Below are positions 1-51,860 of a stretch of DNA of 51,860 nucleotides, piece by piece (the stretch's first letter is position 1; every line of letters starts with the position of its first letter). Both the position numbers and the translations under genes were made by a program. This DNA is from a candidate division WOR-3 bacterium. GTDB lineage: Bacteria > Hydrothermota > UBA3073 > JACQXS01. The notes below the pieces were generated by a model. The model worked only from the letters and a program-made list of their open reading frames with translations, was not told the DNA's origin and did no database searches. Where the stretch lies: assembly GCA_023129235.1 (NCBI GenBank), contig JAGMCN010000046.1, forward strand, positions 1 to 51,860. Direction: 5' to 3'.

Positions 1-3000
1 TTAGAAAAGGAACCTTACCAAGCATTTGCAGATCAGCTTGAGAATTATTTAATTGCAATACACAGACTTTCGGATAGGGGGAAATATTTAAAGTCAGCTA
101 TTCTAGAGTTATTAGCACATGGATATTTTGGAATTTATACGAATGGGAATCGTTATTGGTTTCTAACTGCTTATGATTTATACCCAGCAGATGTAAGTGT
201 AACAGATTCAGAAGCACAATCATTTTGGGTAAGGAAGACCGCTATAAAAAGAAGTGATCTTATAAAAATAAAAGGAATAAATCTAGGACTAGAGCCAGGA
301 GTGGCTGGTGAAGTTGTAGGAAGTTTAGACTATGTTCCATTATTTGATACTTGGTCTAAGTCTTTAGATTTAAATATTTGTTTCACAGAGGGCGGCCAAA
401 TTGTATATCAACAGAGATTCCCAAGCCCTAAGAAATACCCGTTCTTTATAGGAACGGATATTGAGCTTTTAAATTCTTTTTATCAAAAACCGTTGATAAG
501 TTTTTTAACTCCTTTGCTTAAAAAATATCAAAAGAGTATTCAGAATGTCGAAGATTCAGCTAAGAGTATTGCAAATCCAATTTTAACTTATGATGCAGAT
601 GCAGGAATCGATGTTAATGCTCTTGAGCGAGCTTTAAGAGAAGGATATAAACGAATCATAGTAGGAAAAAGTAGTGAAGGTAAAATAGGATTTATAGCTC
701 CAGGTCGTTTACCAGAGTATGCTTTAAGAATGTCTGATGTCGGGATTGAAGGTATGATGAAACATCTGGGAATTACAGGGACCTTTTTAGGAACAGTGAC
801 TAGAGGGCTTCGGGAACGAGGGGCTTTGAATACTTTAATGAAGACTACGTTTCGTAAGTTGGGTTCAACGGTTGCGATTCTTGAGAAAGCTTTCTCAAGT
901 TTAGATCAGTATCTAATAGACTATGCTCAGTCTCACCAAATGAAATTGTCAGAAAGATCGGATCTTAAAAATATAGAGCAGATCTTTCAAGGTAAGATTC
1001 ATTATGTTCCAGTTGAGAAGTTCAAAGGTTTTGGAACTGAAGATACTCAAGAAGCTAAAAATATGGCAGTGGTTAAATGGACTAAGAAATTAGTACCACA
1101 GAGCCAAGCGTTAAGAGAGCTCGGGCATTCTCAGCCTCGGAAGCTAATAGAAAAGCAAATGGCTGAGATGAAAAGTCAACAAGAATTTTTGATAGAGGCA
1201 AAACAAAAAGCAGAGCTTCCAGTTAAAGGATTCTTAGATGAAGTTTATGATCGTTTGAAAGGACGGCTTACTGATAAATTTGCCTTGGTTCCGTTAGCAG
1301 ATGATAAAGTTTTGGTAAAATGTTCAGAAGAAGATCAAAAGACAGCTGGTTTTCTTTTAGGAGATCTAAGTGAGAAGATTTTATTGGAGAGTGTAAAGAA
1401 AGAACTACCTCCTGTTGAACAAAGAGATCTCGAAGTTAAAGAAGAGAAACCTGTTCCTGCTGAGGTAGGAGTAGAAGAAAAAGAAGTAATTAAGGAAAAA
1501 ATTCCAGTTGGACCTCCTCCGGAAGAAACAAGGGGACGACCGAGAAAGACTCCGGAAGTTCAAGCTTTAGCTAAAGCAGTACAGAAGTTAGCTAAAGAAG
1601 GAGCAAGTCCGACTCCTCAAGAAGTCTCTTCGCATTCTTTTAGCGAAGAAGAACTTAAGAAATTGATAAGCAGAAGTTATAAAATAAAAAAGCCTGAAAA
1701 ATATTTTGATTTGCCTGGACTTTATTTGGTAGAGCCTCATGCCAGGTGGATTCATAGTGGACAAAAGACTTTAATTCTTAAAGCTGTTAAGTTTAATATT
1801 GTAGATAAACCGCATTTACTTTGTGGAAAGAATTTTGTTTACGGAGTTATTAATGTGAGGCGTATTGAAGAAGATTTTGATATAGAAAAGACTAGAAAGT
1901 TTCATCTAGTATCTCCAGCTCAGGCTAGAAAATGGTGGAAAGGAAAGAAATTATATTTATATTTATTTGAATTCCATCCTTTTGAAAATCCTATACCTTA
2001 TAAAAGACCTCAGGGAGTTCAGACTTTTATAACTAAAGTAGATGTTAGAAGAGAGATGGGTTTGCCTTACACTGGAGATTTAAAACCAATTGGGCTTAAA
2101 CCTTTTAAGCTTCCAGGTCCTCATAAACCTGAGAAAAAAGCCTTTCAACCACATGAATTTTTTAAGATAGAAAGACTTAAAGAAATGATTCCAGAAGCAA
2201 GTTATGATGTGTCAGCTAAGATAGATGGATTATTAGGATTTTTATGGGTTGCTGATGGTAAGGTTCAGATGTATTCAGACGTTGGAAATCGATGGTCAGA
2301 TGATAGATTAGTTCCTATTCTGGAGACTGCTAAGAAAATATTTAAACATGATGCTCTTTTACAAGGAGAATTAGTTATGAAAGGAATAGAACGTAAAGAT
2401 GTCGCCGGCTATATTCATGCTAAGACTATACCTACTCCTGAGGAGTTAGGAGCTTTGAGATATATAGTCTGGGATATCTTATACATTCGAGACAAATCTA
2501 TAGCTAATCTACCTTTTAATAAGAGAAGTGCTGTTTTAAATCTTTATCTGTCGTATAAACCATTCCAGAAAGGAGCGATTTTACGCGTCTATCATAAGAC
2601 AGCTAAGGATCGAGAACAAATACCTGGAGTTATTAAACAGGTTGCTTCAAATGAAGGGGCTGTTATTCGAGATAATAATGCATCCTATTGGGCGACGCAT
2701 TCAACTTATAAGTTAAAATACTTATATGATATCGATGCTAAAGTTATTATAGCTGAGAAGACGAAAGATGGATTACCTATCTTTCATTGTACTTTAAGAG
2801 ATGGAACTTACATTGGACAAACTTATGCGCAGAGTCAAGTGAAAGCTAAACCAGGAGATGTTATAAGAGTTAATGTAGAACATGTAACTATTCGTCCTGA
2901 TGGTTCTGTAAACTGGTATGCTCCCAGGCCTAAATCATTCAAGGAAGGAAAGATAACTCCTAAAAGAATATCAACAACTCAGGTAGGAACAGGTGGAGCT

Positions 3001-3168
3001 GATACTTTAGATTTGATAAAAGAAATCTATCTAGCGGGTGGAGGTTCAAAAGAGAAATGGACTCGCTGGTTACCAAAGTATCAAGTTTATAAAAAGGAAG
3101 TAATGGAAAAGAAAATAGAGATGCTTAAGAAAAAAGTAAAAGCGGGAGTGCCCGCGGCTAAAACATAA
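1..3168 (+). CDS. 5'-partial multidomain protein: podovirus (T7 gp8-like) portal region + acidic/AT-hook linker + ASCH-like segment + ATP-dependent DNA ligase domain
   Basis: Frame 1 has no stop from nt 1, so the track start at 301 is an internal GTG. The N-terminal blocks (AILELLAHGYFGIYTNG; YPFFIGTDIELLNSFYQKPLISFL...KSIANPILTYDADAGI) resemble T7-type portal blocks, and the gene sits upstream of scaffold and capsid. AT-hook RGRPRK lies at 1531..1548. Ligase motifs: I KIDG (2218..2229), III LLQGELVM, IV EGAVIRD, V YKLKYLYDIDAKV. Confidence 0.6.
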   Translation, partial: LEKEPYQAFADQLENYLIAIHRLSDRGKYLKSAILELLAHGYFGIYTNGNRYWFLTAYDLYPADVSVTDSEAQSFWVRKTAIKRSDLIKIKGINLGLEPGVAGEVVGSLDYVPLFDTWSKSLDLNICFTEGGQIVYQQRFPSPKKYPFFIGTDIELLNSFYQKPLISFLTPLLKKYQKSIQNVEDSAKSIANPILTYDADAGIDVNALERALREGYKRIIVGKSSEGKIGFIAPGRLPEYALRMSDVGIEGMMKHLGITGTFLGTVTRGLRERGALNTLMKTTFRKLGSTVAILEKAFSSLDQYLIDYAQSHQMKLSERSDLKNIEQIFQGKIHYVPVEKFKGFGTEDTQEAKNMAVVKWTKKLVPQSQALRELGHSQPRKLIEKQMAEMKSQQEFLIEAKQKAELPVKGFLDEVYDRLKGRLTDKFALVPLADDKVLVKCSEEDQKTAGFLLGDLSEKILLESVKKELPPVEQRDLEVKEEKPVPAEVGVEEKEVIKEKIPVGPPPEETRGRPRKTPEVQALAKAVQKLAKEGASPTPQEVSSHSFSEEELKKLISRSYKIKKPEKYFDLPGLYLVEPHARWIHSGQKTLILKAVKFNIVDKPHLLCGKNFVYGVINVRRIEEDFDIEKTRKFHLVSPAQARKWWKGKKLYLYLFEFHPFENPIPYKRPQGVQTFITKVDVRREMGLPYTGDLKPIGLKPFKLPGPHKPEKKAFQPHEFFKIERLKEMIPEASYDVSAKIDGLLGFLWVADGKVQMYSDVGNRWSDDRLVPILETAKKIFKHDALLQGELVMKGIERKDVAGYIHAKTIPTPEELGALRYIVWDILYIRDKSIANLPFNKRSAVLNLYLSYKPFQKGAILRVYHKTAKDREQIPGVIKQVASNEGAVIRDNNASYWATHSTYKLKYLYDIDAKVIIAEKTKDGLPIFHCTLRDGTYIGQTYAQSQVKAKPGDVIRVNVEHVTIRPDGSVNWYAPRPKSFKEGKITPKRISTTQVGTGGADTLDLIKEIYLAGGGSKEKWTRWLPKYQVYKKEVMEKKIEMLKKKVKAGVPAAKT

Positions 3169-3174
3169 AGGTCG
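3167..3174 (+). promoter_or_regulatory. AAAGGTCG intergenic motif, copy 1
   Basis: The 8-mer overlaps the stop codon of the portal-ligase CDS and lies 30 nt before the ATG at 3204. An A/T-rich -10-like TTTAAT follows at 3180..3185. Confidence 0.3.
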
Positions 3175-3203
3175 TGAGTTTTAATTAATCTGAATTTTTT
3201 ATT

Positions 3204-3413
3204 ATGTCTAATCCATGGTTAGCTCTTGTTAAAGTAAAACATGCAGAAGTTAAAAAAGAAGGGAGGCTTAAAGGATCAGCTGGTCTTAGAGAAGCAATTC
3301 AACGTGCAAAGAAAGTTTATAAAGGGAAAGGAGCAATGGTAAGATCTAAGGGTCAAGGAAAAGGACAGATGCGAGGAATGGGCCAGGGTCCTATAGGAAC
3401 TCCTAAAAAATAA
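3204..3413 (+). CDS. small lysine-rich basic protein (NPW..VK..A..A.K.YK motif)
   Basis: Track ORF packed between neighbouring genes. It shares a motif with the ORFs at 5448 and 5734. No enzymatic motif seen. Confidence 0.5.
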   Translation: MSNPWLALVKVKHAEVKKEGRLKGSAGLREAIQRAKKVYKGKGAMVRSKGQGKGQMRGMGQGPIGTPKK

Positions 3414-3776
3414 ATGTTAGAAGAACCTGAGGTAACATCAAGAAGAAGAGTAATTCAAAAGCTAACACCTGTAGCTTTAGGTTCGATTACAAGACTCTTA
3501 AGAACCGTTAGAGATCTTAAGGGTAAAGTTTATATTGTTGGCGGCTTAGTAACTGAAGGAAGAACAGTAAGAGATATAGATATTGTAGTGTCTAGTCCTA
3601 AAGATATTCCAGTTATAACTAAAGCGCTTGGAAAGTATGGAAGTCTAACACATTTTATTGTGCAAAAAGATGAACCTCCAGCAAGTCTTTTTGTAAAAGT
3701 AACTGGGAAAGAAGGAACAACCCCAGATAAATTTAAAGGAAAAGGTCGGATTCCTAAGAATGAATATGCTTCTTAA
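3414..3776 (+). CDS. minimal nucleotidyltransferase (Pol-beta-fold NTase)
   Basis: VYIVGGLVTEGRTVRDIDIVV matches the G[GS]-x(9-13)-DxD signature of minimal NTases. The start codon abuts the upstream stop (TAAATG). Confidence 0.55.
   Translation: MLEEPEVTSRRRVIQKLTPVALGSITRLLRTVRDLKGKVYIVGGLVTEGRTVRDIDIVVSSPKDIPVITKALGKYGSLTHFIVQKDEPPASLFVKVTGKEGTTPDKFKGKGRIPKNEYAS
3741..3748 (+). promoter_or_regulatory. AAAGGTCG motif, copy 2 (inside the 3' end of the NTase gene)
   Basis: Lies 32 nt upstream of the ATG at 3780. TAAGAAT follows at 3755..3761. Confidence 0.25.
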
Positions 3777-3779
3777 AAT

Positions 3780-3965
3780 ATGCCTTATACTTACTATGAA
3801 GAAAAACGAAACGGAAAAACTTTCTATTGTATAAAGAGCAAGAGGTCAGGTAAGACAGCTTGTTATCTCTCGAAAGACGCTCGACAAAAAGGAGAACGTT
3901 TAAGAGAGGCGGCTGCTCATCTTTCTAAGGCACAATTTAAAAAAGCTTTTAGAATAGCAAAATGA
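3780..3965 (+). CDS. small basic hypothetical protein
   Basis: Track ORF with tight spacing to both neighbours. No recognisable motif. Confidence 0.45.
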   Translation: MPYTYYEEKRNGKTFYCIKSKRSGKTACYLSKDARQKGERLREAAAHLSKAQFKKAFRIAK

Positions 3966-3966
3966 T

Positions 3967-4950
3967 ATGGTTCATATCCCGATTCGTCCGGCTAAGGGTA
4001 AGAAACATTACCGTGTTTATAAAGAAGCCAAAGGCGAAGTTAAAACTAAAGCGCGACTTTTGAAGGAAGCTTTAAGAATTGCGCATGAGAAAGATGAACA
4101 TGTAAAAGAGATTGATTTTATTCCTGGTAAATTTACATTACAGCTTCATGGTTGGTTTAATCCTGGAATCTGGAATAATATAGGAGAGTGTGAACGATTT
4201 TTAAAGAAGGTTTTAAAAGAAGGAAAAGATCCTGTGAAAGAGTTTGAAAAGAAAGGAGGTAAGTTTCATTATGATTTAAGAACTAAAAAGAAAACGGCAC
4301 CGTCCTGGTTCGGATTAACCCCTTTTCGTGCACCATGGACTGGAACTCCAGAAAATAAAGTAATGGGTACCGTTAAAGGATACCAAGTAATTACACCTGG
4401 AGGAAAAGTTCTTCAGAAGTTTTTAGCTGAAGTAGCTGAGAAGGCTATGGCTAAAGAAGGAATAGCGGAGCGCCGAGATAGAATTGAGTGGATGAAGATT
4501 AAAGCTCAATGGTTTAAACCTGATTCACCGGGAAATCCACAGAAAGATCAGCCAGCTATTATGATTGCTATTGAATTTTATAAACCAGCTTGTATTCATA
4601 GAAGAGAATTAGATTTCTTTGATATTACTTATTTTGGAGATTATCTTAAGGGCCGATACTATAATCGTTTAGTTGAAAGAAAGATTGCGACTGATGAGCT
4701 TACAGAGTGGCAAAAGCAAGATATTAAAAAGAAGAAGGCTGCTGCTTTTTATAATCTTTCTTTCTATTTTTGGAAGGCTAAAGATCAATGGGGTGATCCT
4801 GGAACTCCTTATACTATGAAAGAAGTTCATCAAGCTGCTTTAGGAACGAAGACTTTGGCTAAAGTTGCAGCTCCGAAAAAAAAGAAACCTAAAAAAGTAA
4901 AAGAGATAAAGGAGTTGAAGCCTCCTGAAGCTACTAAAGAATTTCATTAA
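3967..4950 (+). CDS. LigD-type 3'-phosphoesterase-like protein (with an insertion)
   Basis: FTLQLHG...(about 40 aa insert)...KFHYDLRTKK..SWFGLTPFRAPW resembles the LigD PE core (QKHxxxxLHYDFRLE..SWAVPKGPS). ITYFGDYLKGRYYNRLVER resembles the PE C-terminal block (L.GekLkGrw.LvR). Alignment by eye only. Confidence 0.45.
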   Translation: MVHIPIRPAKGKKHYRVYKEAKGEVKTKARLLKEALRIAHEKDEHVKEIDFIPGKFTLQLHGWFNPGIWNNIGECERFLKKVLKEGKDPVKEFEKKGGKFHYDLRTKKKTAPSWFGLTPFRAPWTGTPENKVMGTVKGYQVITPGGKVLQKFLAEVAEKAMAKEGIAERRDRIEWMKIKAQWFKPDSPGNPQKDQPAIMIAIEFYKPACIHRRELDFFDITYFGDYLKGRYYNRLVERKIATDELTEWQKQDIKKKKAAAFYNLSFYFWKAKDQWGDPGTPYTMKEVHQAALGTKTLAKVAAPKKKKPKKVKEIKELKPPEATKEFH

Positions 4951-4951
4951 T

Positions 4952-5308
4952 ATGGAATTAAAACCACCTTATAAAATTGATCACCTTCCTATAAAAGAAC
5001 TACCAATGCAGATTATTATTTCTCCACTTAAAGAGAAATATAAACCAACAGGAAGACCTACTCGAGAATTCAGTGCTTTGAAGGAAGATATTAAAAAAAA
5101 TGGTCTTAAGGTTCCTATTTTAGTTCGAAGGGTGGGAGATAAGGAAAGACAGTTTTTTAAGATTAAGGCAGGTTTTATCTCGATTATAGATGGAGGTCAT
5201 AGATTTACAGCTTGCGAAGAGCTGGGTAAGAATGTTATCCGGTGTCGAATGATGGATCGAGATTACTGGCATAAAATAAATAATCATCTAGATTTGAGTA
5301 AGTTTTAA
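4952..5308 (+). CDS. ParB N-terminal-like nuclease domain protein
   Basis: ISIIDGGHRFTACEELG matches the ParB/sulfiredoxin DGxHR box, preceded by a PILV block (KVPILVRRV). Confidence 0.6.
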   Translation: MELKPPYKIDHLPIKELPMQIIISPLKEKYKPTGRPTREFSALKEDIKKNGLKVPILVRRVGDKERQFFKIKAGFISIIDGGHRFTACEELGKNVIRCRMMDRDYWHKINNHLDLSKF

Positions 5309-5318
5309 CCTTAGAAAC

Positions 5319-5348
5319 TTGACAAACCTTTTGGTCTTATTGTATTTT
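5319..5348 (+). promoter_or_regulatory. sigma70-like promoter
   Basis: TTGACA (5319..5324), an 18-nt spacer, then TATTTT (5343..5348) preceded by TG. Lies in the 139-nt intergenic gap before the 5448 gene. Confidence 0.45.
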
Positions 5349-5400
5349 AAGAATAGAGATAGTTTATTTTAGAAAGAGGCATAGTTCTCTTTCAGTTCTA

Positions 5401-5408
5401 AAAGGTCG
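5401..5408 (+). promoter_or_regulatory. AAAGGTCG motif, copy 3
   Basis: Intergenic, 40 nt upstream of the ATG at 5448. Confidence 0.3.
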
Positions 5409-5447
5409 AAATCAAATATCACGGTCCTGAGAACCGGTGAAAATTTT

Positions 5448-5681
5448 ATGGCTAAATTACCAGAAGGCTACGGTGCTGCTGCTCCCGAAAAAGAAGGTGC
5501 CACCGTTTACGCCAAAAAAAAGACAAGAAGGAGAGCGGCACGTGTTCTTAGAAAAGCAAAAGGGAAAGCAAAACAGTCCTATCGCGAATTCGTAAAGGAA
5601 TATCTAAAAACACATAAAGGTGCTTCAATTGTCGATGCTGCTAAAGCCTGGAAAAAGGAGAAAGGAGGTGCAGAGGCTTAG
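5448..5681 (+). CDS. small Lys/Ala-rich basic protein (possible DNA-binding/internal head protein)
   Basis: Track ORF with its own promoter-like element and flanking hairpins. The YREFVKEYLKTHKGASIVDAAKAWKKEK block is related to the 3204 and 5734 ORFs. Confidence 0.5.
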   Translation: MAKLPEGYGAAAPEKEGATVYAKKKTRRRAARVLRKAKGKAKQSYREFVKEYLKTHKGASIVDAAKAWKKEKGGAEA

Positions 5682-5733
5682 TCTTTCCTTCTTATTGCTT
5701 CCCGTCTTTTGATTTCTCGGGAAGCTACAAGCT

Positions 5734-5877
5734 ATGACCGATAATAAAAAGTCTTCAGAATCTAAAGATTATTTATCTATGGCCCGTAAGAAATATAAAG
5801 AGGGCTTACGTCCCTCTGCTAGGGCTTTAGAAAAAGCGACCCAAGAGTGGAAGCGATCTAAGATTCCAAAGGCTTAG
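5734..5877 (+). CDS. possible small basic protein (47 aa), not in the track
   Basis: ATG at 5734 to TAG at 5875..5877. Translation: MTDNKKSSESKDYLSMARKKYKEGLRPSARALEKATQEWKRSKIPKA. It shows the same motif pattern as the 3204 and 5448 products. Confidence 0.3.
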   Translation: MTDNKKSSESKDYLSMARKKYKEGLRPSARALEKATQEWKRSKIPKA

Positions 5878-5883
5878 TACAAA

Positions 5884-6750
5884 ATGTGTCCTGTAAAGAA
5901 AACAGAAACTAAACCTGAAGAGGAAGTAAAGAAAACTCCTGAAGGAGAAATGGAAGAAGCTGCAAAGAAAGCAAAATTAGATTTAGGAAAGAAAGAAGGA
6001 GATGAACAAACAGTAGGATCTGAAGATCTTAAGAAAGCAATGGACGAAAAAGATATGCAGATAGAAGGTCTTGAGGGAAAGATTGATAGTCTTCAAGATT
6101 CTCTTGATTCAGCGTTAGAAGAGATGGCTCTAAAAGGAGGAGTTCCTCCTATTGAAGAAGAGCCTATATCACCGCTGATTAAGGAAGGTGCGGAAGATGA
6201 GGTAACAAAAACTGAAACCCCTCCGCTTAAAACTGAGACGGAGACAGTTAAGCCTGAGAAGGAAACGACTCCGTCTAAGGAATCTGGTTCAAATATAGAA
6301 TCTAAATTAGAAGAAGCTATCGAAGAAGACAGACAGTTTCGAGATGGTGTGCTTCTAAGAGAAGAAGTTCGAGATCTTAAAGATGAGATGAAGGATGTGC
6401 TTGAGTTATATCCTGAAGCAAATCGTGAAGAGATTCTTAGAGATGTAGAAGATGGAATCGAAGAAGACAATCCTAATCAGGTTGAAGTCTTAGCTAAGAC
6501 TTCTGCAGAAAGACGTCAGAAGTTAGTTGAAGATACTAAAACAAAGTACGAGGAGGAACTTAGGGCGAAGCTCACGAAAGAGCAAGAGGGCGGAATTTCG
6601 GTCCCTCAGTCCCCGGGTGCTCCAACAGCTCCTAAAGTTACACCTCAAACCGAAGGCCAAGAGACTCATTCCCCTATCCGCGAGGATGTTTTGTGGGGTG
6701 ATGCTCTTCATAAGGCCAAGGAAAAATTTGTCGAAGGTGGAGGAGTTTAA
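5884..6750 (+). CDS. putative scaffolding protein (acidic, coiled-coil-like)
   Basis: Very Glu/Lys-rich, low-complexity helical sequence immediately upstream of the capsid gene. Assignment is by position and composition only. Confidence 0.5.
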   Translation: MCPVKKTETKPEEEVKKTPEGEMEEAAKKAKLDLGKKEGDEQTVGSEDLKKAMDEKDMQIEGLEGKIDSLQDSLDSALEEMALKGGVPPIEEEPISPLIKEGAEDEVTKTETPPLKTETETVKPEKETTPSKESGSNIESKLEEAIEEDRQFRDGVLLREEVRDLKDEMKDVLELYPEANREEILRDVEDGIEEDNPNQVEVLAKTSAERRQKLVEDTKTKYEEELRAKLTKEQEGGISVPQSPGAPTAPKVTPQTEGQETHSPIREDVLWGDALHKAKEKFVEGGGV

Positions 6751-6783
6751 TCTGTATAGTACTTAGAACAATTTAATATAACA

Positions 6784-7800
6784 ATGGCCGCATTAACAGA
6801 GTTAGAGACCGCAACGCAGATGTATTTTATGCCCGTGGTCCAGAATCAAATCTGGACAGTTTCTCCTATTCTACATAGGATTTTCAAGATGGCTAAGGAA
6901 GGTCAGTGGGGTTTAGCCTCACCTTCTTATGACGGTCGAGAGATCGTGGAACCTCTTGATTATCAGACTGTAGTTTCGGCAGGAGCTCAACATGGAGCTT
7001 ATAATACTGGTACTACTTGGCAGTGGGGTGAACAAGCAAGTTTAGGAGGCGCTCATTATTCATGGAAGATGTACTTTGTTGGAATTGCTATTCATAACTT
7101 AAATGTTGCTTATCAGCAAGGAAAGTCTAAGTTATTTGATTTAGCAGCTCAACGTTTGAAAAGTGCAGCTCATGTATTGAGAGACGACCTTGCTACAGAT
7201 TTTTATGCTAATAATGATGGAACTGGTGATAACATGATGGGTATGGCATCCTTAACTTCTAATACCGCTACTATTGGTGGAATTGCTCAGGGAGCTACTG
7301 GTTGGTGGCAAGTCTATAAAGACGCCCCTGGAGCCCGAGATTTATCCTGGAATATTCTAAATGTAGGATGGTATGCAACTAAGAAGTATGGTGCTCAGGA
7401 TCCTCCCACTTTATTGGTAACTACCGAAGGAGCAATGCAAGTTTATGAAGAGAACTTAACTAAAGTAACTACCACTGGTGGTGGAGCTTTAGCAAGTCTT
7501 CCTTTAGTTGCTTTGATGGCAGGTACCAAAGGTCCAAGAGTAATTGATGGTGGTTTTGAAGCATTTTATTTCAAAAGAATTCCGATGGTTTCAGATCCTT
7601 ATTGTACTGCTGGTAAACTTTATATCATTAATGAAAGATATCTCCATTGGAGAGTTTTGAAGAATTTTGAAAGCACTGGTTGGATCCAGCAAAGAGTAAA
7701 TGGTTTGGATAAAGCAACTTGTACCATCTTCGGATACGGAGCAATGACTTCATCTGCAAATCGAAAGCACGGAATTTTAGCCGACTTAAACGAAAGCTAA
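6784..7800 (+). CDS. putative major capsid protein
   Basis: 338 aa with non-biased composition, sitting after the scaffold-like gene and followed by a strong terminator. Assigned by position and size. Fold not verified. Confidence 0.6.
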   Translation: MAALTELETATQMYFMPVVQNQIWTVSPILHRIFKMAKEGQWGLASPSYDGREIVEPLDYQTVVSAGAQHGAYNTGTTWQWGEQASLGGAHYSWKMYFVGIAIHNLNVAYQQGKSKLFDLAAQRLKSAAHVLRDDLATDFYANNDGTGDNMMGMASLTSNTATIGGIAQGATGWWQVYKDAPGARDLSWNILNVGWYATKKYGAQDPPTLLVTTEGAMQVYEENLTKVTTTGGGALASLPLVALMAGTKGPRVIDGGFEAFYFKRIPMVSDPYCTAGKLYIINERYLHWRVLKNFESTGWIQQRVNGLDKATCTIFGYGAMTSSANRKHGILADLNES

Positions 7801-7848
7801 TTGGTTTATATATTGTTCATTGTCCTTCCTTGTGAGGATAAGGAAAGG

Positions 7849-7877
7849 ATCTGTTATTTGACAGATTCTTTTTTATT
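7849..7877 (+). terminator. rho-independent terminator after the capsid gene
   Basis: ATCTGT (7849..7854), loop tatttg, ACAGAT (7861..7866), then TCTTTTTTATT. A second imperfect hairpin precedes it: TCCTTCCTT (7823..7831) pairing with AAGGAAAGGA (7840..7849). Confidence 0.6.
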
Positions 7878-7886
7878 GTTTACGAT
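7858..7886 (+). promoter_or_regulatory. possible weak sigma70-like promoter overlapping the terminator
   Basis: TTGACA (7858..7863), a 17-nt spacer, then TACGAT (7881..7886). It ends 9 nt before the ATG at 7896. Confidence 0.25.
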
Positions 7887-7895
7887 AAGATTGAT

Positions 7896-8333
7896 ATGAG
7901 TATTGGAGTTAGAGTTTTTCCATATAATAAAGAGCTGGAAGAATTTTTAGAAACAAAAGGGCTTAATACAAGAGAGTCGAATGTTCATGTTCTTCATTAT
8001 TCTGGAAATAAGATTAAAGAACTTAAACATCTTTTAAAAGAAGACAAGCCGGACTTATTAGTTAATCATTCAATTCCAAGCTTTAAAGAATTTAACGATC
8101 AGATTCAGGTTTACCATCCAATTCGAACATTTGCAGATGTAATAAGACAGAAGAAAATATGGACGAATAATTTTGATTTATGTCAGCATTATTATCAAAG
8201 GCTTGGTCTTCAAAAAGAGATTCTTATAATACCTAAAAGACAAAGCAAAAAACGAGAAGTTAATTTTCAACTTGCTAGGAAGAAGGTAATAAATCTTCTT
8301 GAGAAGTTTAAAAGATTTATGCTCTGGACCTAG
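7896..8333 (+). CDS. hypothetical protein
   Basis: Track ORF of 145 aa between the capsid terminator and the giant ORF. No motif recognised. Confidence 0.5.
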   Translation: MSIGVRVFPYNKELEEFLETKGLNTRESNVHVLHYSGNKIKELKHLLKEDKPDLLVNHSIPSFKEFNDQIQVYHPIRTFADVIRQKKIWTNNFDLCQHYYQRLGLQKEILIIPKRQSKKREVNFQLARKKVINLLEKFKRFMLWT

Positions 8334-8354
8334 TTCTGTTTCAAAATCAAATAT

Positions 8355-11300
8355 ATGGCAGAGGAATTTTTTGAAATTATAATACCAAGTGGAGCTACAG
8401 CTTCTGCCTTGGCTAAAAAGTACGGAACAGATCTTGATACTATCAAAAGATTAAATCCGCAGATTAAAGATATTGATAAGATCTATGCTGGCGATAAAAT
8501 GAAATTGCCAAAGTTTGAAGTTCCTAAGATTCCTGAGGTCCCAAAACTTCCTAAAAATTATAGCCTAGATCTTGAAACTTATTTAAAGAAATTATATTCG
8601 GGAGGCTATACCTTTGCTCCTTTTGCAAGAGAACGAATGGGAGAAGATTTGCAGAAGCTTTATCCTAGCATGGATGTATGGAAAGATGTTTATACTAGAG
8701 CGCCGGATGGATGGGAGAAAGAGGCTTATTGGAAGTTAGTAATTCCAACTCCAAAGCTGCCAAAAATAATCAAGACATCAACCTGGAAAGAGGTTGATTT
8801 TTCTGTTACTAGAGATATAGCAAAGCCAGTATATAAACAAGCAAAGAAAGTAGCTCTTGATATTATAACGAAAGTAAAGGAGACTCCGGTGGTTTCTGAT
8901 ATTATTAAGAAAACTAAAGATATTACGAGAGCTTATGTAATGAAACCTATTACTACTAAATTCCCAAAGCAGACAGAACGTTTGGGTCAACTCCCAGATT
9001 TTGTTGAGAAAGCTATTAGTACTCCTGAACCAGGACCGCTGACGCCTATAATTAAAAAGATATCTAGAGAATATTTAGGTCCAGCAATTGATAATTATAC
9101 AAGACAGATAAAAAAAGATTGGGAAAGAGATAGACCTTTGAGAGAAGAATTTATTAAAGATTGGCTTAAGTTAGTTAAGAAAATTCCTTGGATAGGTAGA
9201 AAGATAACAAAGTCTTCTCAAGAGAAAGAACTTCAGGATTTAATGGTGAAGAAGGGAATAAGAGCACTTGAAGAAAAAAAAGAACCCGAAGATTTACCTT
9301 TAGATGAATCTGTTATTTCTGGATACATAGGAAAGTTACGAGATGATCTTTTAGAATTTGTAACAAAGGCTAAGGATAGTGGTCATATTTTAAGAGTAGA
9401 TGAATCAGGATATGTTTATCAGGATGAAGAAGCTACAAATATTGCTCGTAAAAGAATTTTTGGAGAAGTTTCAGATTTATTAGAAGAACATTTTCCAGCT
9501 TCAGATCCTGTTTATAACGAAGCTATATATAAAGCACAGGAAGCAGGAGAAGCTCGGCAAACTCTGGTGAATTTATTAACTGTGAATTTTAATACCTTGT
9601 ATTATAGTTTAACAACTCCTGATGCGCAGAAAACTGAGAGTCTTCGAGAACTTTCTAAAAGTTTGAATAAGATTTTAGAAGTATCCTCGGCTCTCGAAGG
9701 TATTGATCCAACTCTCGAAAGTTTAAATAAGGAATTAGAGAAACATAATAGATCAGTAGCTAATATTGAAAAGTATTATGATGAAAATATTTCTAAATGG
9801 TGGGATGAATTAGAGAATATTCTGGGAGCTAAAGCAGCTAGTTATCTTCAAAAATCTAAAGAGTTAATAAATGAAGAGATTGATAATCTTAATAAAATAA
9901 TCGCTGATCTTCCTGAAACTAAAGTTAATAGAGTATTTGAATTATTAGGATTTATAGATCATTCTCAGACTTTCTGGAATATCCAGAATAATTTAAATGT
10001 TTTATTAGAGGATCCAAAGATAGCTGATACTCTAAGAAAATTATTCTTAGGAGATAAAAAAGTATTCTCAAAAGAATTAAAGGCATTAAATACATTAGTT
10101 AGAAACCAAGATTGGTATAAAGAAAATGAGAAGTATTTAAAAGAGGGATTTATTGGAAAAGTATTGGACTCAAGATCAGTAGAAGATTTTGAAAAATTAA
10201 GGAAAGAATTAGAAACTAATCCAGCGATTTCTGATCCACAGTTAAAAGCTGGGCTTAGAATCGTTGAGATTTTTGAGAATGATTTTAAAATATCAGATGA
10301 ATTATTTAAATTACTCCAGCGTCAAGCAAAAGCTACTAAGCTTTTTATGGATATTTCTCGAGAGAGTGCTCTTGAAAAAGAAAAGGCATGGGCTGGACAG
10401 GTAAATACTTATCTTGAAACTAAAGGATATAAAGTAATTCTAGGAGCGTTTATTCCAGGAGGATTGACCTGGCGAGATTCAATTACTGGACTTAAGTTTG
10501 CCTGGGAATCCGTAAAGGATAAAACAATTCATGTTAAGTTTCCTTATAATTTTACAAAGGAATATTATAATCTCTGGGATGGAACAAAGGTAGAATTTTG
10601 GGATTGGAAAGAGAAAAGTTATGAAGTGTCCCCATCTAAAGCTATATCAAAGGCTTGGAATTCTGTGGAATATATGTGGGATACTTTTATTTTTAGAGGT
10701 ACAGTTCCTGCTATTAATTCTGCGATGGCTCTACTCTATCAAGGCTATGCCCATTGGGGTCTTTTAGATGAGGAAGTTTTAAAAGATTGGAGGTTAGTTC
10801 AAGAAGAAGGTGGCATCAAGAATATGAAAGATTATAAATCTTGGAAATTAACTGCTTATGCAGACCCAGCCTTAAATGTCCCAGATGGATCTTACTTAAG
10901 AGAAGAAGGCTCTATTCAAAATATAGGTAAATATCTAGTAGAAGCTTGGAATTATTACAGGAGCCCAAAGGCCTATGATGAATTTGTTCCGTTAAAAGAT
11001 ACAAAAATAGAATGGATAGATGGAAAAATTAAGATAGGACCTTGGACATACGATACTCTTAACTCTCCTCAAGAACTTTGGGCTTATAATCCTCATCTTA
11101 AAGATGTTTATATAATCCCAGCTGGAACTAGAGTTTCAATTCCACGCTTCAGAAATACAGCTAGATTTACAGATTTATTTACTGATGATTTTAGATATCA
11201 ATTATACAAGGAGCATCCGGGTTTTTGGTATTTTTTCGATGAGTTTCTTCCTTTTATGATGCCGGATCCATCCACTATAGCAATTATGGCAGGAAAAACT

Positions 11301-14300
11301 ATAGGTTTAGGAATGGCAAGGACTTTTAAGTTCGATCCAAATCTAGGAATGAAACCTCTTTCTCAGGTTAAAACGCTTTTTTTCAGCACAAATTTAGCTT
11401 ATCGTTCTCAACGATTAGATTCTTTTGGACGAGAATTTATTAGACTAGCTACATTTAAGGGAGTGGATTGGAAAGTGTTTCCAAAACTTTTACATTATAA
11501 ACCAAAGATAAATGAATGGAGAGGAGCATTAGCAGATCTTACAGTATTAAAAAGCGCGCCTAGAGTGATTCAAGAAATGACATATGTTTGGCATACGAAT
11601 TTTAAAAGATTAATGGATCAAGCATTTCTTACTTATCAGTGGGAGGCTATTCTAAAAGGGATTGCAAAAGAAAAAAAGATGCCTTTGAAGGAACTAAATA
11701 AGTTAATTCAGATGGCTTTTTTTGATCCTGAGAAAATGCAGGCACCGGTGGTTCGAGAAGTTTTTCAGGCAATGAGTCTTCGAATATTTGATTTACAAAA
11801 GTGGATGGGTCAAAGACCATTCTTAGATGATGCATTAAAAGCATTATATCAGAAAGTAAAATCAACTGATTATTTAATTAGACAACAAGCTTTTAATCTT
11901 AGTTATCAAAAACTAGGAGTCTGGGGAAAAGATTTCTTTGATGATGTTACAGTAGATTATCTTCTTCCTCTAAAACAACGAAGAATTAAAAATGTAGAAA
12001 CTTATACCTATCAATTCTTAAGAAATGTAACTCCTGATAGTCAGATCCAAGCAAAAACTCAGATAGAATTAGCTAAGAAACTTTTAAAATCATGGGATGA
12101 AGATACTAAATATGCCTTTCGTGTAGCAGAAAGTGCAAAGATAGTAGTTCCTTTACCATCTGGAACTGTGTTAAAGATTGCTCCTATAGAACAACGAAGG
12201 AATATGAGGAATGCTTTTGAATGGATTGTAGAAAATAAGAAACCAACTTTAGTTATTAACCCTGATAAAGTAACACAGAGAGAGTTCGAGGCTCTTTGGA
12301 AATTAGTTGGAGATACAGTAGATCTTAGATTAACTAACTTTAATAAAATTCCAATAGCGAATGTTTATAATGTCTTTCCTCAGACTAGATATTTTAAAGG
12401 ATCTATTACTGAATATTTTAGAGTGACTCGGAGTATAAAGACTAAAAAAATTATAAGTACGGTAGGAATTGGTTCTATAGATGATGTAGCAAAGAAAATA
12501 AAGCAAGCTAAAGTAGGAAGAACACCGGCTGAAGCTCAAGAACTTTTTGGTTATTATCTTCAAAACTGGACTCCTTATGTTGAGAAAGGAGTTAGAAAAG
12601 AGTTTAAATATATAAGTTCGACTAAGGTTGGGAAAACAATAAAGGAAAAGATAGCTCTTCGAACTCAGATGCCAAGGTCTAGAAATGTTAAAGACGTAAT
12701 TGATCATTCTGCTTGGACTTTTCTGAAGAGAGAAGGAGATGAATATAGAGATTTAGTTCGATATCTTCAAAATATCTCAGTTCCTCCTAAAAAAATAAAA
12801 ACAAAAATCGGGATCACGTATGAGATAAAAGATATTAGAGATAGAATATCAGGAGATCTGACCAAGGCTCTAGATCGTCAGTTTACTAAAAAGACGGTGA
12901 CGATCTATTCAGATCGGAAACGAGAAATCTCGAAACGGGTTTTAGATATCTTTGAGAGAGAAGCAGCTGTTCAGGATTTCTTTAAACAGACTATAGAAGG
13001 GAAATCTTTTCTGAAGAGATGGAAAGATTTCATTCCAAGTATTACAGATGATCTTCTTGAAAGAAATACTACGGCTTTAAAGTCTGTGAGAACTAGAATA
13101 AAAAGAGGGAAAGCAGCAGGTAAATCAGAGTTATTTATTAAAGAACTCCAAAAAACAGAAGCGAATATTCAAGATAAAATTTGGACTCATAAGATTCAAA
13201 GATATCTTCTAGATAATTTTAGAGATAAATCTACCCTAGATCCTACTTCGTATTCACTTCTTTTGAAAGATACTTTAGGAAAGACAGAGACGACCAAAGT
13301 TTTAGAATCCATGGATGAGTTTGTCTCTTTTACTAGGAATCAATTCAATAGAACTATAAGTGATTATTGGAGAGCAGCAGGTAAAAAAGAGAAATTTATT
13401 ACTGAAGTGGAAAAACTTGATGGTATAGAAACCTTTATTAAGAAAATTCAAAAACAATATAGACTTGAACCTAGAAAGACTTCGATAAATACTATCGTGG
13501 GAAAATTAGATAAGTATTGGCCAAAGGTTAGAATTAAAGATCAGATTATTAGAGAACGAGTAATTCCATCAGCTCGAACTCTAGCTATTGAAAAGAATAA
13601 ATTAGCTCTTCAGAAAATAGGAAGAGGAAGTAAAGGAGATGCTGCTAAAGTAATAGATGATTTTGCTAAGTTTGAGATCAAAGGTGATAGAGGAATGTTT
13701 GCAACAACGATCGGTTATAAATTTAGCCAGCAAGATAGAGTCAATTTATTAGCTTTAGCTAAAGATAGCTCTAAAAGAGATACTTCTATTATTCTATATG
13801 TTTTTAATGAGACGCCGGTTGATAAACAAATTATAAAATGGATAAGAAGTCGTCCTGAGATGAAGAGTGTAAGATTGATTGTTTATGATCCTAAAACTGC
13901 TTTTATAAAAAATATTAAAGAGAAGACTGTTCCTTTACAAACTATGATAGATGAGCTTTTAGGAACTCGAGATGGCAAAGCTGTCTATGATCTTGCGAAT
14001 CCAATAGTGAGAAGAAAAGAAAGGGTCTTCACCGATCAAGAATTTTTTGACATTCTTTCTAAACTCCCAACTCAAATATCTCCTACCCTTAAAATTCCTA
14101 AAGGTCTTAGTAGGAAGTTACCAGATGGTTTATATGTTTATCCAGATGATTGGGAGAATTTTAGAATATTAATTGCCCAGAAGCTTTTAAAGAAGAATCC
14201 TAAATTGATTGAAAATACATTAGGTTTAACCCCAGATAAATTAATGAAACAAGTTTATGCTGATTTCAAGGAAATTCCCTGGGCAGATTATGTAAAGATG

Positions 14301-17300
14301 TGGCAAAAATGGGAACTTGATCCTAAGAAATTAACACAGGCATTAGGAAGAACAGAAGCTGATAGATTTCTAGAATTTCTTTATCATAATTCAAGATCAG
14401 TTTTAGATCAATTAAAAGCTCAGGGATTAGCAGTTAGTTTTGTTAAAGGAGAAATGAAAGTAAAGCGAATTCAATCTTTTAAATGGGGTTTAAGTTATAC
14501 TCAAGAACAAGCTGTGAGATTAGTAGGCCCAGGTGGATTTGTAATGGGAAGTCCTACTAGTAGAATAAGGGATCTCTTGGTAAAGAAAACATCCCCAATT
14601 ACTAAATCAATAGATGATTCTTTGAGAAGCTTTGGAAATTTCCTCCGGATGGATACCTTTAATAATTTTGATGACTGGGCGAAATATATAGATGATTTAG
14701 AAAGATTCTTAGAGAAACCAAAAGCAAGAGTGACAATTCTTAAGAATCAACTTGATATTCTGGATGATGAAATAAAGTTGTTAACTAGAGAAAAGAAATC
14801 ACCTCAAGATTTGATGGAATTAGTGCGTAAGAAAAGTGAATTAATGGGATCAGTACAAAAATCATTGAGAGCTGAGGGTAGAAATTATCAACGCTGGTTA
14901 ATTAAAATGAATAAGATGGATGATGCTTTAGAATTAGAAAGAAAGTTAAATGGATTAAGAGCAATTGTAATAGGCCCAGATGGAAATCCTATTACAGGTG
15001 TAGCGAAAGAATATTATACAGCTTATCTTTCAACAAGAAGTAAGTTTGCTAAGGAGGGATATGCAAAGCTTATTAAGAAAAATAGAAAATATACTACTAG
15101 ATGGAATAATTTAAGATTAAATGACGAATTAATAAAAGCAGCAAGTCAAGAATCTAAAAGAGTTCCTTTTATTTCTAAACAATTATCAGAGAAGGCAAAG
15201 ATTAGAAACATGTTTGAAGCTGAACTTGGGGTACTGGAGAAAAAAATAACAGGAGCTGAAAGAAAAATGGATGATCTTTTAAAAATAGTAGGGAATAAGA
15301 TATTTAAACCTACTTCTGCTCAGATTAATTTTAAGGGAATATTAAAAGCAAATTTAGTTCCTGATGATATTCTAGGAGAGGTTAATCGTAGGATGATTTC
15401 AGTTAAGAAATCACTTAAAAGTATAGAAGGTCAAATAGCAAAAACGATTAAACTTAAAGAATCAACATTTTCTTTACAGAAAGTGAAAGTAACTTTAGCC
15501 AAAGAAATAGATGATTTAGGTTCCCTTAAAAAACTTTTACCAGATTTGAAAAAATATGAGCTAGCAAAGGTTAAGATTCTACCTCGAGAACTTTGGGATC
15601 TAGTTCATGGACACCCATCTGCTACCTTTTTGAAGAAAAAAACTCAGATGGAGAAAGCTCTTTTAAGAAAGTTTTCTTCTGTTACTGGCGTTAAAGTTCC
15701 GCTTTCAAAAGAGAATGAGTCAATTCTTCGAGCGTTTAAAAATGTTCAAGCTACAGTAAAGAAACGAGCGTTTTTAGATACTGCTTCGAGAGGAAAATTA
15801 TATGATGATTTTCTTAGTAAGACTGCAGATCCTGGATATATTAAACCAGGAGCAAAAGCAGTTAGGGTTCCATATTCTCGATTAGATATTACTAAAAAAA
15901 TAGATGATTTACAAGAAGCAAGAATCCAGACTATTATTGTAACTCAAAGAGTAAATAATTTGGGTCCATATGTTGCGGGACGGCCAATTAGAGTGCTTCA
16001 TATTCCAGAACTAAGTACTAGTCAGGTTCCACAGTTAGCTGAGTTAGGAGGATTTATGACAGATATTGAATATAAAGGTTTCCAGAAAGTATGGAAAGCA
16101 ATGCTTCAGGATAAAAGTTTAATCTTTTGGGATTCTGATTTCACTCGAGCTACTGAAGTTGCTAATAAATTAAAGCAAATTCTAAAAGTAGAGAGCCCAT
16201 TACGATATCATTCAATGCAAGTAGGTTCAGATTTATTCTTTTCAGTAATTAAAAAGCGGGAAATTGCAAAGGGAAAACCATGGAGGTTTGCTCGAGGAAG
16301 AAAAGAATATCTAAAAGTTTGGGGAGACCCGAAAGGCCAGGCTATTATTACTACTAAAGCTTTAGAACCAAAGAAGATAATGCATCATGTATATAAAAGA
16401 CATGATATTGAGAAAGGTTATCTTGATTTAGTGGCGCGTTTAGATAAATCTTCTTTGACACCAGCAAAGTTATATATTCCTGGATCGATAGCTAATCCAA
16501 AAAAATATATCTTGGGTCATATTCAAGAACGGATTCCAACATTTGTTTTAGCACCAGAGGTAAAAACTATTAGAATTTCTTATTTAAGAAATGTAGCGAA
16601 GGCTCATAAAGAACAATATGCTCAGTTAATATTTCCAAAGAATCCTACAAGTGGAGAAAGGATTATAATGGAATATTTAAAATCGAAGGGAGTTACTTAT
16701 TCTCAAGCGAAGGTAGCTCTTAAAAGAGAATTATTTTTAAATCCCTCTCTTATTTATGGTAAGAACGTAAACTGGAATTATTCGATAAGTAAAGAATTTC
16801 CAACCTGGCTTTTTCCATATGGTACAAAGTTTGATCCAAAAAGACAGGCAGCTTTCGATGCGGCATTCATAAGTAAAAGAATATTTAAATCTAAAGCACG
16901 ATTACATCAAGAATTAAAATCAACATTTTTAAGAGATGTAAATGATTGGTTATCAGATGGTAGAATTTATATTCCTAAGTTTTTACAAGATGAACGTTAT
17001 GCATTAAGAGCAGATCCGAGAGATCTTTTAGCTCGGTTGAGTTTAACTTATAATCGAGAAACAGCTAAGAAGAGTTGGTTTAAGCTTAAGAAAATTCAAC
17101 TAGATACAGCTGAAGAAATGGAAATTCGTCGTCTAGTAGAAGCAGGAGGACGGAAGATTCTTTCAGATGCAGAAAAACTTTGGATTGTGAAGAAAGAAAA
17201 TCTAATTAAATCGATGCTTTCAAAATGGAATAGAAAGAAGCCGAACATTGCTCAACAGGAATGGGTAGCAAAAACAAGGAAGATGATAAATGATTTAGTA

Positions 17301-20300
17301 CTATCTAAGAAAAAATACCTAACAAAAAATCAGCTCTTAGTTTTGGAAAAGAATAGGAGACGTTGGGAGGATACTTTAGCTTTAGTAGATGTTGTATTTA
17401 AATGGGATCGAACCCCAGGATTCTGGGAAAAAATAGCTCAGAGACAAGCAGAAAAATTAGGTCTTAAATATGCCCGAGCTCAAAATTTATATTTATTAGC
17501 CGATTTTCCTTTGACTGGATTTGAAAAGATAGTAAATTCAACTGCTTATATTAAAACTTTAAGAGCGACTGCTCATATGTTGCCTCAGTTTTGGAGAGCT
17601 GGATTAACGGTTCATGGTTACATGAAAAGTATTTGGATTAAGATGATTCTATATTGGAGAATTGCTTGGTATTTGAGAAATACTTATGATGATGCGATTC
17701 GAGGAGCGATGGCTTCTCATTCAGTAGAATATTTCTTTGAATGTCAGTCAGCGTTTGGAGCAGCTTCAGCTTCTTTTCTACGCAAGTTTGCTAAGGATAT
17801 AATAGATTTTCCAAAGTTTATTTTCAAACCTGTTAAAGGTGAAGTTAAAGAATTAGCAAATACAATAGGAGGGAAGATTGGAAAAACAGTCTCAAGATAT
17901 TGGGATGATGCTTTGAGTAAAGCAAGAAAGACTCCATACCTACCCTGGGATCCTAAGACAGCAAATAAGATTAGGAAAAAAGGGTTTTGGCAAAGCTTAG
18001 AAAAGAAATTCTGGGATAAGCATTTGGCTCCCATAATGGCATGGGACGAGGCTTTAGAATATGGATCATATACTCCTAAAGGAGAATGGATTACAAAACA
18101 TACAATAGACTGGATATGTGAGGCTGGAATGTATCAGGTGACTTCAGATCCTGTACAGCTAAGAAAATTAATATCTATTTTAGATGAGACCACGATGTGG
18201 CGAAGATTAAAAAAACGAGCGTTTGTACTTAATGCAGATATAGAAGTCTTTGCTAATTTTACTGAGAATGTAAGACGTCAGTTTTTAGCTCATGAATTGT
18301 TATTTAAAAAAGCAATGTCGGTAACTGAGACTAAAGCAAAGGTCTGGAATTATATGTTTAATTACCGAGACCTGTCGATTGTTGGTAAGAATTTTCGATA
18401 TCTCTTTCCATTCTGGGCTTTTAATACTAAGAGCTTTACATTATGGACAAAGACAATTGCAAAGGGCGGACCGAGATATTGGCTAGCAGCTAGAGCTTTT
18501 ATGGATAGTTGGACCGAAGTTACTCAATCTTTGCCAGAATGGGCAAGAGGGAGGATCCCAATTGGAAATGATGTATATTGGTATCCATGGATTTCTTTAG
18601 CTCAAGTTTTAGAATTTTGGAAAGATCCTTGGAAACAGATTAAACAATTTGCTGAGAATCCACACCAAGTTCCTTTAGGCTTAGGATGGAATCCTTTCTG
18701 GACTAATGTTATTAATTATCAAACAGAGAAAAGATTCTTCGATATCTCTATTGATATCAAAAAGCAGACTGGATGGACGTCTGAAGAAATAGAAAGATTT
18801 ATAAGTGATCAGAAATTAAAGCGAGATATTTCCGGAGAACCATTTTGGATGGAAGCTCTTTTCACTTATGTTCCCTTTGCTAGAGCTATGAAATCTCTTT
18901 TTGAGGTAGATATGTATTCCTTAACAGATGGAACTTCAATTCTAAAATCTAGAAAGTTAAGAGAGTTAATGAAACAGTTCGGATTAAACATTCTAAAATG
19001 GGAAGACATAGATATTATGCAGAAGATTTATTTTGATATGCCACCTCGTCTTCGATCCTTGATGGAGAAAGAAATCTCTAAAGAAGATCCTGCAGCTTGG
19101 CAAGCACAAAAGAATTATTGGGGTAAAACTTTATGGATTAAGGCTTCAAGAATTGCAAAGAAAGATCCAGCGCTTGGAACATACTATTTACAGCTTTGGG
19201 GATGGAATCAAATTTATTGGGATATGAGAGAGAAGCAAGGAAGCGCTGCGGCTCAGCGCTGGTTAGAACGTCATCCAGATATTAGAAAAGAATTAGAAAC
19301 TATGTGGTCAGAGAATAAAGAAACTATTCCATGGCACATGTGGCAACAACGAGAATATAATATGGGTCAGTTAGAAACATTAAATAGAGCAATGGCAGAT
19401 CGAATTTATAAGAAAGAGATTTTCGATCGAGCTGAGATTCTCGGTCTAGAAATTCCTTTTGGAATCCCAGGGGATAAAGATGAGTTTCTTACTTTAACTC
19501 TAGATGCTCAAGGAAATCCTCGTTTTGTTAATCCTGAGGAGTGGACAACCATAGTGAGTCGAGAGTGGGTTGATAAACTTATAAATAAGACGCAGATGAG
19601 TTGGCAAGAATATATTAAGGATGTGGCTCGGATCAGATATCATGAGTGGTTAATGGAAGAAGGAAGGGAAAAACTTCCAGAGAATAAAGCTTTCGATAGA
19701 AAAATGAAAGAATGGCAACTGATTCTTCCTCATAATATTGATGAGCTGCCTGATAAAGAAGCGGATAAATATTTTACTACTTATTGGAAATTTTTTGAGC
19801 ATTATTTTTCAGATGCGCAAAAGTCAATGTATTTCACAATGTTGAAGGGACGTCATGGTGAATGGTTCGTAGAATATAGGAAGAAGTTGAAAGATTATTA
19901 TGATAGGTGGTCGGTCTTGATTGATAAATTTAGAGAGAAAGATTTCAACTTCTTTGAAGAATTTTATAAAGAACCAGAATGGTTTCAAAAATTATACTTT
20001 CTTAGATACCCTACTAAAGAAAAATGGTATCCTTTCGCTAGAGATTGGACAAAGTTACTTCATTCAATTGAGATAGAAGAAAAGAAAACTTATGGATTCC
20101 AGCATGAGAAACGTAAAGAAGCATCAGATTATTTCTGGGATCATGAAGATATCGTAAAAAATTATTGGGATAAAGATGAACCTGGATTCTATCAGTATAT
20201 GAAAGATTGGCAGAAAATTACATTGATTAGTGAATCCAATCCTGAGAAATACTTTGAGCTTTTCTTTAACCAATCACCAGAGTTTCAGAAACGGTTCTTC

Positions 20301-22736
20301 GATAGAAATCCAAAGAAGAAATTATATTATCCTTTTATCCGCCACTGGGTAAGTTTAATTCAAATAGATAAAGAAAATTGGGAGAAAAAAGGAATAAGAA
20401 CTAGAGAGGCAAAAGATTATTTCTGGTCTTCCGCTAAGAAAACACAGAGACAGGCTTATGCTAAAGATAAACTAATTGCTTCTGATAAAACTATTTTAGA
20501 TTATCTTAAGGTTTGGGATGAGATATTTATTAAAACAGAGGATAATGTTGAAGATTATTTTAAATTATTTTATGATCAACCGGATTGGTTTAGAAAACAT
20601 TTCTTTTTCTCTAATCCTGAGAAGAAGATTTATTATAGACCAGTTAGTGAATGGCTGAAACGAATTGCGAGCGATAAGATAGCTCAAAAGAAAACTGGAA
20701 TAAATCCAGGTAAGGCCAAAGAATATTATCTCAAGCATATTAAAGGAGTAAAAAAGGTGAGAGAAGCTTGGGATAAAGAAAATCCAGGAATTATAAATTA
20801 TCTTGATACCTGGGGCAAAATTATTAAAAGTACAGAAGAAAACCCGGAGGTTTATTTCAAAGAATTTTATAAACAAAGCAAAGATTTTCAGAATCGATTC
20901 TTCAAGAATAATCCTAATAAAGAATTATATTATCCTAAGGTAAGAGAATGGATTGAAGCAATTAGAATAGATAAGAAGAATTGGGAGGAAAAAGAAAAAA
21001 GAACCCATATCGCTCAAGATTTCTTTAATTCTTTTAAGAATACGAAAGAAGGTAGAGCTTATGGAAGAGATAATCCTATTACTGAAACTAAAAATATTAT
21101 TGATTATATCGAACTTTGGCAGGAAGTAATAAAAGAGACCGAAGAAAATCCAAGAGCATTCTTTGAAGTATTTGATAAACAACCAGACTGGTTTAAAAAT
21201 CATTATTATTTTAATCATCCTTTAAAAAAGATTTATTATTCTTTTGCTAGAGAGTTAGCCAAACTTGATAGTGAAGCTTGGGCTAAGGAATTTTGGAAGC
21301 CAAAGTATGAAATAGAACGTAAGGCTTGGGATGAAGATAAACCTGGCTTCTTAGATTATATGAGATTCTGGAAGAAGCTCTCGAGCTTAGCTGAAACTGG
21401 ATCTTGGGAGCTTTACTTTAATTATTATTATTCTTCTGAAAATAGAAAGAATCGGGAACGACATGAGCGTAATCATCCTGGGGTGGATAAGAAATTTAAA
21501 TTATATCGAGAATATCAGGAAATGCCATCAATAACTTGGGAAGACAGAAGAGCTAGAAGAGAATTTTTAAAAGCGCATCCGCTCTTGATAGAATGGTGGG
21601 CTGAGGATATTTCAGTAGATGAAGCTAAGACTCGAGAATTCGTAGAGAAATATTTTAGCTTTCAAGATAATATTCCAGTCACAGGCAAGGGGCGAGAGTA
21701 TTTCATAGAGGTTAGAAAATGGCAAGCAGCTGCTGATAAATTTCTTCAAGATCATCCAGAGGTACTTCTATTTTTGACAAGACGACCTAAACAATATATA
21801 GGAGAGAAGGCAGAATTACTGGCTCTTGCTGAAGAATATCGCTCTCTTGGAACTCAGATTGAGAAGAACACGTTTCTTGAAAATCATCCGGAGCTTAAAG
21901 AATATTTTCTAAATCAGAATCCACCTGGGATTAGAGATATTATTAAAATTCAGCAGGAATATTTTAGGAAGACGGATGAAGATAAACAAGCTTTTCTTGA
22001 AAGACATCCAGAACTTTTAGAGTACTGGGAAGCTAAGATTCTTCCTTGGTCATATTTCTTTGAACCAGGTATATTTAGGATATGGCAAGAGACTGTAAAT
22101 AAGATTGATCGTTGTTATGATAAATATCTGGTAGGAGATTGGACTATAGCTGAAACTATGAGAGAAGCACTTCCAGATCGTTATGAAAATCCAGGAGATA
22201 CTCCTGAAGCTGATTGGTTCAGGACAGTCATTTATCGAATGGCAATGAAAACCTGGATAGGACTTTTAGAGAAACATGAGTTTAAATCTATCTACTTTTT
22301 CAGACAGCTTCCTCGTTGGTTACGAGATATGTATTATAAGAAACATCCTGAGAAAAAAGATTTATCATATGAATCATTATCTCGATTCCTAGAAGAGCCC
22401 TTGAGGATTTGGGAATCAACAGATCCTAAGCTTGTGTGGGCTTTTAAGATGAGAACAAAATATGGGAAGGATATGCCTTTCGATGTTTATAGGAAAGTAA
22501 GAAAGATTTTAGTAGGACGTGGAGTCTGGGAAGATAGATCGAAATGGACTAGAGAACAATGGAATAATTATTGGATCAGAGAAACTATGAAAAGAAATGC
22601 TTTACGAGATCGAGATCTTCAGAATATTCCTTTACTCAAGAAATCTTTAGATGAGGTTAAGAGAATTTTTCCTATTCGATTACCAAAACCTTCTTTTGGT
22701 AAACCTAGAGTAGGTAGAATTGAACCTCTATTTTAA
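8355..22736 (+). CDS. giant virion-associated protein candidate (4793 aa) with N-terminal LysM domain and C-terminal tandem repeats
   Basis: Uninterrupted 14,382-nt frame. LysM signature IIIPSGATASALAKKYGTDLDTIKRLNPQIKDIDKIYAGDKMKLP lies at about 8376..8510. No catalytic motif recognised by eye. Sits between the capsid and tail genes, where podoviruses encode internal/ejected proteins. Confidence 0.85.
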   Translation: MAEEFFEIIIPSGATASALAKKYGTDLDTIKRLNPQIKDIDKIYAGDKMKLPKFEVPKIPEVPKLPKNYSLDLETYLKKLYSGGYTFAPFARERMGEDLQKLYPSMDVWKDVYTRAPDGWEKEAYWKLVIPTPKLPKIIKTSTWKEVDFSVTRDIAKPVYKQAKKVALDIITKVKETPVVSDIIKKTKDITRAYVMKPITTKFPKQTERLGQLPDFVEKAISTPEPGPLTPIIKKISREYLGPAIDNYTRQIKKDWERDRPLREEFIKDWLKLVKKIPWIGRKITKSSQEKELQDLMVKKGIRALEEKKEPEDLPLDESVISGYIGKLRDDLLEFVTKAKDSGHILRVDESGYVYQDEEATNIARKRIFGEVSDLLEEHFPASDPVYNEAIYKAQEAGEARQTLVNLLTVNFNTLYYSLTTPDAQKTESLRELSKSLNKILEVSSALEGIDPTLESLNKELEKHNRSVANIEKYYDENISKWWDELENILGAKAASYLQKSKELINEEIDNLNKIIADLPETKVNRVFELLGFIDHSQTFWNIQNNLNVLLEDPKIADTLRKLFLGDKKVFSKELKALNTLVRNQDWYKENEKYLKEGFIGKVLDSRSVEDFEKLRKELETNPAISDPQLKAGLRIVEIFENDFKISDELFKLLQRQAKATKLFMDISRESALEKEKAWAGQVNTYLETKGYKVILGAFIPGGLTWRDSITGLKFAWESVKDKTIHVKFPYNFTKEYYNLWDGTKVEFWDWKEKSYEVSPSKAISKAWNSVEYMWDTFIFRGTVPAINSAMALLYQGYAHWGLLDEEVLKDWRLVQEEGGIKNMKDYKSWKLTAYADPALNVPDGSYLREEGSIQNIGKYLVEAWNYYRSPKAYDEFVPLKDTKIEWIDGKIKIGPWTYDTLNSPQELWAYNPHLKDVYIIPAGTRVSIPRFRNTARFTDLFTDDFRYQLYKEHPGFWYFFDEFLPFMMPDPSTIAIMAGKTIGLGMARTFKFDPNLGMKPLSQVKTLFFSTNLAYRSQRLDSFGREFIRLATFKGVDWKVFPKLLHYKPKINEWRGALADLTVLKSAPRVIQEMTYVWHTNFKRLMDQAFLTYQWEAILKGIAKEKKMPLKELNKLIQMAFFDPEKMQAPVVREVFQAMSLRIFDLQKWMGQRPFLDDALKALYQKVKSTDYLIRQQAFNLSYQKLGVWGKDFFDDVTVDYLLPLKQRRIKNVETYTYQFLRNVTPDSQIQAKTQIELAKKLLKSWDEDTKYAFRVAESAKIVVPLPSGTVLKIAPIEQRRNMRNAFEWIVENKKPTLVINPDKVTQREFEALWKLVGDTVDLRLTNFNKIPIANVYNVFPQTRYFKGSITEYFRVTRSIKTKKIISTVGIGSIDDVAKKIKQAKVGRTPAEAQELFGYYLQNWTPYVEKGVRKEFKYISSTKVGKTIKEKIALRTQMPRSRNVKDVIDHSAWTFLKREGDEYRDLVRYLQNISVPPKKIKTKIGITYEIKDIRDRISGDLTKALDRQFTKKTVTIYSDRKREISKRVLDIFEREAAVQDFFKQTIEGKSFLKRWKDFIPSITDDLLERNTTALKSVRTRIKRGKAAGKSELFIKELQKTEANIQDKIWTHKIQRYLLDNFRDKSTLDPTSYSLLLKDTLGKTETTKVLESMDEFVSFTRNQFNRTISDYWRAAGKKEKFITEVEKLDGIETFIKKIQKQYRLEPRKTSINTIVGKLDKYWPKVRIKDQIIRERVIPSARTLAIEKNKLALQKIGRGSKGDAAKVIDDFAKFEIKGDRGMFATTIGYKFSQQDRVNLLALAKDSSKRDTSIILYVFNETPVDKQIIKWIRSRPEMKSVRLIVYDPKTAFIKNIKEKTVPLQTMIDELLGTRDGKAVYDLANPIVRRKERVFTDQEFFDILSKLPTQISPTLKIPKGLSRKLPDGLYVYPDDWENFRILIAQKLLKKNPKLIENTLGLTPDKLMKQVYADFKEIPWADYVKMWQKWELDPKKLTQALGRTEADRFLEFLYHNSRSVLDQLKAQGLAVSFVKGEMKVKRIQSFKWGLSYTQEQAVRLVGPGGFVMGSPTSRIRDLLVKKTSPITKSIDDSLRSFGNFLRMDTFNNFDDWAKYIDDLERFLEKPKARVTILKNQLDILDDEIKLLTREKKSPQDLMELVRKKSELMGSVQKSLRAEGRNYQRWLIKMNKMDDALELERKLNGLRAIVIGPDGNPITGVAKEYYTAYLSTRSKFAKEGYAKLIKKNRKYTTRWNNLRLNDELIKAASQESKRVPFISKQLSEKAKIRNMFEAELGVLEKKITGAERKMDDLLKIVGNKIFKPTSAQINFKGILKANLVPDDILGEVNRRMISVKKSLKSIEGQIAKTIKLKESTFSLQKVKVTLAKEIDDLGSLKKLLPDLKKYELAKVKILPRELWDLVHGHPSATFLKKKTQMEKALLRKFSSVTGVKVPLSKENESILRAFKNVQATVKKRAFLDTASRGKLYDDFLSKTADPGYIKPGAKAVRVPYSRLDITKKIDDLQEARIQTIIVTQRVNNLGPYVAGRPIRVLHIPELSTSQVPQLAELGGFMTDIEYKGFQKVWKAMLQDKSLIFWDSDFTRATEVANKLKQILKVESPLRYHSMQVGSDLFFSVIKKREIAKGKPWRFARGRKEYLKVWGDPKGQAIITTKALEPKKIMHHVYKRHDIEKGYLDLVARLDKSSLTPAKLYIPGSIANPKKYILGHIQERIPTFVLAPEVKTIRISYLRNVAKAHKEQYAQLIFPKNPTSGERIIMEYLKSKGVTYSQAKVALKRELFLNPSLIYGKNVNWNYSISKEFPTWLFPYGTKFDPKRQAAFDAAFISKRIFKSKARLHQELKSTFLRDVNDWLSDGRIYIPKFLQDERYALRADPRDLLARLSLTYNRETAKKSWFKLKKIQLDTAEEMEIRRLVEAGGRKILSDAEKLWIVKKENLIKSMLSKWNRKKPNIAQQEWVAKTRKMINDLVLSKKKYLTKNQLLVLEKNRRRWEDTLALVDVVFKWDRTPGFWEKIAQRQAEKLGLKYARAQNLYLLADFPLTGFEKIVNSTAYIKTLRATAHMLPQFWRAGLTVHGYMKSIWIKMILYWRIAWYLRNTYDDAIRGAMASHSVEYFFECQSAFGAASASFLRKFAKDIIDFPKFIFKPVKGEVKELANTIGGKIGKTVSRYWDDALSKARKTPYLPWDPKTANKIRKKGFWQSLEKKFWDKHLAPIMAWDEALEYGSYTPKGEWITKHTIDWICEAGMYQVTSDPVQLRKLISILDETTMWRRLKKRAFVLNADIEVFANFTENVRRQFLAHELLFKKAMSVTETKAKVWNYMFNYRDLSIVGKNFRYLFPFWAFNTKSFTLWTKTIAKGGPRYWLAARAFMDSWTEVTQSLPEWARGRIPIGNDVYWYPWISLAQVLEFWKDPWKQIKQFAENPHQVPLGLGWNPFWTNVINYQTEKRFFDISIDIKKQTGWTSEEIERFISDQKLKRDISGEPFWMEALFTYVPFARAMKSLFEVDMYSLTDGTSILKSRKLRELMKQFGLNILKWEDIDIMQKIYFDMPPRLRSLMEKEISKEDPAAWQAQKNYWGKTLWIKASRIAKKDPALGTYYLQLWGWNQIYWDMREKQGSAAAQRWLERHPDIRKELETMWSENKETIPWHMWQQREYNMGQLETLNRAMADRIYKKEIFDRAEILGLEIPFGIPGDKDEFLTLTLDAQGNPRFVNPEEWTTIVSREWVDKLINKTQMSWQEYIKDVARIRYHEWLMEEGREKLPENKAFDRKMKEWQLILPHNIDELPDKEADKYFTTYWKFFEHYFSDAQKSMYFTMLKGRHGEWFVEYRKKLKDYYDRWSVLIDKFREKDFNFFEEFYKEPEWFQKLYFLRYPTKEKWYPFARDWTKLLHSIEIEEKKTYGFQHEKRKEASDYFWDHEDIVKNYWDKDEPGFYQYMKDWQKITLISESNPEKYFELFFNQSPEFQKRFFDRNPKKKLYYPFIRHWVSLIQIDKENWEKKGIRTREAKDYFWSSAKKTQRQAYAKDKLIASDKTILDYLKVWDEIFIKTEDNVEDYFKLFYDQPDWFRKHFFFSNPEKKIYYRPVSEWLKRIASDKIAQKKTGINPGKAKEYYLKHIKGVKKVREAWDKENPGIINYLDTWGKIIKSTEENPEVYFKEFYKQSKDFQNRFFKNNPNKELYYPKVREWIEAIRIDKKNWEEKEKRTHIAQDFFNSFKNTKEGRAYGRDNPITETKNIIDYIELWQEVIKETEENPRAFFEVFDKQPDWFKNHYYFNHPLKKIYYSFARELAKLDSEAWAKEFWKPKYEIERKAWDEDKPGFLDYMRFWKKLSSLAETGSWELYFNYYYSSENRKNRERHERNHPGVDKKFKLYREYQEMPSITWEDRRARREFLKAHPLLIEWWAEDISVDEAKTREFVEKYFSFQDNIPVTGKGREYFIEVRKWQAAADKFLQDHPEVLLFLTRRPKQYIGEKAELLALAEEYRSLGTQIEKNTFLENHPELKEYFLNQNPPGIRDIIKIQQEYFRKTDEDKQAFLERHPELLEYWEAKILPWSYFFEPGIFRIWQETVNKIDRCYDKYLVGDWTIAETMREALPDRYENPGDTPEADWFRTVIYRMAMKTWIGLLEKHEFKSIYFFRQLPRWLRDMYYKKHPEKKDLSYESLSRFLEEPLRIWESTDPKLVWAFKMRTKYGKDMPFDVYRKVRKILVGRGVWEDRSKWTREQWNNYWIRETMKRNALRDRDLQNIPLLKKSLDEVKRIFPIRLPKPSFGKPRVGRIEPLF
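19750..22030 (+). repeat. in-frame tandem protein repeats inside the giant ORF
   Basis: At least 6 units of about 100 aa (period about 255-305 nt). Anchor pattern is NPExYFxxFYxQPxWFxxxFFxxNPxKKxYYP, with anchors near 19932, 20229, 20536, 20832, 21137 and 21391. Four shorter FLxxHPELxxYW-type units follow near 21552, 21735, 21870 and 21988. Confidence 0.75.
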
Positions 22737-22744
22737 AAAGGTCG
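22737..22744 (+). promoter_or_regulatory. AAAGGTCG motif, copy 4
   Basis: Starts immediately after the giant-ORF stop codon. Lies 2 nt before a TTGACT -35 box and 44 nt upstream of the ATG at 22788. Confidence 0.3.
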
Positions 22745-22746
22745 TC

Positions 22747-22776
22747 TTGACTAATATTTATATCTACTGTTAAAAT
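22747..22776 (+). promoter_or_regulatory. sigma70-like promoter with extended -10
   Basis: TTGACT (22747..22752), then TGtTAAAAT (22768..22776) with an 18-nt spacer. Confidence 0.45.
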
Positions 22777-22787
22777 AATATAAAGAC

Positions 22788-23420
22788 ATGAAAGTAGCTA
22801 ATTTTATTAAAGCTTGTTCTAGATCTATCTATGATCGAGATTGTAATGTGATCTCAGCTCAGGAGTGGATAGAGATTCTTAATTTTCAAGCAGGTGAACT
22901 CTATCCTGAGATTACTTATAGAGGAACTATTACAGGTACGATAACTTCTTTAGGAACTTCGTATCAATTAGATTTAAGCGGAAGTGAATATGATAATCTA
23001 GAACAAATTAAAGAGATTTATCTTGTAGATAGTAATGGTTTTAAATATCCCTATACTAACTGGGTCTTTGAGAAAGACATAAAGCTTCTATTTTTTGATC
23101 CAGAGACTGATTCTTCTTCAACAATATCTTTAACATCTTATACTTCGTATATAGTAGTTTGGATGGGTTATATTCCTGAGATAGATGAGACCCAAGATAC
23201 TATTGATTTAGATCTTCCAAAGTTGACTGTCTTTAAAAAGATCTGTATTAGAGAAGCTTTAAAACGAATTCTGTATGATCATGCAAAATTAGATAGGTAT
23301 CGAACTCTTGTTACTCGAATGAATGAATATGCATTGATGGGGATTCTTAGAGATCTAACGGCAGAAATTGAGCTTGGTAAAAGGAAACTCGCGGATTCTC
23401 GTAGAGTAATTTCTTTCTAA
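22788..23420 (+). CDS. hypothetical structural protein (size and position like a tail adaptor / tubular protein A)
   Basis: 210 aa, first gene after the promoter in the tail block. Assigned by position only. Confidence 0.45.
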   Translation: MKVANFIKACSRSIYDRDCNVISAQEWIEILNFQAGELYPEITYRGTITGTITSLGTSYQLDLSGSEYDNLEQIKEIYLVDSNGFKYPYTNWVFEKDIKLLFFDPETDSSSTISLTSYTSYIVVWMGYIPEIDETQDTIDLDLPKLTVFKKICIREALKRILYDHAKLDRYRTLVTRMNEYALMGILRDLTAEIELGKRKLADSRRVISF

Positions 23421-23445
23421 CTTCCTTCTTGGAAGTTAATTTCCT

Positions 23446-24015
23446 ATGTCTCAAAATGAGAATGGTTGGGAGTTTCGAGCAATGCTTCTAGGTATTCTCC
23501 TAATTTTAATAATAGTATTAGTGTTTATAGGAATAGTATGGACTCTAGAAAAAGAAACTCTTCAAGATAGAAGAATCCCTTTTAATGTTCCTACAATTAA
23601 TGATTGTTTTCTCAAGGTTAGGATACCATTACCAGAAGAGAATCCGGATCTAATATTAATAACTTCTAATTCATATAGAGCCGTATACCCTTCAGAGACT
23701 CGTAGCTTTAGAACTTATGGAGCTAGAATAGATATTCTTTTAGAAGAAATAAGTTCTAGAGAAAGCGGAGGGGATCCAAAGATTTGTAATCTAGAATTTG
23801 GGTGTGGATCAGGAGCAGGATTAACTGGAATAATTCCATCTACTCAAAAAGATTGTGAAGAAGCCTTGGGACGAAAATTAGATATATTTAATAAAGAAGA
23901 TAACTTAGCTTGTGCTAAGTGGTTATTAGAAACAAGAGGTATCTGGCCATGGGAACCTTGGTCAGGGTCTTATTATAAAATTTTAACATCATTAGATCTT
24001 TTAGATCTTTATTAA
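23446..24015 (+). CDS. membrane-anchored lytic transglycosylase-like protein (SLT family)
   Basis: N-terminal hydrophobic helix AMLLGILLILIIVLVFIGIVWTL. SLT-like catalytic block EISSRESGGDP...GSGAGLTGIIPST (compare ES..P...GLMQ). Confidence 0.55.
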   Translation: MSQNENGWEFRAMLLGILLILIIVLVFIGIVWTLEKETLQDRRIPFNVPTINDCFLKVRIPLPEENPDLILITSNSYRAVYPSETRSFRTYGARIDILLEEISSRESGGDPKICNLEFGCGSGAGLTGIIPSTQKDCEEALGRKLDIFNKEDNLACAKWLLETRGIWPWEPWSGSYYKILTSLDLLDLY

Positions 24016-24016
24016 T

Positions 24017-26314
24017 ATGGCGACTGTTGAACCTAAAAAATATCATGTATACCTAGATAATAAAGGATACATGATAGATCCAATATCCTATCGTGTTTTT
24101 CCCGCTCCGTTAATGGGAACTAAATTTGCTACGGGAAGAACAGCCTACTCTAATTTAGATTTTTGGCAAGTTGGAGCTATGACAGATTTTACAAAGGGAA
24201 TCAATCAGAAGTTTTTGGTTGATCCTTCTGCTTATTATTTATCTAATGGAATAGATATTTCAAAGGAGGGAGAATTTAAACTTGAAAGGGATTTAGAAAC
24301 TCAAGCATTGCCTGGAGGAACAACAGGTTATATAACTGCTCGTTATAGATCTATAAATACTTTGTGGTTGGGAACTTCAACCGGATTAATTCTGAAAAGT
24401 ACAGATGGTAATTCTTTCACGATTGATCAAAATACAACAGCGGGTCAGATATATAATTTCTATGAGATAAGTTCTAAATTATTTGCTACTAAAGGAGGAA
24501 ATAATAATTGGGTTCGAGCCTCAGATGATAATTGGTATGAGTGTGTTCAGACTTATAATACCGGAACTGCAACATTTATTAATGGATCGGTAATTGTTAC
24601 AGGGGTTGGTACATCTTGGAATAAAGGAATGCAAGGAAGAAGAATTAGATATGATGCAGACGGAACTTGGTATACAATAAGTGTAGTTGTTTCTACTACT
24701 AGTCTGACATTAACTGCAGCTTATGATGATGCAGGCGGTGGACCAGGGATTTATACTATAGGGTCAGAAAGTTTTTTAAATTTGTATTATGTAATGGTTG
24801 AATCTGATTATGCTAACGGAATTTTTAACGATGGAGTAAGACAGAGCTCAGATGGTTTTATCTGGCTCCCAGAACCCCCAGATCCTCTTTGGGAATTGCC
24901 AAGTTCAGAAGGAACTGCTTTAAATGCAATACCTATTCCTCGAGGATTTTTAATTGGTTCTAAACGAGGTTTATGGATTTTTGTTGGAGGAGGATCAGGA
25001 ATTAATATATGGTTATTTCCCGATTATGCTTCAGCTGATAATTTTAAGGGGATGGAAAAGTTTGGAGTTTACGGTGTATTTTCAATTGAGAATCAGGGGA
25101 TTTTCTATACAGATGGTTCAGGAGTATTTCCAACTAATTTAAACTGGAGAGGTGAGGGGGTTAAGATTACAACTTGTAAATCTATTCTGTCTTCAGGTTG
25201 GGAAATGTTAGCTTTAGTAGGAGATGGGACAGATTGGTATCTAGCCAGATGTTCTATGATAAATACAAGAGTCCCAAAGCATTGGTGGTTTGTTAAGACT
25301 TTAACGAAAACTCCAGCATATCTGTCTGCTTATTCTCGAGATAGAGTTTTCATACATTACGCAGATGGAACTTGTGAAAAATATAATAAAATAGATGGTC
25401 CTTATCAATCATCTGGATATTTGCAAACATCGTGGATTGATGAAAATCTAATCCTTCTCCAGAAATTATATAAAAGTTTAACATCGTTATTTGAAACATT
25501 TCCAACTGATACAGATATTACTTTGTATTTTAAGCTTAAAGAAGCAGGAAGCTGGACTTCAAAATCTTTTGTAGGAAAGACCACAGGTGCTAATTCAAAG
25601 GATTTTGATTTAGAAAATCCAACTCTAGGTCAGCGAATAATGATAAAGATTCAACTTGAAACTTCAGATACAACTAAGACTCCGATTGTTACTGACCTCT
25701 GTTGGAAATATATTCTCGAACGGCCTACAGATGATGTAGATAGAAAGAAAACTTGGCATTTTCAAATCTTTGCTGAGGATGAACTAGAGAAATTAGATTT
25801 CGATAAAGAAGAATTGGGTCTTAGTGAACCAAGAACACGACAGGATTTATTAAATAGCATTTGGGCATCAAGAAATAAGAAACAACTCTTAAATTATGTA
25901 GGTGCTGATAATGAAAATAAGAGAGCATTTACAATTCAATATACCGGATCTGGGGCCTCATGTTTATTAGAGATCGATAGAACTAACTATAGAATAACTT
26001 TGAAGGTAGACGGAGTAACAGATCAAATTCTAGATTATGAAGGACAGAAAATAAGAGATATAGTTCTAACAATAAATGGATGGGCAAATTATAAATGTTT
26101 TAAAGACAAAGGTGTTCCTCAAAATCAATTAGCAGATGATTTAGTTCCAACTAAAAATTTAGAGGTTAAAGGAAGAGCTATTATCTATTATGGGACTGAT
26201 GTACATGCAGTATTATTTAACCCGACTTCACCTGGCCAATATAAAATAACTTTTGGAGGAGAAGGAGGCGGTCGGGGTTCTGATCGTCTGAATATCTCAC
26301 TCCGAGAAGCTTAA
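24017..26314 (+). CDS. large tail structural protein (nozzle / tubular protein B-like by size and position)
   Basis: 765 aa, beta-rich composition, within the tail block. No motif recognised. Confidence 0.5.
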   Translation: MATVEPKKYHVYLDNKGYMIDPISYRVFPAPLMGTKFATGRTAYSNLDFWQVGAMTDFTKGINQKFLVDPSAYYLSNGIDISKEGEFKLERDLETQALPGGTTGYITARYRSINTLWLGTSTGLILKSTDGNSFTIDQNTTAGQIYNFYEISSKLFATKGGNNNWVRASDDNWYECVQTYNTGTATFINGSVIVTGVGTSWNKGMQGRRIRYDADGTWYTISVVVSTTSLTLTAAYDDAGGGPGIYTIGSESFLNLYYVMVESDYANGIFNDGVRQSSDGFIWLPEPPDPLWELPSSEGTALNAIPIPRGFLIGSKRGLWIFVGGGSGINIWLFPDYASADNFKGMEKFGVYGVFSIENQGIFYTDGSGVFPTNLNWRGEGVKITTCKSILSSGWEMLALVGDGTDWYLARCSMINTRVPKHWWFVKTLTKTPAYLSAYSRDRVFIHYADGTCEKYNKIDGPYQSSGYLQTSWIDENLILLQKLYKSLTSLFETFPTDTDITLYFKLKEAGSWTSKSFVGKTTGANSKDFDLENPTLGQRIMIKIQLETSDTTKTPIVTDLCWKYILERPTDDVDRKKTWHFQIFAEDELEKLDFDKEELGLSEPRTRQDLLNSIWASRNKKQLLNYVGADNENKRAFTIQYTGSGASCLLEIDRTNYRITLKVDGVTDQILDYEGQKIRDIVLTINGWANYKCFKDKGVPQNQLADDLVPTKNLEVKGRAIIYYGTDVHAVLFNPTSPGQYKITFGGEGGGRGSDRLNISLREA

Positions 26315-27024
26315 TGCCTAAAAGAAGTTTGAACTATAGAAAGCTGCTCGCATTAGAAGATGAGAGAAAATTAGAAGAGCTATCTGCTTTTGAAGATGCT
26401 GAGCTAGCGATGTATGATCCTTCTGGTTTAATTCCAGCAACTGGACCAGAGAAGATAGTTTATAATGCGCTTTTAAAATTAAGAGTTCGATTCCAATTTC
26501 AATATCATTTAGTTGATTTTCCTGAAACTGCTCTTAATGAAAGTATTTATATTCCAGATTTTACCTTGCCAGATTATGATATTGTTATTGAGGTTTATGG
26601 AACCTACTGGCATTCTCAACTTGGTAGACGCTCATCCGATGAGTATAAAATGGCTTTGGCTCTTTATAAAGGTCAAGAAGTAATAGAACATGGAATAGTT
26701 GCAAGGAGACCAGATGGAGGAGCTACAAGAGGTAGATATATAATCTGGTGGGATTATGAGATTTATCAGAATATAGATCATTTATTCACTAGAGATGTAC
26801 CAGAACTTTTTAGTGCTAATAGAATCTCAGGTAGACCAGATCAGTATCTTTTAGATCGAAAAGAAGAAGAAAAGCAATTAAGATCGCAAAGAGCTAGGCT
26901 TATAAAACAAAAATTAGTTCCAAGGGTTCATCCTTATACACGCAAACTTAGACGTCTAAGAAGAAAACAATGGGACTTAACTAAAACTTATCCATTTTTA
27001 AAAGGTTTATATGGCAGATACTAA
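26314..27024 (+). CDS. Vsr/DUF559-like PD-(D/E)xK endonuclease (homing-endonuclease-like)
   Basis: EKIVYNALLKLRVRFQFQYHL....YIPDFTLPDYDIVIEVYGTYWHS matches the Vsr/DUF559 core (PDf....IEvdG.yWH). The start overlaps the upstream stop (TAATG). The 3' end overlaps the next gene by 14 nt. Confidence 0.6.
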   Translation: MPKRSLNYRKLLALEDERKLEELSAFEDAELAMYDPSGLIPATGPEKIVYNALLKLRVRFQFQYHLVDFPETALNESIYIPDFTLPDYDIVIEVYGTYWHSQLGRRSSDEYKMALALYKGQEVIEHGIVARRPDGGATRGRYIIWWDYEIYQNIDHLFTRDVPELFSANRISGRPDQYLLDRKEEEKQLRSQRARLIKQKLVPRVHPYTRKLRRLRRKQWDLTKTYPFLKGLYGRY

Positions 27025-28681
27025 ATTTCCAAAAGAATATTTCAAAGATGATATCGGAGAACCAGATAAGATTTTTACTACCTACTATCAATTTGATTCT
27101 AGAGGAAGATTAATCCAACCTTGGAGTCCTTATCAGAAATTTATATTTACTACTTCACCTGGATCCAAAGATGTAAAAGCAGGAAGTGAGTCGCCAGCTT
27201 CAGAACCTTTAACAGATCCTGGCTCCATAAAAACTGGGTATCTTTATGCAGATACGGCTATAAAATGTGGTCCTCAAGATGGATGGATTGTAATTATCCA
27301 AGGAGGAAATGAGGAATACCCAATCATCTATATAAATGAAACTACAAATGTAGCAAATTTTTGGGTTGATAAGAATGGAAATGTTTATTTAAGCGGAGAG
27401 ATTCATGCATCTGCTGGGGTAATTGGTGGATGGACTATTACTACTACTTCTTTAGAGGCTTCTGATATTTATTTATATTCAACAGGAACCATTCAATTAA
27501 AAGGAGCAGCAGATGTAATTATTTGGGATGATACTACGGGTGGCGTATCACCTCCTACTGGAGAAGCTGCTGATATAATATTTCCTAGGACGGATGATAA
27601 TGATATGTATTTCAGGATTCGAAAGCGAGCAGGAATAAATGTAGATAGTGAAAATGTTTTAGAGATGTATTATTCAAAACCTTCTGCATCCCGAAATTAT
27701 GTTTTTATAGGACGAGATGGGACTGCGCTTGCATATTATACTGATGTGATTGCTGAATCAGTGGCTCAGCTTTGGCAAACAGGAACAGCAGGAATTATGA
27801 TCCCATTGGATTTTAATGAGATTCAGATTTATAACTCTTTAGCACCAGGGTCTATAATGGATGCAGGCGGTACTAGAGTTGTAATATTTCCTAAAGAATG
27901 CACAACTCCAGTTCCTTATTGTCCCTTAGATGGAAGTGGAGGATCTGTAATTGCTTTTGGATATTCAACAAATGCAGGAGCTACTGCACTTCAATTATGG
28001 ATTGATCATAATGGAATTTGTATAGCAAATGAACCAGTTTATCCTTATTCAGACCAAGGATGTGATTTAGGTTCATTAGGAATAGATGATGGCTGTGGAG
28101 CAGGATTAACTCCTAGATATTGGAAAGATCTATATATTAAAGGTCATTTTAGAGATGGAGTGAATAATAAAACTTTAGCTGATCTTGTAGCAGGAACTGG
28201 TTTATTATCTGGTTTAACTATTGATGTTGATAAGGATTGGCAAGCTAAACATATTACTAATATTGGGCGTTTAAGTTGTGCACTCTTAAATGTTAATTGT
28301 AGCTCGATGCAAAATACAATTGCAGGTGATCTTCATCTACAAGGAGATTTAATATTCAATGCTACTAGAGATATCAAAAGAATAGCAGATATTTGTTTTT
28401 CTTTTGAGGCTGCTAATATTAAAGCAGGAAAGAACTTAGTACCATCAGGAGCCTTTACTTTAGGATCTGTAGGAAGTCAATGGACTGATATTAGAGCAGT
28501 AGATGAAACTTTATCTGGTGACCTTCAGGTAGACGGAGCTACAAGAGTAAACGGCCAGATTTGGGGAGGTAGTTTAAAATTAGATACTCTAATGTTCGGA
28601 GGAGCAATAATTCCAGATTCTTGGTTCTCAGCTACAATAGGAGGAGCCAATATAAAAATTTGTTGTAGGACTGCTCCCTAA
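27011..28681 (+). CDS. tail fibre / tail spike-like protein
   Basis: 556 aa, Gly/Thr/Ile-rich beta composition. AGVIGGWTITTTSL is a motif common in phage tail fibre proteins. Last gene of the tail block. Confidence 0.55.
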   Translation: MADTKFPKEYFKDDIGEPDKIFTTYYQFDSRGRLIQPWSPYQKFIFTTSPGSKDVKAGSESPASEPLTDPGSIKTGYLYADTAIKCGPQDGWIVIIQGGNEEYPIIYINETTNVANFWVDKNGNVYLSGEIHASAGVIGGWTITTTSLEASDIYLYSTGTIQLKGAADVIIWDDTTGGVSPPTGEAADIIFPRTDDNDMYFRIRKRAGINVDSENVLEMYYSKPSASRNYVFIGRDGTALAYYTDVIAESVAQLWQTGTAGIMIPLDFNEIQIYNSLAPGSIMDAGGTRVVIFPKECTTPVPYCPLDGSGGSVIAFGYSTNAGATALQLWIDHNGICIANEPVYPYSDQGCDLGSLGIDDGCGAGLTPRYWKDLYIKGHFRDGVNNKTLADLVAGTGLLSGLTIDVDKDWQAKHITNIGRLSCALLNVNCSSMQNTIAGDLHLQGDLIFNATRDIKRIADICFSFEAANIKAGKNLVPSGAFTLGSVGSQWTDIRAVDETLSGDLQVDGATRVNGQIWGGSLKLDTLMFGGAIIPDSWFSATIGGANIKICCRTAP

Positions 28682-28686
28682 TCCTC

Positions 28687-28717
28687 TTGACAACATCTTG
28701 TAGTTTCATGTTATAAT
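28687..28717 (+). promoter_or_regulatory. sigma70-like promoter with perfect extended -10
   Basis: TTGACA (28687..28692) and TGtTATAAT (28709..28717). The spacer is 19 nt, which is long. Confidence 0.4.
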
Positions 28718-28726
28718 TAAAGAAAT

Positions 28727-29053
28727 ATGATAATCTTAACTAAATTAAACGATCCGATTCGGACTATCAAAGGAGGTTTTATAAAAGATCTAGCAGGAAC
28801 CGAAAATCTTTCTTATAAATCAGCTCTGATTTCTATATGTGAAATGTATCGTCCTCAACTCCCAGGTTCTGGTCAGCAATTGAAAGCCTATGATTTAGGA
28901 ATTAGAATTCAAAAGGCTAAGGATAATTTAGAATTATCAGAAGAAGAACTTCAGATTCTTAAAGATTTCGTTAAAAATTCTCAAATCTTCTTTGCAGTTA
29001 TTATAGGTCGATTAAATGAATATCTAGAAAAGTTTGAAACCAAAACAAAATAA
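28727..29053 (+). CDS. hypothetical protein
   Basis: Track ORF of 108 aa. No TM segment or motif recognised. Confidence 0.5.
   Translation: MIILTKLNDPIRTIKGGFIKDLAGTENLSYKSALISICEMYRPQLPGSGQQLKAYDLGIRIQKAKDNLELSEEELQILKDFVKNSQIFFAVIIGRLNEYLEKFETKTK
29003..29010 (+). promoter_or_regulatory. ATAGGTCG, variant copy of the AAAGGTCG motif
   Basis: One mismatch to the core. Lies 43 nt upstream of the ATG at 29053. Confidence 0.2.
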
Positions 29054-29163
29054 TGGCAATCAAAGGAAAGATCGCAATTTTTATTCAAGCGCCTCCCAAG
29101 AAAGAAAATAAGGTTAAAAAAAAGGAAATCCATAAATTAAAAAGGTCGACTCCTAAAAAATAA
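29053..29163 (+). CDS. possible small basic peptide (36 aa), not in the track
   Basis: Its ATG overlaps the upstream stop (TAATG). Translation: MAIKGKIAIFIQAPPKKENKVKKKEIHKLKRSTPKK. Confidence 0.25.
   Translation: MAIKGKIAIFIQAPPKKENKVKKKEIHKLKRSTPKK
29141..29148 (+). promoter_or_regulatory. AAAGGTCG motif, copy 5
   Basis: 59 nt upstream of the ATG at 29207. Followed by TAAAAAAT at 29154..29161. Confidence 0.25.
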
Positions 29164-29206
29164 ACCTAGGATAGTAGGGCTTGATCCCTATTCTCCTCAT
29201 CTAATC

Positions 29207-29335
29207 ATGTTATTTTATATCAAAAACCAAGAAGAAGAAGGTGAAGAAGCTGAGAAGAAAGAAGAAGAAGAAAAGAAAGAAGAAACTTCCGAAACTGAAA
29301 CTCCAGAAGAAGGGGACGAAAGTTCCGGGGAATAG
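29207..29335 (+). CDS. possible small highly acidic peptide (42 aa), not in the track
   Basis: ATG at 29207 to TAG at 29333..29335. Translation: MLFYIKNQEEEGEEAEKKEEEEKKEETSETETPEEGDESSGE. The low complexity makes coding status uncertain. Confidence 0.2.
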   Translation: MLFYIKNQEEEGEEAEKKEEEEKKEETSETETPEEGDESSGE

Positions 29336-29340
29336 ATTTA

Positions 29341-29408
29341 GGAGTCGGTCAGAAGAAGGTCTGTAATCATCTTGTTAAATAACGGGTTCGAATCCCGTTC
29401 CGACTCCA
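29341..29408 (+). ncRNA. tRNA-like element (non-canonical: no anticodon stem found)
   Basis: Acceptor-type helix GGAGTCGG (29341..29348) / CCGACTCC (29400..29407). D-like arm CAGA-AGAAGG-TCTG (29350..29363). Canonical T arm ACGGG-TTCGAAT-CCCGT (29382..29398). Region 29364..29381 forms no 5-bp anticodon stem by eye, and one extra nt (29399) separates the T stem from the acceptor helix. Confidence 0.35.
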
Positions 29409-30493
29409 TGTTTAATTTTATTTTTAATTTCTTTCGAAGGTCTAAAGTTCCTATGGATGCTTTAGGAGTTATAGAAGATCCAAGACCAAAGGAAGAAAAA
29501 AGAACAGATTATAATTCAAGTGAGATAGTAAGTTATACCCCTATAAAATGGCGGAAAGTTTTAGAACAAGATTGGAGACAGTATCCTATTTTTCATCAGG
29601 ATGGATCTTCATCATGTTTAGCTCAAGCTGTTTCAAAAACTCTAGGGATTGAGAACTATCTTGAAGAAAAGAAGTTCGTTCATTTCTCAGCACGGGATAT
29701 TTATTCACAACGAAAGAATTATCCTGATAAAGGAATGTGGTTTCAGGACGGGATGAGGATTGGGTATGAAAAAGGCGTAACCTTAGAACAGCTTATGCTT
29801 TCTCAAAACTTGTCAGAGTCTGAAATGAATAAAAGTAATGATAGAAAAGAAATAGACAAACAGATTGCATTAGTAGGTAAAGGAGGTAACTACCTAGCAG
29901 TTCCTCTTAATATCGAAGCAATAGCTCAGATAATAGAAGGATTAGGAAAACCAGTGGTTATTGGAGTAAAATTTGGTTCTTATGAATGGAATAAACCAGT
30001 ACCTCAGATTTTAGTAAGCCAGACAAAATATCATCATGCGATTGTTGCAACTAATGCAATCTTATATGATCATCAGAAATGTTTGGTCATTGAAGATTCA
30101 TGGGGTTTAGATTCAGGAATGAATGGTAGAAGAATTGTTTCCGAAGAATGGTTTAAGGAAAAGAGAATCAGTGCAGCTTGGTACTTTAAAGCTTTAAAGA
30201 ATACGTGGCGTGATAAAGAAATAAAACCTGCAAAACCTAAATGGCAGTTTAATAAAGATCTTATCTTTTGTCAGAGAAATTCAGATATTGAAATGCTCCA
30301 AAAGATTTTAAAGTATGAAGAAATGTTTCCTCAAGCAGTAGATATCACAGGTTTTTATGGTGCTATCACAGCTAGAGGAGTTCTGGAATTTCAAAGAAAA
30401 TATAAAGTAGCTTCGGAAGTAGAGCTCGACTTGGTCAAAGGTTTTCGAGTAGGACCTAAGACCAGAGTAGTTCTGAATCTGAAGTATATATAA
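29408..30493 (+). CDS. endolysin: papain-like (C1-type) cysteine peptidase + C-terminal PG_binding_1 domain
   Basis: Catalytic pattern Q-x5-C (HQDGSSSCLAQA), HHAIVATNA and IEDSWG (compare papain Q19/C25, H159, NSWG). C-terminal GFYGAITARGVLEFQRKYKV...GFRVGPKTRVVL is a peptidoglycan-binding repeat. ATG 29408 is preferred over the track TTG 29372, which lies inside the tRNA-like element. Confidence 0.7.
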   Translation: MFNFIFNFFRRSKVPMDALGVIEDPRPKEEKRTDYNSSEIVSYTPIKWRKVLEQDWRQYPIFHQDGSSSCLAQAVSKTLGIENYLEEKKFVHFSARDIYSQRKNYPDKGMWFQDGMRIGYEKGVTLEQLMLSQNLSESEMNKSNDRKEIDKQIALVGKGGNYLAVPLNIEAIAQIIEGLGKPVVIGVKFGSYEWNKPVPQILVSQTKYHHAIVATNAILYDHQKCLVIEDSWGLDSGMNGRRIVSEEWFKEKRISAAWYFKALKNTWRDKEIKPAKPKWQFNKDLIFCQRNSDIEMLQKILKYEEMFPQAVDITGFYGAITARGVLEFQRKYKVASEVELDLVKGFRVGPKTRVVLNLKYI

Positions 30494-30494
30494 T

Positions 30495-30502
30495 AAAGGT
30501 CG
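30495..30502 (+). promoter_or_regulatory. AAAGGTCG motif, copy 6
   Basis: Intergenic, 31 nt upstream of the ATG at 30533. TAATAAT follows at 30508..30514. Confidence 0.3.
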
Positions 30503-30532
30503 ATCTTTAATAATTTAACCCATTATCAATAG

Positions 30533-31180
30533 ATGGCTGTTCCGGCTAAAGTTACTGGTGGAGGCCCAAACGATGCGACTCAATGTTTTAAGATAAGCTT
30601 TTCAACAGCACTATCTCAAGCTCCTACTATAGAATCTTGGGATAATTCACAGGCATATCCTGCTACCGATGAATATGGTACCACAACCGCGAAGGAAATC
30701 TTTACGGGAACGACAGTAAATAGTAGTTACCCGATGTTAGCCGCTTGGTCAGGTGGAGCTGAATCTTCAGGAAATCTTCCTGGAAGCGCTACTTGGCATC
30801 CATCTTCACCTGTTGTAGGGAGTAATAATCCAAATCTTTTAATTGGTGTTACATCATATGTTACGTGTACAAATACTCCTGGCGCTGGTGGAGACACAGT
30901 CTTCAATCTTTCTTTAAAAGCACCTTCAGATGCAACTGTTCCATCGACTATTGGCATGGCCCATTTAGTTCAAGTGAGATTCTATTATACTGGAGCTGCT
31001 CCTGTCCTTGCTGTTACTTTTAACGAGGGTACAGAAGCAATTCCATCATGGACTATTCTTACTCCTGGGACTCATGGGATTCAATATTGTGAAGCAGATA
31101 CTCTAGTAGGAAATTATCAACTTACTTTGCCACAAGAAGGATTACAGAAGACAGCGCCTGAGGTCTGGGTAACAACATAG
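30533..31180 (+). CDS. hypothetical Thr/Ser/Gly/Ala-rich beta protein (possibly structural)
   Basis: Track ORF of 215 aa. Locally higher G+C and non-repetitive. No motif recognised. Confidence 0.5.
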   Translation: MAVPAKVTGGGPNDATQCFKISFSTALSQAPTIESWDNSQAYPATDEYGTTTAKEIFTGTTVNSSYPMLAAWSGGAESSGNLPGSATWHPSSPVVGSNNPNLLIGVTSYVTCTNTPGAGGDTVFNLSLKAPSDATVPSTIGMAHLVQVRFYYTGAAPVLAVTFNEGTEAIPSWTILTPGTHGIQYCEADTLVGNYQLTLPQEGLQKTAPEVWVTT

Positions 31181-31181
31181 T

Positions 31182-31391
31182 ATGCCTAAATGTTCAAAGT
31201 GCGGAAAAAGTTTTCCCGGAGGCAATCAAAAAGGCCAAAATCAAACCCTCTTCGTCTGTATGACTTGCCAGGATAAAATTAATCTTCCGGCTTGGAAAGA
31301 AGAGCTGACTAAGATGGAAAGAAGTGGAAGTCCTGGTTATAAGGAACGGATAAAGTTTCTTAGAAAAAAGATAAAAAGCGTAGAGGACTAG
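31182..31391 (+). CDS. small zinc-ribbon protein
   Basis: CSKCGK...(17 aa)...CMTCQ forms two CxxC pairs. Confidence 0.5.
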   Translation: MPKCSKCGKSFPGGNQKGQNQTLFVCMTCQDKINLPAWKEELTKMERSGSPGYKERIKFLRKKIKSVED

Positions 31392-31471
31392 GCTTATGGG
31401 TTTATCGGCCTACGACAAGCTAAAGCATTCTTTGTGGGCTTAGCAGTCGTAAGTTAATTCGATCCTAGCTC

Positions 31472-31927
31472 ATGTTTATAGTTACTACAGCTAACAATAA
31501 AATATATAAGGAAGGTTCGGGTGGTTCCGATCAAGCTTCATTTACTTGGGATAATATTCCTCATGATGTAGTTATCGCTCAGATACAATTGACCTATCCA
31601 TTCCGAGTTCAACTCAAAGGAAAAGCTGGGAAAGCCAAGAAAGATTTTGCTCCTTTATTAACTATCGGTAGGTATCACCGATATTATTTTTCTAACGAAT
31701 CAACAGTTCAGATGTTATATCAAGGTTCAGTCCCTCTCCAAGTCGGCAATACCCGGTTGGAGGCGAAAATTGTTGGTGGGATAGATGATGATAAGAAAAT
31801 TGTAGTAGAGGTTCGATTAGATAAATCTGGGAATTGTACAATTAACAGATTCCCTCTTAGTCTCCTAGAAGCTAGAATTAAACAAGGGACTTTTAGAGAA
31901 GATATAATTAGAAAAGGCGATATGTAA
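31472..31927 (+). CDS. hypothetical protein
   Basis: Track ORF of 151 aa, bracketed by inverted-repeat sequence (see findings). Confidence 0.5.
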   Translation: MFIVTTANNKIYKEGSGGSDQASFTWDNIPHDVVIAQIQLTYPFRVQLKGKAGKAKKDFAPLLTIGRYHRYYFSNESTVQMLYQGSVPLQVGNTRLEAKIVGGIDDDKKIVVEVRLDKSGNCTINRFPLSLLEARIKQGTFREDIIRKGDM

Positions 31928-32025
31928 CGCCTTTTTATTGTTGCCGCGTTAGCGGTTATCCGTAGGCATAAGCCTATTATGAAACAGTTCAAATAGTTGA
32001 ATTGCCTAGGGATAGGTAATTTTTT

Positions 32026-32967
32026 ATGGCTAAGATTAGATATAATTTGGACTACTGGGAAATTCTTTTAAAGCAGAATTCTAAGACAGCTCAAGAAATT
32101 TGTGAATTGAGGTGGAGTTTTGTAGCCTGTGTTGCTCCTCTTATTATTTTAGATTATGGCTGTGGTCCTGGTTGGTTTAGAGCTTTTCGGCCGACTGGAG
32201 TAGAGGTGGATACATATGATATTGCTCCTTGGCCCCAGACCGGAATTCTTCATGATCACTATGATTTGATTACATTCTGGGATGTGTTTGAGCATATTCG
32301 AGATTTAGATAGTTTGATTCCTTTATTTGGAAAGGCTAGAAATATCGCGATGACTATTCCTATTTTACCTAAAGGAAAAAAACTAAAAGAATGGAAACAT
32401 TATAAGCCAGGGGAACATTTCCATTACTTTTCAAAAGATTCGATTGTGAGTGTTATGGATCAATATGGCTTTAAAAAAGTTAAGGAGGGTTGGCCCGAGG
32501 TAGATTGTGGTATTCGTGAGAATATTTATTCTATTTTGTTTCAAGCTAAAAAAAAGACGGTTGTTTTTACAAACGGAGTATTTGATCTGATTCATCCTGG
32601 CCATCTCTATATTTTAGAGAAGGCAAAAGCTTTAGGAGATAAACTAATCGTAGGATTAGACTCAGATCGAAATGTTCAGAGGTTAGATAAGAAACCAAAA
32701 CGTCCAGTCAATAATCAAGAAATCAGAAAGAAAGTAGTGGAGGCTCTACAATGGGTAGATGAAGTAAGAGTCTTTGACGATCATAATGAATTAAAAACTA
32801 TGTTAAGAGAGATCCAACCAGATTTTATGGTGAAAGGTGGAGATTATAGAAAGGAGCAAATAGTTGGAGCTAAGATTGTAGAAGATCTTGGAGGTCAGAT
32901 TGTGATTATTCCTTATCTCGAAGGTAAATCAACAACTAGTTTAATTAATCAAATTCGTGGACTATGA
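32026..32967 (+). CDS. hldC: bifunctional protein: class I SAM methyltransferase-like N-domain + D-beta-D-heptose 1-phosphate adenylyltransferase (HldE domain II / HldC type)
   Basis: The N-terminal part has LDYGCGPGW (SAM motif I) and FWDVFEHI. The C-terminal part, VVFTNGVFDLIHPGHLYILEKAKALGDKLIVGLDSD...RPVNNQEIR...PDFMVKGGDY...GKSTTSLINQI, aligns block for block with E. coli HldE domain II (MTNGVFDILHAGHVSYL...RPVN...PDLLVKGGDY...STTNII). Confidence 0.85.
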   Translation: MAKIRYNLDYWEILLKQNSKTAQEICELRWSFVACVAPLIILDYGCGPGWFRAFRPTGVEVDTYDIAPWPQTGILHDHYDLITFWDVFEHIRDLDSLIPLFGKARNIAMTIPILPKGKKLKEWKHYKPGEHFHYFSKDSIVSVMDQYGFKKVKEGWPEVDCGIRENIYSILFQAKKKTVVFTNGVFDLIHPGHLYILEKAKALGDKLIVGLDSDRNVQRLDKKPKRPVNNQEIRKKVVEALQWVDEVRVFDDHNELKTMLREIQPDFMVKGGDYRKEQIVGAKIVEDLGGQIVIIPYLEGKSTTSLINQIRGL

Positions 32968-33137
32968 AAAATTGGTTTAAGAAATTAAAATTATTCTTCA
33001 CTTGGAAATGTCCATATCGAAAGATTTGCCCCCAATACGATAAAAAAGGAACGTGTAAGGAAGGACCTTGGGTGTATTGTGGAAAATATTGGGAATTAAA
33101 AAAGAAAGAGAATGATAAAAATAGCACTGGTAGGTGA
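32964..33137 (+). CDS. possible small Cys-rich protein (57 aa), not in the track
   Basis: Its ATG overlaps the upstream TGA (ATGA). Translation: MKNWFKKLKLFFTWKCPYRKICPQYDKKGTCKEGPWVYCGKYWELKKKENDKNSTGR, with four Cys. It overlaps the kinase start by 26 nt. Confidence 0.3.
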   Translation: MKNWFKKLKLFFTWKCPYRKICPQYDKKGTCKEGPWVYCGKYWELKKKENDKNSTGR

Positions 33138-34008
33138 TTCCTTTACAGATAAATATATCTTTGGTGAGGTTCATAGATTATCTCCAGAATCTCCAGTACC
33201 ATTATTAGACGTTTCACGTGAAGAAATAAGAGGTGGAGGAGCACTTGACGTTGCTAACTCTCTTCATGGACTTGGAATCAACTTTACTTTATTTACAATC
33301 ACAGAATTATTAGATCAGTCTTATGAAATAGTTTCTCCTAAAAGATCTGTTCCTTTAGTCAAGACTCGTTTTGTAACTGAGAACCATCATCTGCTAAGAG
33401 TTGATTCACCAAATGTTTATCAACAGAAGGATTTAAATAGAATGAGATATCCAAAGAAGGAAGACTGGGATATTATAGTGTTTATTGACTATCTTAAAGG
33501 TATAATTAAAGAAGGAGTAGCAACTCTTGTAGATACAAAAAAGCAAGACCTATCAGTTTTTAAAGGATCAAGATATCTTAAAGTAAATCAAAAGGAATGG
33601 GAGAACGCTTTTAATAAAGATTTTCCAGAGGCTTTTGTTACAAGGGGAAAATATGGAATTGATTATTATTCGAATGGCAAGTTCATGATGAATCTTCGGA
33701 ATACAGCTAAAGAAGTGATTGATGTGACAGGAGCTGGAGATGTAGTAATGGCAACAATAATTTATTGTCTTGCTCATAATATAAATAATCCAGGAGATAT
33801 GATGAGGTTAGCAAACACAGCTGCTGGGATATCTATAAGCAAGTTTGGAACACCCATCGTAACTCTTAAAGAATTAAATGCAGAACTTAAAAAGAGTCAT
33901 CAAAAAGTGGGGAACGGAGATATGGATCTCAAACAACCCAAATCTTCCGTATTGCGGAAAACTCCTGTTGTTGAAGAAAGGCTATCAAAGTTCAGTTCAT
34001 TATCATAA
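33112..34008 (+). CDS. hldA: D-beta-D-heptose 7-phosphate kinase (PfkB family; HldE domain I / HldA type)
   Basis: IALVGDSFTDKYIFGEVHRLSPESPVPLL...GGGALDVANSL and the PfkB signature DVTGAGDVVMATI align with HldE domain I. Homology ends near ...FGTPIVTLKELNAEL (about nt 33890). The last 40 or so codons look non-conserved and overlap the next ORF. Confidence 0.8.
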   Translation: MIKIALVGDSFTDKYIFGEVHRLSPESPVPLLDVSREEIRGGGALDVANSLHGLGINFTLFTITELLDQSYEIVSPKRSVPLVKTRFVTENHHLLRVDSPNVYQQKDLNRMRYPKKEDWDIIVFIDYLKGIIKEGVATLVDTKKQDLSVFKGSRYLKVNQKEWENAFNKDFPEAFVTRGKYGIDYYSNGKFMMNLRNTAKEVIDVTGAGDVVMATIIYCLAHNINNPGDMMRLANTAAGISISKFGTPIVTLKELNAELKKSHQKVGNGDMDLKQPKSSVLRKTPVVEERLSKFSSLS

Positions 34009-34561
34009 AATTAAAACCGAGACTTTCTATATTTATCGGGGGGTAGTTCTAATGCAATTAGGTAGAACTAATTTAAAGATATATAAGCTTCCAAGCGGAG
34101 GATGGATAGAGGATTCCATAGTATTACGTCAAGGAGATTCACAACATATAACTCCCGGAATGGCTCATCGGTTTATAGGCTATACAGATTCGGAAATAAT
34201 TGAATTTTCGACTCACCATCAAGATAGCGATAGTTTTCGAGATCCTAATGACCTATCGGGAAAAGCTTTTATAAAAGAAGGATATGATTGGGATGGGGTA
34301 GCAGATTCAGGGATGGCTCTTCAGGAAGCAGCACCTATAATAACAGGAAGAAGCTTTGAGGAAGCACACAAGATTCTAATTGAGAATCATGTTATCTATT
34401 ATAATCCAGTAACTTATTTTAAAAAGAACGATAGGAATTCAGCTGAGTGGAAAGCCGAAATGATTAAAAGACTTGATATCGAAATCTTTTATGAAGATAA
34501 TTGTGAGCAAGTTAAAATCCTGGAAAAATTATGCCCAAAATGTCTGATCGTAAAAGTATAA
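33878..34561 (+). CDS. cupin-fold sugar isomerase/epimerase-like domain fused to a short HAD-like (DxDGV) phosphatase-like domain
   Basis: Cupin blocks: KKWGTEIWI...GKLLLLKKGYQSSVHYHKIKTETFYI..G........GDSQHITPGMAHRF. The C-terminal part has GYDWDGVADSG (HAD motif I, DxDx[TV]) and FYEDN (motif IV-like). Confidence 0.5.
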   Translation: MQNLKRVIKKWGTEIWISNNPNLPYCGKLLLLKKGYQSSVHYHKIKTETFYIYRGVVLMQLGRTNLKIYKLPSGGWIEDSIVLRQGDSQHITPGMAHRFIGYTDSEIIEFSTHHQDSDSFRDPNDLSGKAFIKEGYDWDGVADSGMALQEAAPIITGRSFEEAHKILIENHVIYYNPVTYFKKNDRNSAEWKAEMIKRLDIEIFYEDNCEQVKILEKLCPKCLIVKV

Positions 34562-35346
34562 GAAAATATATCTTGGTAACTGGAGGAGATGGTTTTATTG
34601 GAACCAATCTTATAAATGAATTAATGAAGGATAAAAATAATTTAGTTATTAATTTCACTGAGGATATTTGTGAAGGAATTAAAATAGATTGTCAGGTAGA
34701 TCTTATTTACCATATGGCGGCTAATACTGATACCACTTTCTCTGACGATGTTGAGATGTATAGAAATAATCTGATAGGATTTTTAAAGGTTTTAGATTTT
34801 GCCATTAAACATAATTGTAGACTTATCTACGCTTCAAGTGGAGCAATTTATGGGAATGTTGGAGAACCATTAAATGTTTATGGTCATTCTAAATTATTAT
34901 GTGATAAAATTGCTGAAAGATTTATTAATCGAATTCCGTTAGTGGGACTTAGGTTCTTTAATGTTTATGGTCCTTATGAACAAAAAAAAGAAAGGATGGC
35001 AAGTATGATTACTCAATGGAGAGAACAAATAGCCAAGGGTAAAAAACCAGGAATTTTTATTGGGGAATTTAAACGAGATTTCGTTTATGTTAAGGATATT
35101 ATACGTGCTTTGCTTCAAGCACAGAATTTAAAAAGCGGATTTTATGATGTTGGAACGGGCAAGGCAATTGATTTCAGAGATGTATTAGATATAGTGATTG
35201 AGGTTTTGGGAGTAAAAGTAGAACCAAAAAAGATTCCAAATCCTTATCTAGGAAAATATCAAACATTTACAAAGGCCGATATTAGCTGGGGTTTTAAACC
35301 CAAGTACCCAATAAGAAAAGGAATCAAAGATTATTTTAAAAATTAA
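34531..35346 (+). CDS. hldD: ADP-L-glycero-D-manno-heptose 6-epimerase-like SDR
   Basis: ILVTGGDGFIGTNL (Rossmann fold), the YGHSK catalytic YxxxK, and FFNVYGPYEQKKERMASMITQ...FKRDFVYVKDI...YDVGTGKAIDF parallel E. coli HldD ([20 protein letters not shown]...FKRDFVYVGDV...NLGTGRAESF). Confidence 0.8.
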   Translation: MPKMSDRKSIRKYILVTGGDGFIGTNLINELMKDKNNLVINFTEDICEGIKIDCQVDLIYHMAANTDTTFSDDVEMYRNNLIGFLKVLDFAIKHNCRLIYASSGAIYGNVGEPLNVYGHSKLLCDKIAERFINRIPLVGLRFFNVYGPYEQKKERMASMITQWREQIAKGKKPGIFIGEFKRDFVYVKDIIRALLQAQNLKSGFYDVGTGKAIDFRDVLDIVIEVLGVKVEPKKIPNPYLGKYQTFTKADISWGFKPKYPIRKGIKDYFKN

Positions 35347-35352
35347 AATAAT

Positions 35353-35640
35353 ATGCCTATTCAAACTAGCGTAGCTTTCTTTTTAATAGTAGCTCATTTC
35401 ATAGGAGACTTTAGTTTTCAGCCTTCTTGGTTATCAGCCGAGAAGAGAAAAGCAAAGCATGTTCTTCTAGGACATTGTATTATCTGTGCAGGTATAGTGG
35501 GAATAGTTTTAATATGGGCAGGTTTATTTGCTCCATGGAAACTATTTGCCTTGACTGGGATCCATTATATAATCGATTGGAAAAAACATAAGATTATAGA
35601 TAAACATGGATATAGTCCCCGGATAGGATTGGGTGATTAA
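35353..35640 (+). CDS. small integral membrane protein (DUF3307-like HxxxDFxxQ motif)
   Basis: Three hydrophobic segments and AHFIGDFSFQPSW. It is the only clearly membrane-embedded product in the island. Confidence 0.4.
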   Translation: MPIQTSVAFFLIVAHFIGDFSFQPSWLSAEKRKAKHVLLGHCIICAGIVGIVLIWAGLFAPWKLFALTGIHYIIDWKKHKIIDKHGYSPRIGLGD

Positions 35641-35683
35641 TTAAGTCATATAATATCAATTTTAATAATCGCTATAATTTAAT

Positions 35684-36721
35684 ATGTATCCTATTCATCA
35701 TATCGATTTAAAAACAACGTGGGATCAGTGGGTAAAAGCTCATCCCGAAATAATTCTTAAGAAACGAAAAATTATCTTAAGACAAGGACAATCACCAGGT
35801 GATATTTTAACTTTCACTAGGGTAGTAGGAGATCTTAAAGAAAGCTATCCTAATTATCAAATAGATGTTCGAACTCCATGTGCTGAAATCTGGGAGAACA
35901 ATCCAAGACTTACCCCTTTAAAAGAAGAAGATAAAGAAGTAGAGATTTTTACTATAGGATATGATGAGATTAATCAATCTGGTTGGGAAGGTCTTCATTT
36001 CTCGGATGCTTTTAGACATGATGTAGAAAAAAGATTAGGAATTCCTATTAAGAAAACAGGAATTAGACCAGAACTTTTTATTTCAGAAGAGGAAAGATCC
36101 TGGTGGAATCAGGTTCATTGTGAGTTTAAATGGGATGGTCCATTCTGGATTTTAAATGCAGGAAGAAAACCTGATAATGAACTTAAACAATATCATAGAT
36201 GGCAAGAAGTAGTAGATTTATTCAATGAGCGTTTCCAGAATCGTGTTAAACTCGTTCAGGTGGGTCATAAGGATCATATTCATCCCAAACTTAAGGGTGT
36301 ACTCAACTTAGTAGGAAAAACAGATACTAGACAGTTTATACGTTTAATGTATTGGGCTCATGGTTCTGTTGGTCCTATTTCTTTTCAGATGGTTCTATCG
36401 GCTGCGTTTGAACAGCCATCAGTTTGTATTGCAGGAGGAAAAGAAGGAGTAAGATGGCATGTATATCCTCATATGAGATGGTTAGATACAAATGGATGTA
36501 TTGATTGCTGTAAGTGGGATGGTTGTTGGCTAGGAGGAGAAGGAAAGAAATGTAAACATTTAATAGATAAAGTACCACTCTGTTTTAGATTGATCTCTCC
36601 AGAGCAAATAGTAGATGCTATAGAAATGTATTATAAGGGCGGTGCTCTTAAGATAACTGATACTTCTCAAAAACCAGTTATCCCTGGAAAAGGTGGTTGG
36701 TTTAAGAGAAGATTTAAATAA
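35684..36721 (+). CDS. GT9-family heptosyltransferase-like protein with C-terminal Cys cluster
   Basis: IILRQGQSPGDILTFTRVVGDLKESYPNYQIDV (compare GT9 ilvir.s.lGDvvl..p.l..Lk..yP.a.i). LNLVGKTDTRQFIRLMYWAHGSVGPISFQMVLSAAFEQPSVCIAGG (compare nlaGktsL.el.ali..a.l.vg.DSGp.HlAaA.g.P.v.lfG). Cys cluster CIDCCKWDGCWLGGEGKKCKH lies at about 36490..36555. Confidence 0.6.
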   Translation: MYPIHHIDLKTTWDQWVKAHPEIILKKRKIILRQGQSPGDILTFTRVVGDLKESYPNYQIDVRTPCAEIWENNPRLTPLKEEDKEVEIFTIGYDEINQSGWEGLHFSDAFRHDVEKRLGIPIKKTGIRPELFISEEERSWWNQVHCEFKWDGPFWILNAGRKPDNELKQYHRWQEVVDLFNERFQNRVKLVQVGHKDHIHPKLKGVLNLVGKTDTRQFIRLMYWAHGSVGPISFQMVLSAAFEQPSVCIAGGKEGVRWHVYPHMRWLDTNGCIDCCKWDGCWLGGEGKKCKHLIDKVPLCFRLISPEQIVDAIEMYYKGGALKITDTSQKPVIPGKGGWFKRRFK

Positions 36722-36724
36722 AAT

Positions 36725-37405
36725 ATGAAGTCCTTAATTATAGGAGCTGGGCAGGTTGGCAAAGCTCTATTTTATATTTTGAGAGAATCGCATGAAGTTG
36801 TACTTATGGATCGGAAGTTAACTTCCGAAAAGTTTGAAATTATCCATATTTGTTTTCCCTACTCCAATAAATTTGTATCTGAGGTTAAAAGATATAAAAA
36901 ACATTTTAAACCAAAATATCTGGTTATACATTCAACAGTACCATTAGGAACTTCGAAGAAATGTAACGCTTTCTTTTCACCAGTGAGAGGAATTCATCCA
37001 AGATTGAATGCGAGCTTATTAATTTTTATAAAATATTTAGCTCCTTACAGTGATTTTCTAAAGAAATATTTCGAGAAGACTGGAATGAAAATAGCAGAGT
37101 CAGGGAATCAGGATGATTTGGAAGCTCTAAAATTATGGTCGACCACTCAATATGGCCTTTCTATTGTGGTAGAAAAAGAGATTTATAAATATTGTAAGAA
37201 ACATAGGTTATCTTTTGATCTTGTTTACAAAGATGGGAACAAAACTTATAACAAAGGATATTCAGATTTTAAGATGCCTAACGTACTTCGTCCAATCTTA
37301 GAAGAGATGGAAGGTAAAATAGGTGGCCATTGTGTAATTCCAAATTGTAAACTTTTAGATTCAACGATAGCAAGGCTTATTTCTAGATATAATAAGAAAT
37401 TATGA
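36725..37405 (+). CDS. NAD(P)-binding Rossmann protein, nucleotide-sugar dehydrogenase N-domain-like
   Basis: MKSLIIGAGQVGKAL (GxGxxG) and IHICFPYS...LVIHSTVPLGTSKK resemble the UDP-glucose/GDP-mannose dehydrogenase N-terminal domain (STVPpGT). Confidence 0.45.
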   Translation: MKSLIIGAGQVGKALFYILRESHEVVLMDRKLTSEKFEIIHICFPYSNKFVSEVKRYKKHFKPKYLVIHSTVPLGTSKKCNAFFSPVRGIHPRLNASLLIFIKYLAPYSDFLKKYFEKTGMKIAESGNQDDLEALKLWSTTQYGLSIVVEKEIYKYCKKHRLSFDLVYKDGNKTYNKGYSDFKMPNVLRPILEEMEGKIGGHCVIPNCKLLDSTIARLISRYNKKL

Positions 37406-38193
37406 AGTCTATCTTTCATATTATCCAAACAGGAATAACAGGAAAAGCTGGTGATTTTAAAAGAACTAGATTTGGAAAACCTTGGGTTAAAGAACGAATA
37501 GAGTTATTCAAGAAGTATAATCTTAATAGTCTATTAAATCAGGAGGATCGAAATTTTATTCACTGGATATCTTGGTGTGAAGCAGATCAGGAAAATGAAG
37601 ACGTAATTAAATTAGGTCAACATCTTAAAAAAATAGAATATCCTTATGTGTTCACTTTTAAAAGACTTCCTTATATTGATACTCATGGAAATAATAGAGA
37701 TCTAAAAGAACGAAGGGAGAGAATGTTACCGCTTATTAAGAAATTCTATAAAGATCAGGCTTATGTATATTTTACTGTATTAGATTCAGACGATCTATAT
37801 AGAAAAGATGCTATTAAGATAATTAAACAGACAGACCCGAATGATAAGAAAGCTATGTTTTTCCAGATAGGATATGGTTATAATTTTGATTCTAAAGACC
37901 TTTGTATATGGGTAGCAAAATGGAGCCCACCTTTCTTTACCTTTATTTTTCCTTCAGAAACTTTCTGGGATGTTGATAAACATAGCGAATGGATTAGACA
38001 TTATCATGTACATCATGATGTAGATCGGATTTTTAAAGGAGTAAAATTACCTAGAGACATGTTTATTCAAGGAATTCATGGAGGTAATGCTACGACTCGT
38101 TGGACAAATGCTTACCGACAACGTATTATTATAGATGAAGATCAAAAAGCCGGGATCTTAAAGGATTTCGGAATTCATTATGCCAAAGAATAA
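37402..38193 (+). CDS. GT-A fold glycosyltransferase (GT2 / rhamnosyltransferase-like)
   Basis: DxD motif in FTVLDSDDLYRKDAI. N-terminal RFGKPWVKERIELFKKYNLNSLLNQEDRNFIHWI resembles the R..LF..y.LPSl..Qt...F.w block of the GT2-related family. Confidence 0.5.
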   Translation: MKSIFHIIQTGITGKAGDFKRTRFGKPWVKERIELFKKYNLNSLLNQEDRNFIHWISWCEADQENEDVIKLGQHLKKIEYPYVFTFKRLPYIDTHGNNRDLKERRERMLPLIKKFYKDQAYVYFTVLDSDDLYRKDAIKIIKQTDPNDKKAMFFQIGYGYNFDSKDLCIWVAKWSPPFFTFIFPSETFWDVDKHSEWIRHYHVHHDVDRIFKGVKLPRDMFIQGIHGGNATTRWTNAYRQRIIIDEDQKAGILKDFGIHYAKE

Positions 38194-39100
38194 GTACGCT
38201 ATTATAATGACGTCTACAAGCGGACTCCTTCCAGGAGTCAACGCAGTTTTAAATGGATTAGATTACTATGATAACAAGGGATTTGATTTTTATCTTATAA
38301 ATGATTTTGAAAGAGCTGGGAAAAAAGATTATTTAGAGCAGACGAAATTGTTTAATTTTCCAGTAATAAGTCTTAAGCTTAGTGAGTTTGGACGGAAATT
38401 AACATTTCCGAAAAAGAAAAGAAGTGGTTGGCAAGTAAGATTTTATAGATGGGAATTAGCTAATCAATTAGCTGATTCTTATGATGCCATTTTAGTTATA
38501 GATGCTGATATGGCAGTCACCAATAATATAATGCAATATTTTAAAATTGCAGCTGATACTGGATATATTATAGGAGTAAATAATCCTGTTGGTTATTCCC
38601 TTGAAGGCTTAAAAGAAAAAGGATGTGATGTTTTAAGAGGAGCATCTACTCCTCCTATACATTGCATGCCTTTATTCTTTGATGGCAAAAAATGGAAAAA
38701 GTTATTAGATCTTTGTTGGAAGATAGGAGTAACTGAGGATTGGGGAGACATGTCAAGTCTAGTTAAAGCGATGTGTCAAATGGATATTTTTGATCAAGTT
38801 TATCGTCTTCCTAATTATCTTTGGATCCAGACATGGTTTTACCATGATGGAATAGAAATGAAACAAGCAGGTCCTAAAGAGTATCTCTTGTATGGAAAAG
38901 AGAGAATTAATATGGTGCATGGCAGATGGTGGATCCAGAGTGTTTGTGCAAAATGGGAAGGAATTAAAGAACCAGAACTTGTTAGATTTGGTAAAGGAAA
39001 TACCAGAGCGATTTGGGAAACATTTAAACGTTTAAATACTACTCATAAAATTAAATTAGATTGGGGTCCTTATTCCTGGTATAAGGATGAAAAGAAATGA
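38180..39100 (+). CDS. GT8-like nucleotide-diphospho-sugar transferase (paralog A)
   Basis: YAIIMTSTSGLLPGVNAVLNGL... and DxD in ILVIDADMAVTNN. Paralogous to the 39840 product. Confidence 0.45.
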   Translation: MPKNKYAIIMTSTSGLLPGVNAVLNGLDYYDNKGFDFYLINDFERAGKKDYLEQTKLFNFPVISLKLSEFGRKLTFPKKKRSGWQVRFYRWELANQLADSYDAILVIDADMAVTNNIMQYFKIAADTGYIIGVNNPVGYSLEGLKEKGCDVLRGASTPPIHCMPLFFDGKKWKKLLDLCWKIGVTEDWGDMSSLVKAMCQMDIFDQVYRLPNYLWIQTWFYHDGIEMKQAGPKEYLLYGKERINMVHGRWWIQSVCAKWEGIKEPELVRFGKGNTRAIWETFKRLNTTHKIKLDWGPYSWYKDEKK

Positions 39101-39867
39101 TTCAAGATTTTAAACAAAAGAAGCTAGTTGAATATTTAAAAGATGGCCAAAAGGTTTTAATTAGATTTGGTCATGGACTAGGTGATACAATTCTGTTTAT
39201 GCCTATCTTTGAAAAACTTAAATCATTATATCCAACGGTTCATTTCGATTTATATATTGAATCAGGTCAGGAAGAGATTTGGTCGTCAATTAAAAACAAA
39301 GATGCACCAGGATATGACTTAGTATTTTCACTTAACTTTCCAATGTCAGAAGGTGGAATACATACAAAACCTGAGAAGTGTTGTATAGATGAAATAGGAA
39401 TACAGCCGATAACTGATACAGCAAAATTACCTAAAAAAGATTCTCCTATTGTAGCTGTTCATTTTCAAGGCACAGCTTTACCAGGATCAGTTAGCTGTCC
39501 AGCTTTAATTGCTTATCAAATTTGGGAAGAAATTAAAGATTGCAATAAAATTCCAGTAGAGACTCATTATCAACATGTCTTTCATAATCCAGCCAATAGA
39601 AAATATAGCTTTATAAATGTAACTGCAAGAGATCTTAAGGCTAGTTTATCCAGCTTATTTGGTTTAATCCAGCATTCATGTGCTTTCATAGGGATTGCGT
39701 CAGGGCCTTTTGTAGTAGCACTCGCTTCAATTCCGGATAGGACTTTGTATTTAGAGAAGGCACATAAGCTTAAAACTTATTCTACAAAACAAATAGCGAC
39801 AGTCGATATTAATAATTATCAAAGCGGAGGAGTAAAAAAATGGCTTCAAAGTTTGCCTGGATCATAG
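39097..39867 (+). CDS. second GT9 heptosyltransferase-like protein (short)
   Basis: VLIRFGHGLGDTILFMPIFEKLKSLYPTVHFDLYI and SLFGLIQHSCAFIGIASGPFVVALAS match the GT9 N- and C-terminal signature blocks. Confidence 0.5.
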   Translation: MIQDFKQKKLVEYLKDGQKVLIRFGHGLGDTILFMPIFEKLKSLYPTVHFDLYIESGQEEIWSSIKNKDAPGYDLVFSLNFPMSEGGIHTKPEKCCIDEIGIQPITDTAKLPKKDSPIVAVHFQGTALPGSVSCPALIAYQIWEEIKDCNKIPVETHYQHVFHNPANRKYSFINVTARDLKASLSSLFGLIQHSCAFIGIASGPFVVALASIPDRTLYLEKAHKLKTYSTKQIATVDINNYQSGGVKKWLQSLPGS

Positions 39868-40766
39868 CAGGCTCTTCAAATTATATACCAGGAATAACAG
39901 CGTTTATGAATAGCGCTCGGGCTTTAGGACATAAGGAAGATATTATCTTACTTTCCTTTAGGTTGCCAGATGAGTTTCTTAAAGAAGTTCAAGAAAAGAT
40001 TGGAAATGTAAGGATAGTTAATATTCAGGGAGAAGATCAGGTAAGAGGAACTGCAATTGAAAGGTTTAGAGTAGCAGTAGAAATGGGAAAAGAATATAAA
40101 GCAATTTGTCTTTTAGATGCTGATATGTTTTTAACTGCTAACTGTGATTTATTTTTTAGAATTGCAGAGGCTGGCTTTATAGTCACTGGGTCAAATGGAA
40201 TGATTATTAATTTTAACAAAGCTTATCAGAAACAATATAATTGTTTTCTTGAGAAAGATGAATGGCCTTATCCAAAAGTTCATACATCAGCACCGATCTT
40301 TTTAGGACCTAAACATTTAGATTGGTTTGAACGTTTATATAATAGTAGACGGATTGATAGTTGGGATGACTTTCTCTATTTAAATCTATTAGGAATTAAG
40401 ATGGGTAAGTATAAAGATATGATTGTTTTACCTCCTTATGTCTTTACAGGAATCCATCATTTTGGAGTGAAGCCAGTTACGGGTTGGATGAATAAAAACG
40501 GAATGATTTTATCCCGGACAGAAGAAGTAATTTATATAGCACATGGTAAGTTCTGGGATAAAGGATGGTATACAGGATTAATGGAGCCTATGGAAAGATA
40601 TTATAAGGATGAACAGCTTGGTAAGAGACAGAAGGAAAGAGGATTATACTCAAGAAAAGTAATGATGGACTGTTTCTTAGAATACTTTAATGGTCCTTAT
40701 TTAAAAGGAGATCCAGAGCCTCTAGACTGGTATTTTAAAAAGAATAAAAAAAATGGCAAATCATAG
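39840..40766 (+). CDS. GT8-like nucleotide-diphospho-sugar transferase (paralog B)
   Basis: FAWIIAGSSNYIPGITAFMNSA... and DxD in ICLLDADMFLTAN. Same block order as the 38180 product. Confidence 0.45.
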   Translation: MASKFAWIIAGSSNYIPGITAFMNSARALGHKEDIILLSFRLPDEFLKEVQEKIGNVRIVNIQGEDQVRGTAIERFRVAVEMGKEYKAICLLDADMFLTANCDLFFRIAEAGFIVTGSNGMIINFNKAYQKQYNCFLEKDEWPYPKVHTSAPIFLGPKHLDWFERLYNSRRIDSWDDFLYLNLLGIKMGKYKDMIVLPPYVFTGIHHFGVKPVTGWMNKNGMILSRTEEVIYIAHGKFWDKGWYTGLMEPMERYYKDEQLGKRQKERGLYSRKVMMDCFLEYFNGPYLKGDPEPLDWYFKKNKKNGKS

Positions 40767-41874
40767 AGATCGACCGGTAGGTTATCAATACTTTAAAATT
40801 CTTAAGGATCATCTTGGATCCTTAGATAAAATATTTAATGGAAAGCTAATTTATCCACGGCAGATTGAAATTCATCTACCGGCAGATCATAAGAAATCTT
40901 GTAATTTTAATTGTTATTATTGCCAGGGTAGAATACTCAAACAACCTCTTGTCCCTTGGGAATTAGATGCATTAGATTTGATACGTGAGTTATCAGGAAA
41001 GATTCCGTATTATATCTACGGAGGTGCTTATTCTGAACCAATGCTAAATCCTTACATGATGACTTTCTTACATGTAACGAAACGTTATGGAGCAAATTTT
41101 GGTATCCATACGAATGGCTCATATCTTAAAATTCTAGAAAAAGCACAGGGCTGGATTACAGAACTATGTCGTATAGCTACAGACAAAAGAGATTATCTTT
41201 CAATCAGTTTAGATGCTGGAAATGTAGAAAGCCATAAGAAAACGAAAGGTCTTAGGAAGAATTGGTATGATGAAATTATTCAAGGAATTAGAATGGCTAT
41301 TAAAATTCGAGGGAATAAAGATTATCCTGCTATTCGGGTCTGTTATTTAATGAATGAATTTAATTCTTCTTTAGAGGAGATTAAAAATATTGTTGAATTA
41401 ATGAGAGATATTAAAGTGGATTCCTTAAGATTTTCTATTCCATACGATTTATATGGTAAAGATTTTAAGATAGTTAAACAATATAAAGAAAGAGTAGAAA
41501 TGAAAAGAAAAGATTCCTATCAAGAAAGATTAAAACCCTATCTCTCTTTAGACCTTAAAGAAAAGCCTTATATCTTTTTCATATCCCCGGAATCACAAGA
41601 TGTTGAAAAGATGTGTTTCAAACAATGTATATATAACTATTATCAGATTACGATAGGCGCCGATGGTAATATTTATCGTTGTTCAAGCACTGCTACTCCT
41701 TCTTTCCCAGCAAATTGCTTAGGAAAATTTACTGGGGATGTTGAGGAATTTCAAGAAATGATTCTTAGGAATCATAATAAAGATTGGAAACCAGAAACAT
41801 GTTTTAAAGCTGGGGCAAGATGTAATCGAATGGCTCTGGAAATTAATAAAGAATGGGAAAAAATTAATGAATAA
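40753..41874 (+). CDS. radical SAM enzyme with Cys-rich C-terminal (twitch/SPASM-like) region
   Basis: CxxxCxxC = CNFNCYYC (C50/C54/C57, nt 40900..40923). C-terminal CIYNYYQITIGADGNIYRC fits the Cx9-15Gx4C half-motif of SPASM/twitch domains. Further Cys lie in CLGKF...CFKAGARC. Confidence 0.7.
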   Translation: MANHRDRPVGYQYFKILKDHLGSLDKIFNGKLIYPRQIEIHLPADHKKSCNFNCYYCQGRILKQPLVPWELDALDLIRELSGKIPYYIYGGAYSEPMLNPYMMTFLHVTKRYGANFGIHTNGSYLKILEKAQGWITELCRIATDKRDYLSISLDAGNVESHKKTKGLRKNWYDEIIQGIRMAIKIRGNKDYPAIRVCYLMNEFNSSLEEIKNIVELMRDIKVDSLRFSIPYDLYGKDFKIVKQYKERVEMKRKDSYQERLKPYLSLDLKEKPYIFFISPESQDVEKMCFKQCIYNYYQITIGADGNIYRCSSTATPSFPANCLGKFTGDVEEFQEMILRNHNKDWKPETCFKAGARCNRMALEINKEWEKINE

Positions 41875-42754
41875 AATTACAATAGCTCAAATAGGATGTG
41901 GTTATTGGGGAAAGAGATTACTCCGCTATATTATAGAGAGTGATAAGTTTAATGTTAAATATGTTTGTACTAAAGGAGATGATCTGACTCAAATTTGGAA
42001 TGATAAGGAAGTAAAAGCAGTTGTGATCGCTACTCCAATTAAAACTCATTTTGCTATTGCAAGAAAAGCTATAAGAGCAAATAAAGATATCTTGTGTGAG
42101 AAACCTCTATGTCAACAATTAAACCAAGTTAGATGTCTTCAGCGTCAATTAACTCGTGCAGATAGAAAACTATTAACAGAATGGACATATACTTTTTCAA
42201 AAGGTTTGATAAAAGCTAAAGAAATTATAGATATTGGAAAGATAGGGGGACTTGAATCTATAGAAATGTCCTTGAAATATGCAGGTCGTTTTCTAGATTA
42301 TAATGTATATTGGCTTTTAGGATCACATCTCTTATCTATTCTTGATATGTTTGTTCCAATAGCTAGTTTAGAGTTTCGAAAAATAGATCTTATAAGACAT
42401 GGAAAACGAACAGAGACTGGAATGATTAGATTTTGGAATGAAAAATTAAAAGGGAATATTACAGTCAGTCTTAATTATCCATTAAAGGATATGAGTGTAA
42501 TTTTCTATGGATCAAGAGGAACCCTGGTATTTTCATCAATGAGAGAACCGACGATTCAATATAATTGTTATGTAAAAGACGAAGGAGTTTTAGGAGATCA
42601 ACTTATAACGGAAGAAAAATTCATGTCTTTTGATGAGAAGAATAATTTAAAGCATGCTGTAAATTATTTTTATGATTTTCTACAAGGAAAAGCAGAAGGC
42701 AATCTCGAGAGATCATTTCAAATAACTAAAGTTTTAAGTCAAATACATGAATGA
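41867..42754 (+). CDS. Gfo/Idh/MocA-family NAD(P)-dependent sugar oxidoreductase
   Basis: ITIAQIGCGYWGKR (Rossmann fold) and the family-diagnostic EKPL motif (ILCEKPLC). Confidence 0.65.
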   Translation: MNKITIAQIGCGYWGKRLLRYIIESDKFNVKYVCTKGDDLTQIWNDKEVKAVVIATPIKTHFAIARKAIRANKDILCEKPLCQQLNQVRCLQRQLTRADRKLLTEWTYTFSKGLIKAKEIIDIGKIGGLESIEMSLKYAGRFLDYNVYWLLGSHLLSILDMFVPIASLEFRKIDLIRHGKRTETGMIRFWNEKLKGNITVSLNYPLKDMSVIFYGSRGTLVFSSMREPTIQYNCYVKDEGVLGDQLITEEKFMSFDEKNNLKHAVNYFYDFLQGKAEGNLERSFQITKVLSQIHE

Positions 42755-43343
42755 TAATCATCTTCAAGAGACTATTAGATTAGCAAATGCAGTAGGAGAT
42801 CCTAAACATGCTGTAACTGCTAATGAAGGAATCTTCTTATATAATAGAGCAAAGGAATGTTCAAAAGGAGTTATAGTAGAAATAGGTTCTTGGAAAGGAA
42901 GATCAGCAGTTTGGTTGGGTAGAGGTTCTCAAGCTGGATTTAAAAGAGAAGTTTATGCTGTAGATCCTCACACTGGTTCTCCAGAACATCATAGACTTTA
43001 TGGTAAGATATGGACTCTTCCAGTCTTTCAAAAGAATATTGAAAGAGCTGGGCTTTCAAATATAGTAGTCTCTTTAGTAAAGACTTCTGAAGAAGCTTCT
43101 AAAGATTGGAAAGAACCTATTGAGTTATTATTTATAGACGGCCGTCATGATTATAAATATGTAAAACAAGATTATGATTTGTGGAGTCGATTCTTAATTC
43201 CAGGTGGAATAGTAGTTTTCCATGATTCTATTAGATGGCCAGGTCCTAAATTAGTAGTTGATGAAGTAATATATAAGACTAGAGATTTTATGAAGGTAGG
43301 TATTATTAATTCAATAACCTGGGCTGTGAAAAAAAAGACTTGA
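42747..43343 (+). CDS. class I SAM-dependent methyltransferase (Methyltransf_24 / sugar O-methyltransferase-like)
   Basis: VVEIGSWKGRSAVWLG (motif I), LLFIDGRHDY and VVFHD are typical of the CmcI/TylF-like O-methyltransferase group. Confidence 0.6.
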   Translation: MNDNHLQETIRLANAVGDPKHAVTANEGIFLYNRAKECSKGVIVEIGSWKGRSAVWLGRGSQAGFKREVYAVDPHTGSPEHHRLYGKIWTLPVFQKNIERAGLSNIVVSLVKTSEEASKDWKEPIELLFIDGRHDYKYVKQDYDLWSRFLIPGGIVVFHDSIRWPGPKLVVDEVIYKTRDFMKVGIINSITWAVKKKT

Positions 43344-43367
43344 CATTCTTTAAAATCTGATTATACT
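43340..43367 (+). promoter_or_regulatory. sigma70-like promoter for the homing endonuclease gene
   Basis: TTGACA (43340..43345, overlapping the methyltransferase stop codon), a 16-nt spacer, then TATACT (43362..43367). Confidence 0.45.
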
Positions 43368-43377
43368 GAGAGTAGAA

Positions 43378-43806
43378 ATGGAATCCAAACCAAACCAAAA
43401 AGAGATTATCTATTTAGCTGGTTTATTAGATGGAGAAGGATGTTTTACAATAGATCGATATAAGAATCCAAAATTACGTTATAATCCTAAAATAGTTCTT
43501 CAATGGACGGAGAACAAGTTATCAGGTCTTCTCAGAGAAAAATTTGGAGGAGACTTACACAAAGTTGCTCCAAGGAAAGATTTTCCCAATAGAAAACCTC
43601 AATATCGCTGGCAGATACAAAATAATACATTACGGCGTCTTCTTCCTTCATTGATTCCATTTTTGAAAGTAAAACATCGTCAGGCAAGAATTTTAGATTC
43701 CTTTTTTAGAGAAAAAAAGAGCGATGGATATGGGAAAGGTCTTCCTCTTAAAGAATTAGATAGAAGAGAGAGACTATATCAGAAAATCAGAACCTTAAAT
43801 TCTTAG
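43378..43806 (+). CDS. free-standing LAGLIDADG homing endonuclease (single-motif type)
   Basis: IIYLAGLLDGEGCFTI is a canonical LAGLIDADG motif. At 142 aa with one motif it fits a homodimeric I-CreI-like architecture. It has its own promoter and terminators. Confidence 0.75.
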   Translation: MESKPNQKEIIYLAGLLDGEGCFTIDRYKNPKLRYNPKIVLQWTENKLSGLLREKFGGDLHKVAPRKDFPNRKPQYRWQIQNNTLRRLLPSLIPFLKVKHRQARILDSFFREKKSDGYGKGLPLKELDRRERLYQKIRTLNS

Positions 43807-43828
43807 TAGAGAGTTAACTCTCTATTTG
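43807..43828 (+). terminator. hairpin terminator candidate
   Basis: Perfect palindrome TAGAGAG-TTAA-CTCTCTA (43807..43824) followed by TTTG, directly after the stop codon. Confidence 0.45.
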
Positions 43829-43833
43829 AAAAT

Positions 43834-43889
43834 AAAGCAAGCTTAAATCACGCACTAGCTGTGAGTGCTTTTGGCTTGCTTTTTTTGTT
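43834..43889 (+). terminator. second, T-tailed terminator candidate
   Basis: AAAGCAAGC (43834..43842) pairs with GCTTGCTTT (43874..43882) across a structured 31-nt loop, followed by TTTTGTTT. Confidence 0.5.
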
Positions 43890-43890
43890 T

Positions 43891-44319
43891 ATGAAAAAAC
43901 AACAGTTTCTAAACTTCTTTACTGTATTTATAATCTTTCTATTGATCATCGTAGTGATTTCTTTATGTTTCCTTCTATTAGATATAGAAGAGAAGCTTAA
44001 GGAAACTAAGACAGAGTTAGTATTTTTTTCAGAAAGATGGGGTGAATGTCAATCTGGATGGATAACTCAGAGTAAAGAATATCAAGAATATATCGAATTA
44101 GATCGAATCTTTAAAAAAGTAGCGGCTGGAGTTTATGATGAAGAGAATCATAATTGTATGGATTTCAGTAACGAACTCCATTTAGAATTAAATAAACTAA
44201 ATATTAAAAACGAAGTCATTATAGGAACTATCCCAGACGGTCCCCATGCTTGGATTTTAATCTGGGTGGAACCAGTAGATGGAAGCTTTATTAAAGTTAA
44301 CGCTCCATATAAGAGATAA
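43891..44319 (+). CDS. membrane-anchored transglutaminase-like (papain-fold Cys-His-Asp) protein
   Basis: ATG 43891 is preferred over the track GTG 43861, which lies inside the terminator hairpin. TM helix FLNFFTVFIIFLLIIVVISLCFLLL. HNCMDFSNELHLELNKLNIKNEVIIGTIPDGPHAWILIWVEPVDG matches the transglutaminase-core pattern G.C.dfa......lgi.ar.v.G......HaW.ev......D. Confidence 0.5.
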   Translation: MKKQQFLNFFTVFIIFLLIIVVISLCFLLLDIEEKLKETKTELVFFSERWGECQSGWITQSKEYQEYIELDRIFKKVAAGVYDEENHNCMDFSNELHLELNKLNIKNEVIIGTIPDGPHAWILIWVEPVDGSFIKVNAPYKR

Positions 44320-47300
44320 ATGTTTGAACATATATTAAAAAAATTAGAATCATGGAAGCCAATACATCTGTGTTGGTGGTTTGAGAAACACGGAAAGCCT
44401 ATTCCTAAATATTTTATTGGACAGTCTTCCTCGAGTTCTTCATCTTCTTCTTCTTTTTCAAGCTCCTCTTCCTTTTCAACAGGGGCTTGGCTTGATGGAT
44501 GGAGATATCGAATTAAGATAACTATCCCAGACAACCGAAAAGAAGCAGATTTATCTTATTTTCCAGTAACTATATTTTTAAACGATAATGCTGGAATAAA
44601 CAGTGATGATGTCACCGCTATTTTTGATGAGGTGGGAAGTTCTTCTCAAAAAATTGCTCTTACTAAAGCTGATGGAACAACTCAGCTTTACTGTGAGGTA
44701 GAAAGCTGGAATAGTGGAACTGAAAAAGCTGTAATCCATGTTAGTAAATCAGATTGGAATTTAATTGATAGTTGCGATACGGTTTTTTATTTATATTTTG
44801 ATAATAGACAAGCAGATAATACGACTTATATAGGCGATGATCCAGATGATGCCGCGACTCATGCCGTATGGAATAGTGGTTATAAATTTGTTTCTCACAT
44901 GAAGGATTCTGGATCCTCTGCAATTAAGGATTCTACAGATAATAATAATGATGGGACAAAGAAAGCGGCAAACCAACCTAATCAAGTTGCTGGTAAAATA
45001 GCTAGAGCTCAAGATTTTGATCTTGCGAATGAGGAATATATAGATATGGATTCAACCACCGCACCAATGACAGGATTATTAGTAGAGGGCTGGATAAATC
45101 CTGAGAGTGATGGATCGGCTATGACTATAGCTGCAGATATGTATGATACGGCTGCATGGGCAGATTGTTCCTGGTACGTAATGAGAAATACAGATGATAA
45201 AATTTTTACTATTTCTTATAAAGCTGGTGGAGCCTTATGGAGTCTCGTATCAACTACTGCAATTACGGCTGCAGATGGTTGGAAACATAGTGCTGTAAGA
45301 TGGAATGGAAGTAATGTTTATATTTATTTAAACGGAGTTCAGGATGAAACTGCAGTTGCTTCAGGAGTGATGAGTGCTCATGCTTCAAGAGAATTTACGA
45401 TAGGAAGACAAAAAGATGCTGCTACTTATAAACAATATTATGATGGAATAATAGATGAATTTAGAGTTTCAAATACTGGAAGAAGTGCAGCTTGGGTAAA
45501 AGCTTCTTACTATGAAGGAGCAGATGACTTTGTTTATTTTTCTGCTGCGGAGGGAAATCCTTCATCATCATCATCTTCAAGTTCTTCACAAGAATCTATT
45601 TCTTCTTGCTCATCTTCATTTAGTTCTAGCAGTTCTAGCAGTTCTTCTTCAAGTAAATCTTCTTCTTCATCACTTAGTGCTGTTTGTGGAACTGGACTTT
45701 ATGAAAAACAACAAGATCGAAGTGTTTTACTAGCTAGTCTGTATGGAGTAAATTGGTTATGTCAAACTTTTACTCCTCAAGAAGCTCATTTAATTAAATG
45801 TGTAAGACTTGTTTTTGACAGAGTCGGGGCGGGTGATTTTACGATTACAGCTAGTATTAAAGCAGTAGATGGTAATCATAAACCAACAGGACCAGTTTTA
45901 TGTAGTGGAACGATGAGCACTGATGATATATCTGGAAATGATTGGTATACGATTAATTTAGGAAATGGAACTAATTTATCAGCAGCTACTGAGTATGCAA
46001 TTGAATTTAAATGCCCGGATGCTGATAATGATAATCGCCCAAGAGCATATGGAAGAGATTCTGATGTTTATGCAGGAGGAAAATGTTTTGTATCTCCAGA
46101 TAGCGGAGGAACATGGAATATTCAAACCTGGGATTTTGCCTTTGAGGATTGGGGTCAGGAAACTTCCTCAAGTAGTTCTTCTAGTTGCTCTAGTTCTTTT
46201 AGTTCATCTAGCTCATGTTCTTGTTCTTCATCAGCGAGTTGTGTTCATGATACCCAGCATGATAATTGTGTTTTAGATGACAATGATGTCATATCAATAG
46301 CTGACACTAAATGGTTAGCACAATCGTTTACTCCATCAATTTCCTATCATATTTGTCGCGTAAAAGTTAAACTTGAAAAAAATGGAACACCGCCAACTAC
46401 CACTACTTTTGGCATTCGGAACACAGATGGTAATGGTCATCCAACTGGAGCTGATTTATGTTCAGGGGTCTTAGGACCTGGGCCTGCAGCTGGATGGATA
46501 GAGATTATTTTAGGAGCTGGTTATGATCTTATTCAAGGTACAAAATATGCAGTAGTTGGAAGAGCTCCGTCTGGAGTAGGTGGTGATTGTTGGCGATGGA
46601 GATTTGATAATACAGCCGGAAGTTATACCAGAGGAAATGCACTGGATTCAGATGATTCGGGAGGAACCTGGGGTGACTTAGCTCAGGGTGATGAAGATTG
46701 GATGTTTGATTTATATGGAGATACTGGATCTTCATCTTCATCAAGTTCGAATTCAAGTTGTTCTAGTTCTTTTAGTAGTTCTTCTAGTAATAGTTCATTT
46801 AGTTCTAGTTCATGCTCAAGCAGTTTTTCATCTAGTTCATCTTCTAGTTCATCTTTTAGCAGTAGCTCTTGTTCTTCTAGTTTTTCTTCCTCTAGTTGCT
46901 CGAGCTCATTTAGCAGTAGTAGTTCATGTTCTAGTAGCTTTAGTTTCTCAAGTTGCTCTTCTTCATTTAGTAGTAGCTCTTGTAGTTCATCATTTAGTTC
47001 CAGTAGCAGTTCTTTTAGTTCATCTTCAAGCTGTAGCTCATCCTTTAGTAGCAGCTCATGTTCAAGCAGTTTTTGTTCTTCTAGTAGCTCATTAAGTTTT
47101 TCATCAAGTTGTTCTTGTAGCTCATCTTTTAGCTCTAGCTCTTCCAGCTTTAGCTCTTCTAGTTGCTCAAGCTCTTTCTCTTCTAGCTCCTGTAGCAGTA
47201 GCTTCAGTAGCTCAAGCTCAAGTTTTAGTAGTTCTTCTTCTTCAAGCTTTAGTTCTAGTAGTAGTAGCTTCTCATCTAGTTCAAGTTTCAGTTCTAGCTC

Positions 47301-48930
47301 CTCAAGTTTCTCTTCTTCTAGTAGCTGTTTAAGTTCTTCTTCAAGCTCCTGTTCATCATCGTTTAGCTCATCCTCAAGCTGTAGTAGTTTTAGCAGTTCA
47401 TCCTGTAGCTCGTCTTTCAGTAGCTCTTCATGTAGTAGTTCATTTAGTTCTTCAAGTTCTTCAAGTTCATTTTCTTCTAGCTCCTACAGTAGTTGTAGTA
47501 GTTCTAGTAGTCTTAGTCTTTCATCCTCATCAAGTTCAAGTTGCTCATCATCTTTTAGCTCTTCTAGTTGTAGTTCCTCATTTAGTAGTAGCTCAAGCTC
47601 AAACTCTTTCAGTAGCAGCAGTTCAAGTTCATCTTTTAGCTCAAGCTCAAGTAGCTTTTCAAATTCAAGTAGCGAATCAAATAGTAGTTCAAGTTCATCA
47701 ATAAGTATAAGCTCATCAAGTAGTAGTGAATCAAAGAGCTCATCATCAAGTTCTAAATCAATATCAAGTAGCTCAAGCTCTCAATCAACAAGTATTTCCA
47801 GTTCCTCAAGTTGTTCAAGTTCTTTCAGTTCAAGTTCGGAATCAATTTCGACTTCAAGTAGTTCATCATCACAATCAATTTCCTCCAGTAGCAGTTCTGA
47901 ATCAACAAGTTTAAGCTCTAGTAGCTCAAGCCAAAGTTTAAGCAGTTCTAGTTCTTCGGAAAGTATTTCAACTTCAATTTCTTCTAGTAGTAGCTCGTTT
48001 AGCTTTAGCTCAAGCTCGAGTAGCTTTAGTTCTAGTTCAAGCTCCTCAAGTTTAAGTTCAAGCTCAAGTTCTGAAAGTACTTCATTAAGTAGCAGTTCTG
48101 AATCAATTTCAAGTTCTTCATCTTCTGAGAGCATTTCATCAAGTTCTAGTTCATCTTATAGTTCAGAGTCCATGAGCTTAAGTAGCTCTTCGGAATCCCA
48201 AAGCTCATCAAGCTCATCTGAATCTATAAGCTGTAGTTCATCAAGCGAATCGATATCAAATAGTTCAAGTTCTCAATCGATAAGTAATTCTAGTTCATCT
48301 AGTAGTTCTAGTTCTTTAAGCTCAAGCTCAGAATCAACCTCGATCTCTAGTAGTTCTTGTTCATCATCAATCTCATCTAGTAGTAACTCAGAGTCACTAA
48401 GTTCTAGTTCTAGTAGTCAAAGTGAGAGCTTCAGCAGTAGCTGTTCTTCAAGCTGTAGTTCAGAATCAATAAGTAAAAGTAGCTCCTCTAGCAGTTCCGA
48501 ATCCGAAAGCTTAAGTAGCTCTTCGAGTAGTTCTCAGTCAATTTCAAGTTGCTCTAGTAGTTCAGGATATCCTACTTCATGGTGCATAGCTTGGGGAGAA
48601 CAGAACCCAGGAGCGGGTCATACTCCCGAGGGATGGTCAACTTGGTCAGATGGAACAGGTGGAAATCCCACCATTTTAGGAGATCCAGATTGGGGACAAT
48701 TACAGTTAGTATTAAATGAAGTTGCTAATAGTCCAATACATCATTTTGGATCTTTAAATTCGTCGGTCACTGTAGTTTCAAATATTAATGTAGGATCTGT
48801 AGAAGTTTATTATCGTCAGTCAGCCACGGCATTTGGACAGGATGATTTGGCTCCAGCTTGGGTATTAAAAATTACAGGGACTATTCATTTAAATCAATCT
48901 TATCGGCAGATAAGATTAAAAGGAGCATAA
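44320..48930 (+). CDS. fibre/adhesin-like protein 1: N-terminal anchor, DUF2341-like and LamG (concanavalin-like lectin) domains, two ~155-aa beta modules, 612-aa Ser-rich tract, C-terminal domain
   Basis: DGWRYRIKITIPDN...LSYFPVTIFLND...FYLYFDN fits the DUF2341 pattern. KDSTDNNNDGT...LLVEGWINPE...WKHSAVRWNGSNVYIYLNG...YDGIIDEFRVSN fits LamG/Laminin_G_3. Ser linkers lie at about 44425..44480, 45560..45680 and 46161..46239. Confidence 0.8.
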   Translation: MFEHILKKLESWKPIHLCWWFEKHGKPIPKYFIGQSSSSSSSSSSFSSSSSFSTGAWLDGWRYRIKITIPDNRKEADLSYFPVTIFLNDNAGINSDDVTAIFDEVGSSSQKIALTKADGTTQLYCEVESWNSGTEKAVIHVSKSDWNLIDSCDTVFYLYFDNRQADNTTYIGDDPDDAATHAVWNSGYKFVSHMKDSGSSAIKDSTDNNNDGTKKAANQPNQVAGKIARAQDFDLANEEYIDMDSTTAPMTGLLVEGWINPESDGSAMTIAADMYDTAAWADCSWYVMRNTDDKIFTISYKAGGALWSLVSTTAITAADGWKHSAVRWNGSNVYIYLNGVQDETAVASGVMSAHASREFTIGRQKDAATYKQYYDGIIDEFRVSNTGRSAAWVKASYYEGADDFVYFSAAEGNPSSSSSSSSSQESISSCSSSFSSSSSSSSSSSKSSSSSLSAVCGTGLYEKQQDRSVLLASLYGVNWLCQTFTPQEAHLIKCVRLVFDRVGAGDFTITASIKAVDGNHKPTGPVLCSGTMSTDDISGNDWYTINLGNGTNLSAATEYAIEFKCPDADNDNRPRAYGRDSDVYAGGKCFVSPDSGGTWNIQTWDFAFEDWGQETSSSSSSSCSSSFSSSSSCSCSSSASCVHDTQHDNCVLDDNDVISIADTKWLAQSFTPSISYHICRVKVKLEKNGTPPTTTTFGIRNTDGNGHPTGADLCSGVLGPGPAAGWIEIILGAGYDLIQGTKYAVVGRAPSGVGGDCWRWRFDNTAGSYTRGNALDSDDSGGTWGDLAQGDEDWMFDLYGDTGSSSSSSSNSSCSSSFSSSSSNSSFSSSSCSSSFSSSSSSSSSFSSSSCSSSFSSSSCSSSFSSSSSCSSSFSFSSCSSSFSSSSCSSSFSSSSSSFSSSSSCSSSFSSSSCSSSFCSSSSSLSFSSSCSCSSSFSSSSSSFSSSSCSSSFSSSSCSSSFSSSSSSFSSSSSSSFSSSSSSFSSSSSFSSSSSSFSSSSSCLSSSSSSCSSSFSSSSSCSSFSSSSCSSSFSSSSCSSSFSSSSSSSSFSSSSYSSCSSSSSLSLSSSSSSSCSSSFSSSSCSSSFSSSSSSNSFSSSSSSSSFSSSSSSFSNSSSESNSSSSSSISISSSSSSESKSSSSSSKSISSSSSSQSTSISSSSSCSSSFSSSSESISTSSSSSSQSISSSSSSESTSLSSSSSSQSLSSSSSSESISTSISSSSSSFSFSSSSSSFSSSSSSSSLSSSSSSESTSLSSSSESISSSSSSESISSSSSSSYSSESMSLSSSSESQSSSSSSESISCSSSSESISNSSSSQSISNSSSSSSSSSLSSSSESTSISSSSCSSSISSSSNSESLSSSSSSQSESFSSSCSSSCSSESISKSSSSSSSESESLSSSSSSSQSISSCSSSSGYPTSWCIAWGEQNPGAGHTPEGWSTWSDGTGGNPTILGDPDWGQLQLVLNEVANSPIHHFGSLNSSVTVVSNINVGSVEVYYRQSATAFGQDDLAPAWVLKITGTIHLNQSYRQIRLKGA
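45685..46160 (+). repeat. fibre module copy A1 (~155 aa; ..W.CQTFTP....H...CVRL...R.G.G.FTIT.SIKAVDGNH.PTG..LCSG..)
   Basis: Aligns along its full length with 49063..49541 in the second fibre gene. Confidence 0.7.
46240..46722 (+). repeat. fibre module copy B1 (CVHDTQHDNC...WLAQSFTPS...IRNTDGNGHPTG...DLYGD)
   Basis: Aligns with 51378..51860 in the second fibre gene. The last 132 nt are identical. Confidence 0.8.
46591..46722 (+). repeat. 132-nt exact direct repeat, copy 1
   Basis: Identical by eye to 51729..51860. One T/C mismatch lies immediately upstream (46590 vs 51728). Further upstream the two copies are clearly diverged. Confidence 0.85.
46729..48564 (+). repeat. 612-codon serine-dominated low-complexity tract
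   Basis: In frame within fibre 1. The first ~310 codons use almost only S/C/F (SSCSSSFSSSS-type periodicity). After about nt 47660 the pattern switches to S/E/I/Q/T/L (SSSSSESISSSSSSQSTS type). Ser codons alternate between AGY and TCN. Confidence 0.9.
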
Positions 48931-48932
48931 AT

Positions 48933-51860
48933 ATGTTAGACAGATTTAGAAAATTTATAAGAGAGTGGAAACCAATACATCTCTGTTGGTGGTACCAAAA
49001 GAAGGGAAAGCAAATCCCAAGGTATTTTATTGGACAGTCTAGCTCATCTTCTTCAAGCGGTCCTTGTGGAGGAGCTACTCTTTATGAACATCAGAATACA
49101 GTTTGGAATGAAGTACTATCTAGCATTTGGGGATCTGCTTGGTGCTGTCAGACCTTCACTCCTTCGATAGCTCATACTGTTACTTGTGTAAGATTAGCTC
49201 TTGATAGAATAGGAATCGGTAATTTTACTATCACAGTTAGCATTAAAGCAGTGGATGGAAATCATCATCCGACTGGAGTTGCCTTATGTTCCGGAACTAT
49301 ATCTACAAATAATTTAGGAGACCAATGGGATGAAATTTCAATGGGAGCAGGGGCTAACTTATCTGCTTCTACCGAATATGCAATCGAAGTTAAATGCCCA
49401 GATGCTACTGATGGTAATCAAGCGAGAGGATATGGAGATTCAACAGGAGACTACGCTGGTGGTTATGGCCAGTGGTCAAATGATAGCGGTGATACATGGA
49501 ATGATACAGTTTGGGATTATGCTTTTGAAGAGTATGGTGATACGTCTTCGAGTTCAAGTTCATGTTCATCTTCTTTTTCTTCAAGTTCTTCCAGCTTTAG
49601 TAGTTCTTCTAGCTCAGAATCTAGTCAAAGTAGCAGTTCAAGTTCCGAACAGTGTTTTGATTATACAAAATTTGAAAATCATACGACGCCTGATAATTCT
49701 AACTTTACCATTGGAGGTAATATTCAAATTGCACAAACATTTACACCTTCAATAAGTCATGTAATAAACTGTGTAAATGTAAAGATTGGAACCGAAGGAA
49801 CTCCGGTTGGAAATTTAGATGTTCAGATTCAAGATACTGATGGAGCTGGTAAACCAAATGGGAATGTTTTAGCTTCTGCTTCTATTACTGTAGCTAGTAT
49901 AGTAGCACATGAGTGGCGAGGAATAGTTTTAAATAGCGGAAGTTTTTTATCAGCAGCTTCTAAATATGCATTAGTTTTGAAAGCACCAAATATGCCTGGA
50001 CAAATAGGAGATAGGGTGTTTTGGAAATCAGATAGTACAGAAGGTTATGCTGCAGGTCAAGCCTGTTTTACTAATGATGCAGGAGCCAATTGGGCTCTGG
50101 AATCTAGAGATTGTCTTTTTGAAGAATGGGGAAATCAGAGTTCTTCAAGTTCTTCAAGTTCTAGTTCAATCCTTAGTTGTTCATCTTCTTCATCTTCAGG
50201 AAGTTTTTCAAGCAGTTCATCATCGTCGGCAGTTCCTTGTCCTATTGATTGTGAACTTTGCTATGATTGTTACTTTGTTACAGTTCCCGAGTTCATTTGT
50301 GATTTTAATACATGTGGGGGTCAGGCTATTTTAGAAAGAAGCGGAAATTGTGAATGGGAAGATTTAGACGGAGGCGATCTTGGAAATATGATGGTCTTTC
50401 TATATTGTTCGGAAGGCTTTTGGATTTTAGAAATATGTTGTGACAGTATAATAAACACTTGTATTTATAAAAAGGCTCTAGTAGAAGAAGGGGAATGCCC
50501 CGAAGGTTGGTATGAATTTGATCTGGATGCTTCGAATTGTGGAGCAAATTGTCCAGCAGGTCCATTGCAATTAACAGGTGATGAATGTCCATCCTCTAGT
50601 TCAAGCTGTTCAAGTTTAAGCTACTCAAGCTCCAGTTCATGTAGTTCGTCATATTCATGGAGCTCGACATCTTCAAGTTTTTCTAGCTCTTCGAGTAGTC
50701 TGAGCAGCAGTAGTTCCTGCTCAAGTAGTATTAGTTCTAGCAGTTCTTCATCAGGTTGTATTTCATGTTCTTCATCTTCTTCAGCATCCTGTTGGACTTG
50801 TCCTTCAGTAGGTGCTTGTGAAGCTCAATGTAGCCCATGTTATAGTTTCGACTACCCTTTATCTTGGTGTGATGGAAATTATATTGGTGGAAATATAATT
50901 TTAGATAATCGTTATATAGGTTTTTGTTCTTGGTATGCTTGGGGAAAAGGAACTTATTGGAACACAGATGCAAGTATTATTTGTAATGCGAACTGGTGGA
51001 CTTTAACAGTTTCTCCAAGTATAAATCCAGATGCCAACTGTATTTATAAAAAATGTTGTGATGAAGAAGATGATTGCCCAGATGGAATTTATGCTTTAGA
51101 TCCTTGGCTTTCAACTTGTCCGGAAGGCTGCCCAAGTCAAACTATTGAAGTGAGTGAATCTTCATGTTTTTCCTCAAGCTCGAGTAGTAGTTCTTGTAGT
51201 TCTTCTTCCTATAGCTCGTCCAGCTCTTTTTCTAGCAGTTCTAATTCATCTTGTTCTTCATCTTCATACTCTAGTTCAAGCAGTCTCAGCCTGAGTAGCT
51301 CAAGCTCAATTTCACTTAGTAACAGTTTATCTAGTTCTAGTAGTGTTTCTTTCTCGTCTTCTAGCTCTTCGATAAGTTGTGTTTATGATACTCAACAGGA
51401 TCATTGTATTTTAGATGATAACGATGTGATTTCTATAGCAGGAACAAAATGGCTAGCTCAATCTTTTACACCGTCTGTTTCTTATAGAGTTTGTAGAGTA
51501 AAAGTAAAAGTTGATAAGAATGGAACTCCTCCAGCGGTTACTACTTTCGGAATTCGAAATACGGATGGGAATGGTCATCCTATAGGATCTGATTTATGTT
51601 CAGGAATTTTAGGTCCTGGACATGCAGCAGGCTGGATAGAAATTATTTTAGGCGCAGGCTATAGTCTTTCTCAAGATATAAAATATGCTTTAGTAGCTCG
51701 AGCTCCAAGTACAGATAGCGGTGATTGCTGGCGATGGAGATTTGATAATACAGCCGGAAGTTATACCAGAGGAAATGCACTGGATTCAGATGATTCGGGA
51801 GGAACCTGGGGTGACTTAGCTCAGGGTGATGAAGATTGGATGTTTGATTTATATGGAGAT
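48933..51860 (+). CDS. fibre/adhesin-like protein 2 (3'-partial; absent from the supplied ORF track)
   Basis: I translated ATG 48933 codon by codon to nt 51860: 976 codons with no stop. AGGAG lies 7 nt upstream. The N-terminus MLDRFRKFIREWKPIHLCWWYQKKGKQIPRYFIGQSSSSSSS is paralogous to the fibre 1 N-terminus. It contains three beta modules, Ser linkers and two Cys-rich modules. Confidence 0.85.
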   Translation, partial: MLDRFRKFIREWKPIHLCWWYQKKGKQIPRYFIGQSSSSSSSGPCGGATLYEHQNTVWNEVLSSIWGSAWCCQTFTPSIAHTVTCVRLALDRIGIGNFTITVSIKAVDGNHHPTGVALCSGTISTNNLGDQWDEISMGAGANLSASTEYAIEVKCPDATDGNQARGYGDSTGDYAGGYGQWSNDSGDTWNDTVWDYAFEEYGDTSSSSSSCSSSFSSSSSSFSSSSSSESSQSSSSSSEQCFDYTKFENHTTPDNSNFTIGGNIQIAQTFTPSISHVINCVNVKIGTEGTPVGNLDVQIQDTDGAGKPNGNVLASASITVASIVAHEWRGIVLNSGSFLSAASKYALVLKAPNMPGQIGDRVFWKSDSTEGYAAGQACFTNDAGANWALESRDCLFEEWGNQSSSSSSSSSSILSCSSSSSSGSFSSSSSSSAVPCPIDCELCYDCYFVTVPEFICDFNTCGGQAILERSGNCEWEDLDGGDLGNMMVFLYCSEGFWILEICCDSIINTCIYKKALVEEGECPEGWYEFDLDASNCGANCPAGPLQLTGDECPSSSSSCSSLSYSSSSSCSSSYSWSSTSSSFSSSSSSLSSSSSCSSSISSSSSSSGCISCSSSSSASCWTCPSVGACEAQCSPCYSFDYPLSWCDGNYIGGNIILDNRYIGFCSWYAWGKGTYWNTDASIICNANWWTLTVSPSINPDANCIYKKCCDEEDDCPDGIYALDPWLSTCPEGCPSQTIEVSESSCFSSSSSSSSCSSSSYSSSSSFSSSSNSSCSSSSYSSSSSLSLSSSSSISLSNSLSSSSSVSFSSSSSSISCVYDTQQDHCILDDNDVISIAGTKWLAQSFTPSVSYRVCRVKVKVDKNGTPPAVTTFGIRNTDGNGHPIGSDLCSGILGPGHAAGWIEIILGAGYSLSQDIKYALVARAPSTDSGDCWRWRFDNTAGSYTRGNALDSDDSGGTWGDLAQGDEDWMFDLYGD
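49063..49541 (+). repeat. fibre module copy A2
   Basis: ..AWCCQTFTPSIAHTVTCVRLALDRIGIGNFTITVSIKAVDGNHHPTGVALCSG...WDYAFEEYGD parallels copy A1. Confidence 0.7.
49653..50138 (+). repeat. fibre module copy B-variant
   Basis: CFDYTKFENH...IQIAQTFTPSISHVINCVNVKIG...IQDTDGAGKPNG...CLFEEWGNQ has the same block order as the A and B modules but is more diverged. Confidence 0.6.
50235..50591 (+). repeat. Cys-rich module copy 1 (~119 aa)
   Basis: PCPIDCELCYDC...CDFNTCGG...NCEWED...YCSEGFWILEICCDSIINTCIYKKALVEEGECPEGWYEFD...NCGANCPAGP...DECP. Confidence 0.65.
50790..51167 (+). repeat. Cys-rich module copy 2 (~126 aa)
   Basis: CWTCPSVGACEAQCSPCYSFD...WCDG...FCSWYAWG...IICNANWWTL...ANCIYKKCCDEEDDCPDGIYALD...TCPEGCPSQ...SSC. 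It shares the CIYKK...E..CP.G.Y..D...C..CP backbone with copy 1. Confidence 0.65.
51378..51860 (+). repeat. fibre module copy B2 (runs to the window edge)
   Basis: CVYDTQQDHCILDDNDVISIAGTKWLAQSFTPSVSYRVCRVKVKV...IRNTDGNGHPIG...DLYGD. Positions 51729..51860 are identical to 46591..46722. Confidence 0.8.

What the first reader, a model, noticed from the sequence alone, without database searches (positions are those of the whole stretch)
46729..48564. 612-residue serine tract with two sharply different regimes, resembling serine-rich-repeat adhesins
About 1.8 kb encodes almost pure Ser interrupted by a restricted alphabet. The first half uses only C and F at quasi-regular spacing (SSCSSSFSSSS). 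After about nt 47660 the pattern switches to SES[I/T]S and SQS[I/L/T]S units. The second regime strongly resembles the SR regions of Gram-positive SRRP adhesins, which are O-glycosylation substrates. I do not recognise the periodic-Cys regime from any described protein. Ser codons alternate between the AGY and TCN families, which limits perfect nucleotide repeats. The tract should still be prone to recombinational length variation, and hence fibre-length or phase variation.
Basis: partly seen in the sequence, partly recalled or inferred. Interest (0 to 1): 0.75.

Follow-up and report, generated by a model that had tools for sequence, protein, structure and literature searches.

The report
Giant polyserine stalk in phage fibre protein
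A 612-residue, 77%-serine tract with periodic Cys/Phe is real; it is an extreme serine linker in a modular fibre-like protein of an uncultivated phage, not a Gram-positive SRRP adhesin, and it lies next to a phage-encoded heptose-sugar and glycosyltransferase cassette that may coat it with sugar.

Summary
Nt 46729-48564 encode 612 in-frame residues, 472 of them Ser. A 310-residue S/C/F half (CSSSF 17 times) is followed by a 302-residue S/E/Q/I/L/T half. Both halves share a 9-residue period.

The tract sits in a 1536-aa ORF (44320-48930) of a phage contig that was binned as a WOR-3 bacterium. The architecture is a conserved N-terminal motif, DUF2341-like plus LamG, two beta-sandwich modules that resemble phage baseplate and tail proteins, the tract, and a 121-aa C-terminal domain. 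Shorter linkers of the same kind join all domains here and in the downstream paralog.

It is not an SRRP: it has no signal peptide, no LPXTG, no aSec genes and no GtfA/B.

Similar S/C/F tracts (16-313 aa) occur in at least four other phage lineages. In each they lie beside the same cassette: a GT9-like heptosyltransferase with a TibC/WaaF fold, GT8-like enzymes and a methyltransferase, often with ADP-heptose synthesis genes. I infer a flexible spacer, probably O-glycosylated.

The DNA has no exact repeat longer than 19 nt, so slippage-driven phase variation is unlikely.

Caveat: the contig ends inside a 132-nt exact repeat that abuts the tract, so which paralog carries the tract needs long reads.

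The parts
44320..48930 (+). ORF1, 1536 aa: modular fibre-like virion protein that contains the tract
   Evidence: Single open frame. The identical product is called on the ENA scaffold. It has no signal peptide and no LPXTG.
44320..44424 (+). N-terminal 35-aa motif (..WKPIHLCWWFEKHGKPIPKYFIGQ) shared with the downstream paralog. Inferred to be the attachment or adaptor end.
   Evidence: Translations. 78% nt identity between 44353-44442 and 48966-49055. The attachment function is an inference.
44425..44478 (+). Short Ser linker 1 (SSSSSSSSSSFSSSSSFS)
44479..45558 (+). DUF2341-like region plus LamG (Laminin_G_3, aa 246-393 = nt 45055-45498)
   Evidence: Pfam PF13385, E 6.8e-18. Homologues carry PF10102 + PF13385. 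36% identity to a hypothetical protein of Methanoculleus virus Blf4/L4768.
45559..45672 (+). Ser linker 2 (38 aa, contains SSCSSSFSSSS)
45673..46167 (+). X1: beta-sandwich module of about 165 aa
   Evidence: Five copies align across ORF1 and the paralog (A2). AF2 model pLDDT 87. Best fold matches are phi812 baseplate proteins, a PBCV-1 capsid protein, a cyanophage A4 capsid protein, the Bxb1 tail tip and CBMs. BFVD matches are phage tail and virion-associated proteins. phrog_5986, E 7e-9.
46168..46230 (+). Ser linker 3 (SSSSSSSSCSSSFSSSSSCSCSSS)
46231..46728 (+). X2: second beta-sandwich module
   Evidence: Alignment A2. 81% nt identity to the last domain of the paralog.
46591..46722 (+). 132-nt exact repeat shared with the contig end (51729-51860), immediately before the tract. 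It marks an assembly-graph branch point and a likely gene-conversion tract.
   Evidence: It is the only exact repeat of 40 nt or more in the window. The flanking X2/Xc sequence is only about 75% identical.
46729..47658 (+). Ser tract, regime 1: 310 aa of S/F/C, CSSSF 17 times, 9-residue period
47659..48564 (+). Ser tract, regime 2: 302 aa of S with E/Q-S-I/L/T units, 9-residue period
48565..48930 (+). C-terminal 121-aa non-repetitive domain (fold and function unknown) plus stop codon
   Evidence: In frame after the tract. No hit in PHROGs, Pfam, PDB sequences or IMG/VR.
48933..51860 (+). Downstream paralog (at least 976 aa, runs off the contig). Same N-terminal motif, three X modules and two Cys-rich modules, all joined by S/C/F linkers. 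It stops where its own long tract would begin.
   Evidence: It equals NCBI MCK4307126.1, labelled 'partial'.
32026..35346 (+). Nucleotide-heptose activation genes: methyltransferase fused to an HldE-type adenylyltransferase domain, an HldE-type heptose-7-P kinase domain, a cupin, and an HldD-type ADP-heptose 6-epimerase
   Evidence: PHROGs, Pfam. NCBIfam TIGR02199 E 1e-47, TIGR02198 E 2e-46, TIGR02197 E 3e-62, all below the equivalog cut-offs.
35684..36721 (+). GT9-like heptosyltransferase (GT-B fold). Candidate priming enzyme for the Ser tracts.
   Evidence: More than 350 homologues at 60-77% identity, some named ADP-heptose:LPS heptosyltransferase or carrying PF01075. AF2 pLDDT 87. Foldseek top hits are WaaF, GT9 entry 3tov and TibC, E about 1e-10, with TibC giving the best TM of 0.62. 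The role on the tract is inferred.
37402..40766 (+). Further glycosyltransferase-like ORFs: 37402-38193 (weak Rhamno_transf), 38180-39100 (GT8), 39097-39867 (unknown, conserved), 39840-40766 (GT8-like paralog)
   Evidence: Pfam. tblastn shows conservation next to Ser tracts in L008/L009, L010, L011 and L012.
40753..43343 (+). Radical SAM enzyme, GFO/IDH/MocA oxidoreductase and Methyltransf_24: probable sugar-tailoring genes, lineage-specific
   Evidence: Among the related loci, only the oxidoreductase (41867-42754) has a match, a weak one (27% identity, E about 2e-10) in L008/L009; the rSAM has none and the methyltransferase gave no tblastn hit.

Best explanation
The tract is an extreme version (612 aa) of a clade-specific polyserine interdomain linker. 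It lies in a cytoplasmically made, virion-exposed, beads-on-a-string fibre or decoration protein of an uncultivated tailed phage.

Proposed mechanism:
- The conserved N-terminal motif, shared by two adjacent paralogs, docks the protein on the particle.
- LamG and beta-sandwich modules, which have a carbohydrate-binding-type fold, are strung on short S/C/F linkers.
- The long tract acts as an extended, disordered, hydrophilic stalk that holds the small C-terminal domain up to tens of nm away.

The tract is most likely O-glycosylated on Ser in the infected cell. The candidate machinery is the phage's own cassette just upstream: ADP-heptose synthesis genes, a GT9-like heptosyltransferase and GT8-like extenders. 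Glycosylation would turn the tract into a stiff, protease-resistant, mucin-like glyco-stalk. The fixed CSSSF / 9-residue register is under selection and probably serves as an enzyme-recognition or spacing element.

Shown: the sequence features, the domain folds, the gene neighbourhood and its conservation.

Inferred: virion location, spacer function, glycosylation, and the role of Cys and Phe.
For: (1) The tract is coding. It is in frame between two non-repetitive domains, with 612 codons and no stop, and it is identical in two assemblies.

(2) It has linker character. The same S/C/F sequence, at 16-71 aa, joins every pair of globular domains in ORF1 and in the paralog. It does the same in P0195, where six domains are joined, and in P0073 and P0074.

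(3) The context is a phage virion. The major head protein is phrog_9953. There are tail-fibre-like hits, and all genes lie on one strand. The X module folds like phage baseplate, tail and capsid-accessory domains. There is no signal peptide, so the protein is made in the cytoplasm.

(4) A glycosylation cassette lies upstream: HldE- and HldD-type genes, a GT9 fold with TibC among the top hits, and GT8.

(5) The cassette co-occurs with Ser tracts. GT9-like, w39097, GT8-like genes and Methyltransf_23 lie within a few kb of S/C/F or Ser tracts in L008/L009, L010, L011 and L012. In L008/L009 the Methyltransf_23 homologue is part of the heptose-activation block about 4.5 kb upstream of the GT9-like gene, not next to the GT genes. 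In L010 and L008 the Ser-tract gene directly abuts the cassette. L007, which has no tract within +/-10 kb, lacks w39097 and w39840.

(6) The composition is selected. F+C excess has p about 1e-35, and Thr, Pro, Ala and Gly are virtually absent across 7 loci. TibC/AAH modify Ser and not Thr (PMC4358343).
Against: - There is no direct evidence of expression, virion incorporation or glycosylation.
- The GT9-like enzyme cannot be told apart from LPS heptosyltransferases by fold. WaaF and 3tov have equal E-values, and TM differences may only reflect GT-B domain opening. A sequence profile finds no PDB GT9 at all.
- The cassette also occurs next to capsid genes in a phage (L007) with no Ser tract in view. 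Its target could therefore be another virion protein, host LPS or capsule, or even DNA.
- Co-occurrence across related phages may reflect shared ancestry and not function. The sample is six lineages.
- The C-terminal domain is uncharacterised, so the polarity of the fibre is a guess.
- The X2-to-tract junction lies at the edge of a repeat where the assemblies break.
Confidence: 0.55

Rival explanations
1. The tract is an unmodified entropic tether. It would be a plain flexible polyserine linker, as in bacterial carbohydrate-active enzymes, simply much longer. The neighbouring sugar cassette would act on something else, such as host LPS or capsule remodelling, other virion proteins, or DNA.
For: Polyserine linkers between modules are well established without any need for glycosylation; PSLs of 25-58 residues occur in S. 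degradans (PMC2386152). The GT9 fold equals that of the LPS heptosyltransferases WaaF and WaaC. L007 has the cassette core beside capsid genes with no tract in view.
Against: A pure spacer does not explain the strict CSSSF register, the exclusion of Thr/Pro/Ala/Gly, or the repeated physical adjacency of Ser-tract genes to the GT cassette in four other lineages despite rearrangement. From my own knowledge, not tested here: 600 residues of bare polyserine would be expected to be prone to aggregation and proteolysis.
Confidence: 0.25
2. The tract is a cross-linked or metal-binding fibre. The periodic Cys, with Phe four residues away, would form disulfide, thioether (radical-SAM, sactionine-like) or metal bridges within or between chains. 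The result would be a covalently reinforced silk-like stalk, not a glyco-stalk.
For: Cys is the dominant interrupter in all lineages, with up to 156 Cys in 1076 tract residues in L012. A radical SAM gene lies at 40753-41874. Its nearest NCBIfam hits are rSAM/SPASM-type maturases, and it carries a C-terminal Cys cluster. The paralog also carries Cys-rich modules.
Against: The rSAM gene is found only in this lineage and in none of the other Ser-tract loci. Its family hits cover only the rSAM core, far below the cut-offs. It sits among sugar-tailoring genes. Regime 2 has few Cys. The source bins and samples appear to be from anoxic settings (my own knowledge of these lineages, not tested here), and disulfides are not favoured there.
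Confidence: 0.1
3. The protein is an SRRP-like bacterial adhesin: a cell-wall-anchored, aSec-exported, GtfA/B-glycosylated serine-rich repeat protein.
For: Regime 2 contains SxSxS units (SESIS, SQSIS) that recall SRR dipeptide repeats. Glycosyltransferase genes are linked, including GT8, a family I recall from SRRP loci; this is my own knowledge and was not tested here.
Against: There is no signal peptide or KxYKxGKxW motif, no LPXTG, no SecA2/SecY2/Asp and no GtfA/B (criteria from PMC6973325). The gene sits in a phage contig with a major head protein. The longest strict (S-X)n run is 8-9 residues.
Confidence: 0.02
4. The tract is an assembly artefact: a low-complexity mis-assembly or a chimeric join, not a real contiguous gene.
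For: Both available assemblies stop inside a 132-nt exact repeat that directly abuts the tract. Other assemblies of the same population fragment near 44 kb. Only short-read assemblies exist.
Against: No k-mer of 21 nt or more is repeated inside the tract, so it is not intrinsically ambiguous for a de Bruijn assembler. Two assemblies, seemingly with different k (55-nt against 132-nt terminal overlap), give the identical 4611-nt ORF. The frame is open across 612 codons and continues into a non-repetitive domain. Comparable tracts of up to 313 aa occur in unrelated samples. Because the 132 nt are identical in both paralogs, the frame into the tract is the same whichever copy it belongs to.
Confidence: 0.06

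Closest known systems
Polyserine linkers (PSLs) of modular carbohydrate-active enzymes in Saccharophagus degradans, Cellvibrio japonicus and Teredinibacter (Howard et al. 2004, cited in PMC2386152)
   Same: Runs of nearly pure Ser separate independently folded modules, several of which are of carbohydrate-binding type. Several linkers occur per protein. All Ser codon families are mixed.
   Different: Known PSLs run to tens of residues, for example PSL(58) and PSL(25), lie in secreted bacterial enzymes, and I know of no fixed Cys/Phe register in them. Here the tract is 612 residues with a CSSSF / 9-residue periodicity, in a phage structural-type protein with no catalytic module, and it is linked to a glycosyltransferase cassette.
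Serine-rich repeat glycoproteins (SRRPs: GspB, Fap1, PsrP, SRRP of L. reuteri)
   Same: A very long Ser-rich region forms a stalk that displays a binding module. There is local SxSxS sequence. GT genes are linked in the locus, and glycosylation occurs in the cytoplasm before assembly or export. This is a similarity of proposed mechanism.
   Different: There is no aSec export, signal peptide or AST domain, LPXTG or GtfA/B. Poly-S runs dominate, not strict dipeptide repeats. The S/C/F regime has no SRRP counterpart. The element is viral, not a Gram-positive cell-wall protein.
BAHT system: TibC/AAH O-heptosylation of the autotransporter adhesins TibA, AIDA-I and Ag43 (PMC4358343)
   Same: A GT9-fold heptosyltransferase is encoded beside its protein substrate. 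The donor is ADP-heptose, modification is Ser-specific and occurs many times per substrate, and it takes place in the cytoplasm. The phage enzyme's best TM-score is to TibC. It has four conserved C-terminal Cys, which recall the TibC iron finger.
   Different: The acceptor here is a disordered polyserine tract, not a 19-residue-repeat beta-helix. The Cys spacing differs from TibC Cys339/342/358/370. No N-terminal beta-barrel or dodecamer was tested. Additional GT8-like enzymes suggest a longer glycan. The phage encodes its own heptose activation genes.
Mycobacteriophage virion glycosylation (Freeman et al. 2023, Cell Host Microbe, cited in PMC12582341; not readable here)
   Same: Phage-encoded glycosyltransferases next to structural genes are proposed to decorate virion surface proteins.
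   Different: From my own knowledge, the mycobacteriophage acceptors are short C-terminal extensions of capsid and tail-tube subunits, and the GTs are of other families. Here the acceptor would be a dedicated 600-residue tract in a fibre protein, with a heptose pathway.

Membership tests
SRRP (Gram-positive serine-rich repeat adhesins) | Long atypical N-terminal signal peptide (KxYKxGKxW) plus AST domain | tested here: not met
   No motif was found. The maximum Kyte-Doolittle 19-residue hydrophobicity in the first 100 aa is 0.45. Criterion from PMC6973325.
SRRP (Gram-positive serine-rich repeat adhesins) | C-terminal LPXTG cell-wall anchor | tested here: not met
   A regex search for LP.[TSA]G finds nothing in the 1536 aa.
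SRRP (Gram-positive serine-rich repeat adhesins) | Linked accessory Sec locus (SecA2, SecY2, Asp1-3) and priming GtfA/GtfB | tested here: not met
   PHROGs, Pfam and NCBIfam scans of the window ORFs show no Sec or Asp proteins and no GT4/DUF1975. They show phage head and tail genes and GT9-like and GT8 genes. Only 51.9 kb was examined.
SRRP (Gram-positive serine-rich repeat adhesins) | SRR1 - binding region - long SRR2 architecture built of S-X dipeptide-type repeats | tested here: not met
   There are four Ser linkers between five or six modules. The longest strict (S-X)n run is 8-9 residues, and poly-S runs of 3-9 dominate.
Polyserine linker (PSL) | Run of nearly pure Ser that connects independently folded modules of one polypeptide | tested here: met
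   Ser-rich segments flank LamG, X1, X2 and the C-terminal domain. The same holds in the paralog and in P0195.
Polyserine linker (PSL) | Host protein is a secreted modular carbohydrate-active enzyme, with linker length in the tens of residues | tested here: not met
   No catalytic domain and no signal peptide were found, and the context is a phage. The length is 612 aa against 25-58 aa in the cited examples.
BAHT-type protein O-heptosylation system | GT9-fold heptosyltransferase encoded next to the acceptor gene | tested here: met
   ORF 35684-36721: AF2 pLDDT 87, with Foldseek hits to WaaF, 3tov and TibC at E about 1e-10. It lies 8.6 kb upstream here and directly adjacent to the Ser-tract gene in L010.
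BAHT-type protein O-heptosylation system | ADP-heptose donor available | tested here: met
   HldE kinase-like, HldE adenylyltransferase-like and HldD-like ORFs are present, with E-values of 1e-46 to 1e-62 but below the equivalog cut-offs. Which nucleotide and which heptose isomer are used is not established.
BAHT-type protein O-heptosylation system | BAHT-specific modules: N-terminal beta-barrel, beta-hairpin thumb, 4-Cys iron finger, dodecamer | tested here: inconclusive
   Four (nearly) invariant Cys (C275, C281, C290, C300) lie in the C-lobe, but their spacing differs from TibC. The model starts with helices and a Rossmann-like strand, not a beta-barrel. The oligomeric state cannot be tested.
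BAHT-type protein O-heptosylation system | Acceptor is the repeat beta-helix passenger of a self-associating autotransporter | tested here: not met
   No autotransporter domain was found in Pfam. The acceptor candidate is a low-complexity tract.
BAHT-type protein O-heptosylation system | Heptose demonstrably attached to Ser | not testable with these tools
   This needs mass spectrometry or glycan staining.
Phage tail fibre / baseplate-associated modular protein | Domains with folds of known virion baseplate, tail or decoration proteins, encoded in the late or structural region | tested here: met
   X module against phi812 baseplate chains (E 3e-7, TMq 0.68), the Bxb1 tail tip, and BFVD tail and virion-associated proteins. 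The major head protein and tail-fibre-like ORFs lie upstream on the same strand.
Phage tail fibre / baseplate-associated modular protein | Physical presence in the virion | not testable with these tools
   The phage is uncultivated. This needs virion proteomics or cryo-EM.

The most novel reading that the evidence does not exclude
A widespread clade of uncultivated phages, with genomes of roughly 90-140 kb, would encode a complete protein O-glycosylation system. The system would comprise nucleotide-heptose synthesis, a TibC-like GT9 priming enzyme, and GT8-like extenders with methyl and other tailoring. Its dedicated substrates would be Ser/Cys/Phe nonapeptide tracts that serve as every interdomain linker of the phages' fibre proteins.

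The 612-residue tract would then be a virus-built mucin: a heptose-based glyco-stalk. CSSSF would be the acceptor or spacing code, and Cys might be S-glycosylated or cross-linked. This would be the first viral protein-heptosylation system and a new class of glycosylation sequon.
Probability: 0.3. Interest if true: 0.8.

Novelty: new variant of a known kind. Interest (0 to 1): 0.6.

Why it matters
If the link to the cassette is real, phage virion glycosylation extends beyond the one well-documented case I know of (mycobacteriophages). It would then include a large environmental phage clade that uses a heptose-based, TibC-like mechanism and a simple, recognisable acceptor sequence (S/C/F nonapeptides).

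That would give a testable sequon and enzyme pair for glyco-engineering. It would also offer an explanation for how phages build long, protease-resistant spacers without collagen-like or coiled-coil repeats.

There is an annotation lesson as well. Gene callers and composition filters routinely skip these tracts or put them on the wrong strand:
- ORF1 has no NCBI protein in the collection searched here.
- The L008 ORF 16091-18115 was only partly called.
- L012 17726-18442 was called on the opposite strand.

Such proteins are therefore largely invisible in protein databases. HMMER found only 2 true hits among 1.84 billion representatives, while six-frame scans found tracts in 4 of the 5 other lineages examined (5 of 6 counting the window).

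Tried and rejected
- IMG/VR searches with the C-terminal domain and with X1-X2 found no relatives.
- A degenerate DNA pattern for CSSSFSSSSCSSSF worked on the window (6 hits, 0 expected).
- The search for related loci with a synthetic S/C/F peptide gave 600 pattern hits in IMG/VR, but none passed tblastn confirmation, probably because of low-complexity filtering, so they were unusable.
- Protein searches with regime 1 returned very few hits: P0073 and P0074, and P0195 plus one false positive, P0196, a eukaryote-like FSNEKLE repeat protein. I rejected reading this as true rarity after six-frame scans of neighbouring loci found many uncalled tracts.
- Sequence and profile searches of PDB with the GT9-like family, X1, the C-terminal domain, DUF2341-LamG, w39097 and w39840 gave nothing significant.
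- The major head protein has no tblastn match among 50,697 GenBank phages.
- P0001 could not be located by exact look-up.
- The far end of the 94.7-kb ENA scaffold, which might hold the paralog's tract, could not be reached, because look-ups are limited to window proteins.
- The Freeman 2023 and Howard 2004 papers are not held in the library.
- Slipped-strand or tandem-duplication origin: TRF and k-mer analysis show no recent repeats.
- Opposite-strand or other-frame ORFs inside the tract (46688-47095 +, 47781-48134 -): rejected as by-products of Ser codon complements. They give L/V-rich or E/L-rich strings and are not continuous with any domain.
- Radical SAM as a universal partner of the tracts: rejected, because it is absent from the other loci.


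Full report
**1. The observation**

ORF 44320-48930 (+) is a single 1536-codon frame. The reported interval 46729-48564 is exactly in frame (aa 804-1415) and encodes 612 residues, 472 of them Ser (77%).

- Regime 1, the first 310 residues, uses only S, F (33), C (22), L (4), N (3) and Y (1).
- CSSSF occurs 17 times there, against a maximum of 6 in 5000 shuffles. The commonest spacings are C-S3-F (17 times) and F-S4-C (10 times).
- If the interruptions were random one-step mutational neighbours of the Ser codons used, F+C would make up 15.9% of them. They make up 55 of 63 (p about 1e-35).
- Thr, Pro, Ala, Gly and Arg, which are the commonest mutational neighbours, are absent from regime 1.
- Regime 2, the last 302 residues, carries E 18, I 17, L 8, Q 7 and T 6, in units such as SESIS and SQSIS (14 + 5 matches, none in regime 1).
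- The switch near nt 47660 is real but not absolute. Regime 2 still holds 6 C, 5 F and one CSSSF.
- Both regimes share a 9-residue periodicity.

All six Ser codons are used. AGY makes up 47% of Ser codons in the tract, against 27% in the other ORFs. AGY/TCN alternation is only slightly above random.

**2. Is it an artefact?**

- The tract contains no repeated k-mer of 21 nt or more.
- The longest exact repeat is 19 nt, equal to what random synonymous codon assignment yields (19.4 +/- 2.5).
- TRF reports only weak short arrays.
- An ENA scaffold of 94,673 bp from BioSample SAMN18200505 is 100% identical over 17,893 nt, including the full ORF.

The tract is therefore not intrinsically ambiguous for short-read assembly.

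There is one caveat. The last 132 nt of the window (51729-51860) are 100% identical to 46591-46722, the 132 nt immediately before the tract. The preceding 400 nt of these paralogous domains are only about 75% identical. This is the only exact repeat of 40 nt or more in the window. The ENA scaffold ends 55 nt into the same repeat. The assembly graph therefore branches here, and which paralog carries this particular tract is not proven. Because the 132 nt are identical, the reading frame into the tract is the same in either case. The pattern also points to recent gene conversion between the paralogs at the border between domain and tract.

**3. What the protein is**

Pfam finds Laminin_G_3 at aa 246-393. 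Homologues of the N-terminal half carry DUF2341 (PF10102) plus LamG. They are widespread in metagenomes, and one is a hypothetical protein of Methanoculleus virus Blf4. None of the nine retrieved and read has a comparable Ser tract.

Two modules of about 165 aa (X1 and X2) follow, with three more in the downstream paralog. The AF2 model has pLDDT 87 and is a beta-sandwich. Its best PDB matches are:

- baseplate proteins of phage phi812 (E 3e-7, TMq 0.68);
- a PBCV-1 capsid protein;
- a cyanophage A4 capsid protein;
- the Bxb1 tail tip;
- carbohydrate-binding modules.

BFVD matches are phage tail, minor tail and virion-associated proteins. After the tract comes a 121-aa domain with no detectable relatives. 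The N-terminal 35 residues are shared with the paralog that starts at 48933.

Short linkers of the same S/C/F style (16-71 aa) join every pair of modules in both proteins. There is no signal peptide, LPXTG or KxYKxGKxW.

The window is a phage region. It has a major head protein (phrog_9953), tail-fibre-like hits, a 4793-aa ORF, HNH endonucleases, and all genes on one strand. NCBI bins the contig as 'candidate division WOR-3 bacterium'.

**4. The neighbourhood**

Directly upstream, at 32026-43343, lies a sugar cluster:

- a methyltransferase fused to an HldE-type heptose-1-P adenylyltransferase domain;
- an HldE-type heptose-7-P kinase domain;
- a cupin;
- an HldD-type ADP-heptose 6-epimerase;
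- a 345-aa ORF at 35684-36721, described below;
- a weak rhamnosyltransferase-like ORF, a GT8 ORF, a conserved 256-aa ORF and a GT8-like paralog;
- a radical SAM enzyme, a GFO/IDH/MocA oxidoreductase and a methyltransferase.

The 345-aa ORF has more than 350 metagenomic homologues at 60-77% identity. Some of these are named ADP-heptose:LPS heptosyltransferase or carry PF01075. Its AF2 model (pLDDT 87, pTM 0.87) matches GT9 structures only. WaaF (1psw), entry 3tov and TibC (4rb4, 4rap) score E about 1e-10, and WaaC scores about 3e-7. TibC gives the best superposition (TMq 0.62, rmsd 4.4 A). TibC and AAH O-heptosylate Ser, not Thr, in adhesins encoded next to them (PMC4358343).

**5. Comparative evidence**

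Protein-level searches with regime 1 find only P0073, P0074 and P0195. All three are multi-domain proteins whose domains are joined by SSCSSSFSSSS-type linkers. Six-frame scans of loci fetched through the GT9-like homologues show far more:

| Locus | Ser tracts found | Relation to the cassette |
|---|---|---|
| L008/L009 | 197 aa at the scan's >=60%-Ser threshold (Ser-rich region about 250 aa) inside a 674-aa ORF | Immediately after the GT cassette; only partly called by the gene caller |
| L010 | P0195, with six linkers | Directly abuts Methyltransf_23, GT9-like, w39097 homologue, GT8-like, w39840 homologue |
| L011 (93.9 kb) | Four S/C/F tracts of 28-145 aa | Within +/-10 kb of the GT9-like gene |
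| L012 (140 kb) | Seven tracts of 56-313 aa, very Cys-rich | Within +/-10 kb; one tract is overlapped by an opposite-strand gene call |
| L007 | None within +/-10 kb | Has the cassette core but lacks the w39097 and w39840 homologues |

Across seven loci the tracts are 75-82% Ser. Cys and Phe dominate as interrupters, except in L008/L009, where E, F, C and R are about equally common. Thr, Pro, Ala and Gly are almost absent. The globular domains are not conserved between lineages. The radical SAM gene has no counterpart in any other Ser-tract locus; the neighbouring oxidoreductase has only a weak match in L008/L009.

The S/C/F regime is therefore not a one-off. It is the linker style of a phage clade and travels with a GT9-like/GT8-like cassette. 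The window's tract is the longest seen: 612 aa, against 313 aa for the next longest.

**6. Interpretation**

The best-supported reading is an extreme polyserine interdomain spacer in a virion-exposed, beads-on-a-string fibre or decoration protein. It is probably converted into a mucin-like glyco-stalk by the adjacent phage-encoded heptose and GT system.

- The spacer reading rests on sequence and architecture and is fairly secure.
- Virion location is inferred from folds and context.
- Glycosylation is inferred from gene neighbourhood and its conservation, and from the Ser specificity of the nearest structural analogue.
- The role of CSSSF is unknown. It could be an acceptor or spacing code, S-linked glycosylation, or cross-linking.

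The rivals considered are a bare entropic tether, a Cys cross-linked fibre, an SRRP adhesin and an assembly artefact. The SRRP reading fails every defining feature that could be tested here (criteria from PMC6973325).

From my own knowledge, RecA-type exchange needs identical stretches longer than the 19 nt available. Recombination between paralogs at the tract border is evident instead.

**7. Novelty and score**

Polyserine linkers (PMC2386152 and Howard et al. 2004, cited there), Ser-rich glyco-stalks (SRRPs), adjacent-substrate Ser heptosylation (BAHT) and phage virion glycosylation (Freeman 2023, cited in PMC12582341) are each known. Full-text searches for polyserine plus phage, for heptosyltransferase plus bacteriophage, and for serine-rich tail-fibre glycosylation found no description of S/C/F tracts or of phage heptose-GT cassettes linked to Ser-rich fibre proteins. 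That library is incomplete.

I rate this a new variant of a known kind, with interest 0.6. The strongest unexcluded reading is a viral protein-heptosylation system with an S/C/F sequon. I give it a probability of about 0.3 and an interest of 0.8 if true.

Noticed in passing
window 46591-46722 and 51729-51860: This is the only exact repeat of 40 nt or more in the window: 132 nt, 100% identical between the two paralogs, against about 75% for the preceding 400 nt. The NCBI contig ends at its last base, and the ENA scaffold ends 55 nt into it. It indicates an assembly-graph branch and probable recent gene conversion at the border between domain and tract.
   Followed up: yes
window 48933-51860: The downstream paralog (NCBI MCK4307126.1, 'partial') has the same N-terminal motif, three X modules and S/C/F linkers. 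It also has two Cys-rich modules of about 125 aa (50226-50597 and 50781-51164) with 17-20 Cys each and no database match.
   Followed up: partly
window 8355-22736: A giant 4793-aa ORF lies just after the major head protein gene. The only Pfam hit is an N-terminal LysM domain (aa 15-52). It has an internal diverged repeat (20279-20636 against 20882-21239, 67% identity).
   Followed up: partly
window 32026-35346; L008 7485-9284: The phage encodes HldE-kinase-like, HldE-adenylyltransferase-like (fused to a methyltransferase) and HldD-like genes plus a cupin. The related phages L008/L009 additionally carry a transaldolase and a split transketolase, which would supply sedoheptulose-7-P. This looks like a phage-borne heptose pathway.
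   Followed up: partly
L008 16091-18115; L012 17487-18464; L001 1298-1444; window ORF1: Gene callers mishandle Ser tracts. The 674-aa L008 ORF was called only from 17312. L012 and L001 have opposite-strand gene calls laid over Ser tracts. ORF1 itself has no NCBI protein in the collection. Such proteins are under-represented in protein databases.
   Followed up: partly
window 35684-36721 (alignment A1): The GT9-like family is unusually conserved (60-77% identity across more than 350 metagenomic proteins). It has four (nearly) invariant Cys (C275, C281, C290, C300) in the C-lobe, which recall the TibC iron finger although the spacing differs.
   Followed up: partly
window 40753-41874: A radical SAM enzyme (CX3CX2C at aa 50-57) carries a C-terminal Cys cluster (288, 292, 310, 322, 350, 357). 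Its nearest NCBIfam hits are rSAM/SPASM maturases, far below the cut-offs. It is present only in this lineage.
   Followed up: partly
window 39097-39867 and 39840-40766: These two ORFs have no Pfam hit; the second is a distant GT8-like paralog. Both are conserved at 52-68% identity in every Ser-tract locus (L008/9, L010, L011, L012) and are absent from L007, the one cassette locus with no tract in view.
   Followed up: partly
window 43378-44319: An HNH or LAGLIDADG-like homing endonuclease gene (43378-43806) and a small hydrophobic-N-terminus ORF (43891-44319) lie between the sugar cluster and ORF1. Two other assemblies (Logan, ENA) break near 44.06-44.14 kb.
   Followed up: no
window 29372-30493: This ORF has weak papain-like peptidase C1 hits and a PG_binding_1 domain. 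It may be an endolysin-type cell-wall hydrolase.
   Followed up: no
whole window: The contig is deposited in a MAG labelled candidate division WOR-3 bacterium, but its content is entirely phage-like. Related contigs are binned as Anoxychlamydiales or Deltaproteobacteria. The bin labels are therefore poor evidence of the host.
   Followed up: no

What the first reader, a model, noticed from the sequence alone, without database searches (positions are those of the whole stretch)
48933..51860. Large ORF missing from the supplied track: second fibre gene running off the window
Manual codon-by-codon translation from ATG 48933 gives 976 sense codons to the last base of the window. An AGGAG sits 7 nt upstream, one of the very few Shine-Dalgarno-like sites here. 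The track instead lists only short off-frame ORFs in this interval (49330..49755, 50047..50334, 50326..50592 on the - strand, and 50737..50973 on the - strand). The product is clearly paralogous to fibre 1, so the window probably opens onto a multi-gene fibre family.
Basis: seen in the sequence. Interest (0 to 1): 0.6.

Follow-up and report, generated by a model that had tools for sequence, protein, structure and literature searches.

The report
Second modular polyserine phage fibre gene
The open frame at the window's end is the first two-thirds of a real 1,433-residue phage gene, the second of four neighbouring "beads-on-a-string" fibre-like genes that all start with the same short tag, a tag that also heads proteins on at least 100 other uncultivated phage contigs, often beside sugar-adding enzymes.

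Summary
ATG 48933 opens 976 sense codons to the last base. The gene was absent from the track only because closed-ORF listing drops frames that run off the end.

The window is a whole contig. Contig C212 overlaps both of its ends exactly, giving a circle of about 89.6 kb. The joined gene is 1,433 aa. An ENA scaffold carries the identical gene with no mismatch over 12.3 kb. The contig broke at a 132-bp exact repeat shared with fibre 1.

It is the second of four tandem paralogues, F1-F4. All begin with a near-invariant tag, WKPIHLCWWF-x5-IP-x-Y-F/L-IG. This tag heads all 13 IMG/VR hits and at least 90 of the first 120 metagenome hits.

F2 is built from:
- the tag
- four copies of a 155-aa beta-sandwich module, which is not in Pfam or NCBIfam but has 10,670 representative relatives and a fold like carbohydrate-binding modules and phage baseplate domains
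- two Cys-rich modules
- a C-terminal domain shared with F1
- polyserine linkers, 29% of the protein

Tagged proteins with such linkers tend to lie next to glycosyltransferase genes.

Best reading: a virion-displayed, multivalent glycan-binding fibre with probably O-glycosylated linkers. Virion attachment and glycosylation are inferred, not shown.

The parts
48933..51860 (+). 5' part (976 of 1,433 codons) of fibre-like gene F2. It continues on contig C212 (C212:36474-37847, minus strand = L004:18474-19847), with the stop at joined coordinate 53234.
48933..49037 (+). N-terminal tag, aa 1-35. The core is WKPIHLCWWYQKKGKQIPRYFIGQ. It is shared by F1-F4 and by at least 100 other phage contigs.
49071..49541 (+). 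Module A copy 1, a 155-aa beta-sandwich with the 'QTFTPS' motif; 57% identical to F1's first copy.
49659..50135 (+). Module A copy 2.
   Evidence: weak PHROG 5986 match
50226..50600 (+). Cys-rich module C1 (15 Cys in 125 aa). No Pfam or NCBIfam family.
50784..51170 (+). Cys-rich module C2 (15 Cys in 129 aa), 35% identical to C1.
51387..51860 (+). Module A copy 3, 85% identical in protein to F1's second copy.
51729..51860 (+). 132-bp exact repeat, copy 2. This is the cause of the contig break and also forms the overlap with contig C212.
46591..46722 (+). 132-bp exact repeat, copy 1, inside fibre 1.
49542..49658 (+). Example of a polyserine linker. The others in the window are about 49038-49070, 50136-50225, 50601-50783 and 51171-51386. 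Linkers make up 422 of F2's 1,433 residues. They use mixed Ser codons and have no exact DNA repeat longer than 23 nt.
44320..48930 (+). Paralogue F1 ('fibre 1', 1,536 aa): tag, LamG-containing module, two A modules, a 621-aa polyserine tract and the shared C-terminal domain.
48921..48925 (+). AGGAG 7 nt upstream of the ATG, formed by the K-G-A codons of F1's conserved C-terminus.
32026..43343 (+). Upstream cassette of sugar-nucleotide synthesis and glycosyltransferase genes. It holds a heptose-phosphate adenylyltransferase-like gene, an epimerase, a GT8, a rhamnosyltransferase-like gene, a radical SAM gene, a GFO/IDH/MocA oxidoreductase and a Methyltransf_24 gene. It is the proposed modifier of the linkers.

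Best explanation
The ORF is the 5' two-thirds of a real 4,302-nt gene, F2 (1,433 aa), of an uncultivated phage whose genome assembles as a circle of about 89.6 kb. F2 is the second of four tandem paralogues. Each starts with a short, near-invariant N-terminal tag, followed by interchangeable globular modules joined by polyserine linkers.

Proposed mechanism:
- The tag docks the protein onto the virion (inferred).
- The linkers act as long flexible spacers and are O-glycosylated by the phage's own sugar/glycosyltransferase cassette just upstream (inferred from recurrent gene neighbourhood).
- The four beta-sandwich A modules, the two Cys-rich modules and the C-terminal domain bind host-surface polysaccharide multivalently (inferred from fold).
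- The four paralogues offer different heads: LamG in F1, Cys-rich modules in F2, a trypsin-like protease in F3 and an unknown domain in F4.

Shown here: the gene, its full length, its paralogy, its domain map, the spread of the tag and of module A, and the association with glycosyltransferase genes. Not shown: presence in the virion, glycosylation, and the ligand.
For: Gene and full length:
- The frame is open for 976 codons.
- C212 overlaps both contig ends exactly, by 132 bp and 150 bp.
- An ENA scaffold matches the join over 12,263 bp with 0 mismatches and calls the same 1,433-aa gene.

Family:
- Four tandem genes carry the tag.
- F1 and F2 also share a C-terminal domain (66% identical) and two module pairs (57% and 85%).

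Phage context:
- The window has a major head protein, a giant 4,793-aa protein and a tail-fibre-like protein.
- A relative with a 43%-identical head protein carries two A modules inside a conserved 1,020-aa tail-region protein.

Module A:
- The AF2 model has pLDDT 87.5.
- The best PDB fold matches are phi812 baseplate chains, virus capsid-associated proteins and carbohydrate-binding modules.
- The best viral matches are annotated tail, minor-tail or virion-associated proteins, with TM-score up to 0.80.
- The profile finds 10,670 relatives among database representatives.

Tag:
- All 13 IMG/VR pattern hits and at least 90 of the first 120 metagenome hits are true tags, 10-76 aa from the start of the open frame, followed by unrelated domains. 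A conserved N-terminus with variable distal parts is the usual pattern of receptor-binding proteins.
- In G007 one tagged gene follows a tape-measure-like gene.
- In several small phage contigs the tagged gene follows the head genes.

Glycosylation:
- Every phage examined with a linker-rich tagged protein (this one, G002, G003, G007 and G011) has glycosyltransferase genes just upstream.
- In metagenome loci of 6 kb or more, 8 of 11 linker-rich loci have a glycosyltransferase homologue in the flank, against 3 of 15 linker-poor loci (Fisher p = 0.015).
- Homologues of the C-terminal domain always follow a poly-Ser or poly-Thr/Ser linker.
Against: - There is no proteomic, structural or expression evidence that F2 is in the virion.
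- No trimerisation element, beta-helix or other classical fibre shaft was recognised.
- Linkers tens to hundreds of residues long are, to my knowledge, not described for receptor-binding proteins.
- The closest relative found (G001, 76% complete) has no tagged gene. No conserved docking partner was found across tag-bearing phages.
- In this phage the four genes are separated from the core tail genes by a lysis-like gene and the sugar cassette.
- Some tagged homologues (G011, P0189) are almost entirely Ser/Ala/Pro repeat with no evident binding domain. That fits a glycan-bearing 'hair' better than a receptor binder.
- The sugar cassette could instead modify DNA or the host envelope.
- The glycosyltransferase association rests on small, partly non-independent samples and on a home-made query panel.
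- The C-terminal domain could not be modelled (pLDDT 46).
Confidence: 0.6

Rival explanations
1. Virion 'hair' or decoration rather than a receptor-binding fibre. The tagged proteins coat the capsid or tail with glycosylated, mucin-like filaments. These would shield the particle or stick it to environmental polymers. Comparable cases are T4 Hoc-type decoration, the glycan shield of mycobacteriophage capsids, and the glycosylated fibrils of giant viruses.
For: - Homologues such as P0189 and P0190 are mostly Ser/Ala/Pro repeat with little or no globular head.
- F1 carries a 621-residue serine tract.
- The module A fold also matches capsid-associated proteins of PBCV-1 and cyanophage A4.
- The tag occurs in phages with unrelated structural genes, which would suit a generic binding surface.
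- Virion glycosylation as a shield is documented in mycobacteriophages (Freeman et al. 2023, PMC10527164, as cited in PMC12619734).
Against: - F1-F4 carry many lectin-like or enzymatic modules (LamG, seven A modules, a protease), which are typical of host-recognition proteins.
- One tagged gene in G007 lies in the tail module after a tape-measure-like gene.
- A modules sit inside a conserved tail-region protein in the sister phage.
Confidence: 0.22
2. Not a virion protein. The tagged proteins are made in the infected cell and act there or on its envelope, for example as surface glycoproteins for superinfection exclusion or as secreted adhesins or enzymes. On this reading the tag is a targeting or enzyme-recognition peptide, for instance for the neighbouring glycosyltransferases or methyltransferase-like enzyme.
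For: - Several homologues have a moderately hydrophobic stretch before the tag (for example G003 begins MKLIAFIVNFLTLSIGSF...).
- A small SAM-methyltransferase-like gene lies directly upstream of the tagged gene in 16 of 86 loci. The tag could be an enzyme-recognition element.
- The genes sit with a metabolic cassette rather than with the tail genes in this phage.
Against: - By inspection of the sequences, F1-F3 have no signal-peptide-like or transmembrane segment. The tag is preceded by only 11 mostly charged residues.
- The module A fold recurs in phage tail and baseplate proteins.
- In small phage contigs the tagged gene lies inside the structural gene block.
Confidence: 0.12
3. Artefact. 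Either the long frame is open by chance in serine-codon-rich DNA, or the join to C212 is an assembly chimera at the 132-bp repeat.
For: The contig ends exactly in a repeat that also occurs in fibre 1. Low-complexity DNA can keep frames open.
Against: - 71% of F2 is non-linker sequence with conserved domains that have thousands of homologues.
- The ENA scaffold spans the join with 0 mismatches and calls the same 1,433-aa product.
- The joined protein ends in a C-terminal domain 66% identical to F1's, and is followed 2 nt later by the next tagged gene.
- The alternative pairing at the direct repeat would give two circles, one of only about 5.1 kb.
Confidence: 0.03

Closest known systems
Phage receptor-binding proteins with a conserved N-terminal anchor and exchangeable distal domains (for example T7-like gp17, or the multiple tailspikes of CBA120, K1-5/SP6 and PhiK64-1-type phages; from general knowledge)
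   Same: The N-terminus is conserved while the distal modules are unrelated. There are several paralogues per genome in tandem. Distal parts include lectin-like and enzymatic domains. The module A fold matches baseplate and tail proteins.
   Different: The anchor here is only about 24 residues and nearly invariant across otherwise unrelated phages. No trimeric shaft or beta-helix was recognised. Domains are strung on long disordered polyserine linkers. Attachment to the virion is untested.
Polyserine linkers of modular carbohydrate-active enzymes (Saccharophagus degradans, Teredinibacter, Cellvibrio; PMC2386152, PMC2699552, found)
   Same: Runs of Ser join independent carbohydrate-binding-like beta-sandwich modules in a beads-on-a-string layout. 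Ser codons are mixed.
   Different: These are phage proteins, not secreted bacterial enzymes. By inspection they have no signal peptide, and no CAZy catalytic domain was detected. The linkers contain periodic Cys and Phe. The proteins carry a phage-specific N-terminal tag.
Serine-rich repeat glycoproteins of Gram-positive bacteria (GspB, Fap1, PsrP) with dedicated glycosyltransferases (general knowledge)
   Same: Long Ser-X repeat tracts lie next to glycosyltransferase genes, most clearly in homologues P0189 and P0190 (SASPSKSASASE repeats). An adhesive role is presumed.
   Different: By inspection there is no long aSec signal peptide. There is no LPXTG motif. SecA2/Y2 genes were not looked for. 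The setting is a phage genome, and the N-terminal tag is different.
Virion glycosylation in mycobacteriophages (Freeman et al. 2023, PMC10527164; cited in PMC12619734)
   Same: Phage-encoded glycosyltransferases lie next to the genes of the structural proteins they modify. The target is a Ser/Thr-rich extension.
   Different: In mycobacteriophages the targets are short C-terminal extensions of capsid and tail-tube subunits, and glycosylation was shown by experiment. Here the targets would be long internal linkers of accessory fibre-like proteins, and glycosylation is only inferred.
Pfam Laminin_G_3 / carbohydrate-binding-module-type beta-sandwich lectin domains
   Same: F1 has a true Laminin_G_3 domain. 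Module A has a jelly-roll fold matching CBM6/22/36-like and PHR domains.
   Different: Module A matches no Pfam or NCBIfam model by sequence. It matches only PHROGs 5986 and 877, both of unknown function.

Membership tests
Phage tail fibre / receptor-binding protein | The protein is a component of the virion tail | not testable with these tools
   No proteomics or structure exists for this uncultivated phage.
Phage tail fibre / receptor-binding protein | Conserved N-terminal attachment region with variable distal region | tested here: met
   The tag is near-invariant in F1-F4, in all 13 IMG/VR hits and in at least 90 metagenome hits. The downstream domains are unrelated.
Phage tail fibre / receptor-binding protein | Gene lies in the tail or structural module | tested here: inconclusive
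   In this phage the genes follow a lysis-like gene and the sugar cassette, not the tail genes. In G007 copy b the gene follows a tape-measure-like gene, and in small contigs it follows head genes.
Phage tail fibre / receptor-binding protein | Trimeric fibrous or beta-helical shaft | tested here: inconclusive
   None was recognised by Pfam, PHROGs or PDB sequence search. Only one module was modelled.
Phage tail fibre / receptor-binding protein | Receptor-binding or depolymerising distal domain | tested here: inconclusive
   The module A fold resembles carbohydrate-binding modules and baseplate domains. F1 has LamG and F3 has a protease. No ligand is known.
Module A domain family (uncurated; PHROG 5986/877-like) | 155-aa beta-sandwich with Q-[ST]-F-T-P, P-x-G, Y-A, Y-x-x-G and D-x-x-F motifs | tested here: met
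   F2 has four copies, three of them in the window. The alignment has 21 invariant columns. The profile search finds 10,670 representatives at E<=1e-3. The AF2 model has pLDDT 87.5.
N-terminal WKPIHLCWWF tag family (undescribed) | W-K-P-[ILV]-H-x-C-x-W-[FY]-x(5-7)-[IV]-P-x-Y-[FL]-I-G within about 80 aa of the N-terminus | tested here: met
   F2 residues 12-35 fit. The family is defined.
Serine-rich repeat adhesins (SRRP) | aSec signal peptide, LPXTG anchor, SecA2/Y2 locus | tested here: not met
   By inspection F2 has no signal-peptide-like N-terminus. F2 has no LPXTG. Polyserine ORFs occur only on the two phage contigs of the bin. A SecA2/Y2 locus was not searched for.
Polyserine-linked CAZymes | Secreted enzyme with a CAZy catalytic domain plus carbohydrate-binding modules joined by polyserine | tested here: not met
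   Polyserine linkers and carbohydrate-binding-like modules are present. No catalytic CAZy domain was detected, and by inspection there is no signal peptide.
O-glycosylated phage virion proteins (mycobacteriophage type) | Glycan attached to the protein by phage-encoded glycosyltransferases | not testable with these tools
   Only gene neighbourhood supports this.

The most novel reading that the evidence does not exclude
The 24-residue WKPIHLCWWF...IP.YFIG tag marks an undescribed, widespread class of phage 'glyco-fibres'. In this class a portable N-terminal peptide docks the protein onto virions of otherwise unrelated phages, or targets it to the modifying enzymes. Long Ser/Ala/Pro/Thr linkers are O-glycosylated by co-located phage sugar cassettes. 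Lectin-like modules, including the large uncurated module A family, are shuffled between linkers. This phage has expanded the system to four genes.
Probability: 0.35. Interest if true: 0.75.

Novelty: new variant of a known kind. Interest (0 to 1): 0.55.

Why it matters
As a gene call this is routine: a partial ORF that a closed-ORF lister dropped. The complete gene is more useful, for four reasons.

- It exposes a compact N-terminal tag shared by phages with unrelated structural genes. If the tag is a docking peptide, it would be a natural handle for finding, and in laboratory phages for swapping, host-recognition proteins in uncultivated phages.
- It exposes a domain family with more than 10,000 representative sequences that is missing from Pfam and NCBIfam. 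Its fold suggests glycan binding.
- It shows a repeated link between Ser-rich linkers and phage-encoded glycosyltransferases. This would extend virion glycosylation, known experimentally from mycobacteriophages, to environmental phages and to fibre-like proteins.
- It completes the phage genome (about 89.6 kb) by joining two contigs of the bin.

Tried and rejected
- tblastn of F2 against 50,697 GenBank phage records: no match.
- Pfam on whole F2 and on each isolated module: nothing for module A, C1, C2 or the C-terminal domain. NCBIfam: nothing meaningful.
- PDB sequence search: nothing.
- Word-indexed protein search with the tag alone (residues 1-40): only the query itself. The DNA pattern scan was what found the family.
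- C-terminal domain: the IMG/VR scan found no relative. The AF2 model with 8 sequences was too poor to use (pLDDT 46), so no fold search was made.
- Search for a conserved docking partner: blastp of all phage ORFs against tag-bearing loci and clustering of flanking ORFs found none that is universal. The commonest real neighbours are a small methyltransferase-like gene and GT2 genes. Two large clusters looked like off-frame or antisense artefacts of the repeats and the tag.
- The closest relative, G001, has no tag, but it is only 76% complete.
- Recombination through repetitive linker DNA: rejected as an obvious mechanism, because linker DNA shares no exact repeat longer than 23 nt.
- SRRP adhesin reading: rejected. 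There is no LPXTG, by inspection no signal peptide, and the context is a phage.
- Host identity: the best GyrB match is only 62%, to a Candidatus Stahlbacteria MAG, so it stays unresolved. Binning of the phage contigs with this MAG does not prove the host.
- The ENA scaffold record could not be opened beyond the 12.3-kb locus.
- Literature searches for polyserine linkers in phage, and for glycosylated serine-rich tail fibres, found no description. Absence from this library is not proof of novelty.
Full report
**1. The observation**

Translating 48933-51860 on the + strand gives 976 residues and no stop. With open ends allowed, the ORF lister reports the frame as 48858..51860, 3'-open. So the gene was missing from the track because of a rule of the lister.

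AGGAG lies at 48921-48925, 7 nt before the ATG. It is made by the codons Lys-Gly-Ala that end fibre 1. The same position before the next gene reads AAGGTC, and only 3 of 27 genes checked have an SD-like site. It says little about translation.

ATG 48933 is the likely start. In F1, F2 and F3 the Met lies 11 residues before the conserved Trp of the tag. Both the F1/F2 and F2/F3 junctions have a 2-nt gap.

**2. Completing the gene**

The window is a whole contig, C198, of a 1.71-Mb, 256-contig, 62%-complete bin. The reverse complement of contig C212 (37,979 bp) starts with the window's last 132 bases and ends with its first 150 bases. The two contigs therefore close into a circle of 89,557 bp.

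The 132 bases also occur exactly at 46591-46722 inside fibre 1. That explains why the assembler stopped there. It is the only exact repeat of 40 nt or more among the fibre genes.

Across the join the frame continues for 457 more codons to a stop at joined coordinate 53234, giving 1,433 aa. An ENA scaffold from sample SAMN18200505 (ERZ23498683 scaffold_64, 94,673 bp) matches the joined sequence from 46668 to 58930 with no mismatch. Its gene calls include an identical 1,433-aa product, followed by 774-aa and 123-aa genes. I could not establish whether this scaffold was built from the same reads as the bin.

**3. The family**

Four genes in a row carry the motif W-K-P-[IL]-H-x-C-x-W near their N-terminus:
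- F1, 44320..48930, 1,536 aa
- F2, 48933..53234, 1,433 aa
- F3, 53237..55561, 774 aa
- F4, about 56307..57902, 531 aa

F1 and F2 also share several other parts:
- a 118-aa C-terminal domain, 66% identical
- two pairs of A modules, F2_A1/F1_A1 at 57% and F2_A3/F1_A2 at 85% identity, against 29-44% for all other pairs

F3 carries a trypsin-like protease with a GDSGG motif (PHROG 20754, E = 3e-29). F4 has one A module and an unassigned C-terminal domain. Polyserine ORFs occur only on these two contigs of the bin.

**4. Anatomy of F2**

| Residues | Part |
|---|---|
| 1-35 | N-terminal tag |
| 47-203 | Module A copy 1 |
| 243-401 | Module A copy 2 |
| about 432-556 | Cys-rich module C1 (15 Cys) |
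| about 618-746 | Cys-rich module C2 (15 Cys) |
| 819-976 | Module A copy 3 |
| 1014-1172 | Module A copy 4 |
| 1316-1433 | C-terminal domain |

C1 and C2 are 35% identical to each other. Serine-rich linkers make up the rest, 422 residues or 29% of the protein. They use all the common Ser codons and share no exact DNA repeat longer than 23 nt.

**5. Module A**

The seven copies align with 21 invariant columns. Pfam, NCBIfam and PDB sequence searches find nothing. PHROGs 5986 and 877, both of unknown function, match.

A profile search of 1.84 billion representatives finds 10,670 proteins at E<=1e-3 and 4,799 at E<=1e-10. Many hold several copies, in very varied architectures.

AF2 gives a confident all-beta model (pLDDT 87.5, pTM 0.85). 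Its best PDB matches are phi812 baseplate chains (E = 4e-8), capsid-associated proteins of PBCV-1 and cyanophage A4, the sandwich domain of carbohydrate esterases, PHR domains and CBM22/36/6. Its best viral matches are proteins annotated as tail, minor-tail or virion-associated, with TM-score up to 0.80.

The one related phage found has a head protein 43% identical and shares homologues of the portal, the giant protein and the tail-region proteins. It carries two A modules inside its 1,020-aa homologue of the window's 765-aa tail-region protein.

**6. The tag**

A degenerate DNA pattern for W-K-P-x-H-x-C-x-W-[FY] found 13 IMG/VR contigs. All 13 encode WKPIHLCWWF-x5-[IV]P-x-Y-[FL]-IG, 10-48 aa from the start of an open frame, followed by unrelated sequence.

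These records usually have one tagged gene; G007 has two. At least 90 of these pass a strict full-tag test, and about half are followed directly by Ser/Ala/Pro/Thr-rich repeats.

In small contigs the tagged gene follows terminase, portal, head and head-completion genes. In G007 one copy follows a tape-measure-like gene. No universal partner gene was found. A small SAM-methyltransferase-like gene lies directly upstream in 16 of 86 loci.

**7. Link to sugar genes**

In the window, 32026-43343 encodes:
- a methyltransferase fused to a heptose-1-phosphate adenylyltransferase-like domain
- a cupin
- a nucleotide-sugar epimerase
- a rhamnosyltransferase-like protein
- a GT8
- a radical SAM enzyme
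- a GFO/IDH/MocA oxidoreductase
- a Methyltransf_24 protein

In G011 (63 kb, terminal repeats) and G003 (46.6 kb, rated complete), the tagged proteins P0189 and P0190 consist largely of SAS/SPS repeats; in P0189 almost nothing else is present. Each lies directly downstream of a sugar gene cluster. In G011 the cluster holds GT2, GT1-like, RmlD-like and Methyltransf_24 genes. In G003 it holds GT2, epimerase/dehydratase, UDP-glucose-dehydrogenase-like, GHMP-kinase and Methyltransf_24 genes. GT2 genes also precede the linker-rich tagged genes of G002 and G007.

In metagenome loci of 6 kb or more, a glycosyltransferase homologue lies in the held flank of 8 of 11 linker-rich loci and 3 of 15 linker-poor loci (Fisher p = 0.015). 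This test has limits. It used a query panel of my own, the sample is small, the phages may be related, and two loci come from the same contigs as panel sources (G007 and G011).

Homologues of the C-terminal domain (P0183-P0188) all have the layout globular head, then poly-Ser or poly-Thr/Ser linker, then this domain.

**8. Interpretation**

The gene, its length and the family are secure. The most likely function is a virion-displayed, multivalent glycan-binding fibre, with linkers glycosylated by the adjacent cassette. I give this reading 0.6.

Three rivals remain:
- a non-receptor 'hair' or shield (0.22)
- a non-virion product whose tag is an enzyme-recognition or targeting peptide (0.12)
- an artefact (0.03)

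Arguments against the fibre reading:
- No shaft or trimerisation element was found.
- The tag is absent from the closest relative, which is incomplete.
- The genes lie apart from the tail genes in this phage.
- Some homologues have almost no globular domain.

Literature searches found polyserine linkers only in bacterial carbohydrate-active enzymes. They found no glycosylated serine-rich phage fibres. Virion glycosylation is documented for mycobacteriophage capsid and tail-tube proteins (PMC10527164, as cited in PMC12619734).

**9. Earlier notes of this scan**

These notes had already flagged F1's serine tract and the heptose/glycosyltransferase cassette. I used them as leads only. The cassette's content and its recurrence next to tagged genes were checked independently here.

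**10. Verdict**

This is a correct and useful catch. As a gene call it is ordinary. It is moderately interesting for what the complete gene reveals: a four-gene family, a portable N-terminal tag, a large uncurated domain family, and a repeated association of linkers with glycosyltransferase genes.

Noticed in passing
joined genome: C198 + reverse complement of C212: The two contigs overlap exactly at both ends (132 bp and 150 bp), giving a circle of 89,557 bp. An ENA scaffold of the same phage is 94,673 bp, which is 5,116 bp longer. That is close to the 5,138-bp spacing of the two 132-bp repeat copies, so the scaffold probably wraps around between them.
   Followed up: partly
C212:34147-36471 (-) = L004:16147-18471 (-): F3 (774 aa) is a tagged paralogue. 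It has a jelly-roll-like N-terminal module and a trypsin-like serine protease with a GDSGG motif (PHROG 20754, E = 3e-29). A fibre-like protein carrying a protease head is unusual.
   Followed up: partly
C212:31806-33401 (-) = L004:13806-15401 (-): F4's tag is preceded by about 30 residues instead of 11, with no Met at the position used in F1-F3. Its true start codon is uncertain.
   Followed up: no
joined 55566-55937 (L004:15771-16142, -): A 123-aa ORF between F3 and F4 has a globular N-terminal part and ends in a 26-residue polyserine/Cys tail. It has no tag. It may be another substrate of the same modification or a remnant.
   Followed up: no
F2 aa about 1253-1264 (on C212) and F3 aa 682-693: A short conserved island, IVN[IL]xDD[LV]xxCW, sits in the middle of the long C-terminal polyserine linkers of F2 and F3 but not F1. 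Its meaning is unknown.
   Followed up: no
window 43354-43803: A LAGLIDADG-like homing-endonuclease ORF lies between the Methyltransf_24 gene and the small membrane-protein ORF that precedes F1. The support is faint: a precomputed Pfam hit on a Logan contig and a homologue in the related phage.
   Followed up: no
L026:9163-9642, L010:1357-1881 (-), L109:3725-4264 (-), L110:3824-4342 (-): A 160-180-aa SAM-methyltransferase-like protein (motif VLxLGxxGGTVAGL) lies directly upstream of the tagged gene in several phages (50-65% identical to each other), and in 16 of 86 metagenome loci. It is absent from this phage. It may modify or chaperone the tagged protein.
   Followed up: partly
L025:9204-11336 (P0189) and L026:9639-12776 (P0190): The tagged proteins of two complete phage genomes consist largely of SASPSKSASASE-type repeats, hundreds of residues long. 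These resemble the repeat regions of Gram-positive serine-rich repeat adhesins.
   Followed up: partly
window 29372-30493: A 373-aa protein has weak papain-like peptidase (C1) and PG_binding_1 matches. It is a candidate endolysin lying between the tail genes and the sugar cassette.
   Followed up: no
G000 contig C193:8221-10104: GyrB of the bin is at most 62% identical to any species-representative genome. The best match is a Candidatus Stahlbacteria MAG. The putative host lineage is deep-branching and unresolved.
   Followed up: partly
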